A stretch of 48,281 nucleotides of DNA from Candidatus Zixiibacteriota bacterium. Lineage in GTDB: Bacteria; Zixibacteria; MSB-5A5; JAABVY01; JAHJOQ01. Shown piece after piece: positions 1 to 48,281 of the stretch. The DNA lies in contig JAGVNY010000140.1 in NCBI GenBank assembly GCA_020053015.1, positions 1 to 48,281 on the forward strand, in the 5' to 3' direction. The position numbers and the translations under genes were made by a program. The notes beneath the pieces are model-generated. The model saw only the letters and a list, made by a program, of their open reading frames with translations. It was not told where the DNA came from and made no database searches. Positions within the stretch are counted from its first letter, which is position 1. Every line of letters begins with the position of its first letter.

Positions 1-653
1 ATTGATTCAAGCATCCGCAATGTGCGCGCATCGAGTTTGTCGCGGTCGATAAGAAGAAGCTGAACGTTGCCGAGAACGGCAGTCAGAGGATTATTGATCT
101 CGTGATTCAGCGCTACTGCGGTCTCCACGATTGCCTCGGTCTTTGCCTTCCGGATATCGGCTCCCGCCGAGCCGATCTGTGATCCCATGGCAATTGCAAT
201 AGCAAGCTGAGATGATATAGCTCCGATGAATTCCTCCTCCGCGGACAAGTTGCGCTTGCCGGCGACGACTCCGGAGATCGTGCCGAGGTTTCGCCCGGCC
301 ACCGTCAACGGATACGAAAAGAGGCTGTGAGGGCTATCTTTCTCGAATGTCAGGAAGAGACTTTCGACGGAGAACTCACTTCTGAGCATCGAGATGAGCT
401 TTCCCTGCATCTCTGCCATCAAAGGAGTAAACTGATCCGAGCCGGAAGAGTAACTTGCGTACGGTAGGCCGTCATCACCATAGAGGGCGATAGCGCCGGC
501 ATCGACCCCGATCACGCTGACAGCATTCTCCACGGCCTTCCCGCAAATCTCATCCTGACTCGCCCCTGAAGCGGCTTTGACAGCGATGTCACGCAGGGAT
601 TCGTACTTGAGGCGAATTCTCTCAGCGCTTTCAATAGGGTCGGTCGGTCTCAT
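1..653 (-). CDS. GAF-like domain plus HisKA sensor histidine kinase (partial, runs off the window start)
   Basis: Not in the ORF track because there is no stop inside the window. Manual translation from ATG at 653 gives MRPTDPIESAERIRLKYESL...LFSYPLTVAGRNLGTISG...ETAVALNHEINNPLTAVLGNVQLLL, with a clear H-box (HEINNPL) after a GAF-like segment. Confidence 0.8.
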   Translation of the reverse strand, partial: MRPTDPIESAERIRLKYESLRDIAVKAASGASQDEICGKAVENAVSVIGVDAGAIALYGDDGLPYASYSSGSDQFTPLMAEMQGKLISMLRSEFSVESLFLTFEKDSPHSLFSYPLTVAGRNLGTISGVVAGKRNLSAEEEFIGAISSQLAIAIAMGSQIGSAGADIRKAKTEAIVETAVALNHEINNPLTAVLGNVQLLLIDRDKLDARTLRMLES

Positions 654-917
654 GCCATATCACAGCGCAAACGCTATGCCTGTGTCCATAATCCTGCGAT
701 AACCCATTTGCGGGTTGTCAAGGCACCGTTCCTCGTACAAAACTCAGTCGTGCGGCAAGAACATCGCACCGGGCAACGCGTTCTATAATATAGGGTTGAG
801 TTCGACAAAAGCGAGACAATTCGCTCTGTTGTTCGCATTGTCCCGAGTCGGGTACGCCGGTTGTGTACGATGCAATCCGGTTCACACTTGCTGCATTGCT
901 CAACCTGCTTATTTGCC

Positions 918-945
918 TTGACTTGCACACTTGCAGCGGTAAATT
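918..945 (+). promoter_or_regulatory. Candidate sigma70 promoter for purF
   Basis: TTGACT-N16-TAAATT about 40 nt upstream of the purF start. Confidence 0.4.
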
Positions 946-984
946 GAAGCTTTCGCTCTTTGGCAGAGACGGGAAGAAATTCGA

Positions 985-2367
985 ATGTTACATGATAACT
1001 GTGCTGTCTTCGCCATCTACGGCGTCCGCAAAGCCGCTAATCTGACCTATCTCGGACTCTACTCACTTCAGCATCGCGGTCAGGAATCGTCAGGAATCGT
1101 CACGAACGACAAGGGTGCCATTCATCTCCACAAGGGAATGGGCGAAGTCAGTGCGGTCTACGCGGACGAGGAGACGCTTGCGAATCTGCGGGGCACGATT
1201 GCGATCGGCCACAACCGTTACTCGACTACGGGATCGTCCACTGTCGGAAACGTTCAGCCTCTGGTAACCCGATTCCGGGGCAAGAATCTCGCCGTTGCGC
1301 ATAACGGCAATATCACGAACTCTCTGACGCTGAAGAGGAAACTCGAAGAATCGGGAGCGATTTTTCAGACGACGTCGGATTCTGAAGTGATCCTCCATCT
1401 CGCAGCTCGCTCAAAAGAACGGTTGATGCGACGTAAGATCGCCAAGGCGCTTCGGCGAGTGCAGGGAGCATACAGTCTTGTGTTCCTCACAGATGACAGC
1501 ATTATCGCTGCCCGTGATCCTCGAGGATTTCGTCCCCTTGCCCTCGGGAAACTCAATCGCTCCTGGGTGGTGGCATCGGAGACCTGCGCCTTCGATATCA
1601 TCGGCGCGAAGTATGTGCGGGACGTCGAGCCAGGCGAGGTTCTCGAGATCAACGATCACGGCCTCCACAGCGAGGTGATCGAACAGCGTTCGAAACACGC
1701 CTTCTGCATATTCGAGTTCATCTACTTTTCGCGTCCGGACAGCAAGATATTCGGAGAGAACGTAGATAAGGTGCGCAGACGCCTTGGGCGACAGCTTGCG
1801 CGGGAGCATCCGGCTGACGCGGATATCGTGATCAGCGTGCCGGACTCGTCGAATACCGCCGCTCTCGGTTATGCTGAGCAGTCGGGAATCAAGCTTGAGA
1901 TCGGGTTCATCAGGAATCACTACGTCGGGCGGACTTTCATAGACCCCGAACAGAAGATTCGCGACCTCGATGTCAAGATCAAGTTCAATCCCGTCCGAGG
2001 TGTTATTGCCGGAAAGCGCGTTGTCATAGTGGATGATTCGATCGTCCGTGGAACGACGTCTCGGAAACTGGTGAAGATGCTCTATGACGCTGGTGCCAAG
2101 GAAGTACATATGCGGATTTCGTCTCCACCCATCATCAGTCCGTGCTTCTACGGTATCGACATGCCGACCACACGCGAGCTTATCGCCTCCAAGCACACCG
2201 TCGAGCAGATTCGCAAAAGTCTCTGCGTGGATTCCCTTGGCTATCTATCGATCAAAGGCATGCTCTCCATGAACTCACTCCCCGATGAAGAGTTTTGCGT
2301 TGCCTGCTTCTCCGGCAAGTATCCCACTCCCATTGAGCGCAAGAACGGCAAGCTAAAGCTCTGTTAA
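985..2367 (+). CDS. purF: Amidophosphoribosyltransferase (Fe-S, propeptide type)
   Basis: Short propeptide then catalytic Cys (HDNCAVFAI); LQHRGQES, GHNRYST, AHNGN, PRTase motif VIVDDSIVRGTT; Fe-S ligands in CIFE, PCFYGID and CVAC. Confidence 0.97.
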   Translation: MLHDNCAVFAIYGVRKAANLTYLGLYSLQHRGQESSGIVTNDKGAIHLHKGMGEVSAVYADEETLANLRGTIAIGHNRYSTTGSSTVGNVQPLVTRFRGKNLAVAHNGNITNSLTLKRKLEESGAIFQTTSDSEVILHLAARSKERLMRRKIAKALRRVQGAYSLVFLTDDSIIAARDPRGFRPLALGKLNRSWVVASETCAFDIIGAKYVRDVEPGEVLEINDHGLHSEVIEQRSKHAFCIFEFIYFSRPDSKIFGENVDKVRRRLGRQLAREHPADADIVISVPDSSNTAALGYAEQSGIKLEIGFIRNHYVGRTFIDPEQKIRDLDVKIKFNPVRGVIAGKRVVIVDDSIVRGTTSRKLVKMLYDAGAKEVHMRISSPPIISPCFYGIDMPTTRELIASKHTVEQIRKSLCVDSLGYLSIKGMLSMNSLPDEEFCVACFSGKYPTPIERKNGKLKLC

Positions 2368-2375
2368 TTACTGCA

Positions 2376-2403
2376 TTGACAGTTTCGATAATTGTATTAT
2401 AAT
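2376..2403 (+). promoter_or_regulatory. Consensus sigma70 promoter for the S8 protease gene
   Basis: Perfect TTGACA (2376-2381)-N16-TATAAT (2398-2403), followed by an AAGGAG RBS before TTG 2461. Confidence 0.75.
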
Positions 2404-2460
2404 CAACAAGGCGCGGCTATTGATCACATCCATTTCTGATAGTGACCCGAAGGAGTACTC

Positions 2461-5097
2461 TTGCGTAAGTACGTTTCTGTATTTCTGCTATTGGTAACGG
2501 TTTCGTTATTTGCGAATCCGGACGCGGAATCAGCCCGTGAGGATGCGGATCGCATTTCCTCCGGAATCAAAATAGCTCGGATAGTAGTCAAGTTCCGAGA
2601 GTCAGCTGTGGTGCGACTCAGAGAAAACGGACTGGCGAGTCTGGGCAATGCCGACCTAAGCGCAGTCAACTCCGCGCTCAAAGGTATCCCTTTGAAGCCG
2701 TTGTTCATCCGATCCGAAGAGGATATCGATTTTGAACGTATGGCACTGAAGGCTTCTGCGCCGTCTGCCGTTGCAGACAAGAACTCCTACTTCCAGATTG
2801 ACCTGAAAGACCACACTCGTGCAGAGGAGGTTTTGAAGAAGCTTAGGAGTACCGCTATTGTCGAGACTGTCTATATCGAACCTGAGGCCGAGCTTGCTCA
2901 GGATGTGCCTCCTCCCACCCCGGATTTCTCTGGCGACCAGGGGTACCTGTACTCCCCGCCCGGGGGAATCGGCGCCGACTTTTCGTGGTCGATACCGGGA
3001 GGTACGGGCCAGAACGTCCACATCATAGATATCGAGGGCAACTGGACACTGACCCACGAGGATTTTGGCAGCAACTTCGGATCGATGTTGGCGGGGAATC
3101 CGGTGCCGTTGGATGACTGGATTAATCACGGCACGGCCACGACCGGCGAGATCGGGGGAGATTCGAACAGCTACGGGATAACCGGTATTGCCCACGACGC
3201 GCAGATCGACTTGATTTCTATCGATGGTATCGGAATTGCCGCCGCAGTGGATTATGCGGCCTCGGTCCTGAATCCGGGCGATATCATTATGATTGAGCTT
3301 CATACTCCGGGTCCTCGCTACAATTTCGAATCACGCCCCGATCAGCTCGGTTATGTCCCGATGGAGTATTTTCAGGCGACGTTCGACGCCATTCAGATAG
3401 CAACGGCAAAAGGGATCTTCGTAGTCGAGGCCGCAGGGAACGGCGCGGAAAACCTTGATGACGAGATATACGAGAACAGATTCGACAGAAGCTTCAGGGA
3501 TTCCAGAGCAATCTTGGTGGGTGCAGGTGTGCCACCGAATGGCATTTATGGCATAGACAGAACAAGGCTCTACTTCTCGAATTACGGATCGAGAGTTGAC
3601 CTTCAAGGATGGGGCAAGAGCGTAACCACGACCGGCTATGGCGGACTCTTCAGCGGGGATGGTGACGAAAACCAATACTACACGCAGACATTCGGAGGCA
3701 CTTCGGGCGCTACCCCGATAGTCGCAGGCGCGGTGGCATGTATTGAGGGAATTTTCGAGGCTGCGTATGGTGTTCCGCTGAGCGTGGATGCACTCGCTGC
3801 GCTTCTGACCTATACTGGATCAATGCAGCCGAATCCGAACGAATGGATCGGACCGAGACCCAATCTGCCCGAGGCGTATCAATTCCTGCCAGGTCCTGGG
3901 CTGAGCGCGCAGCCTGGGTTGATTCAAGCTTCAGGCTCCGACTACCCGATTCAGGTGTACGTAACTTTGATAAACGAAGATAGCCAATCGCCAAGGAATT
4001 TCGTGGTGACGATCGATGACACGCTTGAAGGCTTAGGTCAGGCGGGCTGGCTTGAGGTCTCGCCAACGTCGGGTACGATTGTGGCGGGAGGTTTGGCGGA
4101 TCTGACGGTTACGCTTGACCCGACTCTGCTCGATGACACTACCTACCACTACAAAGGAATGATCTCGGTCAGTTACGGCGCCTGGACATCGCTCAAGGTT
4201 CCGGTCTTCTTCACGGTTATTTGCCAGGAGACAGACTACGCAGTCGATGACAGTGATAATGAGTCCGGTCCCGACTTCCAGTGGATCGACATCACGGCGA
4301 TTGGGACGAAACTGCTCCCCTCCGACTTCCATAATGATCTTCATCCTACACTGGCGCTCGACGACGGGACTTCGAAGGCCATCCCAATAGGTTTCCCGTT
4401 CAATTTCTTCAATGATGTATTCGCGTACGTTTACGCAGGCGTGAATGGCGGCCTGTCTTTCGTGACTGACGAGGTGAATGTCAACGGTTACTTTGCGAAC
4501 ATTGATCTTCCGGCTCCCGGGATTGAAGCTCTGCTTCTCCCCTTCTGGAATGACCTCACGATCGATGCCGCCAGTGCAGGACACGGCGCTGTGTACTACT
4601 ATAATTCCCCCGGGCACGATTCACTGGTCATCGAATACTTCCAGATCGGGAATTTCGGCAGCCAAGAGGATAGCTTGATCACATTCGAGGTCGTGCTTAC
4701 GAGTAATCACAAGATCACTTATCAGTTTCTTGACGTAGGACTGCTTGATTTGGACTACGCAGCTCTCGTCGGGCTTAGTCGCGATCAGGGATGCAGAATG
4801 GTCGAGTACTATGAGCCGGGGTACCCGCTGGATAACACTCCCCACGATCAACTCCGGGTAGACTTCATGCCGGCGTATCAGATTGAGATGCGTTCCGGCG
4901 ATGCCAACAGCTCAGGGAACATTGATATTGACGACATTGTGTTTCTGATAACCTACGTCTTCGGTGGGGGACCGGCTCCGCAGCCGCCCGAGTCGGGTGA
5001 CTGCGATTGCCTGAGCGGTATCGACATTGACGATATTGTCTATCTCATAGTCTACGTATTTTCAGCGGGACCTGAACCCTGTTTGTACTACCCCTGA
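2461..5097 (+). CDS. Secreted S8 (subtilase) serine protease with Ig/BACON-like, NIDO-like and C-terminal dockerin-like domains
   Basis: Signal peptide and propeptide; triad IIDIEG / HGTATTG / GGTSGATP and oxyanion AAGNG; WLEVSPTSGTI Ig-like module; duplicated Ca-loop GDANSSGNIDIDDIVFLITYVFGGGPAP / GDCDCLSGIDIDDIVYLIVYVFSAGPEPC from about 4897. Confidence 0.9.
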   Translation: MRKYVSVFLLLVTVSLFANPDAESAREDADRISSGIKIARIVVKFRESAVVRLRENGLASLGNADLSAVNSALKGIPLKPLFIRSEEDIDFERMALKASAPSAVADKNSYFQIDLKDHTRAEEVLKKLRSTAIVETVYIEPEAELAQDVPPPTPDFSGDQGYLYSPPGGIGADFSWSIPGGTGQNVHIIDIEGNWTLTHEDFGSNFGSMLAGNPVPLDDWINHGTATTGEIGGDSNSYGITGIAHDAQIDLISIDGIGIAAAVDYAASVLNPGDIIMIELHTPGPRYNFESRPDQLGYVPMEYFQATFDAIQIATAKGIFVVEAAGNGAENLDDEIYENRFDRSFRDSRAILVGAGVPPNGIYGIDRTRLYFSNYGSRVDLQGWGKSVTTTGYGGLFSGDGDENQYYTQTFGGTSGATPIVAGAVACIEGIFEAAYGVPLSVDALAALLTYTGSMQPNPNEWIGPRPNLPEAYQFLPGPGLSAQPGLIQASGSDYPIQVYVTLINEDSQSPRNFVVTIDDTLEGLGQAGWLEVSPTSGTIVAGGLADLTVTLDPTLLDDTTYHYKGMISVSYGAWTSLKVPVFFTVICQETDYAVDDSDNESGPDFQWIDITAIGTKLLPSDFHNDLHPTLALDDGTSKAIPIGFPFNFFNDVFAYVYAGVNGGLSFVTDEVNVNGYFANIDLPAPGIEALLLPFWNDLTIDAASAGHGAVYYYNSPGHDSLVIEYFQIGNFGSQEDSLITFEVVLTSNHKITYQFLDVGLLDLDYAALVGLSRDQGCRMVEYYEPGYPLDNTPHDQLRVDFMPAYQIEMRSGDANSSGNIDIDDIVFLITYVFGGGPAPQPPESGDCDCLSGIDIDDIVYLIVYVFSAGPEPCLYYP

Positions 5098-5220
5098 TCT
5101 GATTCGGAATCGTAGCTCAAACGGTTCGATGCTTGACTTTGCCCTATCAGAAGCATCAAGCCCCAAGATGGCCTGACCAGCAATCTCCCGACAACGCATC
5201 TTGTCATTGCGGAGCGGTGT

Positions 5221-6684
5221 CTATCTTCCGGATGCCAACAGCGGGATATCAAACGGGAAGAATGAAGTCGGGAATACGCCGAGAACAATGGTTCCAAGCA
5301 CGGCTACCACAAGGGCGACATATAGAAAGGCGGGGTAAGAAACAGGACGAAACTCAGTCTGCGTATCGATCATGAACATCACTACTACGACGCGAAGGTA
5401 GTAGTAGACCGAGATGAGGCTGTTAATGACTGCGATCACAACCAGCGGAATCTGACCCTTCGCCACAGCCGCCTTGAACAGGAAAAACTTGCCTGCAAAT
5501 CCGGCTGTTGGTGGAATACCCGCCAGCGAGATCAGGAAGAGCGTCATCGCAGCTCCAAGGAACGGGTGTCGTCGTCCCAATCCGGTGAAGCTCGTAATCT
5601 CATTGTCACCATCCTCTTTGCCTTCCACGACGAGGAGAACCATGAAAGCGCCGAGATTCATCACCGTATACGTCAACAGGTAAAACACGACTGAGTTGAC
5701 CGCCTCGGCGGTGCCCGTCGCGAATGCGATCAGCATATAACCTGCATGAGCGATGGACGAGTAGGCCAGCATTCGTTTGATGTTGGTCTGAGAGATGGCG
5801 ATCAGATTGCCGGTGAACATAGTTAACACCGACAGGCTCCAAAACATCGGAGAGAGTTGGGTGATGTGTTGCCCGAATGCGACGACGAAGACTCTCGCGA
5901 GCACCGCGATAGCAGCTGCCTTTGGGCCGGATGACATGAACGCTGTGACTGCCGTCGGGGCGCCCTCATACACGTCAGGAACCCACATGTGAAACGGGAA
6001 CGAAGCCAGCTTGAATGCGAGGCCTATCAGAAGCAGCCCGCCTCCGACCATGAGGTAGAAGAAAGAGTTCGCGAGCGTGTATTGCTGAGGATCGAACATC
6101 TGCGCGATCGAAGTAGTACCCACTGCTCCGAAGACGAATGCGATTCCGAGAACGATGAAGCCGGTTGCAAAAGCCCCGAGAAGGAAGTATTTCAGCGAGG
6201 ATTCATTGGACTTCGGATCGGATCTTCTGAATCCTGCGAGCACGTAGAGTGCGACCGACATAATTTCGAGGCCGACGAAAAAGACGACAAGATCGGCTGC
6301 CGAGGCCATCATCATCATGCCGAACAACGAGAAAATGATCAGTGCGTAGTACTCTCCCGCCTCGAGTTTATGAAGCCGGATGTAATTCTCCGACATGAAA
6401 ACCACCAGCAATGAGCCGAGAAGAAAGATGAGTTTCAACACCGAGGAGAACAGGTCGATGCTGTACATCCCGGCAAAAGTTCGCGTGTCTGTTCCCCAGT
6501 TCATCCAGACGGCGAACGACGCAACGATTATCCCGAACCAGGCAATGTGACCGGTAATCCAGCGTCTGTCGCGTGGCAGGAACGCCGCGAACAACATGAT
6601 GAGCAGTGCAAGACCGCAGATGATGATCTCAGGCAAAATCGCAACGTAGTCAATCTGGGGGAATTCCAACTCTGCTTTCTCCAT
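5221..6684 (-). CDS. nuoN: NADH-quinone oxidoreductase subunit N
   Basis: Polytopic membrane protein with ESSLKYFLLG, FKLASFPFHMWVPDVYEGAP and KRMLAYSSIAHAGY; last gene of the nuo operon. The true start may be TTG at 6669, which has GGAG 9 nt upstream. Confidence 0.96.
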   Translation of the reverse strand: MEKAELEFPQIDYVAILPEIIICGLALLIMLFAAFLPRDRRWITGHIAWFGIIVASFAVWMNWGTDTRTFAGMYSIDLFSSVLKLIFLLGSLLVVFMSENYIRLHKLEAGEYYALIIFSLFGMMMMASAADLVVFFVGLEIMSVALYVLAGFRRSDPKSNESSLKYFLLGAFATGFIVLGIAFVFGAVGTTSIAQMFDPQQYTLANSFFYLMVGGGLLLIGLAFKLASFPFHMWVPDVYEGAPTAVTAFMSSGPKAAAIAVLARVFVVAFGQHITQLSPMFWSLSVLTMFTGNLIAISQTNIKRMLAYSSIAHAGYMLIAFATGTAEAVNSVVFYLLTYTVMNLGAFMVLLVVEGKEDGDNEITSFTGLGRRHPFLGAAMTLFLISLAGIPPTAGFAGKFFLFKAAVAKGQIPLVVIAVINSLISVYYYLRVVVVMFMIDTQTEFRPVSYPAFLYVALVVAVLGTIVLGVFPTSFFPFDIPLLASGR

Positions 6685-6690
6685 TTCAAA

Positions 6691-6707
6691 TCGGGCAGCC
6701 TGCCCGA
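6691..6707 (-). promoter_or_regulatory. Putative bacterial SECIS hairpin
   Basis: mRNA UCGGGCA-GGC-UGCCCGA, a perfect 7-bp stem whose G-led loop begins 18 nt after the in-frame UGA at 6719-6721. Confidence 0.7.
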
Positions 6708-6709
6708 AA

Positions 6710-6931
6710 TCAGAAGCCTCAGCCTCCGTTGAAGCCGAGCTTCACCTCTGTGCCGGAAACGATGATCGGCACTATGCGTTGTCCCTTCGAGTGCGACAGC
6801 GCTTCGCCGGCTATCTTCTTAGTCGATGTGACGTCAAACTCGTCGTATGCAATGCCGCGCTTGACCAGATCTTCTTTGGCTGCCGCGCAATAAGGGCATC
6901 CGGGTTTCGTGTAGATCTTCACATTTGCCAT
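6710..6931 (-). CDS. Glutaredoxin-like (seleno)protein, Uxx-star type, 73 aa with Sec at UGA 6719-6721
   Basis: ATG 6931 with AAGGTGAG RBS; MANVKIYTKPGCPYC...RIVPIIVSGTEVKLGFNGG-UGA-GGC-TTC-TGA, i.e. GG-U-G-F-stop; CPYC motif, cis-Pro VP motif and a downstream SECIS-like hairpin. Confidence 0.85.
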
Positions 6932-6932
6932 T

Positions 6933-8498
6933 TCACTCACCTTGATCCCGATATGTCCCCATTGGACCGTCGTTTCGGTCGACCTCTGCAATCGGGATTT
7001 CGGGCGTAGCGATCTGTGTATAAGCAACCCGTTTGAGAAGCGAGTCGATCGACCGTTCCATCGGTCTGAAGAATGTGCTTGGATAGATGCCGATCCAAAA
7101 GATCAACACCACGAGCGGCACAAGAATCAGCTTCTCGCGCAAATTGAGGTCGCGAATCGACCTGTTCTTCTCGTCAGTGATTTCGCCGAAGACGACTCGC
7201 TGGAGCATCCAGAGCATGTAGCAAGCGGCGAGTATCATCCCTGTGGCGGCAATGATCGCATAGGCAGCGTTTACTTTGAATGTGCCGAGCAAGATAAGAA
7301 ACTCGCCAACAAAACCGTTGGTGAAAGGCAGGCCGATCGACGAGAGCGCCACGATAACGAAGAAAGTCGTCCAGACGGGCATCGACGTGAAGAGCCCGCC
7401 CAAGTCCGCTATCATCCTCGTGTGTCGTCTCTCGTATAACATTCCCACGATGAGAAACAGCGCGCCGGTTGAGATGCCATGGTTGATCATCTGAATGATC
7501 GATCCCTGCATGCTCTGCATATTGAATGCCGCCATCCCGAGCATGACGAAACCGAGGTGAGACACCGAGGAGAATGCCACCAACGATTTCACGTCTTTCT
7601 GCACCATGGCGACAAGGGCGCCATAGATAATCCCTATTATGGCGAGCACCGAGATGACCGGGATGGATTCCATGAACGCATCTGGGAAGAGCGGAATGCA
7701 GAATCTCAGGAACCCGTATGTTCCCATCTTCAGCAGCACGCCCGCAAGAATCACGCTTCCGGCAGTTGGCGCTTGCACGTGGGCATCGGGCAGCCATGTG
7801 TGAAACGGAAACATAGGTACCTTGATGACAAACGCCAGCGCGAATGCGGCAAACAGCCACCTCTGGGCCTGAGAAGAAATCGCAAAGTCGTCCATCACGG
7901 TCAGATCGAACGAATAGACACCGGTTGCATAGTAATGCATTACGAATAGTGCGATTATCGCGACCAGCATCAACAGTGATCCCACAAGCGTAAATAGCAC
8001 GAACTTGATGGTTGCATAGATACGGTTGACTCCTCCCCAGATTCCGATCAGGAAGTACATCGGGACGAGCATCATCTCCCAAAAGACATAGAACAAAAAT
8101 AGGTCGAGTGACATGAAGACCCCGAGCATGCCTGTCTCAAGAAGGAGCAGCGAAATCAGATAACCCTTCAGTCGATCTTTGATGGCGTTCCATGATGACC
8201 AAATGGAAATCCATGACAGGAAAGTGGTCAGCAGGAACAACCACAGGCTGAGCCCGTCTATACCAACGTGGTAGTTCGCTCCCAGGCTGCTGATCCACGG
8301 CACGTTGACGGAAAACTGCATGGCGTCGGTCGAGGAATCGAAATTGATGCAGAGGTAGAGCGACAGCACGAAGGCCGCGAGACTTGTCGTGAAGGCGATT
8401 CCTTTCAGCACGGATTCGGCTTTGCGACTGATCGGCAGCATGATCAGAATGCCGATCAATGGCAAAGCAGTCACGATTGTAAGAACGTATTGATCCAT
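6933..8498 (-). CDS. nuoM: NADH-quinone oxidoreductase subunit M
   Basis: FYVFWEMMLVPMY, KVPMFPFHTWLPDAHVQAPT, AFSSVSHLG, NHGISTG motifs; operon position. Confidence 0.97.
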   Translation of the reverse strand: MDQYVLTIVTALPLIGILIMLPISRKAESVLKGIAFTTSLAAFVLSLYLCINFDSSTDAMQFSVNVPWISSLGANYHVGIDGLSLWLFLLTTFLSWISIWSSWNAIKDRLKGYLISLLLLETGMLGVFMSLDLFLFYVFWEMMLVPMYFLIGIWGGVNRIYATIKFVLFTLVGSLLMLVAIIALFVMHYYATGVYSFDLTVMDDFAISSQAQRWLFAAFALAFVIKVPMFPFHTWLPDAHVQAPTAGSVILAGVLLKMGTYGFLRFCIPLFPDAFMESIPVISVLAIIGIIYGALVAMVQKDVKSLVAFSSVSHLGFVMLGMAAFNMQSMQGSIIQMINHGISTGALFLIVGMLYERRHTRMIADLGGLFTSMPVWTTFFVIVALSSIGLPFTNGFVGEFLILLGTFKVNAAYAIIAATGMILAACYMLWMLQRVVFGEITDEKNRSIRDLNLREKLILVPLVVLIFWIGIYPSTFFRPMERSIDSLLKRVAYTQIATPEIPIAEVDRNDGPMGTYRDQGE

Positions 8499-8499
8499 G

Positions 8500-10431
8500 C
8501 TACCTCATCGACATGAAGAACGCGAGAACGACAATCGCACCGCCCAGAAACATCAGGGCGTAATTGCGCAAATACCCGGTTTGCATGACACGAGTGCTTC
8601 CGGAAAACGACTGCACCATATACGCAAGTCCATTTGCGATGCCGTCTATTATGGCGACGTCTATTACTTTCCACAGAAACATCGATATGACAATGAGCGG
8701 CCTGACAATGACCGCGGCATAGATCTCGTCAACGTAATACTTGTTGTACACGACTTTGTGGATGCCCGCAAACCGTTCTCTCAGACTTGTCGCAAGTTGA
8801 GGCCGCCGAATGTAAGCGACATAAGCGAAGTAGATCATCAGTAACACGAAGAGCACAGAGATTGTCATCAGCAGATATTCGGTCACGTGGGAGTGATGAT
8901 TCTCGCCGTGTGAAGCAAGTGCCGCGGAAGACGCGAACACCGGCTCCATGAAACGCTCGAAATGATTGCCGCCACCCATCGAGGCTGGAATGCCGATCCA
9001 TCCGCCGATTGCCGACAAGACCGCGAGTGATGCGAGCGCGAATAGCATGTTGCGAGGAGATTCGTGCAAATGCTCAGACTTGTGTTTGTCGTAACGTGGC
9101 TTCCCGAAGAATGTGAGAAACAACAGCCGGAACATGTAGAATGCCGTCAGACCGGCGGTCACGACACCGATCAGCCAGAAGACAACTCCGCCGTGTTCAG
9201 ACGAGAAAGCCTTCCAGAGTATCTCGTCCTTCGAGAAGAAGCCTGACAGACCGGGAATGCCTGCAATTGCAAGCGTGCCGACGAGCATCGTCAGGTAAGT
9301 AGTCTTGATCTTGGAGCGCAAACCGCCCATGTTGCGCATATCCTGCTCGTTGGACATCGCGTGTATCACCGATCCCGCCCCAAGAAAAAGCAGCGCCTTG
9401 AAGAACGCGTGCGTCATTAGGTGAAATATCCCGGCAGTGAATGCCGCGACACCGCATGCCAAAAACATGTATCCCAGTTGAGAGATCGTAGAATATGCAA
9501 GTACTCTCTTAATGTCATTCTGCGCGAGTCCCATGGTCGCAGCAAAGAGGGCTGTAGCTGCCCCTATTAACGCTACCACCAAGAGAGAAGTCGGCGCGAG
9601 CGTGTAGAGGACATTGCACCGCGCCACCATGTAGACACCTGCGGTTACCATGGTCGCGGCGTGAATCAAAGCTGATACCGGAGTGGGACCTTCCATGGCG
9701 TCGGGAAGCCACACGTACAGGGGTATCTGTGCGGACTTACCGGTCGCTCCGACGAAGAGCAGCAGAGTGATTGCGGTGATCACCGAACTGCCAATCTGGA
9801 AAGAACTCGCAGCGGACTCAAACACCTGACTGAAATTCAGGGAGCCGAACGTCCAGAATATCATGAAGATGCCAATTGCAAATCCGAAGTCGCCAATCCG
9901 GTTGACGATGAAAGCTTTCTTACCGGCATCGGATGCGGACTGCTTCTTGTACCAAAATCCGATCAACAGATAAGAGCAAAGCCCGACTGCCTCCCAACCT
10001 ACGTAGAGGAGCAGGAAGTTGTTCGCCAACACGAGAATCAGCATCGAGCCGGTGAAGAGATTGAGATATGTGAAGAACCGTGAGAATTCCTTGTCATGGG
10101 CCATGTAGCCGATCGAGTAGACGTGTATGAGGAACCCGACTCCGGAAACAACGAGCATCATCACAGCGGAGAGCGGGTCCAGCAGGAAAGCAATGTCGAC
10201 CTGAAATGCGCCTGACGGAATCCACGAGAATAGCAGAGTCTCGATAGAACGGTACTCAGGATCAAGCCCGAGGAGTTCAATTAGCGCTAAGACCGCGGCG
10301 ACGAGTGAAAAGAAGACCGAACCGCATGCGATCGAGCTGACTACGGGTTTCGGAAATCGTTTGCCGAAGAGCCCGTTGATCAGGAACCCGGCCAGAGGAG
10401 CCGCAGGTATTAGCCAGATATAGTTGGACAA
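8500..10431 (-). CDS. nuoL: NADH-quinone oxidoreductase subunit L
   Basis: GWEAVGLCSYLLIGFW, GKSAQIPLYVWLPDAMEGPTPVSALIHAATMVTAG, THAFFKALLFL. Confidence 0.97.
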   Translation of the reverse strand: MSNYIWLIPAAPLAGFLINGLFGKRFPKPVVSSIACGSVFFSLVAAVLALIELLGLDPEYRSIETLLFSWIPSGAFQVDIAFLLDPLSAVMMLVVSGVGFLIHVYSIGYMAHDKEFSRFFTYLNLFTGSMLILVLANNFLLLYVGWEAVGLCSYLLIGFWYKKQSASDAGKKAFIVNRIGDFGFAIGIFMIFWTFGSLNFSQVFESAASSFQIGSSVITAITLLLFVGATGKSAQIPLYVWLPDAMEGPTPVSALIHAATMVTAGVYMVARCNVLYTLAPTSLLVVALIGAATALFAATMGLAQNDIKRVLAYSTISQLGYMFLACGVAAFTAGIFHLMTHAFFKALLFLGAGSVIHAMSNEQDMRNMGGLRSKIKTTYLTMLVGTLAIAGIPGLSGFFSKDEILWKAFSSEHGGVVFWLIGVVTAGLTAFYMFRLLFLTFFGKPRYDKHKSEHLHESPRNMLFALASLAVLSAIGGWIGIPASMGGGNHFERFMEPVFASSAALASHGENHHSHVTEYLLMTISVLFVLLMIYFAYVAYIRRPQLATSLRERFAGIHKVVYNKYYVDEIYAAVIVRPLIVISMFLWKVIDVAIIDGIANGLAYMVQSFSGSTRVMQTGYLRNYALMFLGGAIVVLAFFMSMR

Positions 10432-10443
10432 GTCGTCTCTCCC

Positions 10444-10755
10444 CTACCACCGCATGATGTTGAAGTCGTCTGCATTGACACTCTCCCTGTTCCTGAACAC
10501 CGCGAGGATGATCGCCAGACCAACTGCTGCCTCGGCTGCCGCGACGGCAAACACGATGAAAACAAAGGCATGCCCAGAGACGTCACCGAGAGCTCTCGAG
10601 AACGCGATAAGAGCGAGATTCCCGGCATTGAGCATGATCTCGATTGACATGAAGATCACGATCAGATTCCTGGACGTCAGGACTCCCAGCACTCCGATCG
10701 CGAAGATCACAGCGGACAACGTCAGATAGTATTCCAGGGGTACCATTTCAATCAT
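10444..10755 (-). CDS. nuoK: NADH-quinone oxidoreductase subunit K
   Basis: SIEIMLNA and AVAAAEAAVGLAI motifs; start may be the second ATG at 10746. Confidence 0.95.
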   Translation of the reverse strand: MIEMVPLEYYLTLSAVIFAIGVLGVLTSRNLIVIFMSIEIMLNAGNLALIAFSRALGDVSGHAFVFIVFAVAAAEAAVGLAIILAVFRNRESVNADDFNIMRW

Positions 10756-11251
10756 CCAGTCTCTTCTTCGCGAGCACTACAGCGCCGAGTATAGCGGCCA
10801 TCAACAGGATTGATGTGGCCTCGAAAGGAAGCAAGTACTTCGTAAACAGGATTTCTCCGATCGATTCCACCGATCCGAAGTTCTCCGGAAGGCTAACAGA
10901 CGGAGAGCGAGATCCGTCTCTCAGCGCCACAATTACCAGCTCGAATGCGAGCAACGCTGCAAGCGCAACTGCTGCAAACTTCTGAAATGGGTGTCTATCT
11001 CCGCCGAATTCGTCTTTGCGCAGATTGAGCAGCATAATGATGAACAGGAAGAGAACCATTATCGCGCCAGCGTAGACGATTATCTGGAGTGCGGCGACGA
11101 AGACGGCAGACAACTGCACGAAGAGAATCGCCTGTGCCACGAAAGCCATGATGAGAAACAGCACTGCTCGCACTGGGTTCTTCTGGGTGATGACCATCAG
11201 GCAGCAGGCCACCGACGCGATTGCAGCGAGTATGAAGATGAACATTTCCAA
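10748..11251 (-). CDS. nuoJ: NADH-quinone oxidoreductase subunit J
   Basis: QIIVYAGAIMVLFLFIIMLL and YLLPFEATSILL motifs. Confidence 0.95.
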   Translation of the reverse strand: MEMFIFILAAIASVACCLMVITQKNPVRAVLFLIMAFVAQAILFVQLSAVFVAALQIIVYAGAIMVLFLFIIMLLNLRKDEFGGDRHPFQKFAAVALAALLAFELVIVALRDGSRSPSVSLPENFGSVESIGEILFTKYLLPFEATSILLMAAILGAVVLAKKRLDD

Positions 11252-11273
11252 GCGAGTGAACCTTCTCTTCGAG

Positions 11274-11756
11274 CTACTTCATGTAAGGTCTTCGTTTCTT
11301 GCGGATGAAATTCACCGGAGACGGCTTTGTGCGTGGCCATTTCACCAGCAAGTCTTCCTTAGTATAGATGAACTTCTCCCGCGCGTCATCAGAGAACTCG
11401 TATTCTTTTCCGAGAAAGATGGCCTCCTCCGGACATGCCTCTTCGCAGAATCCACAGAAGATGCACCGGAGCAAATTGATTTCATAAATCCTTGCTTTGC
11501 GCTCGCCCTTCTCTGTCTCTTCCGGCTCCATGTATATGGCATCCGCGGGACAGGCTGCCGCACAGAGTCCGCAACAGACGCATCTTTCGGAGCCATCTTC
11601 ATATCGCTCAAGAAAGTGCAATCCGCGATAGCGCGGAGCCATCGGGATCTTGACCTTTGGGTACTGCACGCTGACCGGTTTGCGGATCAGGTTCTTCAGC
11701 GTGGTGTAGAACCCTATGGGGATCGCAAGGATATGTCTCTTTATGAAGTCGTTCAT
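11274..11756 (-). CDS. nuoI: NADH-quinone oxidoreductase subunit I
   Basis: Two CxxCxxCxxxCP ferredoxin motifs (CVCCGLCAAACP, CIFCGFCEEACP); RYRGLH. Confidence 0.96.
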   Translation of the reverse strand: MNDFIKRHILAIPIGFYTTLKNLIRKPVSVQYPKVKIPMAPRYRGLHFLERYEDGSERCVCCGLCAAACPADAIYMEPEETEKGERKARIYEINLLRCIFCGFCEEACPEEAIFLGKEYEFSDDAREKFIYTKEDLLVKWPRTKPSPVNFIRKKRRPYMK

Positions 11757-11765
11757 GTCTTCAGT

Positions 11766-12749
11766 CTACAGCACAAAGAACGCCGTTACCATCACGTTGA
11801 TCACCGCAATCGGGAGCAGTACCTTCCATCCAAAGCTCATGAGCTGGTCGTACCGTAACCGGGGCAGAGTGCCTCTCGCCCAGATGTAGAAGACCTGGAA
11901 CGCTGCCACTTTGATCAGGAACCACACGATAGGCGGAAGAAACGGACCATGCCAACCTCCGAAGAACAGCGTGGTTGCGATCGCCCCGACTGTGATCATG
12001 TTGGCATACTCCGCCACGAAAAACATTCCGAATTTCATCGACGAGTACTCTGTGTGGTACCCTGCGACGAGCTCACTCTCAGCTTCGGGTAGATCGAACG
12101 GCGACCGGTTCGTCTCAGCGACGGCACAGATGAAATAGACGACGAACGCAACTGGGTTCCTGAACACGTACCAACCTACGAACGAGCCCTGCTTGTCAAC
12201 TATGTCTACGAGATTCAGAGATCCGGATAGGAGAATAACGACAACTATCGCGAGACCCATTCCGATCTCATAGGATATCATCTGGGCCGATGATCGCAAT
12301 CCGCCCAGAAGCGAATACTTGGAATTCGATGAATAACCTGCCATGATAATCGAATAGACCCCGATTGACGTTATCGCAAGTACGTACAGGATGCCGACGT
12401 TCAGATTGGAGATCACCAAATCGTACGTCCTGCCGAACAGCGTTATGCTGTCGCCGAATGGGACCACCGCAATTGAAAGGGTGGCCGGAATAAACGATGC
12501 AAGCGGAGCGATGCCGTAAATGAACTTGTCGACGTGCTTCGGAGTAATATCTTCTTTGAAAAGCAGCTTTATCATGTCGGCAACGGGTTGCAGCAACCCT
12601 TGATACCCAGCGTTCATCGGTCCGAGCCGAGACTGGATGCGCGCGACAAGCTTTCGCTCCAGCCAAGTCATGTATGCGCATCCCGTCAGCAGCACCGCGA
12701 ATACTGCGATTACCTGGATAAGCTTCACGATTAGGAACGTCCAGTCCAT
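11766..12749 (-). CDS. nuoH: NADH-quinone oxidoreductase subunit H
   Basis: WLERK...RLGP, AQMISYE, ETNRSPFDLPEAESELVAGY, RYDQLM. Confidence 0.97.
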   Translation of the reverse strand: MDWTFLIVKLIQVIAVFAVLLTGCAYMTWLERKLVARIQSRLGPMNAGYQGLLQPVADMIKLLFKEDITPKHVDKFIYGIAPLASFIPATLSIAVVPFGDSITLFGRTYDLVISNLNVGILYVLAITSIGVYSIIMAGYSSNSKYSLLGGLRSSAQMISYEIGMGLAIVVVILLSGSLNLVDIVDKQGSFVGWYVFRNPVAFVVYFICAVAETNRSPFDLPEAESELVAGYHTEYSSMKFGMFFVAEYANMITVGAIATTLFFGGWHGPFLPPIVWFLIKVAAFQVFYIWARGTLPRLRYDQLMSFGWKVLLPIAVINVMVTAFFVL

Positions 12750-12750
12750 G

Positions 12751-15363
12751 CTACACCTTAACGAGACTCACCATATCTATGTCGAAGTTGCGATTCCTGA
12801 GCGCATTGGCCTGCATCTCAGGGAAATTGTCCGGAATCCAGACGCAATCGTCCGTGAGTCGCTCAATGTATCTGACTTTTCCGATCAGTTTGCCCGACTT
12901 GTTTTCGACCTTTACAAGATCGCCTTCGGACAGCGCGTGCTTCGTCGCGGTCTTTGCGCTGAGACCCACATACGGTCCGTCCATGAATCTATTCAGACTC
13001 TCTGCCCGAGTAGTCCGCCCTGAGCCGATATGATGATCTCCGTTTCCTGTCAGAAGCACGTACTTATGCGCGGCGTCCAGTTCGGGCGGTTTGAATCGGA
13101 CTTGCTGAAGCCCAGCTGCGCGGTCAAGCGTCTTCCGAGCCGGTACTCGAAGTCCATCCTCCGGGAAGCCGGCAAACGAAACTCGGCTCTCCGGAAAGAA
13201 CCGGGAGTACTCGTCGAACACCTGCTCGGCGCAGCTATAGGCGAATTTGTCGCCTGCGGCAGCTGCGAGATCGTTGAAAATGAGCCATGCGGGTTTCGAC
13301 GAGCCAATCGGCTTGATCGCTTGCTGAAAAGTCTGCACGCGTCCTTCCCAATTGCAGAAGGAACCGGAAGTCTCCATGTGACTCGCCATCGGGAGCACGA
13401 CGTCTGCAAGCTTGGCGGTATCAGTAAGATACAAATCCGTCACAACGAGGAATTCGAGTTTTGACAACGTCGCATGAATGTAGTTGCGATCTGGATATGA
13501 CCGGATGGGATCGGCTGCCACCACAAATGTCATTTCGATCCTGCTCTCGTCTATTTCCCGCAGAATATCAATCGTATCGAATCCTGTTCGGTCAGGTACT
13601 CCACCCTGCCATACAGGTGTGAGAGCATCCTTCTCCGTGATCGACCTGCCAAACGGAAGGCGGTCCGGTCTCATGCCCAGGAGATAACTTCCACGGTTGT
13701 TTCCGCCAATCCTCTGCACCACGATGCATTTTGGTTCATTCTTCAAGTGGCCCGTGACGAGCGCGAGATTGTAGAGCGCAGTGAGGATCATGTCGCGCTG
13801 ATAGTGAAGAGCTACATAAGCGCCTGTTATGAAGACAGCTCTCTTCGCGCCGGCGATCTGCCTGGCAAGGGCTCGAAGCTCGGATTCAGAGATACAACAC
13901 TCGGCAGCAACGTCCTTGACGTCGAGATTGTCAGTCTCATTGAGGAATCTCTCAACGCCTGGATCATCCAGACCCGTCGTTCCGGGATCGAACAACTTCT
14001 CCTGCAGAACGATTCTCGCGACTGCCGTAAGAAGAGATATTTCCGTGTTTGGCTTGTGGACATACTCGTCCCCCGATCTCGCTAACCTTGTGGGAGCAGG
14101 GCCAATAGTAATCAGCTTCGCATTGTTGTATCGTTTCGCCTTCAGCAGTCTGAGAGCAGAGATCGGATTCTCAGTGTGGAGATCGGAACCGAAGATCACC
14201 GCAAGATCGCATTTCTCGAGATCATCGAATGACATGTCAGATCCGATCACTCCCAACTGCGTAAGCTGCGGAGAATGCGTCAGCTTGAGTTTGCGATGCA
14301 GGCGATGATCGATGGAGTTCGAACCGACGACCGAGCGCATGAACTTGCCGATCACGTAGAAATCTTCGTTAGTGCCGTCCTCGCCCACGAGAGCGGCGAC
14401 ACTCTGAGGACCGAGCTTCTCCTTGACCGATTTCAACTTTGCAGCAATAGCGCTGTAGGCATCCTGCCAAGTGCATTCGACAAGCTCTCCTCCCCGCCTG
14501 ATTAGCGGAGTCTTGAGCCTGTCGGCATGATGAACGAACTGATATCCGTAACGTCCGACATCGCAGATGAATCCTTCGTCGACCCGGTCGTTACGTCGCG
14601 AAGTAGCCCGGAATATCCTCTCCCGAGCCGTCCACAGCGTAAGGTTGCAACCATCGGGACAGAAGCCGCACACGCTCTTCTTTTGTTTTGTGAGCCAAAC
14701 ACGGACTTTGTAGCGCCAGTCCCGGTTTGTGAGGGCGCCGACAGGGCAATACTCCACGACGTTGCCGGAATACAGATTTCTGATTTCTCTGCCGGGAGGT
14801 GGGAGTATCTCGGTGCCGTGACCTCGCTCAAAGGCGCCGAGATCGTCTTCTTCGCATATCTCATCGACAATTCGGGTGCATCTGTAACAGTGAATACACC
14901 TGTTCTGATTGCGGATGATCTCGGGACCTATGGGCAGGTCGTCGAATGTAGAGTTCTCGTCGACAATAAATCTCTGCCGAGGCTCTCTCGTCCTGGCAAA
15001 GTCGAGACCGTAGTGATACGTGATGTTCTGCAGCGGGCATTCACCGCCTTTGTCGCATGTCGGGCAGTCGAGTGGATGATTCAGAAGAATGAACTCTATG
15101 ACTGCCTGTCTTGCCTTCACGACGCGCTGATTGCTCGCATACACAATCATTCCGTCTGCTGCAAGCGTCGCGCAGGATACCTGCAATTTGGGCCACTTCT
15201 CAACCTCGACAAGACACACTCGGCATGCGCCGATTGATTTCAGCTTCGAGTGCCAGCAGAAAGTCGGAATCTCGATGCCATTGTCGAGTGCAGCTTCGAG
15301 GATGGTCTTGCCGGCAGTCGTGGTAATCTCTCGGCCGTCTATGGTGAGTTTAATCTGGCTCAT
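12751..15363 (-). CDS. nuoG: NADH-quinone oxidoreductase subunit G (long form with N7 cluster and molybdopterin-oxidoreductase-like C-terminus)
   Basis: IPTFC, GACRVC, NHPLDCPTCDKGGECPLQ, RCIHCYRC, CPVGAL, and CGFCPDGC...ICDVGRYG. Confidence 0.95.
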   Translation of the reverse strand: MSQIKLTIDGREITTTAGKTILEAALDNGIEIPTFCWHSKLKSIGACRVCLVEVEKWPKLQVSCATLAADGMIVYASNQRVVKARQAVIEFILLNHPLDCPTCDKGGECPLQNITYHYGLDFARTREPRQRFIVDENSTFDDLPIGPEIIRNQNRCIHCYRCTRIVDEICEEDDLGAFERGHGTEILPPPGREIRNLYSGNVVEYCPVGALTNRDWRYKVRVWLTKQKKSVCGFCPDGCNLTLWTARERIFRATSRRNDRVDEGFICDVGRYGYQFVHHADRLKTPLIRRGGELVECTWQDAYSAIAAKLKSVKEKLGPQSVAALVGEDGTNEDFYVIGKFMRSVVGSNSIDHRLHRKLKLTHSPQLTQLGVIGSDMSFDDLEKCDLAVIFGSDLHTENPISALRLLKAKRYNNAKLITIGPAPTRLARSGDEYVHKPNTEISLLTAVARIVLQEKLFDPGTTGLDDPGVERFLNETDNLDVKDVAAECCISESELRALARQIAGAKRAVFITGAYVALHYQRDMILTALYNLALVTGHLKNEPKCIVVQRIGGNNRGSYLLGMRPDRLPFGRSITEKDALTPVWQGGVPDRTGFDTIDILREIDESRIEMTFVVAADPIRSYPDRNYIHATLSKLEFLVVTDLYLTDTAKLADVVLPMASHMETSGSFCNWEGRVQTFQQAIKPIGSSKPAWLIFNDLAAAAGDKFAYSCAEQVFDEYSRFFPESRVSFAGFPEDGLRVPARKTLDRAAGLQQVRFKPPELDAAHKYVLLTGNGDHHIGSGRTTRAESLNRFMDGPYVGLSAKTATKHALSEGDLVKVENKSGKLIGKVRYIERLTDDCVWIPDNFPEMQANALRNRNFDIDMVSLVKV

Positions 15364-16649
15364 TAGGTGAAGCTTGGCATCCTATTGATTGTCATGCACT
15401 TCTTGTGCTTAATGTGATACTCGAATTCATCGCGAAAGGTCTTGGTGAAAGCCCGCACAGGCATCGCAGCGGCATCGCCGAGCGGACATATCGTGTGCCC
15501 TTCGATCTTGTCGCACACATCAAGCAGCAACTCAATGTCATTCTCGCAGCCCTTGCCGCTTTCGATCCTGTCCAGGATTTGAAACATCCATTGCGTTCCC
15601 ATTCTGCAAGGCGTGCACTTGCCGCAGGACTCGTGCATATAGAAATGGGCGAGTTTGCGCGCAGCCCACACCATGCAAGTGTCCTCGTGCATAACGACCA
15701 CGCCCCCAGATCCGAGCATCGACCCTGCTTGGGCGACGGACTCGAAGTCGAGATGAACGTCCAGCTTGTCCGGAGTCAATACCGGAGTCGATGAGCCTCC
15801 GGGGATAATAGCCTTGATCTTCTTGTCCCCCAGCACTCCACCTCCGAGATCGTTGATCAGGTAGCTGAGAGGGGTTCCGAGCTCCAACTCATAGTTGCCG
15901 GGCCGCTTGACGTGACCCGAAAGACAGAAGATCCGAGTGCCGGTCGATTTCTCCGTGCCCATCTTCGCATACCACTCGGGGCCGTTAGTGATTATCCCGG
16001 GCACATTCGCCAGGGTCTCCACATTGTTTACGACCGTGGGGCTGGCATACAAACCCTCGACCGCAGGGAACGGCGGTCTGATACGCGACAGCCCTCGTTT
16101 TCCCTCGAGCGACTCAAGAAGCGCAGTCTCTTCTCCGCAGATATATGCTCCCCCGCCCGTGTGCACTGCCATCTCGAGATCATAACCTGCGCCGAAGAGG
16201 TTCTTTCCGAGAAAGTCCTTGTCATATGCTTCCTGTACGGCTTTTCTCATTTGTGCCGCGGGATATGCGAATTCGCCGCGTATGTAAATGTATGCGTTGT
16301 GTGCGCCGATAGCGAACGCCGCTATGGCCATGCCCTCCACAACTCTGTGCGGGTCTCTCTCGAGCAGCACTCGGTCCTTGCAGGTACCCGGCTCCGATTC
16401 GTCGCCGTTGCAGACAAGATATTTGGGCTTCGGCGAGTCCTTGGGAACAAAGCTCCACTTCACACCCGCAGGGAATCCAGCCCCTCCCCGTCCGCGCAAA
16501 CCTGATCGTTTGACGATGTCGATCACATCGGCGGGCTTTAGCTCTCGCAGTACCTTCTCCCAAGCCTTGTATCCGCCCGTGGAGATATATGTAGCAATCT
16601 TATGCTGATCGGGATTGTCGATGTATTTGAAAAGGACTCTGAGTTCCAC
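15363..16649 (-). CDS. nuoF: NADH-quinone oxidoreductase subunit F
   Basis: SGLRGRGGAGFP, NGDESEPGTCKDR, GAYICGEETAL, HESCGKCTPCR. Confidence 0.97.
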   Translation of the reverse strand: MELRVLFKYIDNPDQHKIATYISTGGYKAWEKVLRELKPADVIDIVKRSGLRGRGGAGFPAGVKWSFVPKDSPKPKYLVCNGDESEPGTCKDRVLLERDPHRVVEGMAIAAFAIGAHNAYIYIRGEFAYPAAQMRKAVQEAYDKDFLGKNLFGAGYDLEMAVHTGGGAYICGEETALLESLEGKRGLSRIRPPFPAVEGLYASPTVVNNVETLANVPGIITNGPEWYAKMGTEKSTGTRIFCLSGHVKRPGNYELELGTPLSYLINDLGGGVLGDKKIKAIIPGGSSTPVLTPDKLDVHLDFESVAQAGSMLGSGGVVVMHEDTCMVWAARKLAHFYMHESCGKCTPCRMGTQWMFQILDRIESGKGCENDIELLLDVCDKIEGHTICPLGDAAAMPVRAFTKTFRDEFEYHIKHKKCMTINRMPSFT

Positions 16650-16653
16650 TCTT

Positions 16654-17130
16654 CTATCCCTTTTTCCTCAGCTCGTCGATTATTGCGTCGACTTTCTCTC
16701 GCGTCAAATTCTCGTAGAACAGGTCATTGATCTGCATCATCGGCGCTGTCGTGCACGATCCGAGGCACTCAACCGTAACGACCGTAAACAAACCATCCGG
16801 AGTTATTGCGCCCTTCTTCACGTCGAGCTTGCGTAGCAGATATTCCACCAGCGACTCGGCTCCGAGCAACGAACAAGACAGATTGTGACAGACTTGAATG
16901 AAGTACTTCCCGACAGGCTGCTTCGGAAACATCGTATAGAATGACGCTGCTTCTGCGATCTGGATTGTATCGAGATCGAGTACGTCGGCAATCTCGCGAT
17001 AGACCACCTCGTTCAGGTGGCCAACCTGTCTGTATGCGTGTGTCAAAGCCGGCAGGATGCACGACCGTCTCTGCGGGTATTTGGGAATGTCAGCACGTAT
17101 TGCCTTAACGGTCTGCTCGTTGAGTATCAT
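16654..17130 (-). CDS. nuoE: NADH-quinone oxidoreductase subunit E
   Basis: SFYTMF, VCHNLSC and ECLGSCTTAP 2Fe-2S ligands. Confidence 0.96.
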   Translation of the reverse strand: MILNEQTVKAIRADIPKYPQRRSCILPALTHAYRQVGHLNEVVYREIADVLDLDTIQIAEAASFYTMFPKQPVGKYFIQVCHNLSCSLLGAESLVEYLLRKLDVKKGAITPDGLFTVVTVECLGSCTTAPMMQINDLFYENLTREKVDAIIDELRKKG

Positions 17131-18299
17131 CTGTCGACTTCTCCGAGCACAATATCGATTGAGCCAATTGCCGCGATCACGTCGGCGACCAGTCCACCTT
17201 TGCAGAGCTTATCGAGTGCCGCCGTGTGGACGAAGCTCGGCGGTCTCACGCGCATCCGATAGGGATACGGGCCGCCGTCGGACACGATGTAGAATCCGAG
17301 TTCGCCCTTGGGCGACTCGATTCCTTGATAAACCTCGCCAACCGGTGGATGAATGCCCTCGGTTATTATCTTGAAATGGAATATGAGCGCTTCCATCTCC
17401 TTGAGCGCCCTCTCCTTCGGGGGAAGGATTACTCCCGGAGCGTTAGCGCGGTAATCACCGTCGGGCATTCCGTCAAGCGCCTGCCGGACTATTCGCAGAC
17501 TCTGCCTCATCTCCTGCACTTTGACCAGATACCGAGCGTAAACATCGCAACCGTCGTTGGTTGGAATGTCGAAATCAAACTTTTCGTACGACGAATACGG
17601 ATTTGCCTTCCGCAAATCGTGCTTGATTCCACAGGCTCGAAGAAGCGGCCCTGTGAATCCGCAGCTCAGAGCGTCCTCAGGCGATATCTTTGCCACGCCA
17701 ATAGTCCGGCTTCGCCAAATCGGGTTGTTGGTTAGAAGATCTTCATACTCGTCAAACTTAGATGGGAACTCCTCAAGGATCTCGCGCACCCGCTGATCAA
17801 AATCGGCAGGAAGGTCTTCTGCCAGTCCGCCGAGCCTAAAATATGTCGACATCATGCGCTGCCCGGAGACGAGTTCATATACTGCCAGAATCTTCTCCCT
17901 CTCTCTGAAAGCGTACAGCAGCATGCTCATAGCGCCAATGTCAAGGGCATGTGTTCCGATCCAGACGAGGTGCGAGTTAAGCCTTGTGAGTTCCGTCAGG
18001 CAGACTCTTGCCCACTGTGCCTTGGGGGGGATTTCGACACCGAGCAACTTCTCGACGGCAAGACAAAACCCGAGATTGTTCGACATCGGAGCCAGATAGT
18101 CCATTCGGTCCGTTGTCGGAATGACTTTGTAGTAATGCTTCGATTCCGCGGTCTTCTCGATGCCGGTGTGCAGATAACCGATAATAGGATATGCTCGCAC
18201 GACTGTCTCGCCGTCGAGCTCAAGCTGAACTCGGAGCACGCCGTGGGTGGCAGGATGCTGAGGACCCATGTTCAAGGTCATCGTTCTGGCTTCTATCAC
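17127..18299 (-). CDS. nuoD: NADH-quinone oxidoreductase subunit D
   Basis: NMGPQHPATHGVLR, GYLHTGIEK, ESPKGE, DIVLGEVDR. Confidence 0.97.
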   Translation of the reverse strand: MIEARTMTLNMGPQHPATHGVLRVQLELDGETVVRAYPIIGYLHTGIEKTAESKHYYKVIPTTDRMDYLAPMSNNLGFCLAVEKLLGVEIPPKAQWARVCLTELTRLNSHLVWIGTHALDIGAMSMLLYAFREREKILAVYELVSGQRMMSTYFRLGGLAEDLPADFDQRVREILEEFPSKFDEYEDLLTNNPIWRSRTIGVAKISPEDALSCGFTGPLLRACGIKHDLRKANPYSSYEKFDFDIPTNDGCDVYARYLVKVQEMRQSLRIVRQALDGMPDGDYRANAPGVILPPKERALKEMEALIFHFKIITEGIHPPVGEVYQGIESPKGELGFYIVSDGGPYPYRMRVRPPSFVHTAALDKLCKGGLVADVIAAIGSIDIVLGEVDR

Positions 18300-18808
18300 T
18301 TGATGACCTCGGGTGGCTCTTCGATATTGTGAGAAAACTGCGGGACTTCATATGTAAGCGGAAAATCCTTACGCAGCGGATATCCGTCGAATCCCTCGGG
18401 TGTCAGAATCCTCGTCATGTCCGGATGACCCTGAAATTCGATTCCAAACATGTCATACACTTCTCGCTCAAGCCAGTTGGCGATATCCCACAGGCCTGTC
18501 AGAGTGGGGACCTTCTCCCTTTCTTTCGCTCTGATCTTTATTCGGACGTACGTGTGCGAGTCGAGTGAATAGAGCAAGTACACTATCTCGTGCCGCTCAC
18601 TGCGACCTGGCCAGTCAGTTGCCGTCAAATCGGTAAGCATCCCAAAGCGCAGGTCAGGAGATGTCTTCAGGTGGCTTAGAATCTCTATCAACGTGTTCTT
18701 CTTGACAATGATAGTCAGTTCGCCGCGAAAGTACGACGATTCTATGAGAGCGTCAGGAAAATTCTCTCTAAGCTGCGATTCGACTTTCTGAAGAACCACG
18801 TTGATCAT
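18296..18808 (-). CDS. nuoC: NADH-quinone oxidoreductase subunit C
   Basis: ANWLEREVYDMFGIEFQGHPD and GYPLRKDFPL. Confidence 0.96.
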   Translation of the reverse strand: MINVVLQKVESQLRENFPDALIESSYFRGELTIIVKKNTLIEILSHLKTSPDLRFGMLTDLTATDWPGRSERHEIVYLLYSLDSHTYVRIKIRAKEREKVPTLTGLWDIANWLEREVYDMFGIEFQGHPDMTRILTPEGFDGYPLRKDFPLTYEVPQFSHNIEEPPEVIK

Positions 18809-18870
18809 CTTGCTACACTTTTCACAATCAGCGGCGGTGGTCCCTAACGCTGAGGTGATTTCTCACCAGA

Positions 18871-19353
18871 CTATTTCTTCGTTGTTTGGATGGATTCCTT
18901 CTTGATCTTCTCTTGCAGTTTCACGATGCCATCGATAAGCTGTTCCGGTCTCGGAGGGCAGCCGGGAACATAGACGTCAACCGGGAGTATCTTGTCAACT
19001 CCCTGCAGGATTGCATAGTTGTTGAACACACCACCGGTCGATGCACAGGCTCCCATAGCGATCACCCACTTCGGAGAGGGCATCTGATCGTAGAGGAGTT
19101 TGATGATCGGCGCCATCTTGTTGGACACGCGACCGGAGATTATGATGAGGTCTGCCTGTCTCGGGGACGGGCGCATTACTTCCATGCCAAATCTTGCGAG
19201 ATCGAATCGTGGTCCGAATGTCGACATCATTTCGATCGCACAGCATGCGAGACCGAATCCGAGAGGCCACAGGGAATTCTTACGTCCCCAATTGACCATC
19301 TTGTCGACGGTCGTCAGAAGTATACCCTCCGGGATCTTTTCCTCTAATCCCAC
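18871..19353 (-). CDS. nuoB: NADH-quinone oxidoreductase subunit B
   Basis: [30 protein letters not shown]. Confidence 0.97.
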
Positions 19354-19703
19354 TTCAGCGCCCCTCGTTTTAATATGTAGATGTAGCCGACGACCAGTAT
19401 GCCGATGAATACGAGCATCTCAATGAATCCGAAAAGCGCGAGCTTCCTGTAGACGACAGCCCAAGGGTACATAAAGACAACTTCGATATCAAAGACGATG
19501 AACAGGATTGCGATCAGGTAGAACTTGATCGGAAATCTCTCCTTGGTCGTGCCGACTGGCTCGATTCCGCACTCATAAGGTGTGTCCATATACTGGGAGT
19601 CAGTTGTCTTCCTTCCAAGGAACTTGGACAGAAGATACAGACCACCACCGGCAGCTGTCGACACGCACAAAAGCAAGAAGATCGGGAGATATGTCTCAAG
19701 CAC
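19344..19703 (-). CDS. nuoA: NADH-quinone oxidoreductase subunit A
   Basis: PYECGI and [21 protein letters not shown]; start moved to GTG 19703 because GGAG lies upstream and the longer ORF start overlaps the promoter. Confidence 0.95.
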
Positions 19704-19741
19704 CAACTTCTCCGAATCAGCCCCCGCCGAGATTAGCGGGG

Positions 19742-19770
19742 AATCTACCAATGGTACGAGGGGGTGTCAA
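19742..19770 (-). promoter_or_regulatory. sigma70 promoter of the nuo operon
   Basis: Minus strand TTGACA-N17-TAGATT, about 40 nt upstream of the nuoA start. Confidence 0.65.
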
Positions 19771-19870
19771 CAAGTATTTGGTGAACGCACGTGCAGCGCA
19801 TGTCGACAAACCGCCTGATTCTCAATCGGGCGGATAGATGGCGGCGCTGTATGCGACTTGGCCCTCGCGT

Positions 19871-21322
19871 CTAACCGAAGATGAACTCGATCAGCGCAAC
19901 AATGTCATCGATGTCGATGAAGAAGTCATTGTTGAAATCACCGGTTTCGAAGATGCCCGGCGCAGGACCTCCTGCAAAGACGTACTCGATAAGAAATACT
20001 ACGTCGTCAATGTCGATGAATCCTGAACCGTCCGCGTCACCCCTAATGAAACTGAACCTTACACGGCTATCGATCTGTTGTAACGACACCAGATTCCACA
20101 TCGGGGGCTCGTCAGAAGCCGCATAGGCGTTCACTTGTCCTCGCGTCTGAAGCCGCTCGAACTGAAACGGGATGGTTGTCTCAGGTGGATGGAGCACGGC
20201 AAACTTGAGCGTAACAAGATGCCCAGATCCTGGTGGGATGGAGTCCATATCGGTTCCGGGATAGAGATTGGGCATCGCTACAAACGCGAAGCCGTCGGTC
20301 GTCTCGACGCCCGGATATATGCCCCACGAAAGAGGAATTCTACTTCCTTCCATAGAGTGCGAAACGAATGTCAATGCAGTAGCGGGATAGCAGAGCCTGA
20401 AAGAAACGGCACCCGCCCAGAGGGAGTTTGAGAAGTAGACAGGTATCAATAGAGTATCCACCGGTGTTCCATCAAAGCCGGTATACCAAATCGAATCGGA
20501 CTGCAGATGCAGTATGGACCTGACCGGGATATAGGGCAGTGGTGGGGCTGGAGCTGTTCCCAAGATCACGTCTTCGAAAACCCGGAGATCGGCAATTGTC
20601 CATGGCATAAGATCTCGGTTGACATCGGAGAGCGCTGACTGGAGATCGTTCTGCGGATAGTCTGCATCTGAAGTGATGGCGAGGATTCTGTTGAGAGTCC
20701 AGACGTAGTCAGCGACCTCCCATCCAATGCCGCTGAGATTAACGTCACCTGCATTCCACGGGTCAATCACCGGAAGTGAATCGATCGGGAAGAATATGGA
20801 GCCTTGAATCACATCAGGGACATGGAAATGCAGACCATCCGGCTCGGATGTCTCGTTACGTCTCCCCGGCTGCTCGTCGAAGAAGATGAGCGGAGCCAAT
20901 GAGCCCTTTCGAATACTGGGGTTTGTATTCACGAGCAATCTCGTCATCGGCCCGTCGCCCGGTGATACGGAGTGCATTATGCTGAACACTACGACACCTG
21001 TGACGAGATCGGGTGTAGGCTGCTCGAAGCTGGATACGAACGTCGGAATCCCCTCGCATCGTGTTCCATCAAGTGTGAAGCCGCTCAGGTTGAGAGCCGA
21101 TCTCTCATGCCTGAGTATGAGACTGAATCCGCCGACGTCATAGAGCGAGTTAATTGAGAAGATGATTGTATCGCTCATTCCCGGAACGGCCGTTGAGTGA
21201 CTCAGGTAGAACAACGTCGAATCGGAGAGGAACTGGCCAGTTGCAGCGCCTGGGAACAGCACGATACACAGCGCAGCAGTGGCTACCTTGCAAAGACAAT
21301 TCTTTAGGCCCGAAAAGCACAT
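19871..21322 (-). CDS. Secreted cohesin-like / dockerin-like multi-module protein (scaffoldin-like)
   Basis: Signal peptide; cohesin-like 1 (AVPGMSDTIIFSINSLYDVGGFSLIL...LDGTR); internal atypical dockerin (GDVNLSGIGWEVAD...SDVNRDLMPWTIAD); cohesin-like 2 (DTLLIPVYFSN...AVSFRLCY...GSR...IPPGSGHLVTLKF); C-terminal DIDD dockerin. Confidence 0.7.
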   Translation of the reverse strand: MCFSGLKNCLCKVATAALCIVLFPGAATGQFLSDSTLFYLSHSTAVPGMSDTIIFSINSLYDVGGFSLILRHERSALNLSGFTLDGTRCEGIPTFVSSFEQPTPDLVTGVVVFSIMHSVSPGDGPMTRLLVNTNPSIRKGSLAPLIFFDEQPGRRNETSEPDGLHFHVPDVIQGSIFFPIDSLPVIDPWNAGDVNLSGIGWEVADYVWTLNRILAITSDADYPQNDLQSALSDVNRDLMPWTIADLRVFEDVILGTAPAPPLPYIPVRSILHLQSDSIWYTGFDGTPVDTLLIPVYFSNSLWAGAVSFRLCYPATALTFVSHSMEGSRIPLSWGIYPGVETTDGFAFVAMPNLYPGTDMDSIPPGSGHLVTLKFAVLHPPETTIPFQFERLQTRGQVNAYAASDEPPMWNLVSLQQIDSRVRFSFIRGDADGSGFIDIDDVVFLIEYVFAGGPAPGIFETGDFNNDFFIDIDDIVALIEFIFG

Positions 21323-21472
21323 TTCAACTCCTCCTGGAACTCTGACTGTCTAACTGTAATCAGACCATTCGAGACAAACGTGCGGAAGCGTCTCAACAGT
21401 ACCGTATAAGTCATAATAATGCAGTTTTGCAGGTTGTCAATATGGTTTCTGATTTGAGACGTTGCGCTTTTG

Positions 21473-22819
21473 TCATGTATGCTGAGGATCGTCCGCGATG
21501 TGGACAATCCGAGGTATCCGCAAGTAGACGACCAGTCCGAGAAACATCAGACCGGCCAGCGCGATCACTGCAAGTCGGTACTGAATCGTCGCCGACGTAG
21601 TAACGGAAATCGACAGTCCTAAGGCATCAAGGAACCAGAGGGCAGCCCGCCCCATATGGCTTGACTCAGTCCACCACATCGTAATAGATCCCCAGACAAG
21701 CGGACCGATGATGGCTGCTGTTCGTCCGGATAGGCTATAAAGCCCGTAGAAGAGACCGAGCTTCGATTCTGGTGCCAGCGTGTTCAGCAGCGGCCGTGAA
21801 ATTGACCATGTCGAACCAAGTAGTATTCCGAAGACGGAACCGATCACCCAGAAGACGGTGACACTTGTCGTGAAACTCGCTGTGATCAGAAGAACCACCC
21901 ATGAGAACACCACTATTCTCAGCGCCCGATAATGCCCGATCCTGTCGGATAGTCTGCCGGACACGATTGATCCCCCTACCGCTGAGACAGTAGAGACGAT
22001 GAAGAGTGTGACCTTGACATCGTCGGGCAGACCCATCACTTTCTGCGCATAGACTGCCATGAAGATGATGAGCGTGGCGATGGCGTCCTCAAACATGAAA
22101 TCCGCGACCAAGAATGTGAACGCTGCTCGATGTGAGGCAGCCTCCTTAAGACTCTGGCGAAGTGTCGAGCGGCGATAGACACCGGTAGCCGGTGTCACGG
22201 AGTGTTTCTCTCGAAGGAACGCAACTGTCGGGATGAAGAACACGAGGAACAGAATTGCTGTCGGAAAGAACGCCGAAGGTCGGCCAGCCGGAAGAAAGGC
22301 GAATCCGTGATTCACGATAGGCTGGACGAGCAGCAGTCCTGCTATGGAGCCAACGTACCCGATCCCTACACCGAGCCCTGATATCGCACCTGCATTCGCA
22401 GGGGTCGAAACAGACGGTAGCAGCGCGTTGTAGAAGACGAGACCTCCTTCGAAGAAGTAGTTGGCTGCTGCCACGCAAACGAGCCCCATCACTGCAGCCA
22501 TCACCGGGTCATCAACAGCGAGCGATGCGATTCCCATCACTGTTGTAGTCAGAATGCAGCCGACGGTGAATCCCACGAGCAGACCTTTTTTGTTGCCCAA
22601 ATAATCAGATCGATCTCCGAGAACCGGAAGAGTGAGAGCCACCAGCGCCATCGAGCCGGAGTACGCAATGCTGTAATAAATGTCGGGGCACTCCAGATCC
22701 ACGATTATCCACTGAGCAAAGTACATTGTAAGAATGTTCATGGAGAAGATCGTATTGGCGAAGTCGTAGCCTAGCCATCCGATGAGCGAAAGTCGATTCT
22801 GTGCTCGCTCAGAGACCAT
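21473..22819 (-). CDS. MFS transporter (UMF1/Atg22-like)
   Basis: GWLGYDFANT, FYNALLPSV, GVGIGYVG, FYGLYSLSGRTAAIIGP; about 12 TM segments. Confidence 0.88.
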   Translation of the reverse strand: MVSERAQNRLSLIGWLGYDFANTIFSMNILTMYFAQWIIVDLECPDIYYSIAYSGSMALVALTLPVLGDRSDYLGNKKGLLVGFTVGCILTTTVMGIASLAVDDPVMAAVMGLVCVAAANYFFEGGLVFYNALLPSVSTPANAGAISGLGVGIGYVGSIAGLLLVQPIVNHGFAFLPAGRPSAFFPTAILFLVFFIPTVAFLREKHSVTPATGVYRRSTLRQSLKEAASHRAAFTFLVADFMFEDAIATLIIFMAVYAQKVMGLPDDVKVTLFIVSTVSAVGGSIVSGRLSDRIGHYRALRIVVFSWVVLLITASFTTSVTVFWVIGSVFGILLGSTWSISRPLLNTLAPESKLGLFYGLYSLSGRTAAIIGPLVWGSITMWWTESSHMGRAALWFLDALGLSISVTTSATIQYRLAVIALAGLMFLGLVVYLRIPRIVHIADDPQHT

Positions 22820-22825
22820 ACAGGG

Positions 22826-23380
22826 TTATAGACCGAGCTCGCGTGAGATTCGACTCATTCCGTCCAGGGCGAGGCCGAAGAATTGCTCGAGTGAGAGACT
22901 GAGCTTACTGCATGCCGCGATGCCCTCTCGGTCTGCTCCTGCAGCAAATCGTTTTTCTTTGAAGCGGCGAAGCATGTATTCAGGTGAGACGCTTGATAAC
23001 TTCTTGTCAGGATGCATGAGAGTTCCTGCGACAATCAATCCTGTGACCGGATCTGAGCAGAACAGAGCCCAATCGAGCTTGCTCTCGCAGGGGATATGTC
23101 CCGGATGCGCGCGGATAGCATGCATCATCTCGGGCGTCAGCTCCGCGCCGTTGTCTTTGAGCCAGTCTTCAGTCACGAATGTGTGCTTGTCCGGTTGGTC
23201 TGCCGTGACGCTGTAATCGAGATCGTGCAGCAGGCCGACAAGTCCCCAGACCTCTATGTCTTCACCGAGCTCTTCGGCGAGACGAACCATCACGGCCTCG
23301 ACGGCCAGTATGTGCTTGATCAGGTTCTTCTGCTCGACACGATCAAGAACAAGTCTGTATGCTTCATCTCGGGAGATCAA
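22826..23380 (-). CDS. HD/HDIG-domain metal-dependent phosphohydrolase
   Basis: KH...VEAVM, GLLHDLDY, IRAH, CSDPVTGL, and KEKRFAAG motifs. Confidence 0.88.
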   Translation of the reverse strand: MISRDEAYRLVLDRVEQKNLIKHILAVEAVMVRLAEELGEDIEVWGLVGLLHDLDYSVTADQPDKHTFVTEDWLKDNGAELTPEMMHAIRAHPGHIPCESKLDWALFCSDPVTGLIVAGTLMHPDKKLSSVSPEYMLRRFKEKRFAAGADREGIAACSKLSLSLEQFFGLALDGMSRISRELGL

Positions 23381-23390
23381 TGATGCCTCC

Positions 23391-25382
23391 TCAATTCAGG
23401 AACAGCCACCTGATTCCCCACCATACTCGTCTTCGAGACGGATATTCGTAGACGGTCTCGTGGGGTTTGTCAAACACGTTTTCCATTGTATAGAAATAGG
23501 TGAAGTTCTTGAGTTTGATCGATAGTCGAAAATGAACGATGAAGTAAGCGCCAAGATCAACTGGGTTAGCGTAGCTGCTGTAATTGATCGAATGGTACTC
23601 GACCTCGATGCTTGGCCGCACATCGAGTTTCAGTCCGGCGATCCGCTGTTCTGACGACAGGATAGCGTATACATTGTGCCGAGGCATCAGCGAGGCGTTT
23701 CTGTCGGAGCCAGCCTCTGATAGCCTTGCATATGTATATGATGGCGAAAACAGAAGATTGACTGGCAGTCTCACAACTCCGGACGCTGAAAGCGAATAGA
23801 GATTGAAGTTGGAAGCTTCCGAACGATATAGGTGACTGCCGTCAGATTCCCGGTCCTGCCAGACCGCAAGATCGTCAAGCCGTGATGCCCTGGCTGACAC
23901 GATCAGGCTGTCGTCTTCCGTGTGAACCACTATCGCTGCAGATGCTGTCTTTGCAACGACAGGTTTCAGGGATGGATCTCCGCTGTGGGCGTATTCATCG
24001 GCGCCGTCAAAGTCAAAATCGTAGCCGCGTGGCTTGAGGAATCGTGCCATGTCCGACGGCGGTATGTAATCGAGCGAGGCGATTAGGCTCGCCGAGACAT
24101 GATCCGATGCTCGCATTGATGATCCGAGTGTCGCGCCGACTCGCGAAGCATCGCCGTAATCGAACAAGTAGTGCCCAGCGGCAAGGAATCTGACGGGACT
24201 ATCCTCTCTCATCGCAAGACTGCCTTCGACTCTGAACCTTGTGTAGTATACGTAGCCCGGATCAAACGTCACCCTGTTGCGGAGCAGCCGTCCCACCAGA
24301 GCTAGCCTTCCCAGCGGTATTCTGCGAACCAGCTCGGCACTCGCCGACATGCTCTCATGTTGCTGCCGCAAAAACAGGTATGGCGACCGGAGCTTCTCGT
24401 CGAATCGACCGTACGATACCGTAAGTCTTGTCGCGTTCCCCGCACTATCCTCGCTGAGCGCGTCGACGGTTGCCTGGCGGAGTCCAACCTCGCGTTCCGC
24501 CGTGACATCTGTCCAGCGTCCAAGCTGGGCGACGTCGTCATCGCAGCTCATTAGGCGCAAGTCTGAGCGGATTTGCCATTTGTTGTTCAATTTCCAGCGC
24601 AGGTCAAGGTTGTAGTTCTCGCGTTCCTTGCGGGAGGAGTACTTCAGGTAGCCGTTGCTCTGTTCGACGCCGATATTCATTCCCCACGCGAACCTATCCC
24701 CCACTGCCTGTCTGAATATGACATCCGTGTTGGCGAAAGAGTAGTCGCCTTTGAACATCGAGACGTCAGCAAGGGCAGTACTGTCATTAAACGCCGATCG
24801 ATGCGCTGCGACCGAAGCCATAGCGCCTGCCGATCCGTTGCGGCTCACACGCAAAACGTCTCCCTGCTCGAGGCTGAAGAGCCGGTAATCCGCCAATCCC
24901 GTCGGAGGGAACTGGTAGAGATCGTATGAGTCCGGAGAGTCGGGCCTTGTCGCTATCATGTATGAGGGTAGACCGAGGTACGAGAGACTGAATGCTTGAC
25001 CCATTGGCCCAAAGGTCAATCCGTAGAAATCAGTAGACGGTCTCATTGCGTCCCGAAGCGAATAGTGGATTCGCGCCCGATTCCCGCTCAGATCAATCCG
25101 CTCAGCCGACGTTTCGTCGTCGAAGAGAGACAAGTCGTCCATCTCAAAGAACAAGGGGAGCACAACTATCGAGTCGCCATCTGTCTTTTCGGTGTATGTG
25201 GAATCCTGGCTGAACGGAACACCTTTCAGCGAGTCACCAGGTGCATCCTGAGCAGTACCAACTTGCGTTGAGACGAACGGCAGAGTCATCAGCAAGAGAA
25301 GTCGGGCACAGAGAACGCCAGTGCGGTTCGGTCGCAACTTCAGAATCCTGAACGTGCTTTTCTTGGTCGAGATCAAGGACAA
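23391..25382 (-). CDS. Outer-membrane beta-barrel protein (putative porin / degenerate TonB-dependent receptor)
   Basis: Signal-peptide-like N-terminus, plug-like segment GPMGQAFSLSYLG, many alternating amphipathic strands, ENVFD...Y motif and aromatic C-terminal strand WWGIRWLFLN. Start uncertain (TTG 25382 or 25376). Confidence 0.6.
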   Translation of the reverse strand: MSLISTKKSTFRILKLRPNRTGVLCARLLLLMTLPFVSTQVGTAQDAPGDSLKGVPFSQDSTYTEKTDGDSIVVLPLFFEMDDLSLFDDETSAERIDLSGNRARIHYSLRDAMRPSTDFYGLTFGPMGQAFSLSYLGLPSYMIATRPDSPDSYDLYQFPPTGLADYRLFSLEQGDVLRVSRNGSAGAMASVAAHRSAFNDSTALADVSMFKGDYSFANTDVIFRQAVGDRFAWGMNIGVEQSNGYLKYSSRKERENYNLDLRWKLNNKWQIRSDLRLMSCDDDVAQLGRWTDVTAEREVGLRQATVDALSEDSAGNATRLTVSYGRFDEKLRSPYLFLRQQHESMSASAELVRRIPLGRLALVGRLLRNRVTFDPGYVYYTRFRVEGSLAMREDSPVRFLAAGHYLFDYGDASRVGATLGSSMRASDHVSASLIASLDYIPPSDMARFLKPRGYDFDFDGADEYAHSGDPSLKPVVAKTASAAIVVHTEDDSLIVSARASRLDDLAVWQDRESDGSHLYRSEASNFNLYSLSASGVVRLPVNLLFSPSYTYARLSEAGSDRNASLMPRHNVYAILSSEQRIAGLKLDVRPSIEVEYHSINYSSYANPVDLGAYFIVHFRLSIKLKNFTYFYTMENVFDKPHETVYEYPSRRRVWWGIRWLFLN

Positions 25383-25420
25383 GTCTCCTTCGATCGGTTC
25401 AGCAAGAATTTGCCGAGAGA

Positions 25421-25445
25421 TGTCCGGTCGCGATTGGGCCGGACA
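25421..25445. other. Intercistronic hairpin
   Basis: TGTCCGGTC...GGCCGGACA stem between the S-component and barrel genes; no U-tract. Confidence 0.45.
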
Positions 25446-25448
25446 CCG

Positions 25449-25967
25449 CTACGCCAAAGCTCCTTTCAAGAGGCGCAGCGCCGGTAGAAGCACAACGAAG
25501 ATAACGATATTGGATACGACAGTCACCAATGAAGATAGCAACCCGAGTTGAAGTCGCACCCAGAACGGCCCAAACAACCAAGCGTCGACAGCGTCGACCA
25601 GCAGGTGATAGAGAACCGCAGTGATCATTCCAAGCAAACCCATGACCACGTACCGCCCCGCGCTCGGCTTCCCGCCGACAACGATTCGGCTCGTGGCCCC
25701 TCCGACTATACCGGCCAATCCCGCACCGAGCATCTGCGCAGCCATTATGGGAGGAAGTGCGGGTCCGAGAGGATTGAAGAATGAACAGATGAACGTCCCC
25801 ACAATGCCCGTTATGAAACCCCAACCTGGGCCGAGCAACACTCCCGCAGAGTAACAGATGAAGAGAGTAAGAAACACATTGTACAGCGCCAACATAGGTA
25901 GCATGGCGACGTAGCAAAGAGCCGCGAGAATGGCCGAGAGCGCCATCGAATAGAGAGGAGACTTCAT
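25449..25967 (-). CDS. ECF transporter S component
   Basis: About 170 aa with 5-6 TM segments; AxxxA in TM1 (SAILAAL) and GVLLGPGWG...SFFNPLG, typical of S components. Confidence 0.75.
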   Translation of the reverse strand: MKSPLYSMALSAILAALCYVAMLPMLALYNVFLTLFICYSAGVLLGPGWGFITGIVGTFICSFFNPLGPALPPIMAAQMLGAGLAGIVGGATSRIVVGGKPSAGRYVVMGLLGMITAVLYHLLVDAVDAWLFGPFWVRLQLGLLSSLVTVVSNIVIFVVLLPALRLLKGALA

Positions 25968-27898
25968 TCGATTACGGCGATTTTGAAAACCTCTGATTCC
26001 GAGCCCACGCGCACGTAAGCCAGATATAATCCGGAAGCTACCTCCGCGTTGCTCTCATTGCGACCATTCCAATCGATGAAGATGTCCTGCCCAACTCTCG
26101 CAGTTTTGACTGGAATCGTCCGGCCATAGACCTTTTCGCCTGCAACGGTGAATACCTCCAGGTGAATCTCATCCTCGCTTGTCGCATCGGTCTGCACCTT
26201 GAATTTTACGCTGCGGTTTTGGGATAGCGACAGAGGATTCGGAAATGGATCGTGGAAAACCGTCCCTTGCGCGTACTCTGTCGAATCGGGAATGGTCAGG
26301 CGATACTTCACGTCTTGGTGGATGTACTTGTAGTCCGTTTCCGCATAGGGTGCAATGGACAGTATTACTTCGGAGGAAGCTCCGAGTTCCCGGATCGTAA
26401 ACTGCTCGATGTTTGGATGATTGACAGGATCGATCTCAACGGACTTCTCGCCTACCTGAAAATTGACTTTTGCAGCTCGGACATTCCAAACGAAATCGAC
26501 ATCGCCCTGCGTGCGGTGCTGCTCTCCGTCCAGTTGAAATCTCAGCGAATCAAGGCCGACGGGGATAATTCTGACGTAGTTAGCTGCCAGGTAGTCAGGC
26601 CATGACTGGAAATCGTCGTCTCCGGGATAGTAATCGATGCGCGGAAGCGTCTGGAAAGTCTGGATGTACGGCGTGACAGTAGTTCCGTTGTCCCAGTTTT
26701 CTGGAATGACCGGGTAACTGGCTGCTTCACTGTATCCGATGCCGTCGATCGCACGGCTGCCTGTGAAGTAGTTCCAGAGAGCAAACTCCCCGAGCGCACT
26801 CGGGAAGTCCGACCCCCCGTCGGATTCCTCGGCAATGGCATCCTTGAAGGCGTTTTCGAACACATTTGGTCCGTAGATGACTGCGCAGCTGTCCCAAATC
26901 GTTTTCACGATCTGCCTCCCGTATTTCTGCGACAAATAGAGAGGCCATGTTACGGCTGCATACTGGAAGAATTCGCCCGGAGGAGGATCGATGTCGCAAG
27001 TTCTCAAAGACAAGTGTGGGTTGCCGAAGAAGAAGCCGAGATAGCCATAATAGTCGTTTATGGCATCGTAATTCTGTTCTTCCATCCAGACGCTAGACAT
27101 CTCAAGCCAATGCGTTCGAACATCGCCATTGGGAGTGTGCATATTGGACTCATTCGGGTCATAGCCGAACTGAATTGCGTGAAAGAACTCGTGAGCAGCC
27201 GTGACCCTCAGAGCGTCGAGAGGTCTGGTTCTATAAACTGTTATGTTCGCGTAGTCATTGTCGAGAATGATAAAGGACGTGGCTTTCCATTTGGTTCCGA
27301 CCTTGAACAACTCGTCTTCATAGGTTCCGCCGTAAATGTTCTGATATCCCGTAGCCGTGGGGATGTCGAGCACGTACATGTCATACCGGTCATCACCGCC
27401 TGACGTATAGAAGCCATCGGCTGGAGGTGACGTGAATCCGAGCGTATCGACCTCAAAAGCCCAGACCGAATCGAGAATCATGGCCGTTCTGTCAATGTAG
27501 TCTGGTATGCCGTTGCTGTTGTCATCGACATCAGACTGGTACGGGGCATGAGCGCCTTGTTTCGCGTAGTGAACGAGAAACTGTCCTGCGGGCGATCCGA
27601 TGGTGTCAGGACATTGGCTGTTGAATCGCTGCTTGGCAAATGTCTCGTAAAGCTGCTGGGTGTTGAGCGAGGCGTATTGCATCATGTTCTTGATCGTCAG
27701 GAAAGCAGGGGTGCCACACTTCGGCGGCTGAGAGCCGACAATTCCTGCGGCTGCGGACTGAGAAACGTCCGACATGCCGATCCATCCTTCCAGAACGGAT
27801 CTTAGTTGTTCTTCCTTCTCAGGACTGAGGGACTCGGCTCTCGATGCGCAAAACACCGAACAGACAAAGAGACCTGCAAGAACCAGTGAACCTTTCAC
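25964..27898 (-). CDS. Secreted zinc metalloprotease (MXAN_6640-like) with C-terminal FlgD/T9SS-type sorting domain
   Basis: Signal peptide; KCGT; TAAHEFFHAIQFGY...WLEMSSVWMEE; C-terminal PFPNP...VFTVAGEKV...WNGRNESNAEVASGLY...KIAVIE. Confidence 0.85.
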   Translation of the reverse strand: MKGSLVLAGLFVCSVFCASRAESLSPEKEEQLRSVLEGWIGMSDVSQSAAAGIVGSQPPKCGTPAFLTIKNMMQYASLNTQQLYETFAKQRFNSQCPDTIGSPAGQFLVHYAKQGAHAPYQSDVDDNSNGIPDYIDRTAMILDSVWAFEVDTLGFTSPPADGFYTSGGDDRYDMYVLDIPTATGYQNIYGGTYEDELFKVGTKWKATSFIILDNDYANITVYRTRPLDALRVTAAHEFFHAIQFGYDPNESNMHTPNGDVRTHWLEMSSVWMEEQNYDAINDYYGYLGFFFGNPHLSLRTCDIDPPPGEFFQYAAVTWPLYLSQKYGRQIVKTIWDSCAVIYGPNVFENAFKDAIAEESDGGSDFPSALGEFALWNYFTGSRAIDGIGYSEAASYPVIPENWDNGTTVTPYIQTFQTLPRIDYYPGDDDFQSWPDYLAANYVRIIPVGLDSLRFQLDGEQHRTQGDVDFVWNVRAAKVNFQVGEKSVEIDPVNHPNIEQFTIRELGASSEVILSIAPYAETDYKYIHQDVKYRLTIPDSTEYAQGTVFHDPFPNPLSLSQNRSVKFKVQTDATSEDEIHLEVFTVAGEKVYGRTIPVKTARVGQDIFIDWNGRNESNAEVASGLYLAYVRVGSESEVFKIAVIE

Positions 27899-27907
27899 AC
27901 GAACTCC

Positions 27908-28738
27908 TTACGCTGCGTATCTTTCCTTTGCCCTTAGCAGATTCTCATAGCACTCCTTGGGAACGGTTATTCCGCCTATCGATACTTTGTCCGTCTTCCG
28001 GCCATGTGAATCGGATCCGCCGGTGAAGATGATGCCGTACTGCTCAGTGAGTTTCTGGTATTTCAGAGTTGTCCGATTGTCGTGCAATGGATGAATTGCC
28101 TCGATTCCGTCGAGCCCTGATTCAACAAGAGATTGTATCAGATCGTCCCTGCCGAGAGTCCCCGGATGAGCCAGAACCGCGACTCCTTGGGCATCGTGTA
28201 TGAGCCTGATTCCTTCCTCGGGACCGATGTGCTGCTTCGGAACGTACGCCGGAGCATGGTATCCAAGAAACCGGGCAAAGGCCTCATCGAATGATCTGAC
28301 GAATTCCTCCTGCACCAAGGCGTCGGCGACATGAGGCCTGCCGAGCGGTGAGCCACCGGCCACCCGTAGGACTGTCTCCATCGACAGCTCTATTCCCAAC
28401 TCGTTCAGTTTTTCAACTATTCTCTCACCTCTGCTGTGCCTGTCTTTTCGGAATTCCTCGATTCTTCGCACGAATACCGAGTCCTCATGATCTATCAAGT
28501 AGCCCAGAATATGGATTTCCATGCCTTCGCTTGCCGTCGATAGTTCTACAGCCGGCACCACTTCCAGTTCCGAGCCAATTGCTTGACTTCGCGCTTCCTC
28601 GTAACCGGACACCGTGTCATGATCGGCAAGAGCAATGACTCGAAGCCCCATGGCGACAGCTCGCTTGACAACTTCCTCCGGTGACAGAATCCCATCGGAT
28701 CGACTGGAGTGAACGTGCAGGTCTGCGTATCTTCTCAT
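27908..28738 (-). CDS. PHP-domain phosphoesterase (TrpH/YciV-like)
   Basis: DLHVHS..SDG, LADHDT, HILGY, GRPHVA, LAHP, GGSDSHG; start reset to ATG 28738 (ATGA overlap with the ftcD stop). Confidence 0.92.
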   Translation of the reverse strand: MRRYADLHVHSSRSDGILSPEEVVKRAVAMGLRVIALADHDTVSGYEEARSQAIGSELEVVPAVELSTASEGMEIHILGYLIDHEDSVFVRRIEEFRKDRHSRGERIVEKLNELGIELSMETVLRVAGGSPLGRPHVADALVQEEFVRSFDEAFARFLGYHAPAYVPKQHIGPEEGIRLIHDAQGVAVLAHPGTLGRDDLIQSLVESGLDGIEAIHPLHDNRTTLKYQKLTEQYGIIFTGGSDSHGRKTDKVSIGGITVPKECYENLLRAKERYAA

Positions 28739-30267
28739 ACTTTCGAGAGAACAATCTCGTAGACCGATTGTGCCAGCTCTTCTATCTGGCTCTTGATTTG
28801 ATCGGCCTCCGCTACGATCCTGCTTCTGACCGCCTCGTCCTCGATGCCCGGCAGGTTGATTCTGACGTTGAGATAAGCGCCCAGCGCGCCGGATCGGCAA
28901 TTCAGCGCTGCGCATCCCGCGTCAGAAACTGAGTTCACGTTGCCTTTCTCTGCGGCTACTTTTGCGACTTTGAGAACTTCCGCGCACGTCTTCATAACTT
29001 TGAGAGGGACTTCTGCCGCCACAATCGTAGCCCTTTGAATTGCCTCTGCCCTGCTCGCCACCTGCTTCTCATTGTCCTTCGGAAGCTTGCGGGCGGCCAT
29101 CACGGCATCGAAGGCTTTTGCGTCTTCGTCGATCAGACCGAAAAGCTGCCGTTTGAGAGAATCGGCTATCTTCATTGTATCGGAGATTTCATCCTGCACA
29201 TCAGCGTATTTCTTCTTCCCGAGAGTCAGCCTGCAAACCATCCCGGTAAGGGCTGCCGCCAGCGTGCCCGCGCAGGCCGAGACGGAGCCGCCTCCGGGGG
29301 CAGGCGATGATGACGCTACGGATTCCACAAAATCGAGGAGGCCCCGACTCGTCGACTGGGTCTCCAGAGACTTCCGCAGCTTCTCCTCGAGAATCTGGTC
29401 CTTAGAGAAGTTCTCGAGCCTGAGATAGAACTCGGCCACATCGATCAGCGCGGCGTTCGGAACAAGGCCGACGATCTCAGACGATGTCGCACGCGCTCCC
29501 CATCGCTCGGCCTCCGATTTGACAGTCTCGAAAACACGGAATATGGGCGTCTTGGGATGATTCACCAGGTTCATCGAGACCTGCGCCTGATTCCGCTCTT
29601 TGATTTCGAATCCGAGCGCTTTGCAGAACATGTATCCGCCGGATCGAGATCTGATGCCGTTGGCGATCCGCTTTGCGACGTTCACGTTTGGCGTGTCGAG
29701 GTAAACGTTGTAAGCCACCAGAGGCAGTCTGACCCCTATCGCAGTGGCCCCTCCCCTCACGTGCATTTTGGATGGACCGAAGTCCGGCTTTCTCGCCGGA
29801 TTCGTCTCAATGTCATCCCGAATGCCTTCGTACTCCCCTGCTCGAACATCTGCCAAATTCGTTCTTTCTGGACGTGTCGCAGCCAGTTCATATAGATATA
29901 CAGGAATTTCAAGCTCTCGACCGACACGCTCTCCGAGCTGGCGAGCGAGCTCAATGCACTCCTCGGTCGTGACACCGGAGATCGGGACGAAAGGGCAGAC
30001 GTCGGTAGCGCCCATACGCGGGTGCTCACCCTTGTGCGTCGATATGTCGAGCGCTTCTGAAGCTGTCTTTATTGCGCGAAATGCGGCCTCCAAAGTTGCC
30101 TGCGGTTCCCCCACGTAGGTAACGACCGCCCTGTTGTGATCCGCATCCATCTCTCGGTCGAGAAGTACGACACCCTGCACTGATAGTATTGCGTTGATTA
30201 TCTGATCGAGTACCTCTGGTCGGCGTCCCTCCGAGAAATTCGGGATTACTTCCACTAACTTGGCCAT
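28735..30267 (-). CDS. ftcD: Glutamate formimidoyltransferase-cyclodeaminase fusion
   Basis: VIPNFSEGR, DADHNRAV, GEHPRMGATDVCPF, QVSMNL, then cyclodeaminase APGGGS...NVNSVSDAG...NVRINL; start at ATG 30267. Confidence 0.93.
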   Translation of the reverse strand: MAKLVEVIPNFSEGRRPEVLDQIINAILSVQGVVLLDREMDADHNRAVVTYVGEPQATLEAAFRAIKTASEALDISTHKGEHPRMGATDVCPFVPISGVTTEECIELARQLGERVGRELEIPVYLYELAATRPERTNLADVRAGEYEGIRDDIETNPARKPDFGPSKMHVRGGATAIGVRLPLVAYNVYLDTPNVNVAKRIANGIRSRSGGYMFCKALGFEIKERNQAQVSMNLVNHPKTPIFRVFETVKSEAERWGARATSSEIVGLVPNAALIDVAEFYLRLENFSKDQILEEKLRKSLETQSTSRGLLDFVESVASSSPAPGGGSVSACAGTLAAALTGMVCRLTLGKKKYADVQDEISDTMKIADSLKRQLFGLIDEDAKAFDAVMAARKLPKDNEKQVASRAEAIQRATIVAAEVPLKVMKTCAEVLKVAKVAAEKGNVNSVSDAGCAALNCRSGALGAYLNVRINLPGIEDEAVRSRIVAEADQIKSQIEELAQSVYEIVLSKV

Positions 30268-30385
30268 TGTTCGATTCCTGTTCTCTTGTTGCTCTTGCGT
30301 CGCGGTAAGGGTTGTGAATGCTCTCCGTGACGACACATCTAAAGCCGCGATCACAATCCAGTTGTGGCCACCGGCTGAATTTGCT

Positions 30386-30414
30386 AATATACCTGAGTGT
30401 CAACATTCTGTCAA
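30386..30414 (-). promoter_or_regulatory. sigma70 promoter for the ftcD gene string
   Basis: Minus strand TTGACA-N17-TATATT. Confidence 0.6.
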
Positions 30415-31320
30415 AACTCAAAATTCCAAGATCACCCCATTCTAAGCTCTAAATTACGAGTCTGCTTGGTCACCGCCATCGGGGCTTTGGTAGCGTCAGC
30501 TGTCCTCGCTTGGCCAGCTAAGGCCCGACCGCCTTTGGAAATCACATATGTCGCAAATGCGGGATTCCTAATAGAGTGCGATACGACCAAAATCCTGATT
30601 GATGCGCTCTTTGGCGGCTGGGAATCGAACTGGTACCAAGTTCCATCAGATAGTCTGATCAGCCTGATGAAGTCTGCTCAGCCCCCCTTTGACAACGTAG
30701 ACCTGGTGCTGGTGACGCACAATCATGTGGATCATTTCGACCCAGGGATAACCGCCGACCATCTCGCAAACAGCGGTGGCGCTACACTCGTATGCACGGA
30801 GCAGACCGAAGAGCTGCTTGCCGTCTCATGTGAGTACTCTGCAATTGAGGGGCGGATTATGGCAGTATCCGCTTTGCCTGATTCGGCAGTGATTCTGCGA
30901 ATGCAGGGAGTTGAGCTTCGAGTTCTATCCACGCACCACACGCCTTCTATTGAAAGGGACACTCTAACAGGCGAGACGGTCGACCGAAATCGAGGTTTGC
31001 AGCATCTGGAGTTCGTAATAGGAATGAATGGCTACAGACTTTTCCACTGCGGGGACGGCGACCTGAGCAAGGAAGCCAAGTACGTCGCTTTCGGGTTCGG
31101 CAAGGACTCCGTCGATGTTGCATTCCTGCAAGCTTGGAATGCCGGGGAACAACTCAGCTATCGTCAGCTTCTGGTCCGGGACGTGATCAAACCCGTTCAG
31201 ATAATACTCATGCACCGCCACCCTGACCGACCCCTGAGGGGCGATCCGGAGAAGCAACGAGGGATCGCCAGGGAGATCACTGTACCGCGCAGATCAATGG
31301 AAGCGTGGATTGTCAATTAA
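30397..31320 (+). CDS. Exported MBL-fold metallo-hydrolase
   Basis: YVANAGFLI, ILIDALF, THNHVDH, FHCGD and LMH motifs; signal-like segment. The real start is probably downstream of 30397. Confidence 0.8.
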   Translation: MSTFCQNSKFQDHPILSSKLRVCLVTAIGALVASAVLAWPAKARPPLEITYVANAGFLIECDTTKILIDALFGGWESNWYQVPSDSLISLMKSAQPPFDNVDLVLVTHNHVDHFDPGITADHLANSGGATLVCTEQTEELLAVSCEYSAIEGRIMAVSALPDSAVILRMQGVELRVLSTHHTPSIERDTLTGETVDRNRGLQHLEFVIGMNGYRLFHCGDGDLSKEAKYVAFGFGKDSVDVAFLQAWNAGEQLSYRQLLVRDVIKPVQIILMHRHPDRPLRGDPEKQRGIAREITVPRRSMEAWIVN

Positions 31321-31414
31321 CTCATGTCACGGCCGAGATTCGAAAACGAGCTGCGGGACTGTCAGCGTGCCGTAATCTCATCTGCGATGTCCCCCTCTGC
31401 GGATGGACAGAGGG

Positions 31415-31798
31415 CTAATGCCGTTTCGTGACTTTCCTTACCAGTTCCGAGCCGTGCGACAGCTTCATCCAGTTCTCTTCCGACGTAATCCGCAGGATAA
31501 TAACAACCGCAACGAGGCTGTAGATCCCACCGAGAACAAGAGATATGATGCCGATTGTCCGCAAATCCCATCCGGAAACGATGAAGACACCTACATGGAG
31601 CGCCACAAAGCCGACGAGAAGCAGCAACATCACCAGAAACAGTGCCATCACGGCAACAACCGACTTGCGGACAGCGTCGACAATCCGCAGGTACATAGAG
31701 ACGGCTTTGATTTCCGCTATGTCGACCGCGGAACGGAGGCTCCGCGAGATCAAACCCACGGCAACCGACCTGAACAGCGTATTGAGTAAGTCAAGCAA
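31415..31798 (-). CDS. Small two-TM membrane protein (YqjE/phage-holin-3-like), partner of the DUF883 gene
   Basis: Two long hydrophobic helices; begins directly after the DUF883 stop. Confidence 0.6.
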   Translation of the reverse strand: MLDLLNTLFRSVAVGLISRSLRSAVDIAEIKAVSMYLRIVDAVRKSVVAVMALFLVMLLLLVGFVALHVGVFIVSGWDLRTIGIISLVLGGIYSLVAVVIILRITSEENWMKLSHGSELVRKVTKRH

Positions 31799-32149
31799 CT
31801 ATGAGCTCTTTCTTCCAAGAATGAAACCAAGCAACAATCCGCCGACGGCGGCCACTCCAATATAGGGCCACGGATTGCGGTGCACCTCTTTGTTTACGGC
31901 GGTGCCGACTTCCTTGGCTTTCTCTATGGCCGCTTCCTGGGCGTGGTGCGCCCGCTCGGAAGCATACGCTTTCGCCTTCTTCAATGCGTCCGAAAGATGC
32001 TCGCCCTCGCCGGCCAAGATCTCTTGGACGTTGCCGTATTTCTTCGCTATCATCTCGCGGATTTCATCCTTCTTGTCCTTTGCTGCCTCCTCAAGAAGCT
32101 GCAATGCTTCGCTGATCTTCTCCGAACTGTGTCGCGCATGCTCAGACAT
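31799..32149 (-). CDS. DUF883 / ElaB-YqjD family tail-anchored protein
   Basis: Helical charged body and C-terminal VHRNPWPYIGVAAVGGLLLGFILGRK; AAGGAGG RBS before ATG 32149. Confidence 0.85.
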   Translation of the reverse strand: MSEHARHSSEKISEALQLLEEAAKDKKDEIREMIAKKYGNVQEILAGEGEHLSDALKKAKAYASERAHHAQEAAIEKAKEVGTAVNKEVHRNPWPYIGVAAVGGLLLGFILGRKSS

Positions 32150-32319
32150 AATGTCCTCCTTGAATATTCGAATATCCGAGAATTCGTCTCCATTCTTCAC
32201 CGGGCATATCCGTGATCCGAGTCTTGCTCCCTTCTGGTATGATTATTCGTCAGAATCCACCGCTTTATTTATTCCTCTCAAGGATAGATTGCAATAATCG
32301 CGAACGTGGTCACCGCAAG

Positions 32320-33276
32320 TCACACTCCTCCTGCACGCTCCTTGATCGCTGCCAGGAGCAGCGGTATCATTATCTCGTGATGACCCGCGAAGTTGAATCC
32401 CTCCGCGCCGAGAGCTTTTGGACGATTCACTACATTCATGCTCGGTCGATAGTGATTGATCATGTCGAAGTTCGCAGTCGTGAATCCAGACAAGCTCGCA
32501 TCAAGATTCTTGGCGACCGAAAGAGCTTTGAGAAACACTTCCGGCATCGTCACCGCAGATCCTATGTTAATGATAACGCCACCGTCCTTGATCCTCGACA
32601 CCGAATGACAAAACACTTGAAAGTCGATATGCGAGGCCTTACCGACCTTCGCGCCGTCATACTCGGGGTGTTGGCATACGATGTCGGTGCCGATTGCAGC
32701 ATGTACCGTGTATGGACTTCCCGCCGCGTACCATCCGTAGGCTATCGAATGGGACGCGAACTGGGGCGCTTCGCGCTCTATGAACAAGCCCGCTGCCTCT
32801 CCGAGGCCGACGTTCTTCGAATCGGATATCGCGAGTACTTCTGCGAATAGCTTCGCTGTCTCTGTCACCATTCCGAAACTGCCGTCTTTGAGATTCTCCT
32901 GGACGTCCTCAGACGTTGAACCAAAGAACGCGACTTCGAGGTCATGTATCAGTCCGGCGCCGTTTGTAGCAAAGTGCATATTGGAATAGCTGCTCAGGAA
33001 GTCGATGAAAAGCGGCGATAAGCCGACTTTGAGAGTGTGAGCGCCGCTCATCAGAATGATCGGTTTGTCAGTCCTGATTGAATTCACGCAGCGCGATACG
33101 ACCACACGAAAGTCATCCGCCTTCAGGAAGTTGGGCAAGCTGTCCACGAATTCTGACACGCGATTGCCATCGGATGGCCAAGCCTTGCCAAAACGGTATA
33201 CGTCGACCTTGTTCGCCCGATCTCTAATAGAGAATCGCTTCACTTTGGTTAGATCTGCTCTTTTGAACTTTGACAC
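32320..33276 (-). CDS. Conserved hypothetical protein (possibly deoxyhypusine-synthase-like fold)
   Basis: Conserved-looking motifs GAHTLKVGL, ATNGAGLIHD, TSEDV, VHAAIGTDI, NIGSAVTMPEVFLKAL, GHHEIMIPLL; start reset to GTG 33276. Confidence 0.65.
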   Translation of the reverse strand: MSKFKRADLTKVKRFSIRDRANKVDVYRFGKAWPSDGNRVSEFVDSLPNFLKADDFRVVVSRCVNSIRTDKPIILMSGAHTLKVGLSPLFIDFLSSYSNMHFATNGAGLIHDLEVAFFGSTSEDVQENLKDGSFGMVTETAKLFAEVLAISDSKNVGLGEAAGLFIEREAPQFASHSIAYGWYAAGSPYTVHAAIGTDIVCQHPEYDGAKVGKASHIDFQVFCHSVSRIKDGGVIINIGSAVTMPEVFLKALSVAKNLDASLSGFTTANFDMINHYRPSMNVVNRPKALGAEGFNFAGHHEIMIPLLLAAIKERAGGV

Positions 33277-33472
33277 ATCGAATTCTATCGAACGGGGCTC
33301 GATTCCGCAAGAAGAATCGAAATGGTCTCTGTTGGTGGTTATCCGCTTGATCCAGGATTCGAAGGTGTGCCGTCTCTCGTTTCCCGCTTTTCTTGAAATG
33401 ACCTTGCGCCAGTAACAATGTTTTCGTAGATTTCTCGAAATTTGGCAGAAGCAGTCAACCCAAGGAGGAAGA

Positions 33473-34618
33473 ATGCCATTCAATGTTAGACCGGAGATTC
33501 AGCAGCCCGTTAGGGATATGATAAAGGAGATCGGCCCACAGATACAGGAGATGGGTCGCAGTGAGGACCGCAAGCCTGACTCATTCTCGTTTGACATCTT
33601 CAGGTTGCTTGCCGCAAAAGGCTGTGTGGGCTACGTTATGCCCAAGGAATACGGCGGCGGAGGTCGAACCGCCCTTGAGTATGCGACGATGATTGAAGAA
33701 ATCGCATACTGGGATGCTCCTTCCTCGCTGCTGGCTGCTGTTTCTCAGTTGGCAGTTGACCCGATAACAAGAGTTGGCACCGACGAGCAGAAGAAGGCGA
33801 TCATTCCCAAGTCCGCCAAAGGCGAGTTGATTCCTGCATTTGCTCTCACGGAACCCAATGCCGGCTCGGATGCCGCGAATCAGCAGACCACCGCAGAGGT
33901 CGACGGCGACAATTATGTCATCAACGGCGAGAAGATCTTCATCATGCACGGTGACGTCGCTCACGTGGGCGTTGTGTTCGTGAAGATTCAGGAAGAGGGC
34001 GTCCGCGACAAGATATCATCGGTACTTGTGGACTTGAATCTCCCGGGTGTCAAAAAAGCCACCCTGATGCACAAGATGGGGATGAAGTACGCTACTACCG
34101 GGCGGCTCTGGTTCGACAAGGTCAGGGTGCCGAAGAAGAACCTTCTCGGTGAACCCGGCAAAGGCTTCAAATACGCCATGCAAACGCTTGACGGAGCCAG
34201 AATCGGGATAGCAGCTCAAGCGACCGGAATCTCGCAACGCGCTCTTGATGAGTCGGTCAAGTATTCCAAGGAGCGCATTGCGTTCGGGTCGCCCATTGCG
34301 AAGCTACAGGCCATTCAATGGATGATCGCGGACATGTCGACCAAACTCGAAGCCTCGCGGCTTCTTACCTACAAGGCTGCAGCATTGCAGGATGCAGGCG
34401 AGAAGTTCACGGTTGAAGCCTCACAAGCGAAGCTGTTCGCATCCGAGGCAGCGAATTTCTGCGTGGACAGAGCGATGCAGATACACTCCGGCTATGGCTA
34501 CATCGGCGAGTTCTCTCCAATCGAGAAGCTGTATCGCGATCAGCGCGTCGCCGAAATATACGAAGGTACTTCGGAAGTACAGCGGCTCGTTATCGCGGGC
34601 AACGTGCTAAGAGGATAG
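33473..34618 (+). CDS. Acyl-CoA dehydrogenase (short/branched-chain type)
   Basis: FALTEPNAGSD, NGEKIFI, LDGARIGIAAQ, IYEGTSEVQR; AGGAGG RBS. Confidence 0.95.
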   Translation: MPFNVRPEIQQPVRDMIKEIGPQIQEMGRSEDRKPDSFSFDIFRLLAAKGCVGYVMPKEYGGGGRTALEYATMIEEIAYWDAPSSLLAAVSQLAVDPITRVGTDEQKKAIIPKSAKGELIPAFALTEPNAGSDAANQQTTAEVDGDNYVINGEKIFIMHGDVAHVGVVFVKIQEEGVRDKISSVLVDLNLPGVKKATLMHKMGMKYATTGRLWFDKVRVPKKNLLGEPGKGFKYAMQTLDGARIGIAAQATGISQRALDESVKYSKERIAFGSPIAKLQAIQWMIADMSTKLEASRLLTYKAAALQDAGEKFTVEASQAKLFASEAANFCVDRAMQIHSGYGYIGEFSPIEKLYRDQRVAEIYEGTSEVQRLVIAGNVLRG

Positions 34619-34660
34619 AGGAGCAGTCGACCGCTGAACGCTATAGCACTTACGATTTAA

Positions 34661-34705
34661 GCAGGTCGGGTTTCGAAGCGCAAAACGGGCACTGAGGAAC
34701 CCGAC
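34661..34705 (+). repeat. Degenerate GTAG-type REP-like palindrome
   Basis: GCAG-GTCGGGTTTC...GAACCCGAC in an intergenic space, same layout as the elements at 44262-44371. Confidence 0.5.
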
Positions 34706-34775
34706 TTACTTGTTTCCGAGAGATTCGGTGCCCAGCCTCTTGCGGCGGGATTCGATCGAATAGTCGCGGGATCGA

Positions 34776-35636
34776 ATGATGACCAGACTGATGCTTGCAG
34801 ATGCCGAGCTCATCTCCTTCGTCGAGAACCGCTGTTATCTCGACGGTGGCTCGATGTACGGCGTTATTCCCAAGATAATGTGGGAACAGCACGCGTCCGC
34901 TGACGCTGAGAACCGCATTCCGCTCGACACGAATGTTGTTCTGATTCGGGTCAATGGCAGAATTGCGCTTGTTGACTGCGGACTCGGCGACGGAACAACG
35001 AAGCGGGAGCGCAAGATCTACGGTTGTGAAACACCCTCACGATTGGAGGATGCCCTTGCACAGCTCGGAATCGATCGTCAGAGGGTCGACTTCGTGATTG
35101 CGACTCATCTGCATCTTGATCATATAGGTGGAGCGTTAGGAATCACCGCAGACGGCGCATTCAAACCCCGCTTCCCGAATGCTCGCCACGTATTCAGAAA
35201 GACAGAGTGGATAGCGGCGTTGAACCCGGACGATCGATCCTTGGCATCGTATCCGTCGGATCGCCTGCTGCAGCTCGAGCAGACAGGCTTGGTCGATCTG
35301 ATCGAAGATGACCGTGAGGTATTTCCGGGTGTCAGAGTCGAACTGACTGGCGGCCACACGGCCGGTCATCAGGCGGTGTTCGTGTCTGTCGGTGATGCAA
35401 CCGTCGCGATTCCCGGCGACATCATCCCGACTTCCGGGCACCTGCGACCGACGTACATCGCCGCTTCTGACCTCTTTCCCCTTGACACGCTCGAGTACAA
35501 GAAGCGATTATTGAACCGAATCGTTGGCGGCGGATGGATCGTCGCGTTTGATCATGATACTCAGGTGAAGTTCGCCCGCATCAGGCTCGACGGTGGTAGA
35601 TACTCAGCAACAACGGTGGGCGAGCTTGTTGTCTGA
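34776..35636 (+). CDS. MBL-fold metallo-hydrolase (YtnP-like)
   Basis: LDGGSMYGVIPK, VDCGLG, THLHLDHIGG, GHTAGHQ, GDIIP and FDHD. Confidence 0.9.
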   Translation: MMTRLMLADAELISFVENRCYLDGGSMYGVIPKIMWEQHASADAENRIPLDTNVVLIRVNGRIALVDCGLGDGTTKRERKIYGCETPSRLEDALAQLGIDRQRVDFVIATHLHLDHIGGALGITADGAFKPRFPNARHVFRKTEWIAALNPDDRSLASYPSDRLLQLEQTGLVDLIEDDREVFPGVRVELTGGHTAGHQAVFVSVGDATVAIPGDIIPTSGHLRPTYIAASDLFPLDTLEYKKRLLNRIVGGGWIVAFDHDTQVKFARIRLDGGRYSATTVGELVV

Positions 35637-35743
35637 GCATGTATCGCAGCAGGTTAATACGATTTCCGTTGGTACTTGGATCAGGATGGCGACAGGAATC
35701 CCATTCTTATTGAATATTGACGGTCAATTCACGGTAGGTAGAT

Positions 35744-37294
35744 ATGTCTATTGAACAGAAACTGGAGCTCCTTCGCAAGAAGCAGAAAGAGGCTGAACTT
35801 GGCGGTGGACAACAGCGCATCGATGAGCAACACAAGAAGGGCAAGCTGACAGCCCGTGAGCGACTCGATCTGCTTCTCGATAAAGGTTCGTTCGAGGAGT
35901 TCGATATGTTCGTCACACACCGCTCCAAGGATTTCGGGTTAGAGAAGCAGAAGTACTTTGGAGATGGAGTAGTGACCGGATGCGGGCTGATTAACGGCAG
36001 AATGACATTCGTGTTCTCCCAGGACTTCACGGTCTTCGGAGGATCACTCTCTAAGGCACACGCCGAGAAGATCTGCAAGATAATGGACATGGCAGTGAGA
36101 GTCGGCGCTCCGGTTGTCGGTCTGAATGATTCCGGCGGCGCTCGAATTCAGGAGGGTGTGGTATCGCTCGGGGGCTACGCGGACATCTTCCTCAAGAACA
36201 CGCTTGCGTCAGGCGTGATACCGCAGATATCGGTCATTCTCGGTCCCTGCGCTGGTGGTGCAGTCTACTCGCCCGCCATCACTGATTTTGTTCTGATGAC
36301 GAAAGGCACTTCGTATATGTTCGTCACTGGTCCCAACGTCGTCAAGACAGTTACTCATGAGGAGGTAACTTACGAAGAGCTCGGCGGCGCGATGACGCAC
36401 GCCACTAAATCCGGGGTAGCGCACTTCGTGGGCGGCAATGAAACTGAGACGATCCTCCTCACGCGAAAGCTCCTCAGCTTCATCCCGCAGAACAACGTTG
36501 ACGATCCCCCCTTTAAGGAGACTTCGGATCCTCACGATCGGCAGGACGCGCAATTGAATCACATCGTGCCGGACAATCCCAATAAGCCTTACGACATTAA
36601 AGACGTTATAACTCGAATCGTCGACGAAGGCGATTTCCTCGAGGTCATGCCTGACTGGGCACAGAACATAGTCATCGGTTTCGCCCGGCTCGGCGGAAGA
36701 TCGGTCGGCATAATCGCAAATCAGCCTGCGATTCTCGCAGGGGTGCTCGACATCGATTCTTCCGACAAGGGCGCTCGTTTCATCAGATTCTGCGACGCGT
36801 TCAACATACCGATCATAACGTTTGAAGATGTCCCCGGCTTTCTGCCCGGTACCGTCCAGGAATTCGGCGGTATTATCAGGCACGGCGCCAAACTTCTCTA
36901 TGCATATTGCGAAGCGACGGTGCCGAAGATCACAGTGATTACGCGCAAGGCTTATGGCGGCGCATACGACGTCATGAACTCCAAGCACGTTCGCGGCGAC
37001 ATGAATTATGCCTGGCCGACCGCAGAGATAGCGGTGATGGGCCCGAAAGGCGCTGTCGAGATCATATTCAAGAAGGAACTCGCGCAGGCTGAAGACCCTG
37101 AGAAGGCGACCGAGCAGAAGATCGAAGAATTCCGGGAGATGTTCGCCAATCCGTATATCGCGGCCGAGCGCGGCTATCTCGATGACGTCATCGAGCCGAA
37201 GTCAACCCGCCCGCGTTTGATCCGAGCGCTCAACATGCTCGAAACGAAGCGTGACACTAATCCTCCCAAGAAGCACGGGAATATTCCGCTGTAA
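35744..37294 (+). CDS. pccB: Acyl-CoA carboxylase carboxyltransferase subunit (propionyl-CoA carboxylase beta / methylmalonyl-CoA decarboxylase alpha)
   Basis: [54 protein letters not shown]. Confidence 0.9.
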
Positions 37295-37364
37295 CATAGA
37301 AACAACTTGCCTCATACGATTCCGTTCTTAGATTGCACATATTAGCACTGACAGGAGTGAGTGT

Positions 37365-38618
37365 GTGGGACGGTTTGCCACTACGCTGTTGATCTTGTTT
37401 CTTCTGTTTTGTGGCTTGGCATTATTGGGATACGATGACGAGAATTGCGCAATCCCGATGCCGCTTGCCGAGTCGAGTGAAATCACCGTCTCTATCGAAC
37501 GAATCCATAATGAGCAGTTTCAGGGTTACGACTTCTTGCTTGATCTGTTCCTATCGAATCCGGATCTGAGTCTTTGCATGAAGTCGTTCGACTTGCGAAT
37601 CCAGTATGATGGAAGAGCTTTGGCGTACCAGAGCGCGAGTCTCTCCGAAACTCTTCGCGATTGCGGCTGGGGATCCCTCAGCGTGACAGCGACCGAATTG
37701 CCTGATTCTACGTCGGCGCTCAGAGTTACCGCACGAGCTGCGGACTCAATCGGCCCTTGCAGGCCAATCTACTTCCTTAACGGCGTATCAGATGTGATTG
37801 CGACGCTAAAGTTCCGCGTTAGTACTGAACGAAGATTCAACTGCACATTCGTGCCCATCCACTTCGCGTGGTTGGACTGTCAAGATAATGTGCTTTCGAG
37901 TCTTTCCAGCGACACAAGCAATCGCGTCTTGGATGTGATGTATTGGATAGGCGATGACAGCGTTGGGCATGTAGTCGGTGCGCCGGGTTATTCCGGTCCG
38001 TCGGACAGTTGTCCCGCCTCCCCTCTCTCTCGCAATAACATCCACTACATGAATGGCGGAGTCAGCATAGTCTGTTCGGACTCGATCGGGAATGATCCCA
38101 TCTATGGAGATCTGGACCTGAATGGACGTGCGTATGAAATCGAGGATGTTATACTGTATACACAGTACTTCATTTACGGGCTAGACATGTTCTGGGATGT
38201 GGATTCGCAGACGGTTGCGTCAGAAGCTAACCTCGACAACGAGTTCCTGACAACGGCTGATGTCGTTTACATGGTGAGGATTCTCACTTGTGATGCTCCA
38301 GTATACTCTCAGTTGCAGCACCACTCGCACACTGCTGTGATTGACCAGCAGGACGGAATCCTGACGATCACATCCGATGTCGAAGTGGGGGCGGTTTCTC
38401 TCGTGTTCTCGGGCGCAGCGGAGCCCGAGCTTCTGTACGACGAGATGTATTTGAAATACGATATTGTGAGCGGCAATCTGGGCGTGCTGATCTGGTCTGA
38501 TGGAAAAAACTGGATTCCGGCAGGCACATATCAGATGCTGCAATTGGGAATTGAGACTAAGTTGAAGGAGGCGCAGGCAGCTACCTACAATGGCGAGATC
38601 ATGAATGTCGAATTCTGA
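37365..38618 (+). CDS. Secreted cohesin-like plus atypical dockerin protein
   Basis: Signal peptide; cohesin-like (SFDLRIQYDGRAL...CGW...LKFRVS...CTFVPIHFAWLDCQDN); GDLDLNGRAYEIEDVILYTQYFIYG...SEANLDNEFLTTADVVYMVRIL; C-terminal beta-rich module. Confidence 0.7.
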   Translation: MGRFATTLLILFLLFCGLALLGYDDENCAIPMPLAESSEITVSIERIHNEQFQGYDFLLDLFLSNPDLSLCMKSFDLRIQYDGRALAYQSASLSETLRDCGWGSLSVTATELPDSTSALRVTARAADSIGPCRPIYFLNGVSDVIATLKFRVSTERRFNCTFVPIHFAWLDCQDNVLSSLSSDTSNRVLDVMYWIGDDSVGHVVGAPGYSGPSDSCPASPLSRNNIHYMNGGVSIVCSDSIGNDPIYGDLDLNGRAYEIEDVILYTQYFIYGLDMFWDVDSQTVASEANLDNEFLTTADVVYMVRILTCDAPVYSQLQHHSHTAVIDQQDGILTITSDVEVGAVSLVFSGAAEPELLYDEMYLKYDIVSGNLGVLIWSDGKNWIPAGTYQMLQLGIETKLKEAQAATYNGEIMNVEF

Positions 38619-39483
38619 CCGCCATCGCCGCTATGTGTTCCGGCGTCGTCCCACAGCACCCACCAATGATTGAAGGTCGTGATTGGAGAAGAGCGGACAC
38701 ATGCCGAGCCATCGTGTCGGGCGTGTTGGGGTAGATCAGCCTCTCCCCTTGCCTGACGGGAATCCCCGCACTCGGTCTGAATAGCAGCGGCATCGGCGTA
38801 AATCTTCGGAATTCAGCGGCGACGCGAACCATCTGTTCTATTCCTCTGCCGCAAGTCGATCCGATGATGTCCGTTCCTGCTGCTTCCAAGCCATGTATGG
38901 CATCCCTGATAGAAACACCCCTGAGTGTTCGGAATCCGTTTGAAGTCTGATCAAACGTCATCATCGCAGCAATTGGAATGCCTGGAGTCACCGACTTCGC
39001 TGCTTCTATTGCGAGACAAGCCTCAGCAAGATCAATCATTGTTTCGATGCAGATCAAATCCACTCCTTCGGCAGAGATCGCTCGAAGCTGTCGCTCAATG
39101 CTGCTGAATATCTCCGCCGGAGTTATGTCTCCCACTGGCTTCAGAGTTCTGCCGCAAGGGCCGACCGAAGCAGAGATGTACGCCCCATTTCCAACAGCAC
39201 GTCGCGCTGCTTTTACAGCAGCTGCATTGATCTCCTCGGTCTTGTCATCAAGCCCGAATTGCGCAAGTCTGAGCGGCGAGGCGCCAAACGTATTAGTCTG
39301 GACTATCTGAGCCCCAGCCTCGAAATATCGCCTTGCTATTTCCTCAGGCAGCTCTGGATGTTCGAGATTTACAATCTCTGGGCAGTCTCCAATCCTGAGA
39401 CCCCGCTCGAAGAGCTGAGTGCCCATGGCGCCGTCTGCCATCAATGTCTCGCCGTCGCGTATGCAGTCCATCAGTTTCTTCAT
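38599..39483 (-). CDS. Homocysteine S-methyltransferase family protein (stand-alone MetH Hcy-binding domain)
   Basis: ADGAMGT, QTNTFGA, ASVGP, IETM, GSTCG and IGGCCGTTPEHI zinc ligands; start probably ATG 39483. Confidence 0.9.
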   Translation of the reverse strand: MKKLMDCIRDGETLMADGAMGTQLFERGLRIGDCPEIVNLEHPELPEEIARRYFEAGAQIVQTNTFGASPLRLAQFGLDDKTEEINAAAVKAARRAVGNGAYISASVGPCGRTLKPVGDITPAEIFSSIERQLRAISAEGVDLICIETMIDLAEACLAIEAAKSVTPGIPIAAMMTFDQTSNGFRTLRGVSIRDAIHGLEAAGTDIIGSTCGRGIEQMVRVAAEFRRFTPMPLLFRPSAGIPVRQGERLIYPNTPDTMARHVSALLQSRPSIIGGCCGTTPEHIAAMAVRIRHS

Positions 39484-39647
39484 GTTCTTTGCATGCTCAC
39501 TCCACTCTATGCCCCGAGAATCCGGCATCAAGCTGGCGGATCGGAGAGTTCCTGTGCCAATATGCGATTTTTTGGAATATCTGGCTTCACAAAAACCGAA
39601 TAATCGTTATATTGTATAGCATTCCGACCGCTCGCTAAAAGAAAGGT

Positions 39648-40112
39648 ATGCGTATTTTGCGACTCGCTTTCACCACGGCATGTGTAGTTGCCCTTGCGGC
39701 ATTCAGCCTGACGATGGGCTCCAGCCATGGCAGCCCAAAGTCTGACGATCTCGTGCTCGTGCGCTCAGTCGTCGCATCGGCAGGTCGGACCGGGAGCACG
39801 TCCGGCTTCAGGCTTTCCGGTACTCTCGGCCAGATGGCGACGGGGACAGGGTGGGCTGTCGGTCTGACAATGCACAACGGCTACTGGCAGGACTTCCGGC
39901 AGGTGATCTGCGGTGATCCCTCCAAGGATAAGTTCGTTGACATCGACGACATACTCTATCTGATCAACTACGTCTTTCTGGGAGGGGTAGCCCCAGACCC
40001 GGAATACATCGGCGATGTCAACTGCTTCGATGGGATAGACGTTGATGACATTATCTACCTCATCAACTATATATTCCTCGCCGGCCCGGTACCTTGTGCT
40101 GACTGTCCATAG
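39648..40112 (+). CDS. Small secreted protein with a Gly/Ser-rich beta module and a DIDD dockerin
   Basis: Signal peptide; VVASAG...FRLSGTLGQ...MHNGYWQDF; CGDPSKDKFVDIDDILYLINYVFLGG...GDVNCFDGIDVDDIIYLINYIFLAGPVPC. Confidence 0.8.
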   Translation: MRILRLAFTTACVVALAAFSLTMGSSHGSPKSDDLVLVRSVVASAGRTGSTSGFRLSGTLGQMATGTGWAVGLTMHNGYWQDFRQVICGDPSKDKFVDIDDILYLINYVFLGGVAPDPEYIGDVNCFDGIDVDDIIYLINYIFLAGPVPCADCP

Positions 40113-40220
40113 CGGTTCCGAAGCTTCAACGGCTGGAATCTTCCGAGGATTGAGCGGAAACCACTTACCTGAATTACTTGAGGGGAGCGAGCGTAATCTG
40201 CGACAGGGGAATTAAACAAG

Positions 40221-40293
40221 TGGAGATGAAGGGATTCGAACCCTCGACCTACGGCTTGCAAAGCCGCCGCTCTCCCAACTGAGCTACATCCCC
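40221..40293 (-). tRNA. tRNA-Ala(UGC)
   Basis: GGGGATGTAGCTCAGTTGGGAGAGCGGCGGCTT-TGC-AAGCCGTAGGTCGAGGGTTCGAATCCCTTCATCTCCA; G3-U70 Ala identity pair and TTCGAAT T-loop; CCA not encoded. Confidence 0.97.
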
Positions 40294-40486
40294 ACGATTT
40301 GCGGGCAGTAATTTATCGATGACTTGCTGCATGCACAAGAGCTTTTTGATCTCTGAAGTGCGAAAGTGTGGGATGTTATGCGGACGAGTGCAACGCGTCG
40401 AATCTCACAAATGCAAAAAAAAGGTTGAGATACGGGTTACGAGACCATATATTTATGGTCTTAACTCGTTTAGGGAGACTCAAGGA

Positions 40487-42016
40487 ATGAATCTGACTTT
40501 CCAAAAGAAGGCTATGTCATTCGCGATGCTCGGCATTGGGCTCGCGTTCTTGCTTTTCGCCGGTATGTCGTGTGACAGCACGGGCGACAAGAAGCTCTAT
40601 TCGGTCGAGCGGCTCCATTTCGCGGCTGAGAAACTCCATGACAAACGACTCGGAATCAAACCGGAGCTCGCCACTGAAGCTGATTATCGCGAAGTTATTG
40701 ACGAATACATAAAGGTCGTCACGACATTTGAACTCAACTTCTCTGATGTGAAAGACAAGGATTCGATCACCGTGAACGAAGGCCGTGCAGCCTTTCTCGC
40801 CGGATCAAGCCTTCTGGAGGCGGCAAGATTGAATCTTCTCAGTAGCGACACCATTGCGGCGGTCAAGCTGCTCGGTGAATTCGATTCTCGGTTCCCGCAC
40901 AATCGCGATCACGGCGCGATGGCTTTGCTGCAACTTGGGCGCATCGAAGAGCAACTCGGCCATGCGGAATCGGCAGAGCTGTCGTACATGAGGCTGCTCG
41001 AGAGCTACTACCCCCCGGCCGACAGATCTCTTCGACCCAATACGGATGTTCTTGAATTGCCGGTGAAGATGGCCCGGATGTACGAAGAACTTGAGGATAC
41101 TCGAAAGACTGAGGAGATGCTTGACCGCGCGGAAACGTACTACAAAGGCATCATCGAGAAGTTCAAATTCAGCCCGCTCGGTATGACAACGACGCGATTC
41201 CTTGCGGACACCTATATAATGCGCGATAAGCCAAACGAGGCAATTGGGCTTCTGGAAACGGTCATAGATTCGACCGGCACGATTATAGGCAGCGCGCAAA
41301 TTCTCATCGCTGGCATCTATGCTTCAGACAAGGCTGACACATCCGAGGCGAAGCGCAGATATCAGACTGTCATCCAATCAAGCGAGAACGACACTGCCTT
41401 GCTGGGAAGAGCCTACATGCAGCTCGCTGGAATAGAATTCGCATCCGGCAACTACGACGAATGCAGGAAGTTGATCTCGACCGTAAAGGAGAAGTTCAAG
41501 AAATTTCCTGCAGTGCAGGCAAAAGCCCAGCAGATCTTTGCAGCGTCGTTTGAGCAGGAGGATGATTTCAATCGGGCTTACAGCGAATACCAATGGCTTC
41601 TCACGAATTACCCGGACAGCCGTGAGGCAATCGACACATACCGCCGCTTGCCGGGCTTTCTACGTACTCACGGACAGGCGACTCTCGCGGACGAGTGGTT
41701 TCAAAAAGCCCAGACTTTTTTGACCGCCAAACGTGAGTCATCGAAGGGCAATCAGCTTGGACTTGCATCTCAGGCTGCTCTCGTGAATCTGTATGTGGAT
41801 GCAGAGCGCTGGGACGAAACTGTGTCCGAAATGGAGAGGCTCCAAACAGAGTATCCTCGGTCCGTCGCCGGATCGCAGGCACTCGCTCGCGCAGGAAACG
41901 TGCTGCGGGACAAGCTCGGAGACAGAACCAAGGCAAAGCTATACTACGAAAGGCAGTTGAGTTTGTACCCCGATGTGCCGATCTCAGAAGAAGTGAAAAG
42001 GCATCTCAATCCATAA
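40487..42016 (+). CDS. Tetratricopeptide-repeat lipoprotein
   Basis: Lipobox-like LLFAGMSC after a hydrophobic stretch; repeated helical motifs of the type A..Y..LL..YP; start reset to ATG 40487. Confidence 0.8.
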   Translation: MNLTFQKKAMSFAMLGIGLAFLLFAGMSCDSTGDKKLYSVERLHFAAEKLHDKRLGIKPELATEADYREVIDEYIKVVTTFELNFSDVKDKDSITVNEGRAAFLAGSSLLEAARLNLLSSDTIAAVKLLGEFDSRFPHNRDHGAMALLQLGRIEEQLGHAESAELSYMRLLESYYPPADRSLRPNTDVLELPVKMARMYEELEDTRKTEEMLDRAETYYKGIIEKFKFSPLGMTTTRFLADTYIMRDKPNEAIGLLETVIDSTGTIIGSAQILIAGIYASDKADTSEAKRRYQTVIQSSENDTALLGRAYMQLAGIEFASGNYDECRKLISTVKEKFKKFPAVQAKAQQIFAASFEQEDDFNRAYSEYQWLLTNYPDSREAIDTYRRLPGFLRTHGQATLADEWFQKAQTFLTAKRESSKGNQLGLASQAALVNLYVDAERWDETVSEMERLQTEYPRSVAGSQALARAGNVLRDKLGDRTKAKLYYERQLSLYPDVPISEEVKRHLNP

Positions 42017-42047
42017 GTGTGCAACGGTTAAATACAAGGAGTAATCA

Positions 42048-42614
42048 GTGACACAGATCAGACTCTGCACGGTAATCGCGATTCTCGGAGTGTTGGCTAT
42101 CGCAGCGCCATCCTTCGCTCAGAGCGATGCCTACGGAAAACCAGACGCGTGTCAGGTAGTGCTGAAGGAAACAGCCAAACCGAACCACTGGGCCGTCGAA
42201 ATCAACTTCACAAATGATGAGGCGGTATTTGGACTTATCTTTCCCTTGATAATCTCCTCGAGCAAAGGCGAGCTTTCGTACGACTCGACTTCGTTCGCAG
42301 GTTCCCGCGTCGACTCTTTCGCGGTCAAGATCCCGTATGAAGATACTTCCTGGACGGCCAAGGAGGCCAGTCTGAGGATCAACCTCGGGATGATCGGGTC
42401 GATCTCTCCGTCACCGATCGAACTTCACCCCGGTTCCGGCTTGATCGCTCGCCATTACATCTCCGGAGCCAAGGACGTTACTACTGAGAGCATCTCGGTT
42501 GATACGACTTTCATAGGGCCATCGAACAGGCTCCTGGCCACCATGTATGACCCCGACAAGGGAAGTATTAAGCCAACATTTACGTTTGAGAGGGCTGGGG
42601 GAACCAAGAAGTAG
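42048..42614 (+). CDS. Secreted single cohesin-like domain protein
   Basis: Signal peptide (PSFA/Q); VEINFTNDEAVFGLIFPL...YDSTSFAGSRVDSF...LHPGSGLIAR...VDTTFIGPSN...PTF, which matches the cohesin-like modules of 19871..21322. Confidence 0.65.
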   Translation: MTQIRLCTVIAILGVLAIAAPSFAQSDAYGKPDACQVVLKETAKPNHWAVEINFTNDEAVFGLIFPLIISSSKGELSYDSTSFAGSRVDSFAVKIPYEDTSWTAKEASLRINLGMIGSISPSPIELHPGSGLIARHYISGAKDVTTESISVDTTFIGPSNRLLATMYDPDKGSIKPTFTFERAGGTKK

Positions 42615-42648
42615 CCACGGCCTAACACATCGATCATAAGATTCGCAC

Positions 42649-42680
42649 GAAGAGCCTCTTTCAGAAGAGGCTTTTCTGTT
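42649..42680 (+). terminator. Intrinsic terminator, possibly bidirectional
   Basis: GAAGAGCCTCTT-TCAG-AAGAGGCTTTTC followed by TGTT, between convergent genes. Confidence 0.7.
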
Positions 42681-42731
42681 CTTCGCTTCTGAAGCTTTCT
42701 AATCCACCTGGGACCGTAGGCAAGCCGACTG

Positions 42732-43136
42732 CTACGGCAGTCTCTCCCCGCTCTTCTGGGGCAATAACTCTCCCCTGATGGCAAGCATCCAGAGCAGCAG
42801 ACGTCTGTAAGGCGCATAGGTGCACGCCTGCAGACAGTCTGAGAGGTCTGCGACATTGACGCAGTGGCATTTGCATTGTGCACTCAGGGTGAGCTTATGC
42901 GCTGGGATCTCTTTCTCCAGAATGTACGAGCGGAGTGATTCCACCGGAATCAGCAGACTCGACCCGCAGTCATCCAGATCATGCTGGAAGACATAATAGG
43001 CTACTTCGATCGAATCCTCCGACACTACCATGCCGATAGGTCGCAGCGAGGGATCGTATAGAAAGTCGGTTGCGAGGAGCCATCTGCGGCAATATGCGCA
43101 CTGTTTGATTCCCTGCTGTTCGGAAGAAGTCCCCAC
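42732..43136 (-). CDS. Small Cys/His-rich putative metal-binding protein (134 aa)
   Basis: AGGAGG RBS before GTG 43136; CxxC, FQH...C, CxCHC, C...C, 8 Cys in total. The 308-aa ORF in the track is over-extended at its 5' end. Confidence 0.7.
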   Translation of the reverse strand: MGTSSEQQGIKQCAYCRRWLLATDFLYDPSLRPIGMVVSEDSIEVAYYVFQHDLDDCGSSLLIPVESLRSYILEKEIPAHKLTLSAQCKCHCVNVADLSDCLQACTYAPYRRLLLWMLAIRGELLPQKSGERLP

Positions 43137-43304
43137 GTTGCGTTCCTCCTGCGTCCCTAACACATTGTTTCGGATTCGCGTTAGCCGACCAGCAGTGTTC
43201 TGAAGGTGCGTCAGTAATATGGCTCCGATGTGAAACGAAACGCTGTGGCGGTGGGCATGCCGCGAATTCCGGTCTTTCTTGAGACAACGTACGGCTGCCA
43301 CGGC

Positions 43305-43321
43305 TTTCACAATGTGTGAAA
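43305..43321. promoter_or_regulatory. Palindromic upstream activator site candidate
   Basis: TTTCACA-ATG-TGTGAAA perfect inverted repeat about 100 bp upstream of a sigma54 motif. Confidence 0.5.
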
Positions 43322-43372
43322 TCAGATGCATACATCGATGTTGAAATGACGAAAGCCCGATCGCCGCCGCAG

Positions 43373-43385
43373 TAACTCGTTGATT
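43373..43385 (-). promoter_or_regulatory. IHF binding site
   Basis: Minus strand AATCAACGAGTTA is an exact match to WATCAA-N4-TTR and lies between the UAS candidate and the sigma54 motif. Confidence 0.55.
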
Positions 43386-43420
43386 ACCACTGTGATGCGT
43401 GAATGCTTTTCTCGCCATTC

Positions 43421-43436
43421 GGGCATCGGAATTGCT
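43421..43436 (+). promoter_or_regulatory. sigma54 (-24/-12) promoter
   Basis: GGGCATCGGAATTGCT with GG 43422-43423, N10, GC 43434-43435; about 50 nt before the PEP-CTERM gene. Confidence 0.65.
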
Positions 43437-43484
43437 TGATTGAATTGCATTAGGGTTCTTGTTGTACCATGCTTTGGCTAGGAG

Positions 43485-44255
43485 GTGCAATCTGTGAGAA
43501 AAACATTGGTTCTTGCGTGTCTCGCACTCGTCTTTACTGCGCCGGCGTTTGGATTCAGCTGGACATTCCACGATTTTGGCGGGACGGTGTTTGACGACAA
43601 CAACAACACAAGCCCAATTGATTACCCAAATATAGGATATCTCCCCTCTCCCGGCCACGGCGGTGAGGGCGGCGAGGGATTTGATCTTGAGGGACTGTTC
43701 TTCGCAGAGGACGATGCCTATCTGTACATAGGATTGACAAGTTCATTTGGTCTCGGTGCGATGTCCGAAGATTTCGGCGTGTTTTCGTCGGGTGATGTGT
43801 TCTTCGGATTCGACGGAAATAAGTATGACTACGCAATTAACGTCGAGGAAGGCAGTCTGTATGCCGTTGACGAGTGGTCGTACATCCCTGAGCGCCCCGG
43901 ATCATACGGTGGCCGCCCGATGATCAAGAACATGGTCGGCGCATACCAGATCGTGTCTGGCGACATCATCGGAGAAGCGGGCTTGATGCTGACGTTCGAA
44001 AGAGGTCTCGAAACCAACCCGCTCAGGCCGCCGATGGATGCCAGCGGTGACACATGGGTGTGGGAGTTCAGGATCGCGAAAGAGGATCTTGATGTGTCGC
44101 AGTATAGCTCGATCACTATTCACAACACCCTTGAGTGCGGCAACGATCTTATCGAGGAGACATTCCCGCGCGACCCGATTCCCGAGCCGACAACGCTGAT
44201 GCTTCTCGGCTCAGGCCTTCTCGGCATGGGTGTGTTGAGAAAGAGATTCATGTAG
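43485..44255 (+). CDS. PEP-CTERM sorting-domain surface protein
   Basis: AGGAG RBS region, signal peptide (PAFG), acidic Gly-rich body, C-terminal PIPEPTTLMLLGSGLLGMGVLRKRFM. Confidence 0.93.
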   Translation: MQSVRKTLVLACLALVFTAPAFGFSWTFHDFGGTVFDDNNNTSPIDYPNIGYLPSPGHGGEGGEGFDLEGLFFAEDDAYLYIGLTSSFGLGAMSEDFGVFSSGDVFFGFDGNKYDYAINVEEGSLYAVDEWSYIPERPGSYGGRPMIKNMVGAYQIVSGDIIGEAGLMLTFERGLETNPLRPPMDASGDTWVWEFRIAKEDLDVSQYSSITIHNTLECGNDLIEETFPRDPIPEPTTLMLLGSGLLGMGVLRKRFM

Positions 44256-44261
44256 GAGGTT

Positions 44262-44371
44262 GTAGGTCGAAACCCTCGCGGTTTCGACTTGTAGGTCCGA
44301 ACCACTGCGGATCGGACTCCGTAGGTCAGGAGCCCTGCACTTGTCCTGAGACTGCGAATGGCGCTCCTGAC
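44262..44371 (+). repeat. Three tandem GTAG-REP-like hairpins
   Basis: GTAG-GTCGAAACC/GGTTTCGAC (44262), GTAG-GTCCGAACC/GGATCGGAC (44291), GTAG-GTCAGGAGC.../GCTCCTGAC (44321). Confidence 0.75.
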
Positions 44372-44496
44372 GGACGAGACAAGACAGGAGGTTGTCATAC
44401 CGAAAGGTGTGATGCAAACATAAGTCAAACCTTAACGGAGAACAAAGCGCAGAGGACAAAACTGACGTAACCAACAAGACATTTCGAAGGGTAACA

Positions 44497-44531
44497 CAAA
44501 GCCCGCCTGACGAAGGCGGGCTTTGCTTTTG
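44497..44531. terminator. Bidirectional intrinsic terminator
   Basis: CAAAGCCCGCCT-GACGA-AGGCGGGCTTTG-CTTTTG between convergent genes. Confidence 0.75.
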
Positions 44532-44565
44532 CGGTTGTCGCTGCTCAGCGTCAAGTCACATCTTC

Positions 44566-44593
44566 GTAGCGGCACGGCACCGCCGTGCCCGTA
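44566..44593 (+). repeat. GTAG-REP-like hairpin
   Basis: GTAG-C-GGCACGGC-ACC-GCCGTGCC-CGTA. Confidence 0.65.
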
Positions 44594-44597
44594 ACGA

Positions 44598-44681
44598 CCC
44601 TCACCCCCGTCCCCTCTCCCGCGGTGGGAGAGGGGTCGAAGACACTGAGTCCCGAAGAGTGGTCGAAGACCGGGGTGAGGG
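44598..44681. repeat. BoxC-like purine/pyrimidine-asymmetric palindrome
   Basis: Outer CCCTCACCCC...GGGGTGAGGG, inner CCCCTCTCCC-GCGGT-GGGAGAGGGG, and an internal direct repeat GGTCGAAGAC. Confidence 0.65.
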
Positions 44682-44724
44682 TTCATTGGGTGCCCCGCGT
44701 TTTAGGCGGGTTCTCTGTCTTGTC

Positions 44725-44774
44725 GTAGGGCGGTACCCGAAGTCCCCGCGAGGGGACAGAGTGGTCCCGCCTAC
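44725..44774. repeat. GTAG...CTAC bounded nested REP-like palindrome
   Basis: GTAG-GGCGGTACC...GTCCCC-GCGA-GGGGAC...GGTCCCGC-CTAC. Confidence 0.65.
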
Positions 44775-44786
44775 GTGATCCCACGT

Positions 44787-45356
44787 TCAGCATGGATTCG
44801 GCATAGGCGGCCAGCCTCCGTTGAACACGTAATTGATCAGGTAGACGATATCATCAATATCTACCGCCGGATCGCCCCCGCTGCCATCGGCGTCGCCGCA
44901 GCAGATTGCCGGAATCGGCGCCGGACCGCCTGCGAAGACATATTCGATCAGGTACACAATATCGTCGATATCAACCGCCGGGTCTCCCCCGCTGCCGTTG
45001 GCATCGCCCGGTATGCAATACACTCCGAAGTCCTGCCAAAATCCGTGATTCGCCCGATAGCTCGTCGATACTCCCACACCAACCGCTGTCTGCGAGACCG
45101 TGCCATTGAGCACATAGCTTGTCGATGTGCATTCCGACCCGCCGGAAGAGATGACTTGCCAGTGGATTTGGTCGCCCGACAACGGCTCGCTGATTCTGAC
45201 TCGAGCTTGCGGCGGATCCTGCGCCTCCAAGCCAATCGTTGACGATTGATCGTCCACTGCCGCGGGTTTCATCTCAGAACTCTCGCTCAGTGCGGTTGCG
45301 CAGATGACAAGAGTTAGGGCAGCGACAATACACCGAAGCATGTGTGCTGTTTTCAT
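44787..45356 (-). CDS. Small secreted adaptor-like protein with a Gly/Ser-rich beta module and a DIDD dockerin
   Basis: AAGGAG RBS and signal peptide; WQVISSGG...YVLNGTVSQTAVG...YRANHGFWQDF; two nearly identical GDA(N/D)GSGGDPAVDIDDIVYLI repeats; paralog of 39648..40112. Confidence 0.82.
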   Translation of the reverse strand: MKTAHMLRCIVAALTLVICATALSESSEMKPAAVDDQSSTIGLEAQDPPQARVRISEPLSGDQIHWQVISSGGSECTSTSYVLNGTVSQTAVGVGVSTSYRANHGFWQDFGVYCIPGDANGSGGDPAVDIDDIVYLIEYVFAGGPAPIPAICCGDADGSGGDPAVDIDDIVYLINYVFNGGWPPMPNPC

Positions 45357-45381
45357 TGGATGTATCTCCTTTCCGACTTGC

Positions 45382-47034
45382 TCATCTGTCCTCCAGGAGT
45401 TTGTGCAACAATGCCTCCATCTCTGCCAACTGTGCTTTTAGCATCTCGATCTCTTCACGTTGCAGCTGATTCTCGTTGTATAGCGCCTGAATGCCAGCCA
45501 GCGCGACACCATCCGGATCGATCGTAGTTATGTGCGTGTTGTCCTCACCGATGTCGAACGCGGCGTAGAAATCCTGGGCCATCGGGCCTATGTGACGGAT
45601 CGAAGGATTCTGAGCCTTGTAGTTCCAGGAACTTATGGGCAGCAAGGCGATTCTCTCAAGCAACTCCCGTGTGTCGACAAGCGCGAAATTCTCCTTGAGA
45701 TTCCGATCTGAGATGGACGACCATGATCCGCCACCGGCTGCAACCTGCACTCCGGCGTTCGGAGCGCCAGTTCCGTCAATTCCGGTGACGAATCGCACAC
45801 CGCCCGTGGCCCGTGCCGCAAACTCATTGTCAGCCACTGAAGTAAAATCGAAATCGCTCGTGTCTGCCCAGACAAACGCGCCATCGTCATTGGCCTTAGC
45901 TTTCCTGCCGGCAGCGAAGCTGTAGAATCCTCCCGCTACATTGTAGTTGCCGCCCGGGACTGTGGCGTAAGATCCGCTGGCTGTGTTGGTCTCCCCTCCT
46001 CCAATTGTGCTCCCCCAGCCGCTGGCCCTGTTAATCGTCCCACCACAAACTGCGGCGCCCCAGTTACTGGCAGTGTTGCCGGCGCCACCTCCCACAGTGC
46101 TGAAAAAAGAGCCGACTGTGTTCATGTTGCCACCTGCGACGGTACCATAAGCGCCGCTAGCCGTGTGCCCATGGCCCCCGCCGATTGCGGACGAACCACC
46201 CTGGGCGGTGATAGCATTCTCGCTTCCTCCAGCTATTGTGCCATTGCTTTCGATAACGTTCTCCTTGCCGCCACCGATTGTGCTCCAATTCCCACTGATG
46301 GAGTTATCGTGTCCACCTCCGATGGTCGACAAGAAATCACCACTAATGATGTTCCCTGTTCCACCGCCCACCGTATGGTACGAGCCTTCAGCAGTGTTAC
46401 CAGAACCTGCTACGAAGGAAAACTCGCCTGTGTTCGTATTGCCCGGTCCCAATGTAGCTCTGCCTCCAACCCAGCCATCAAGGTCTATGACGACTTCGTA
46501 ATTGTCGTTCATGACCTGTATACGCCCTGGATCTGGATCGAGGTTCATGTCGTCCTGGCCGATTACGAAGAGCGCTGGTTGCCGTTCGCCACCCAGATCG
46601 CCAGCAACTCGGAGATCGCCTTGGATTATCCCCCCCGACGCGCCATCCACCGTGCTTACGCGGTGTGAATAAGCGACAGAAGTCAGTCGCGTGCGCGGGA
46701 CTACATCCTCGCCTTCCACTGCAAGCTGAAGCCAGCGGTCCGGCTCCGCAAATACGGTGTCATCAATCGGAACCTGCGAGCCGAGGATGACCGAGAAGAT
46801 GCCTTCGTTGACGTAAACGTCTGAAGCTTCGGACCAAATCGGATTTCCACCGGTCGAGTCGTCGTAAATGGCGAATGTCATAGAATAAGTGCCGGATACT
46901 GGATCGCCTGAAGTGCCGGTTAAACGCCCCTGGTAGTTGAGCATCTGAGGAGCTGCACCGTATGCGACAGCCGTGAAAGCCAGCGTCAGCAGCCCCAGTG
47001 CAAAAACCATCGATGGCAAATTCGTCTTCTTCAT
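45382..47034 (-). CDS. Secreted tail-fibre-like trimeric adhesin with a C-terminal Peptidase S74 intramolecular chaperone
   Basis: GGAGGAGG RBS before ATG 47034; signal peptide; PQMLNYQGRL...FAIYD...IWSE domain; about 14-aa repeats of the form GNTASG..STIGGG; WSSISDRNLKEN...HIGPMAQDF...ALAGIQAL and a terminal coiled coil. Confidence 0.87.
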   Translation of the reverse strand: MKKTNLPSMVFALGLLTLAFTAVAYGAAPQMLNYQGRLTGTSGDPVSGTYSMTFAIYDDSTGGNPIWSEASDVYVNEGIFSVILGSQVPIDDTVFAEPDRWLQLAVEGEDVVPRTRLTSVAYSHRVSTVDGASGGIIQGDLRVAGDLGGERQPALFVIGQDDMNLDPDPGRIQVMNDNYEVVIDLDGWVGGRATLGPGNTNTGEFSFVAGSGNTAEGSYHTVGGGTGNIISGDFLSTIGGGHDNSISGNWSTIGGGKENVIESNGTIAGGSENAITAQGGSSAIGGGHGHTASGAYGTVAGGNMNTVGSFFSTVGGGAGNTASNWGAAVCGGTINRASGWGSTIGGGETNTASGSYATVPGGNYNVAGGFYSFAAGRKAKANDDGAFVWADTSDFDFTSVADNEFAARATGGVRFVTGIDGTGAPNAGVQVAAGGGSWSSISDRNLKENFALVDTRELLERIALLPISSWNYKAQNPSIRHIGPMAQDFYAAFDIGEDNTHITTIDPDGVALAGIQALYNENQLQREEIEMLKAQLAEMEALLHKLLEDR

Positions 47035-47431
47035 CTTCCTCCTCCAATGAGATACTATGTGAGACATTGCTCTGTCCCCTGCCTTCTCAGCACAGAGTCA
47101 GCACGATTAATGCGTGTCAGTACTCACGGCGGTGATGGGAAAACGAAACACACTCTACGGTCAAAGGCAAGTCATTGAAACAGCAGACTAATCTTGGCTA
47201 TATATCCTCCTTTCGCTCCATAGCTAAACCGGTTCGTACAAGCTTACTCCTTCCTGCTCCATTAGCCACCTCAGGGTCAAGTGCCTTTTCCGAGACGCAG
47301 ATTGAGAGAACTTTCGGTACTGTATTTCATACATAACCACCGAGGCACTTCTTGTCAAGGACAAATACCCGAGGCCTTTCCTCAAAACAAGGTCATGGTT
47401 AGGAGAGGAAGCACTGAGTTTGTGGCAAATT

Positions 47432-47548
47432 GCAGGTCGAGCCCTCCTGTCGAAGGCCCTGACGAAGGAAGAGGGCTTGATGATTCGATGGGTATGCGTC
47501 AATCCCCCCTTCCTTCATCAGGGTCTCCGACAAGAGGGATTGATCTAC
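47432..47548. repeat. REP doublet (REPIN-like): two inverted copies of an approximately 50-nt GTAG element
   Basis: Plus copy GCAG-GTCGAGCCCTC-CTGTCGAAGGCCCTGACGAAGGAA-GAGGGCTTGAT (47432-47481); minus copy GTAG-ATCAATCCCTC-TTGTCGGAGACCCTGATGAAGGAA-GGGGGATTGAC (47548-47498). Confidence 0.75.
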
Positions 47549-47964
47549 TGCGAATCTACTATCTCGTACTTGTGTTGGACTTCCGCTGCGCATTTGATCA
47601 TCGTCAGTGCGCCGCAGTATTTCTTGTCGGTGAGGTCGATCGCACGTTCGACGTCTGCGGGTTTGATTCCCTTGCCGGTGATCTTGTGTGTGAGCACAAT
47701 CTTCGTGAAGACACGCGGATGCTCTTCGGTCATATCCGCGTCGATCTCCATCTCATAGGAGTGCACGTTGAGTCTGCGTTTGATCAGGATCGACAGCACA
47801 TCCATCGCAGCGCATCCGCCCATTCCCACCAGCATCACCTGCATCGGGCGCGATCCCGCGTTGTGACCGCCCACATCCTCGGGCGCATCCATAGTGATCC
47901 AATGGTTGCTCTCCCCTTTCGCTGCCAGTGCGAGACCGTCGATTTGCTTGATATTGACCTTCAT
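47545..47964 (-). CDS. OsmC/Ohr (YhfA-like) family protein
   Basis: GSRPMQVMLVGMGGCAAMD, HPRVFTKI and KYCGA two-Cys pattern; start reset to ATG 47964. Confidence 0.9.
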   Translation of the reverse strand: MKVNIKQIDGLALAAKGESNHWITMDAPEDVGGHNAGSRPMQVMLVGMGGCAAMDVLSILIKRRLNVHSYEMEIDADMTEEHPRVFTKIVLTHKITGKGIKPADVERAIDLTDKKYCGALTMIKCAAEVQHKYEIVDSQ

Positions 47965-48118
47965 GCGTTCAGCCCTTACAAATGGTTGATTCTGGAATGT
48001 GCACTTAGTTTCATGCTGCGATTCAAGGATTGCTATTTCATTAAGGGTCTCTTTAATAACCCGATCCCTATCAAGATTATCGCTCCGTTTCTTCAACAAC
48101 GCAAGCGCGAAGATGCTT

Positions 48119-48214
48119 CCCTCACCCCGGTCTGGGACCATCCCCTCTCTCGAGAGCGAGTGGATCTGCAGACAATCCATGCCGTAGGGACATGGCGCTG
48201 TGCAGTGCCACGAC
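48119..48214. repeat. Degenerate BoxC-like and GTAG-REP-like remnants
   Basis: CCCTCACCCC...CCCCTCTCTC-GAGAG at 48119-48156; GTAG-GGACATGGCGCTG-TG-CAGTGCCA from 48184. Confidence 0.4.
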
Positions 48215-48281
48215 ATAGTATACAGGTTATGCCAAGAGATGGGTGACACATTGAGTGGCGGAGGAGGTATCTTTCTTCGTG

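Follow-up and report, generated by a model that had tools for sequence, protein, structure and literature searches.

Between nuoM and nuoN of a complex I operon in a Candidatus Zixiibacteriota genome lies a small cistron whose apparent stop codon, the TGA at 6721-6719 on the minus strand, very probably encodes selenocysteine (Sec), to judge from the comparison of its sequence with those of its homologs. While the Uxx-star family of glutaredoxin-like selenoproteins, to which its product belongs, is itself already known, the fixed place among the 14 genes of a complex I operon is, as far as the literature searched shows, a new setting for it. With moderate confidence, we interpret the gene as a genuine Uxx-star Sec redoxin that is a cistron of this operon and most likely keeps complex I or its ROS in check.

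Organization of the nuoM-nuoN junction

The window, that is, the whole stretch of 48,281 nucleotides analysed here, carries all the features described below on its minus strand. nuoM (8498-6933; TIGR01972, 617.6 bits) ends in a TGA at 6935-6933, and the single base 6932 separates this stop from the ATG at 6931 that opens the selenoprotein gene (6931-6710), just as a preliminary description, which proposed a 73-codon CPYC gene 1 nt past the nuoM stop, had it. A Shine-Dalgarno-like AAGGUGAG (6943-6936), overlapping the end of nuoM, is placed 4 nt upstream of this ATG, and sites of the GGAG/GAGG type occur at the equivalent place in the homologs. Translated with TGA read as U, the 73 codons give MANVKIYTKPGCPYC...LGFNGG-U-G-F-stop. 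The 3' end reads GG-UGA-GGC-TTC-TGA, in which the in-frame TGA at 6721-6719 (residue 71) precedes a Gly and a Phe codon (GGC, TTC) and the terminal TGA at 6712-6710, in agreement with the UGA-Gly-Phe-UGA ending claimed earlier. Past this terminal stop, within the 25-nt spacer that precedes the ATG of nuoN, stands a SECIS-like hairpin, UCGGGCA-GGC-UGCCCGA (6707-6691). A terminator and promoter scan of 5000-9000 flagged a stem at 6739-6718 and left the SECIS-like hairpin unflagged.

The last gene of the operon, nuoN (6684-5221; TIGR01770, 450.5 bits), starts at the ATG at 6684, with an alternative start in the in-frame TTG at 6669, before which there is a GGAG at 6682-6679. The remaining genes of this operon for a 14-subunit complex I, nuoA-B-C-D-E-F-G-H-I-J-K-L (19751-8500), were recognized by Pfam matches for each open reading frame; these place NuoE, NuoF and NuoG, which had been named as possible clients of the redoxin, in the same operon. 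In 28 related operons the order of the complex I genes is identical to that seen here.

Probable recoding of the UGA, and the SECIS-like hairpin

The genome encodes the Sec machinery that the proposed recoding calls for: selA (493.7 bits), selB (295 bits), selD (403.3 bits) and tRNA-Sec (74.2 bits) all score above their cut-offs, and ARAGORN reports a tRNA-SeC with the anticodon tca. At the level of the class, selA was found in 39 of 41 genomes, with both misses being assemblies that are 79% and 52% complete. Every one of 55 distinct homologs has TGA as its first in-frame stop and a further stop at codon +3, the latter drawn from TAA (36), TGA (11) and TAG (8). The two intervening codons specify Gly (47 genes, with all four Gly codons in use) or Asp (8) at +1, and Phe (52 genes; TTC 28, TTT 24), Ile (2) or Tyr (1) at +2. 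The homologs retain both the U-x-x-stop ending and the SECIS-like hairpin. Conversely, the Cys-for-Sec homologs anticipated in the preliminary description did not materialize, TGA being present in all 55 phylum loci; among 49 loci without nuo flanks TGA is found in 42, and the other seven encode tail-less glutaredoxins of the ordinary kind.

The hairpin has 7 bp and is perfect, as claimed, and the first G of its loop is separated from the UGA by 18 nt. Bacterial SECIS elements, as modeled in bSECISearch, are held at a fixed distance from the UGA and display a G in the apical loop; the invoked SECIS geometry is borne out here, the loop starting 18 nt past the UGA in this genome and 15-23 nt past it in the relatives. 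By our own hairpin criterion, 51 of 54 distinct genuine sites carry such a structure, as against 247 of 6016 control TGAs (4.1%) from the same loci, and the three remaining sites have weaker hairpins. The commonest loop is GGUC (23/51), which is also the loop of the E. coli fdhF element. Compensatory changes were recovered in all seven stem pairs among the 24 hairpins with four-base loops: changes on both sides of the stem occupy 41 cells versus a shuffled mean of 13, a value that none of 500 shuffles reached (computed on a hairpin-anchored set). By itself, the 56-nt stretch has an ordinary folding energy (z = -0.80; 38 of 200 shuffles fold equally well). It is the conserved TGA and +3 stop together with this hairpin rate, a comparison between genomes and not a single sequence, that make the selenoprotein more than a chance reading.

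Public records present the homologs as 70-residue proteins named 'glutaredoxin family protein' or 'glutaredoxin 3', as would be appropriate if the UGA were a real stop, the product a 70-residue glutaredoxin ending in GG and the downstream features coincidental. An Rfam search of 6400-7100 with E-values up to 10, which gave three chance-level matches and none to a SECIS family, could be read in the same way. We give this reading almost no credence, given that the first stop is invariably TGA whereas the true terminators are a mixture of all three, that two residues conserved through synonymous codon variation intervene before a +3 stop in all 55 genes, that the hairpin covaries, that the curated NF041212 model spans the tail and that the Sec machinery is there to read it.

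The position of the hairpin raises the further prospect that it acts as a regulatory device. In 53 loci, the median distance from its end to the heuristically called start of nuoN is 19 nt, within a spacer whose overall median is 39 nt, and in one family (f2) the called AUG of nuoN even falls inside the 3' arm. SelB bound to a SECIS-like element represses the translation of the sel operon in E. coli. By this precedent, the hairpin could be at once a SECIS and a coupling or SelB-binding element that makes NuoN synthesis depend on selenium or Sec-tRNA, with the peptide being secondary. We regard this as highly improbable: a mere 9 nt separates the UGA from the true stop, and ribosomes would hence terminate at nearly one place with or without Sec, and in two loci the spacer extends to 178 and 263 nt. 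Moreover, the invariance of CPYC, VP, G69 and U71 and the clear purifying selection on the protein would be needless for a pure RNA device, and the nuoN start calls from which the spacing is measured are heuristic.

Family affinities and fold

The Uxx-star identity proposed earlier is upheld by the NF041212 profile, which the selenoprotein matches over positions 1-70 of 70 with 106.8 bits against a cut-off of 66 (99.6 bits in a six-frame search of the genome). The models related to NF041212 are NF041114, NF041211, NF047338 and NF045501; the selenoprotein falls under the cut-offs of three named Uxx-star sub-families (68 vs 72, 72.2 vs 100 and 71.9 vs 97 bits). It also matches PF00462 (49.9 bits), with the CPYC motif at residues 12-15. 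An AF2 model (pLDDT 86.2) predicts a glutaredoxin/NrdH fold, and the best-matching PDB structures are short glutaredoxins, BC3987 and NrdH, the likeness to the NrdH fold being seen in 1h75 and 4hs1. In a profile alignment, U71 is aligned, at low posterior probability, to the Cys of the GGC motif of 4tr0_A. Like the Uxx-star family at large, it has a CxxC in its N-terminal part, is some 70 residues long and carries Sec three residues from the C-terminus, but unlike the members from other phyla it is fixed in the complex I operon. A review (PMC13188914) states that the Uxx-star Sec may bind metal or act on unknown substrates, and complex I does not figure in its passages on the family. The preliminary description knew of no described case of the present arrangement; likewise, none was found in the literature searched, from whose coverage Haft and Tolstoy 2025 (mSystems) falls outside.

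Two other identities were considered and set aside. An NrdH-redoxin or YruB-type assignment is contradicted by TIGR02196 (59.6 bits vs 88.55) and TIGR02194 (36 bits vs 85.75). As for a class I glutathione-dependent glutaredoxin, CPYC is present, yet TIGR02181 is matched with just 48.9 bits against a cut-off of 90. The glutathione-binding elements of class I glutaredoxins are Thr-Val-Pro, GG-x-DD and a C-terminal helix. In the selenoprotein family, the residue preceding the invariant V54-P55 is variable, with Thr in one of 27 rows, and the selenoprotein chain stops directly after GG-U-G-F.

Several known systems offer instructive comparisons. The selenoprotein shares the short glutaredoxin fold with cGrx1 of Clostridium oremlandii (PDB 7c10; Foldseek TM 0.77-0.78), which is also a bacterial selenoprotein. 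However, cGrx1 is of the UxxC type, with Sec in place of the first active-site Cys, whereas here both active-site Cys residues are kept and Sec constitutes an extra third center at the C-terminus. A UxxC-type example occurs within the phylum itself (L051). Mammalian thioredoxin reductase and thioredoxin-glutathione reductase bear a C-terminal Gly-Cys-Sec-Gly tail. With these enzymes, the selenoprotein would have in common a Sec near its end, whose selenol sits on a flexible, Gly-rich tail at the C-terminus, positioned for dithiol exchange and electron delivery to a substrate. Unlike them, the protein described here has neither a flavoprotein body nor an adjacent Cys in the tail, its dithiol being the CPYC within a mere 73 residues. 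This likeness is a mechanistic analogy and not one of tail homology.

Conservation of placement across the phylum and beyond

The nuoM-X-nuoN placement is kept in all 55 loci examined in relatives, wherever the contig allows it to be seen, as the preliminary description would have it. Of 27 loci surveyed first, 26 have nuoM upstream of the gene and 26 have nuoN downstream of it, with a contig end accounting for each of the two exceptions; for 28 loci added later, the figures are 28 and 27. Of 201 genomes sampled from the phylum, which the record names identify as Zixibacteria, 137 contain a match to NF041212 above its cut-off; these represent 11 family codes, and 135 of them have a single copy. 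The only second copy above the cut-off that was fetched (G178) is also directly upstream of a nuoN, and in all 56 phylum loci above the cut-off that were inspected the gene occupies one and the same site. The three observations on which the earlier proposal had staked its case, namely the Sec machinery, the U-x-x tail and the conserved placement, are accordingly all present. Given this single conserved site and the median of about 39 nt before nuoN, the gene arrangement indicates that the selenoprotein is very probably made together with complex I.

The notion that the gene is indispensable to the operon did not survive the comparison. At least four changes between presence and absence are required on a NuoM+NuoN tree (FastTree, with weak support, 56, at the root), and in eight family codes the gene was found in none of 50 sampled genomes. 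In eight related orthologous operons without the gene, nuoM directly adjoins nuoN, and the paralogous nuo operons of 14 relatives lacking it are also without it. These patterns bear on whether the protein might be a structural accessory subunit, stably attached to complex I and serving it as an integral redox sensor or stabilizer. The gene's location between two structural genes, with tight spacing, and the small thioredoxin-type fold predicted for its product would suit such a subunit. Nevertheless, this reading is rendered unlikely by at least four losses that left the operon intact and by the absence of the gene from the eight orthologous operons, from the paralogous ones searched in 14 relatives and from the complex I of all other phyla seen.

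Outside the phylum, family members are found in altogether different company. In Anaerolineae they follow selB (L061, L062, L087), and those of Thermoleophilia and Actinomycetes are flanked by tpiA and the gene for an AhpC/TSA redoxin (L059, L064, L069, L070). Around the non-phylum members (30 loci), none of the 74 neighboring open reading frames contained a complex I domain.

Candidate targets and reductant

A comparison of the Cys columns of the 14 subunits between 23 operons with the gene and six without it yielded none that tracks the insertion cleanly; those of NuoM and NuoN were also compared in larger sets. Three candidate targets were rejected after inspection: NuoF Cys90 (17/23 vs 0/6), NuoF Cys80 (20/23 vs 2/6) and NuoM Cys267 (52/52 vs 4/7) each follow one clade split and not the gene. 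PDB 8qby_F also carries a Cys at the NuoF position. On the side of the potential reductants, the genome encodes a thioredoxin reductase (377 bits), while in this assembly, which is 88% complete, the best match for glutathione synthetase (gshB) reaches 45.9 bits against a cut-off of 299 and GshA has no match.

The unrelated neighborhoods in other phyla and the at least four clean losses that left the operon intact lend themselves to a serious rival explanation. Here, the protein would be a true Uxx-star selenoprotein that serves redox chemistry in the cytoplasm at large, for instance by reducing a peroxiredoxin-like protein, and has no specific role in complex I; its gene would have landed once in a compact, strongly expressed operon that supplies its expression and hinders its exit. 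That no subunit cysteine tracks the gene accords with this, and the compactness of nuo operons may indeed make an inserted gene hard to move. On the other hand, it would have to account for the one site in all 56 inspected loci, for the sole copy in 135 of the 137 positive genomes and for the retention of the site over 11 family codes at 41-73% protein identity. Accordingly, we see it as possible rather than probable. Whatever the job of the protein, a sole copy at the operon site ties its expression to that of complex I.

A proposed mechanism

Returning to the interpretation we favor, that of a Sec redoxin which keeps complex I or its ROS in check, we posit that the gene was inserted once in the ancestor of the phylum and that its exact place was retained in most lineages. 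SelB and Sec-tRNA(Sec) would decode the UGA at 6721-6719 under the direction of the hairpin immediately downstream of the true stop, and this recoding would append U-G-F to the 70-residue redoxin body. The resulting product would combine the CPYC dithiol with a selenol on a Gly-rich C-terminal tail, which, by the topology of the fold, may emerge beside the active site. This could constitute a three-chalcogen relay, in which the selenol would attack an oxidized target or a peroxide, and Cys12 and Cys15 would resolve the product, with recycling probably by thioredoxin reductase and not by glutathione. The chemistry of the relay, its reductant and its link to complex I are advanced here as parts of a model, and it is from the gene order alone that we infer a role in complex I, as would also have to be done for the upkeep of its thiols or Fe-S subunits and the coupling to selenium status suggested in the preliminary description.

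A more far-reaching version, which we deem rather unlikely, would have the protein as a dedicated, selenium-dependent redox guardian or supernumerary subunit of complex I, with the SECIS hairpin doubling as a translation coupler for nuoN that tunes the completion of the membrane arm to selenium and redox status. If true, this would make it the first selenoprotein to form part of a respiratory NADH dehydrogenase.

Precedents for parts of these proposals exist elsewhere. Mitochondrial glutaredoxin 2 acts on the thiols of complex I in a glutathione-dependent manner, and NDUFA2 is a thioredoxin-fold accessory subunit of mitochondrial complex I. Both serve as functional precedents for a glutaredoxin or thioredoxin fold acting on, or attached to, complex I, but unlike the present case they are encoded apart from the core subunits and are free of selenium. 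Similarly, the nqo cluster of Paracoccus denitrificans has unidentified reading frames between core complex I genes, which sets a precedent for extra small genes in such operons, although the position, the proteins and the phylum differ and no selenoprotein is among them.

Implications

These observations have consequences at more than one level. First, the public annotation of the homologs truncates the selenocysteine. Second, a Sec so near the end of the protein leaves no room for the SECIS within the coding sequence, and a natural set of SECIS elements situated entirely beyond it is now at hand. Finally, they raise the question of whether a selenol-bearing redoxin protects, repairs or regulates an NADH dehydrogenase, with the phylum-wide placement at a single site providing the first testable link of the Uxx-star family to a cellular machine.

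A selenoprotein gene within the complex I operon

By Pfam, positions 19751-5221 constitute a single co-directional 14-gene complex I operon, which runs from nuoA to nuoM, continues with a small selenoprotein gene and then nuoN, and includes NuoE, F and G, the subunits that the preliminary description had brought into connection with this gene. On the minus strand, nuoM (8498-6933) ends in a TGA (6935-6933), and the small gene starts with the ATG at 6931, one base past that stop. Its frame reads MANVKIYTKPGCPYCAAAKEDLVKRGIAYDEFDVTSTKKIAGEALSHSKGQRIVPIIVSGTEVKLGFNGG, followed by a TGA (6721-6719), GGC, TTC and a second TGA (6712-6710); beyond these lies a perfect 7-bp hairpin, UCGGGCA-GGC-UGCCCGA (6707-6691), the loop of which is 18 nt from the first UGA. 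The start of nuoN is the ATG at 6684 or, alternatively, an in-frame TTG at 6669 with GGAG before it. The preliminary description had claimed a hidden Sec glutaredoxin with a SECIS-like hairpin at this place; re-reading of the minus strand found all its sequence statements correct, and its observation is confirmed.

By pattern scan, neither the nuoM-gene nor the gene-nuoN spacer holds a promoter-like site. A second stem flagged by pattern scan (6718-6739, minus strand; 9 pairs, loop of 4) takes in the Sec UGA itself, has its end 2-3 bases into the following codon and could compete with the SECIS fold. Directly upstream of nuoA is a 483-residue ORF (19871-21322, minus strand), for which there is no Pfam match at E 1e-5.

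Comparative evidence for recoding of the UGA

With the TGA rendered as U, the protein matches the NCBIfam model for Uxx-star family glutaredoxin-like selenoproteins (NF041212) over all 70 profile positions with 106.8 bits (curated cut-off 66); in profile searches neither the three named Uxx-star sub-families nor the models for ordinary glutaredoxin, NrdH and YruB gave a score above cut-off. This family is above cut-off in 27 of the 41 genomes of the same class and in 137 of the 201 sampled from the phylum, from which 55 distinct loci were compared (27 class loci and 28 of the further phylum matches). At the level of sequence, this between-genome comparison is the strongest evidence for a selenoprotein. 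The first in-frame stop is TGA in all 55 loci; codon +1 specifies Gly in 47 (with all four Gly codons used) and Asp in 8, codon +2 specifies Phe in 52 (TTC 28, TTT 24), Ile in 2 and Tyr in 1, and codon +3 is invariably a stop (TAA 36, TGA 11, TAG 8). Since terminators would not be TGA every time, the UGA does not behave as an ordinary one, and since two residues are kept through synonymous change, unlike in untranslated sequence, the tail is most likely translated. A plain stop at this UGA is hardly credible.

A hairpin is found at the same distance past the UGA in 55/55 loci. By a criterion of our own (a stem with 5 or more pairs, 3 or more of them G-C; a loop of 3-6 bases that has a G in positions 1-2; and a loop beginning 12-23 nt past the UGA), 51 of 54 distinct sites have such a hairpin, as against 247 of the 6016 remaining TGA triplets of these loci; the misses (L042, L164 and L174) have weaker or A-U-rich stems, and GGUC is the commonest loop (23/51). 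Covariation was assessed in 24 of the 26 hairpins with four-base loops, leaving out L033 and L187, in which the detected loops are in another register. Here, both-sided changes affect all seven stem pairs, amounting to 41 cells where shuffling gave a mean of 13 (0/500 shuffles as high), and 93.5% of the cells are paired against 29-77% with the partner column slid, in an alignment that is biased towards structure by having its register picked by the hairpin search. A mainly regulatory role of the hairpin appears very improbable. Going by heuristic start calls at 53 loci, the median gene-to-nuoN spacer is 39 nt, with a median of 19 nt from hairpin end to nuoN start. In four loci of family f2 (L043, L047, L048, L049), the nuoN AUG called in this way is the final three bases of the hairpin's 3' arm, and would be buried in the SECIS stem.

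The Sec machinery, too, was found in full in the organism's own assembly (263 contigs, 88% complete): selB (295 bits), selA (493.7 bits) and tRNA-Sec (74.2 bits; anticodon tca by ARAGORN) share about 27-34 kb of one contig (G000:C86), and selD (403.3 bits) is on a separate one. The NF041212 match, this machinery, the U-x-x-stop layout and the covarying hairpin bear out the claim of a selenoprotein, a prediction we consider sound; a product without selenocysteine has a very small probability. The selD match (G000:C108:27721-28644, outside the window) lies within a 776-residue open frame that far exceeds the length of SelD and is probably the NADH-dehydrogenase-SelD fusion that PMC2398784 describes.

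Fixation and loss of the insertion

Of the 27 class loci, 26 have nuoM upstream and 26 have nuoN downstream (the misses, L029 and L034, are contig ends); for the 28 further loci these numbers are 28 and 27 (L174 is cut). Across the 55 loci, exceptions to the nuoM-X-nuoN synteny occur only at such ends or cuts, and the placement is, by this comparison, conserved and non-random. The gene is single-copy in 135 of the 137 positive genomes; G178 has a second copy directly before a nuoN, as read from its downstream flank, and the second match in G156 is a below-cut-off, ordinary CxxC glutaredoxin. By family code within the phylum, the positive genomes among those sampled are f1 4/4, f2 2/3, f3 1/1, f4 4/4, f5 16/17, f7 7/8, f8 69/73, f12 2/4, f13 11/12, f16 3/3 and f17 17/21; the gene-negative families are f6 0/1, f9 0/9, f10 0/12, f11 0/3, f14 0/2, f15 0/10, f18 0/10 and f19 0/3. 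The Sec trait does not decide this distribution, as 39 of the 41 genomes of the class have selA.

NuoN was searched for in all 14 relatives without the gene, nine of which have an orthologous nuo operon (NuoN identity 46-53%). In eight of these, nuoN follows directly on nuoM, leaving no space for the gene, and in the ninth (G008) the contig start falls within nuoN; the gene is also missing from the other nuo operons detected in the 14 (NuoN identity 33-41%). A FastTree phylogeny of concatenated NuoM and NuoN (82 rows), with a weakly supported (56) root on the paralogues, has the gene-bearing operons spread through all three main orthologous clades and the eight gene-less operons nested at four places, with a minimum of 4 changes, or 5 with the paralogues scored absent. 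The simplest reading is that the gene was inserted once, long ago, and then cleanly lost about four times. Separately, G033, a genome without the nuo-embedded gene, has another glutaredoxin-like selenoprotein (L051:1501-1692, on G033:C60) with Sec in the active site (U-V-D-C).

Uxx-star genes outside the phylum

Public contigs that match identically or almost so are titled Candidatus Zixiibacteriota, some 'uncultured Ignavibacteria', one Calditrichota and one FCB group, and the closest proteins have candidate division Zixibacteria as source name. As the Calditrichota-titled contig falls within the phylum's own locus similarity (73.7% over 2.4 kb, as close as the loci are mutually), there appears to be no clear case of the nuo-embedded gene outside the phylum.

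In the best 80 of 580 confirmed stretches from a genome-wide scan for the family, 31 loci have nuoM and/or nuoN flanks, 42 have a C-terminal in-frame TGA and no nuo flank, and 7 are ordinary glutaredoxins. Sources of these 42 include Anaerolineae, Dehalococcoidia, Thermoleophilia, Actinomycetes, Acidobacteriota and Eremiobacterota, and Pfam detected no complex I domain among 74 neighbouring ORFs around 30 of the 42. In L061, L062 and L087 (Anaerolineae/Chloroflexota), the Uxx-star gene is directly 3' of selB, which encodes the Sec-specific elongation factor. In L059, L064, L069 and L070 (Thermoleophilia/Actinomycetes), it is flanked by tpiA (triosephosphate isomerase), which runs the opposite way, and by an AhpC/TSA-Redoxin gene of its own orientation, whose product is a possible redox partner. 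Related proteins at 11 loci from Acidobacteriota, Eremiobacterota and others (L082, L095, L113, L117, L104, L107, L114, L116, L120, L121, L128) end in U-T-[VI]-H or, in three, U-A-I-H, U-V-I-H or U-S-V-H; with 3-4 residues between Sec and the next stop, these are length variants of the Uxx-star ending.

A bound accessory subunit is an improbable reading: the repeated loss of the gene, its absence from paralogous operons and the unrelated neighbourhoods of the family in other phyla argue against a structural or essential role.

Fold and possible function

AlphaFold2 (27-sequence alignment, U entered as C; pLDDT 86.2) predicts a beta-alpha-beta-alpha-beta-beta core without the C-terminal helix, with short glutaredoxins, the thioredoxin-like BC3987 of Bacillus cereus, NrdH-redoxins and Clostridium oremlandii glutaredoxins as top PDB matches (TM 0.72-0.82). 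All 27 sequences share C12, P13, C15, V54, P55, G69 and U71, and a PDB profile search aligned G69-G70-U71 to the GGC of 4tr0_A, in an alignment that spans a 4-residue gap and has a low posterior probability. The selenol should be able to reach Cys12, because the segment past the last strand lines the active site in glutaredoxins. The protein lacks the elements by which class I glutaredoxins bind glutathione, and the 88%-complete genome yielded a thioredoxin reductase (377 bits) but no glutathione synthetase above cut-off (best 45.9 vs 299 bits) and no match for GshA, which is why we infer an NrdH-like redoxin that depends on thioredoxin reductase and carries an additional selenol.

Presumably transcribed and translated together with complex I, such a protein would react first through the selenol on its Gly-rich tail, with an oxidised thiol, mixed disulfide or peroxide; Cys12 and Cys15 would resolve the selenenyl intermediate, and thioredoxin reductase would recycle the disulfide. 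In mode of action, the nearest parallel is the Gly-Cys-Sec-Gly tail of animal thioredoxin reductase, and the closest functional precedent is mitochondrial glutaredoxin 2, which acts on complex I thiols. Only the fixed gene order points to complex I, or reactive oxygen arising from it, as the client. We lean modestly towards a complex I-directed redoxin; that a general redoxin was instead frozen in the operon is less likely but a serious possibility.

A comparison of subunit cysteines offered NuoF Cys90, NuoF Cys80 and NuoM Cys267 as candidate client residues, which were set aside as clade-linked only. NuoF residue 90 (16380-16382, minus strand), in the flavin-site motif E-S-E-P-G-T-[C/F]-K-D-R, is Cys in 17 of 23 gene-bearing operons and Phe in the remaining 6, as it is in all six gene-less ones; all inferred gene losses are within the Phe clade, and the solved bacterial NuoF 8qby_F also has Cys, with Phe in Aquifex NuoF. 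Given this one clade split and the Cys in 8qby_F, Cys90 is a lead only. NuoM residue 267 (7698-7700, minus strand) is Cys in 52/52 sequences with the gene, 4/7 orthologues without it and 0/18 paralogues; it exceeds the 60% conservation threshold in both groups of a later set (23 + 6 operons).

The Uxx-star family is curated in NCBIfam and listed in a 2026 review (PMC13188914), which, in the portion available, credits it to Haft and Tolstoy 2025 and considers that its Sec might be a metal ligand or act on unknown substrates. Public annotations of the homologues are 70-residue products cut at the UGA, named 'glutaredoxin family protein' or 'glutaredoxin 3'. The available portions of the BSepDB paper (PMC13326102) and the 2008 GOS paper (PMC2398784) contain nothing on a complex I context, and a full-text literature search, with Haft and Tolstoy 2025 outside its coverage, listed no paper on such a gene, whether for a glutaredoxin or a selenoprotein, in the nuoM-nuoN interval, in agreement with the preliminary statement that no described case was known. 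The functional link to complex I is plausible but unproven; the protein joins a known family as a new member, and what is new is its context, namely its phylum-wide fixation within the complex I operon.

Follow-up and report, generated by a model that had tools for sequence, protein, structure and literature searches.

A fibre gene and a small proposed adaptor gene lie 25 nt apart

The window analyzed here is a stretch of 48,281 nucleotides from a Candidatus Zixiibacteriota bacterium (contig JAGVNY010000140.1 of assembly GCA_020053015.1). An earlier note, made from the letters alone, had described a secreted fibre protein with an NYQGRL N-domain, an S74 domain and an SD-x-x-LK motif, followed 25 nt later by a small secreted protein carrying a VISSGG...HGFWQ module fused to a dockerin; the ORF list and translation bore out both genes and their positions. 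We refer to the second gene as the adaptor gene, after the function proposed for it below. The features are the following:

45382..47034, minus strand: fibre gene, 550 aa from MKKTNL (ORF list, translation and domain searches)
45382..47067, minus strand: longer form of the fibre ORF, 561 aa from the first ATG, in-frame and upstream of MKKTNL
46957..47034, minus strand: fibre signal peptide MKKTNL...AVAYG, Sec-type, with the cleavage site after AYG read by eye
46633..46959, minus strand: fibre N-domain, NYQGRL...PRTRL, a compact β-sandwich homologous to the Bdellovibrio MAT N-domain
45874..46380, minus strand: shaft built from about eleven Gly/Asn/Ser/Thr repeats, each of 15 residues and of the YadA/UspA1-head type, a trimeric-autotransporter-adhesin β-roll (phmmer against the PDB, periodicity)
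45556..45711, minus strand: core of the S74 intramolecular chaperone/autoprotease (PF13884), with the SDRNLK motif beginning at 45711; found at the same place in the whole-genome search
45357..45381, minus strand: intergenic spacer of 25 nt, with the ribosome-binding site AAGGAG 8 nt before the adaptor ATG
44787..45356, minus strand: adaptor gene, 189 aa, comprising a signal peptide, a linker of about 40 aa, the module and a dockerin
45027..45206, minus strand: conserved module GDQIHWQVISSGG...STSYVLNGTVSQTAVG...STSYRANHGFWQDF, of the WQVISSGG...GFWQ type (profile match)
44790..45020, minus strand: dockerin-fold domain with two GDA-x-GSGG...VDIDD...YLI..VF.GG segments (AlphaFold2, Foldseek)
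39648..40112, plus strand: second module-dockerin gene, 154 aa, stand-alone, with no adjoining fibre gene (phmmer genome census)

In the translated fibre, NYQGRL comes after the Sec-type leader. Pfam detected Peptidase_S74 (PF13884) with 42.5 bits (E 8.3e-11, cut-off 22), and the Ser-Lys dyad motif SDRNLK occupies residues 442–447 of the 550-aa form, in agreement with the SDxxxK definition of the S74 catalytic dyad that is given in PMC10769870. The Gly/Asn-rich repeats described by the note are present, but their period is 15 residues and not about 14: self-identity reaches 0.28 at a lag of 15 residues and 0.23 at a lag of 30, compared with approximately 0.07 to 0.12 at most other lags. In a phmmer search of the PDB, residues 219–387 matched the head of Moraxella UspA1 (3pr7_A, E 1.6e-17), identifying them as YadA-like head repeats, and because of this homology a trimeric left-handed β-roll is expected in the shaft. 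At E ≤ 0.01 Pfam found only Peptidase_S74 and a weak LbR_Ice_bind match in the shaft, and no YadA-type C-terminal β-barrel anchor in the fibre. Judged from its sequence, the protein is predicted to be a trimeric adhesive fibre that undergoes autoproteolytic S74 release after folding. Since its C-terminus would be a self-cleaving S74 domain, attachment would have to use the opposite, N-terminal end. The fibre gene stops with TGA, and no terminator- or promoter-like consensus occurs within the 25-nt spacer that separates it from the adaptor gene.

The fibre N-domain resembles that of Bdellovibrio MAT fibres

Mosaic adhesive trimer (MAT) fibres were described in 2024 as prey-recognition organs of Bdellovibrio (Caulton et al. 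2024, PMC10769870). In the accessible part of that paper the anchoring of the MAT N-domain on the cell is left open, and the accessible part of a 2026 review names no MAT anchor. The N-domain of the window fibre matched the NCBIfam family Bdello_MAT_N (NF053851) with 27.8 bits (E 1.9e-6), below the curated cut-off of 60, and the same family was matched at E ≤ 0.001 by 68 of the 72 aligned copies of the domain (best 3.3e-12). These scores show homology, not membership: the domain is homologous to MAT N-domains and lies, by the curated cut-off, outside the Bdellovibrio subfamily. The overall architecture is that of MAT fibres, with a signal peptide, a conserved N-domain, a variable fibre, S74 or another tip, and multiple copies. 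The N-domain is present in 263 of the 285 Zixibacteria genomes, with at least 6 matches per genome on average and up to 16 or more copies.

AlphaFold2 modelled the N-domain with a mean pLDDT of 84.5 (≥90 for 76 of the 117 residues). Fold searches returned generic β-sandwich matches only (Foldseek E ≥ 0.009; VIA-align best Z 7.2, inside the stated noise range of the tool), and a profile of the domain found nothing below E 0.05 among PDB sequences. A cohesin-like reading was considered, and no cohesin was among the matches listed by Foldseek and VIA-align. In 2 of 120 N-domain fibres (P0352 and P0383) a dockerin-like insert lies directly after the N-domain, thus placing an anchoring device at the same fibre end as the proposed adaptor.

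The proposed adaptor combines a conserved module with a dockerin fold

The module is approximately 50 residues long and contains 2 hairpin-like half-repeats of the form S-x-x-Y-x-L...G-Q. It represents a conserved family, with 163 relatives and, in a wider search, 3761 cluster representatives at E ≤ 0.001, and it occurs in 242 of the 285 Zixibacteria genomes with about 2 matches per genome on average, roughly 600 loci in all. It matched no described family in Pfam, NCBIfam, PHROGs, the PDB (profile, E < 0.05) or Protein Atlas (no score > 0.79), and by sequence comparison it belongs to none. The AlphaFold2 model of the module monomer reached a pLDDT of only 55–66, too uncertain for a meaningful fold search. 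Because the module is also found repeated 2 to 3 times in tandem and as the N-terminal part of large surface proteins that are not linked to fibres (such as P0162 and P0163), it may have a more general role.

The dockerin that the note had assigned to the C-terminal part of the adaptor stood as a fold and failed at profile thresholds. PF00404 did not match the 189-aa protein even at E ≤ 10, and the NCBIfam family dockerin_GC, which has a cut-off of 29 bits, scored only 16.1. Residues 113–189 were modelled by AlphaFold2 with a pLDDT of 86–98, and Foldseek aligned them with solved dockerins at a TM (target) of 0.70–0.85 and an rmsd of about 2 Å (E 0.06–0.3). The best 24 Foldseek rows were all dockerins, with a TM (target) of 0.38–0.85, an rmsd of 1.7–3.9 Å and E-values of only 0.06–3.2. 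In the predicted structure the domain has the duplicated Ca-binding loop-helix fold of dockerins, and PF00404 is carried by many relatives of the adaptor. A possible lipoprotein signal (LVIC) in the adaptor leader was considered and, on visual inspection alone, discarded. The upstream neighbour of the second module-dockerin gene (39648..40112) is a homocysteine S-methyltransferase gene on the opposite strand.

The module gene usually follows an N-domain gene across Zixibacteria

We surveyed gene neighbourhoods for the conserved pairing about which the note had asked. In the genome that contains the window, only 4 ORFs with the module and 5 with the N-domain turned up in a phmmer census. Three of the 4 module genes lie directly after genes for fibres with the N-domain and S74, with gaps of 25 nt, 21 nt and −4 nt, and 2 of these 3 paired fibres have shafts unrelated to that of the window fibre. 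In the phylum sample, 44 of the 63 evaluable module genes directly follow fibre genes. An N-domain gene was located directly upstream and on the same strand for 17 of the 24 module genes in 10 complete genomes, where adjacency was defined as a gap of ≤400 nt (13 of the 17 at ≤70 nt), and in 37 draft loci it was directly upstream for 27 of the 39 module genes that could be evaluated. Because the module has about 2 and the N-domain at least 6 matches per genome, adjacency by chance is expected at far below 1%.

Of the 44 fibres whose genes immediately precede a module gene, only 8 have an S74 domain by Pfam and the remaining 36 are without it, and the shafts and tips of module-adjacent fibres are unrelated to one another, the N-domain alone being common to all. 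The pairing tracks the N-domain, not S74, and what stays the same from pair to pair is the N-domain of the fibre and the module of its partner. The note had explained the need for an adaptor by S74 cleavage, which would forbid a C-terminal anchor. With S74 in so few of the adjacent fibres, and in only 14 of the 66 N-domain fibres overall, this reason fails.

Members of both families also occur unpaired. Nineteen of the 63 evaluable module genes (about 30%) stand alone, and in five complete genomes a module gene comes directly after only 9 of 44 N-domain genes, a figure that rises to 19 of 44 when the 11 genes of one array are all included. None of the 16 N-domain genes of genome G073 is paired with an adaptor, and its single module gene is stand-alone. 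Sequence divergence of module and N-domain neighbours was correlated with a Mantel r of 0.441, compared with 0.342 ± 0.053 when partners were shuffled within genomes; 2.4% of 2000 such shuffles reached the observed value, and neighbours that are inherited together would show the same correlation.

The pair is found in other phyla with a different C-terminal anchor

The order fibre then module was also found in Planctomycetota, KSB1, Calditrichia and Ignavibacteriales. A search with a Planctomycetota fibre gave 9 evaluable loci; in 6 of them the gene after the fibre begins with the module, and in 2 (L066 and L073) that gene is without it. Four of the 6 partner genes end in Por_Secre_tail; one partner of 196 aa (L068) is essentially module plus sorting domain, and another consists of module, cohesin, dockerin and sorting domain. 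Two further KSB1 pairs have partners of the form module...T9SS domain, and the partner in L079 has 194 aa. Genomes G285 and G286, from other phyla, contain one N-domain gene and one module gene each, and these are adjacent; in genome G289 a module gene comes after 3 of the 4 N-domain genes.

As the note had foreseen, the C-terminal anchor varies by lineage: partners end in a dockerin in Zixibacteria and in a T9SS sorting domain in KSB1, Calditrichia and two further genomes. Outside Zixibacteria the module is kept, mostly with a T9SS sorting domain in place of the dockerin at the C-terminal end. Some partners in other phyla carry extra BNR propeller, FG-GAP or Ig-like domains, and some Zixibacteria-type relatives (P0183, P0244) have module-dockerin-...-T9SS-like C-termini, as read by eye. 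Altogether, the fibre-module gene pairing is real and old.

Cohesins, genomic context and complex prediction

Pfam Cohesin was detected in 266 of the 285 Zixibacteria genomes. The genome that contains the window encodes about 100 dockerin ORFs, and its cohesins are carried by a 270-aa lipoprotein-like ORF and by a 762-aa ORF ending in a T9SS-type sorting sequence. Module genes are present in 236 of the 266 cohesin-positive genomes versus 6 of the 19 cohesin-negative ones, these being related genomes and not independent. A phylum-wide cohesin-dockerin system is thereby documented in Zixibacteria, and dockerins or cohesins in this phylum find no mention in the literature searched.

The window context comprises a nuo operon and housekeeping genes (Pfam, 37 ORFs). 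Consistent with the note, which had seen no phage genes nearby, neither Pfam on the 37 ORFs nor PHROGs on 5 of them revealed phage structural, lysis or integration genes in the window. PHROGs matched only the shaft/S74 part of the fibre (phrog_1980, E 9.2e-10) and gave no match for the adaptor. Phage tail-fibre genes matched by tblastn (8 records) cover residues 299–542 of the fibre only, never the N-domain, and a scan of IMG/VR viral contigs with an N-domain pattern yielded 47 pattern matches, none of which was confirmed. A search of sequencing runs gave one DNA match, in a sediment metagenome, and no RNA match.

When 3 N-domains and 3 modules were submitted together to complex prediction with separate alignments, the median score was 0.69; one control with an unrelated protein scored 0.51, and we give this result no weight in either direction.

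Discussion

We propose, with moderate confidence, that the adaptor ties MAT-like fibres to the cell surface and that the 2 genes form a chromosomal unit for the display of trimeric fibres. The first gene would encode a mosaic fibre of the MAT kind known from Bdellovibrio, with a Sec leader, an N-terminal β-sandwich at the cell-proximal end, and a trimeric β-roll shaft that may have been borrowed from the YadA/UspA1 adhesin-head family; the S74 chaperone would fold the trimer and then cut itself off at the serine of SDxxxK. The second gene would encode the adaptor, whose module of approximately 50 residues would bind the fibre N-domain and whose C-terminal part would fix the fibre complex to the cell. 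In Zixibacteria the adaptor dockerin would plug into cohesins on lipoprotein and T9SS-anchored scaffold proteins, and in KSB1, Calditrichia and others the T9SS sorting domain of the adaptor would itself make the link to the surface. Because the N-domain is conserved and shafts and tips vary, a single adaptor may serve several fibres in trans. We infer the binding of module to N-domain and its stoichiometry, the docking of dockerin in cohesin, the cleavage of S74 and the surface location from the features described above. Unpaired fibres, stand-alone modules, the low-confidence module fold and the sub-threshold dockerin of the window count against the adaptor reading, as do six Zixibacteria genomes that have module genes and no Pfam cohesin match, the tandem and large-protein occurrences of the module, and the two loci of other phyla (L066, L073) in which it does not follow the fibre.

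The 2 genes could instead encode co-regulated, independent surface proteins that do not touch each other, the module protein being in itself a small adhesin or lectin anchored on the surface, within a shared attachment operon. This would account for the roughly 30% of module genes that stand alone, for the lack of a neighbouring adaptor at most fibre genes, and for the occurrence of the module in tandem copies and at the head of large multidomain surface proteins, and the BNR propeller, FG-GAP and Ig-like domains of partners in other phyla could then be the functional heads. However, tight, ordered, same-strand adjacency is maintained in at least 5 phyla, across which nothing but the N-domain and the module stays constant, and it is seen also where each gene is single-copy. 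Moreover, the minimal partners (L068 and L079) contain little beyond module and anchor, so that the module is the only functional part left in them, and we regard independent proteins as unlikely. Slightly less likely still, in our view, is a role of the module protein as a helper in export or assembly, which would bind the N-domain in the periplasm and carry the fibre across the outer membrane, by T9SS piggy-back or by a dockerin-protein route, and which may or may not stay attached. Such a helper would suit fibres that have a Sec leader only and partners that, in T9SS phyla, have Por_Secre_tail, and it would suit the C-termini of P0183 and P0244. The order found here, fibre first, also resembles that of phage pairs of tail-fibre and assembly-protein genes. 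However, the window partner ends in a dockerin, which is not known as an export signal, and unpaired fibres such as the 16 of G073 would be left without a carrier unless one carrier serves all.

Two other explanations appear very improbable. The locus might be a prophage remnant, consisting of a tail-fibre gene and an assembly or accessory gene, a reading to which the match of the shaft/S74 part to phrog_1980 and to phage tail-fibre genes lends itself. It is at odds with the window, which is free of phage genes, with phage matches that never reach the N-domain, with the unconfirmed IMG/VR matches and the adaptor that lacks a PHROG match, and also with the Sec leaders on both proteins and a fibre family that is nearly phylum-wide and multi-copy. 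The adaptor might also recognize some other part than the N-domain, be it shaft, tip or the S74 fragment after its release, and S74 is indeed found on all 3 paired fibres of the genome that contains the window. Across the phylum sample, however, most adjacent fibres are without S74 and their shafts and tips are unrelated, which leaves the N-domain as the only common part; we give this explanation hardly any weight.

The proposed display unit shares features with several known systems. Like the MATs of Bdellovibrio bacteriovorus, the fibres have a Sec leader followed by a conserved β-rich N-domain, carry variable trimeric shafts and tips, and are multi-copy. Both comprise S74 and non-S74 subgroups, S74 being present in 14 of the 66 fibres counted here and in 13 of 21 in Bdellovibrio (PMC10769870). 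They differ in that the host here is a Zixibacterium without a known predatory life style, in the sub-cut-off Bdello_MAT_N score, in the UspA1/YadA-head β-roll of the shaft, and in the dedicated downstream adaptor gene, no such partner being named for MATs in the accessible part of PMC10769870. Trimeric autotransporter adhesins (Moraxella UspA1, Yersinia YadA) are similar in that the shaft repeats of the window fibre are homologous to the UspA1 head, but the window fibre ends in S74 and no YadA-type membrane anchor was matched in it. Endosialidase K1F and the T5 L-shaped fibre are phage tailspike or fibre proteins with a C-terminal S74 intramolecular chaperone. The window fibre is like them in its S74 domain with SDxxxK and in the PHROGs tail-fibre match to its shaft/S74 part, and unlike them in its N-terminus without phage match, its Sec leader and its chromosomal housekeeping context. 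In common with cellulosome-type cohesin-dockerin display, a small protein would link cargo to a dockerin, with cohesins on lipoprotein-like and T9SS-type ORFs; here, in contrast, the cargo is a fibre and not an enzyme, and we propose that it is bound non-covalently through a new module and not fused to the dockerin. Finally, the partners in KSB1, Calditrichia and two further genomes end like T9SS cargo with Por_Secre_tail, but what is sorted would be the adaptor of a second protein without a sorting domain of its own, and the adaptor of the window has a dockerin.

MAT-type N-domains are thus widespread in uncultured phyla, usually in multiple copies, and are genetically coupled to a small undescribed module that is fused to interchangeable surface anchors. 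This suggests a modular way of displaying trimeric binders on cells. More tentatively, and with considerable doubt, the module could be the missing cell-side receptor of MAT-type N-domains in general: a universal plug, to which the N-domain would be the socket, with an anchor chosen by lineage (dockerin, T9SS sorting domain or cohesin scaffold), which could also act as a T9SS piggy-back carrier for a fibre that lacks a sorting domain. In that case one would expect the predation fibres of Bdellovibrio to have a related partner.

The fibre and its small neighbour

The genes under study are the following, the last lying 5 kb from the pair and adjoining an opposite-strand homocysteine S-methyltransferase gene:

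45382..47067, reverse strand: longest form of the fibre ORF in the ORF list (561 aa)
ATG at 47034, reverse strand: MKKTNL form of the fibre (550 aa), with a Sec-type leader ending AYG, then AAPQMLNYQGRL
44787..45356, reverse strand: adaptor ORF (189 aa), comprising a leader, a linker of ~40 residues, the module and a C-terminal domain
39648-40112, forward strand: second, stand-alone module-dockerin gene (154 aa), SG..GYWQDF followed by two dockerin segments

Peptidase_S74 was matched in the fibre at 42.5 bits against a cut-off of 22 (Pfam), and SDRNLK occupies aa 442-447 of the 550-aa form. Residues 28-98 resemble Bdello_MAT_N (E 1.9e-6; 27.8 bits, under the curated 60 of NCBIfam), the model of the N-domain of Bdellovibrio 'mosaic adhesive trimer' (MAT) fibres; we call this domain fibN. 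The middle of the fibre, rich in Gly and Asn, repeats every 15 residues (self-identity of 0.28 for a lag of 15 and 0.23 for a lag of 30), and aa 219-387 share homology with the head of UspA1, a trimeric autotransporter adhesin of Moraxella (3pr7_A, E 1.6e-17). The Bdello_MAT_N, UspA1-head and S74 matches indicate that the fibre is, by sequence, a three-part mosaic of a MAT-like base, a YadA/UspA1-type beta-roll shaft and an S74 chaperone. Its fibN was modelled with confidence (mean pLDDT 84.5) as a small beta-sandwich, for which structure and PDB sequence searches returned no specific solved relative; the MAT authors likewise report no structural homologue for the MAT N-domain (PMC10769870).

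The spacer between the fibre TGA and the adaptor ATG is 25 nt long and contains AAGGAG, and neither a terminator-like nor a promoter-like site was found between the two genes. The adaptor module reads WQVISSGG...GFWQDF, is of low confidence when modelled as a monomer (pLDDT 55-66) and has no relatives in Pfam, NCBIfam, PHROGs, PDB or Atlas. The C-terminal domain has no Pfam call; its AlphaFold2 model (pLDDT 86-98) aligned with solved dockerins at target-normalised TM scores of 0.70-0.85 and E values of 0.06-0.3 (Foldseek). Named relatives of the adaptor are nearly all labelled Zixibacteria. The module family is large, with 3761 cluster representatives at E<=0.001; the module is joined to a dockerin in 120 of the 134 top representatives (a second dockerin match being present in two of these 120), in a few top representatives the module occurs as two or three tandem copies, whether or not a dockerin is present, and some representatives have T9SS-type or transmembrane C-termini, as judged by eye. 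Proteins P0142, P0212, P0162, P0163 and P0204 have tandem modules (two or three copies) or, in a 1034-aa protein, modules separated by cadherin-like spacers; three modules per chain might imitate a trimer.

The module gene usually follows a fibN fibre gene

A phmmer census of ORFs in the window genome (3.1 Mb, 88% complete) gave 4 modules, 5 fibN, 4 S74 and 106 dockerins like that of the adaptor. Three of the 4 module genes lie directly 3' of genes for fibres with fibN and S74, at gaps of 25, 21 and -4 nt, and the shafts of the two paired fibres on other contigs (C127 and C222) are rich in Asp and bear no relation to that of the window fibre. The remaining module gene is the one at 39648-40112 in the window. 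Two fibN genes have no partner: that on C5 encodes an S74 fibre, that on C152 a protein lacking S74.

In the sample of 285 Zixibacteria genomes, the module profile matched 242 and the fibN profile 263, often with at least 16 matches per genome. Using local profiles, we scored as adjacent a fibN gene directly upstream on the same strand with a gap of <=400 nt. We analyzed all 24 module matches of ten complete genomes, and 37 draft loci from the top of the module match list, mostly one per genome (one genome, G040, was used twice), skipping 11 plus-strand matches <2.5 kb from the contig start and two second matches of genomes already represented. A fibN gene was directly upstream of 17/24 module genes in the complete genomes and of 27 of the 39 evaluable in the draft loci, where two others are at contig ends.

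Other phyla were scanned with a Planctomycetota fibN-S74 protein as query and one genome per species. This returned 12 loci, from Planctomycetota, Gemmatimonadota, Nitrospirota, Calditrichia, KSB1, Ignavibacteriales, Verrucomicrobiota and unclassified MAGs. Nine loci extend far enough to be assessed. At 6 of them, the module comes right after the signal peptide of the next gene; at a seventh, from Nitrospirota, it is apparent by eye only, and at two (L066, L073) the gene after the fibre has no module. Whole-genome searches in five of these genomes showed a single fibN gene and a single module gene, adjacent, in two, and in the KSB1 genome 4 fibN genes, 3 of them followed by genes joining the module to a T9SS domain. 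The partners have these C-termini:

module + Por_Secre_tail (196 aa)
module + BNR propeller + Por_Secre_tail
module + Ig-like domain + Por_Secre_tail
module + cohesin + dockerin + Por_Secre_tail (L071, 5300-7036, KSB1, 578 aa)
module + dockerin-like domain

The conserved gene pair proposed in the earlier note is thus borne out within and beyond the phylum, and in this small sample the anchor varies by lineage between dockerin and T9SS domain, as it had anticipated. The unit of a MAT-like fibre plus a small, surface-anchored protein bearing the module is real and conserved, and extends beyond a single locus.

Among the 66 of 68 fibN proteins of the sampled loci on which Pfam was run, S74 was present in only 14, and among fibres directly preceding a module gene in 8/44; among the other tips were MopE repeats, together with weak matches of Gp53-like/H-lectin or BclA-like type. 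Because S74 is rare in adjacent fibres and the tips differ, it is fibN that stays constant as the partner of the module. The argument that removal of the fibre C-terminus by S74 calls for an adaptor therefore falls, while the proposal that the partner sits on the fibre N-domain is kept and sharpened by the fibN-linked pairing in the sequences.

Possible roles of the module protein

The most economical mechanism, which we hold to be somewhat better than an even bet, is that the module of the adaptor grips fibN while its C-terminus provides the surface anchor of the lineage; binding, cleavage and location are all inferences. A single adaptor may be shared by several fibres. The pairing does not hold in reverse, as module genes directly follow only 9/44 fibN genes in five complete genomes; one genome (G073) has no paired fibre among its 16 and a single module gene that stands alone, and at locus L021 six fibN genes precede one module gene as part of a larger array. 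That array (G149:C1:190686-205432) has eleven tandem fibN fibre genes on one strand, ending in a single module-dockerin gene. Of the main rival readings, it is rather unlikely that the fibre and the module protein are co-regulated but independent surface proteins, and slightly less likely still that the module protein is a carrier for export or assembly.

Module divergence correlated with that of the neighbouring fibN (Mantel r 0.441) against 0.342 +/- 0.053 for within-genome shuffled partners, 2.4% of shuffles reaching 0.441; such co-divergence, equally expected from shared inheritance of neighbours, lends weak support to a grip of the module on fibN. Weak support for anchoring also comes from a dockerin-like insert right after fibN in 2/120 fibN proteins. 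These two, P0352 (669 aa) and P0383 (366 aa), one of which also has S74, may represent fusions of fibre and anchor. No anchor is named for the MAT N-domain in the available parts of PMC10769870 and PMC13689555, and the literature searched contained no paper on Peptidase_S74 together with type IX secretion, nor on Zixibacteria together with dockerin or cohesin. Two papers that mention dockerin, tail fiber and cohesin together look unrelated, judging from their titles and the openings of their abstracts.

Pfam Cohesin matched 266/285 phylum genomes. In the window genome, cohesin occurs in a 270-aa ORF whose leader resembles that of a lipoprotein and in a 762-aa ORF with cohesin and dockerin-like segments and a terminal T9SS-type sorting sequence (leader and sorting sequence judged by eye). 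Module genes occur in 236/266 cohesin-positive vs 6/19 cohesin-negative genomes, related genomes not being independent, and the six argue against strict dependence on cohesin. The cohesin-dockerin system is large, with its 106 dockerin-matching ORFs in 3.1 Mb, and phylum-wide by cohesin matches.

Surroundings of the pair

The earlier statement that no phage genes lie near the pair was confirmed, since Pfam shows housekeeping genes and the PHROGs matches are confined to the shaft/S74 part of the fibre. That part resembles phage tail fibres, with tblastn matches in 8 phage records, all within aa 299-542. No such resemblance was seen for fibN: these matches never reach it, and 0/47 IMG/VR pattern matches were confirmed. 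Elsewhere in the window are the nuo operon and genes for acyl-CoA metabolism and other housekeeping functions. Other features are:

43485-44255, forward strand: secreted 256-aa protein ending in a PEP-CTERM sorting signal (Pfam, 26.7 bits), another surface-sorting system just downstream of the pair on the opposite strand
40319-42016, forward strand: 565-aa TPR protein
42048-42614, forward strand: 188-aa secreted protein that looks beta-rich and is unmatched in Pfam, NCBIfam and PHROGs
2461-5097, forward strand: ordinary subtilase-family protein (878 aa)
5221-19751, reverse strand: nuo (NADH dehydrogenase) operon, complete-looking and ordinary
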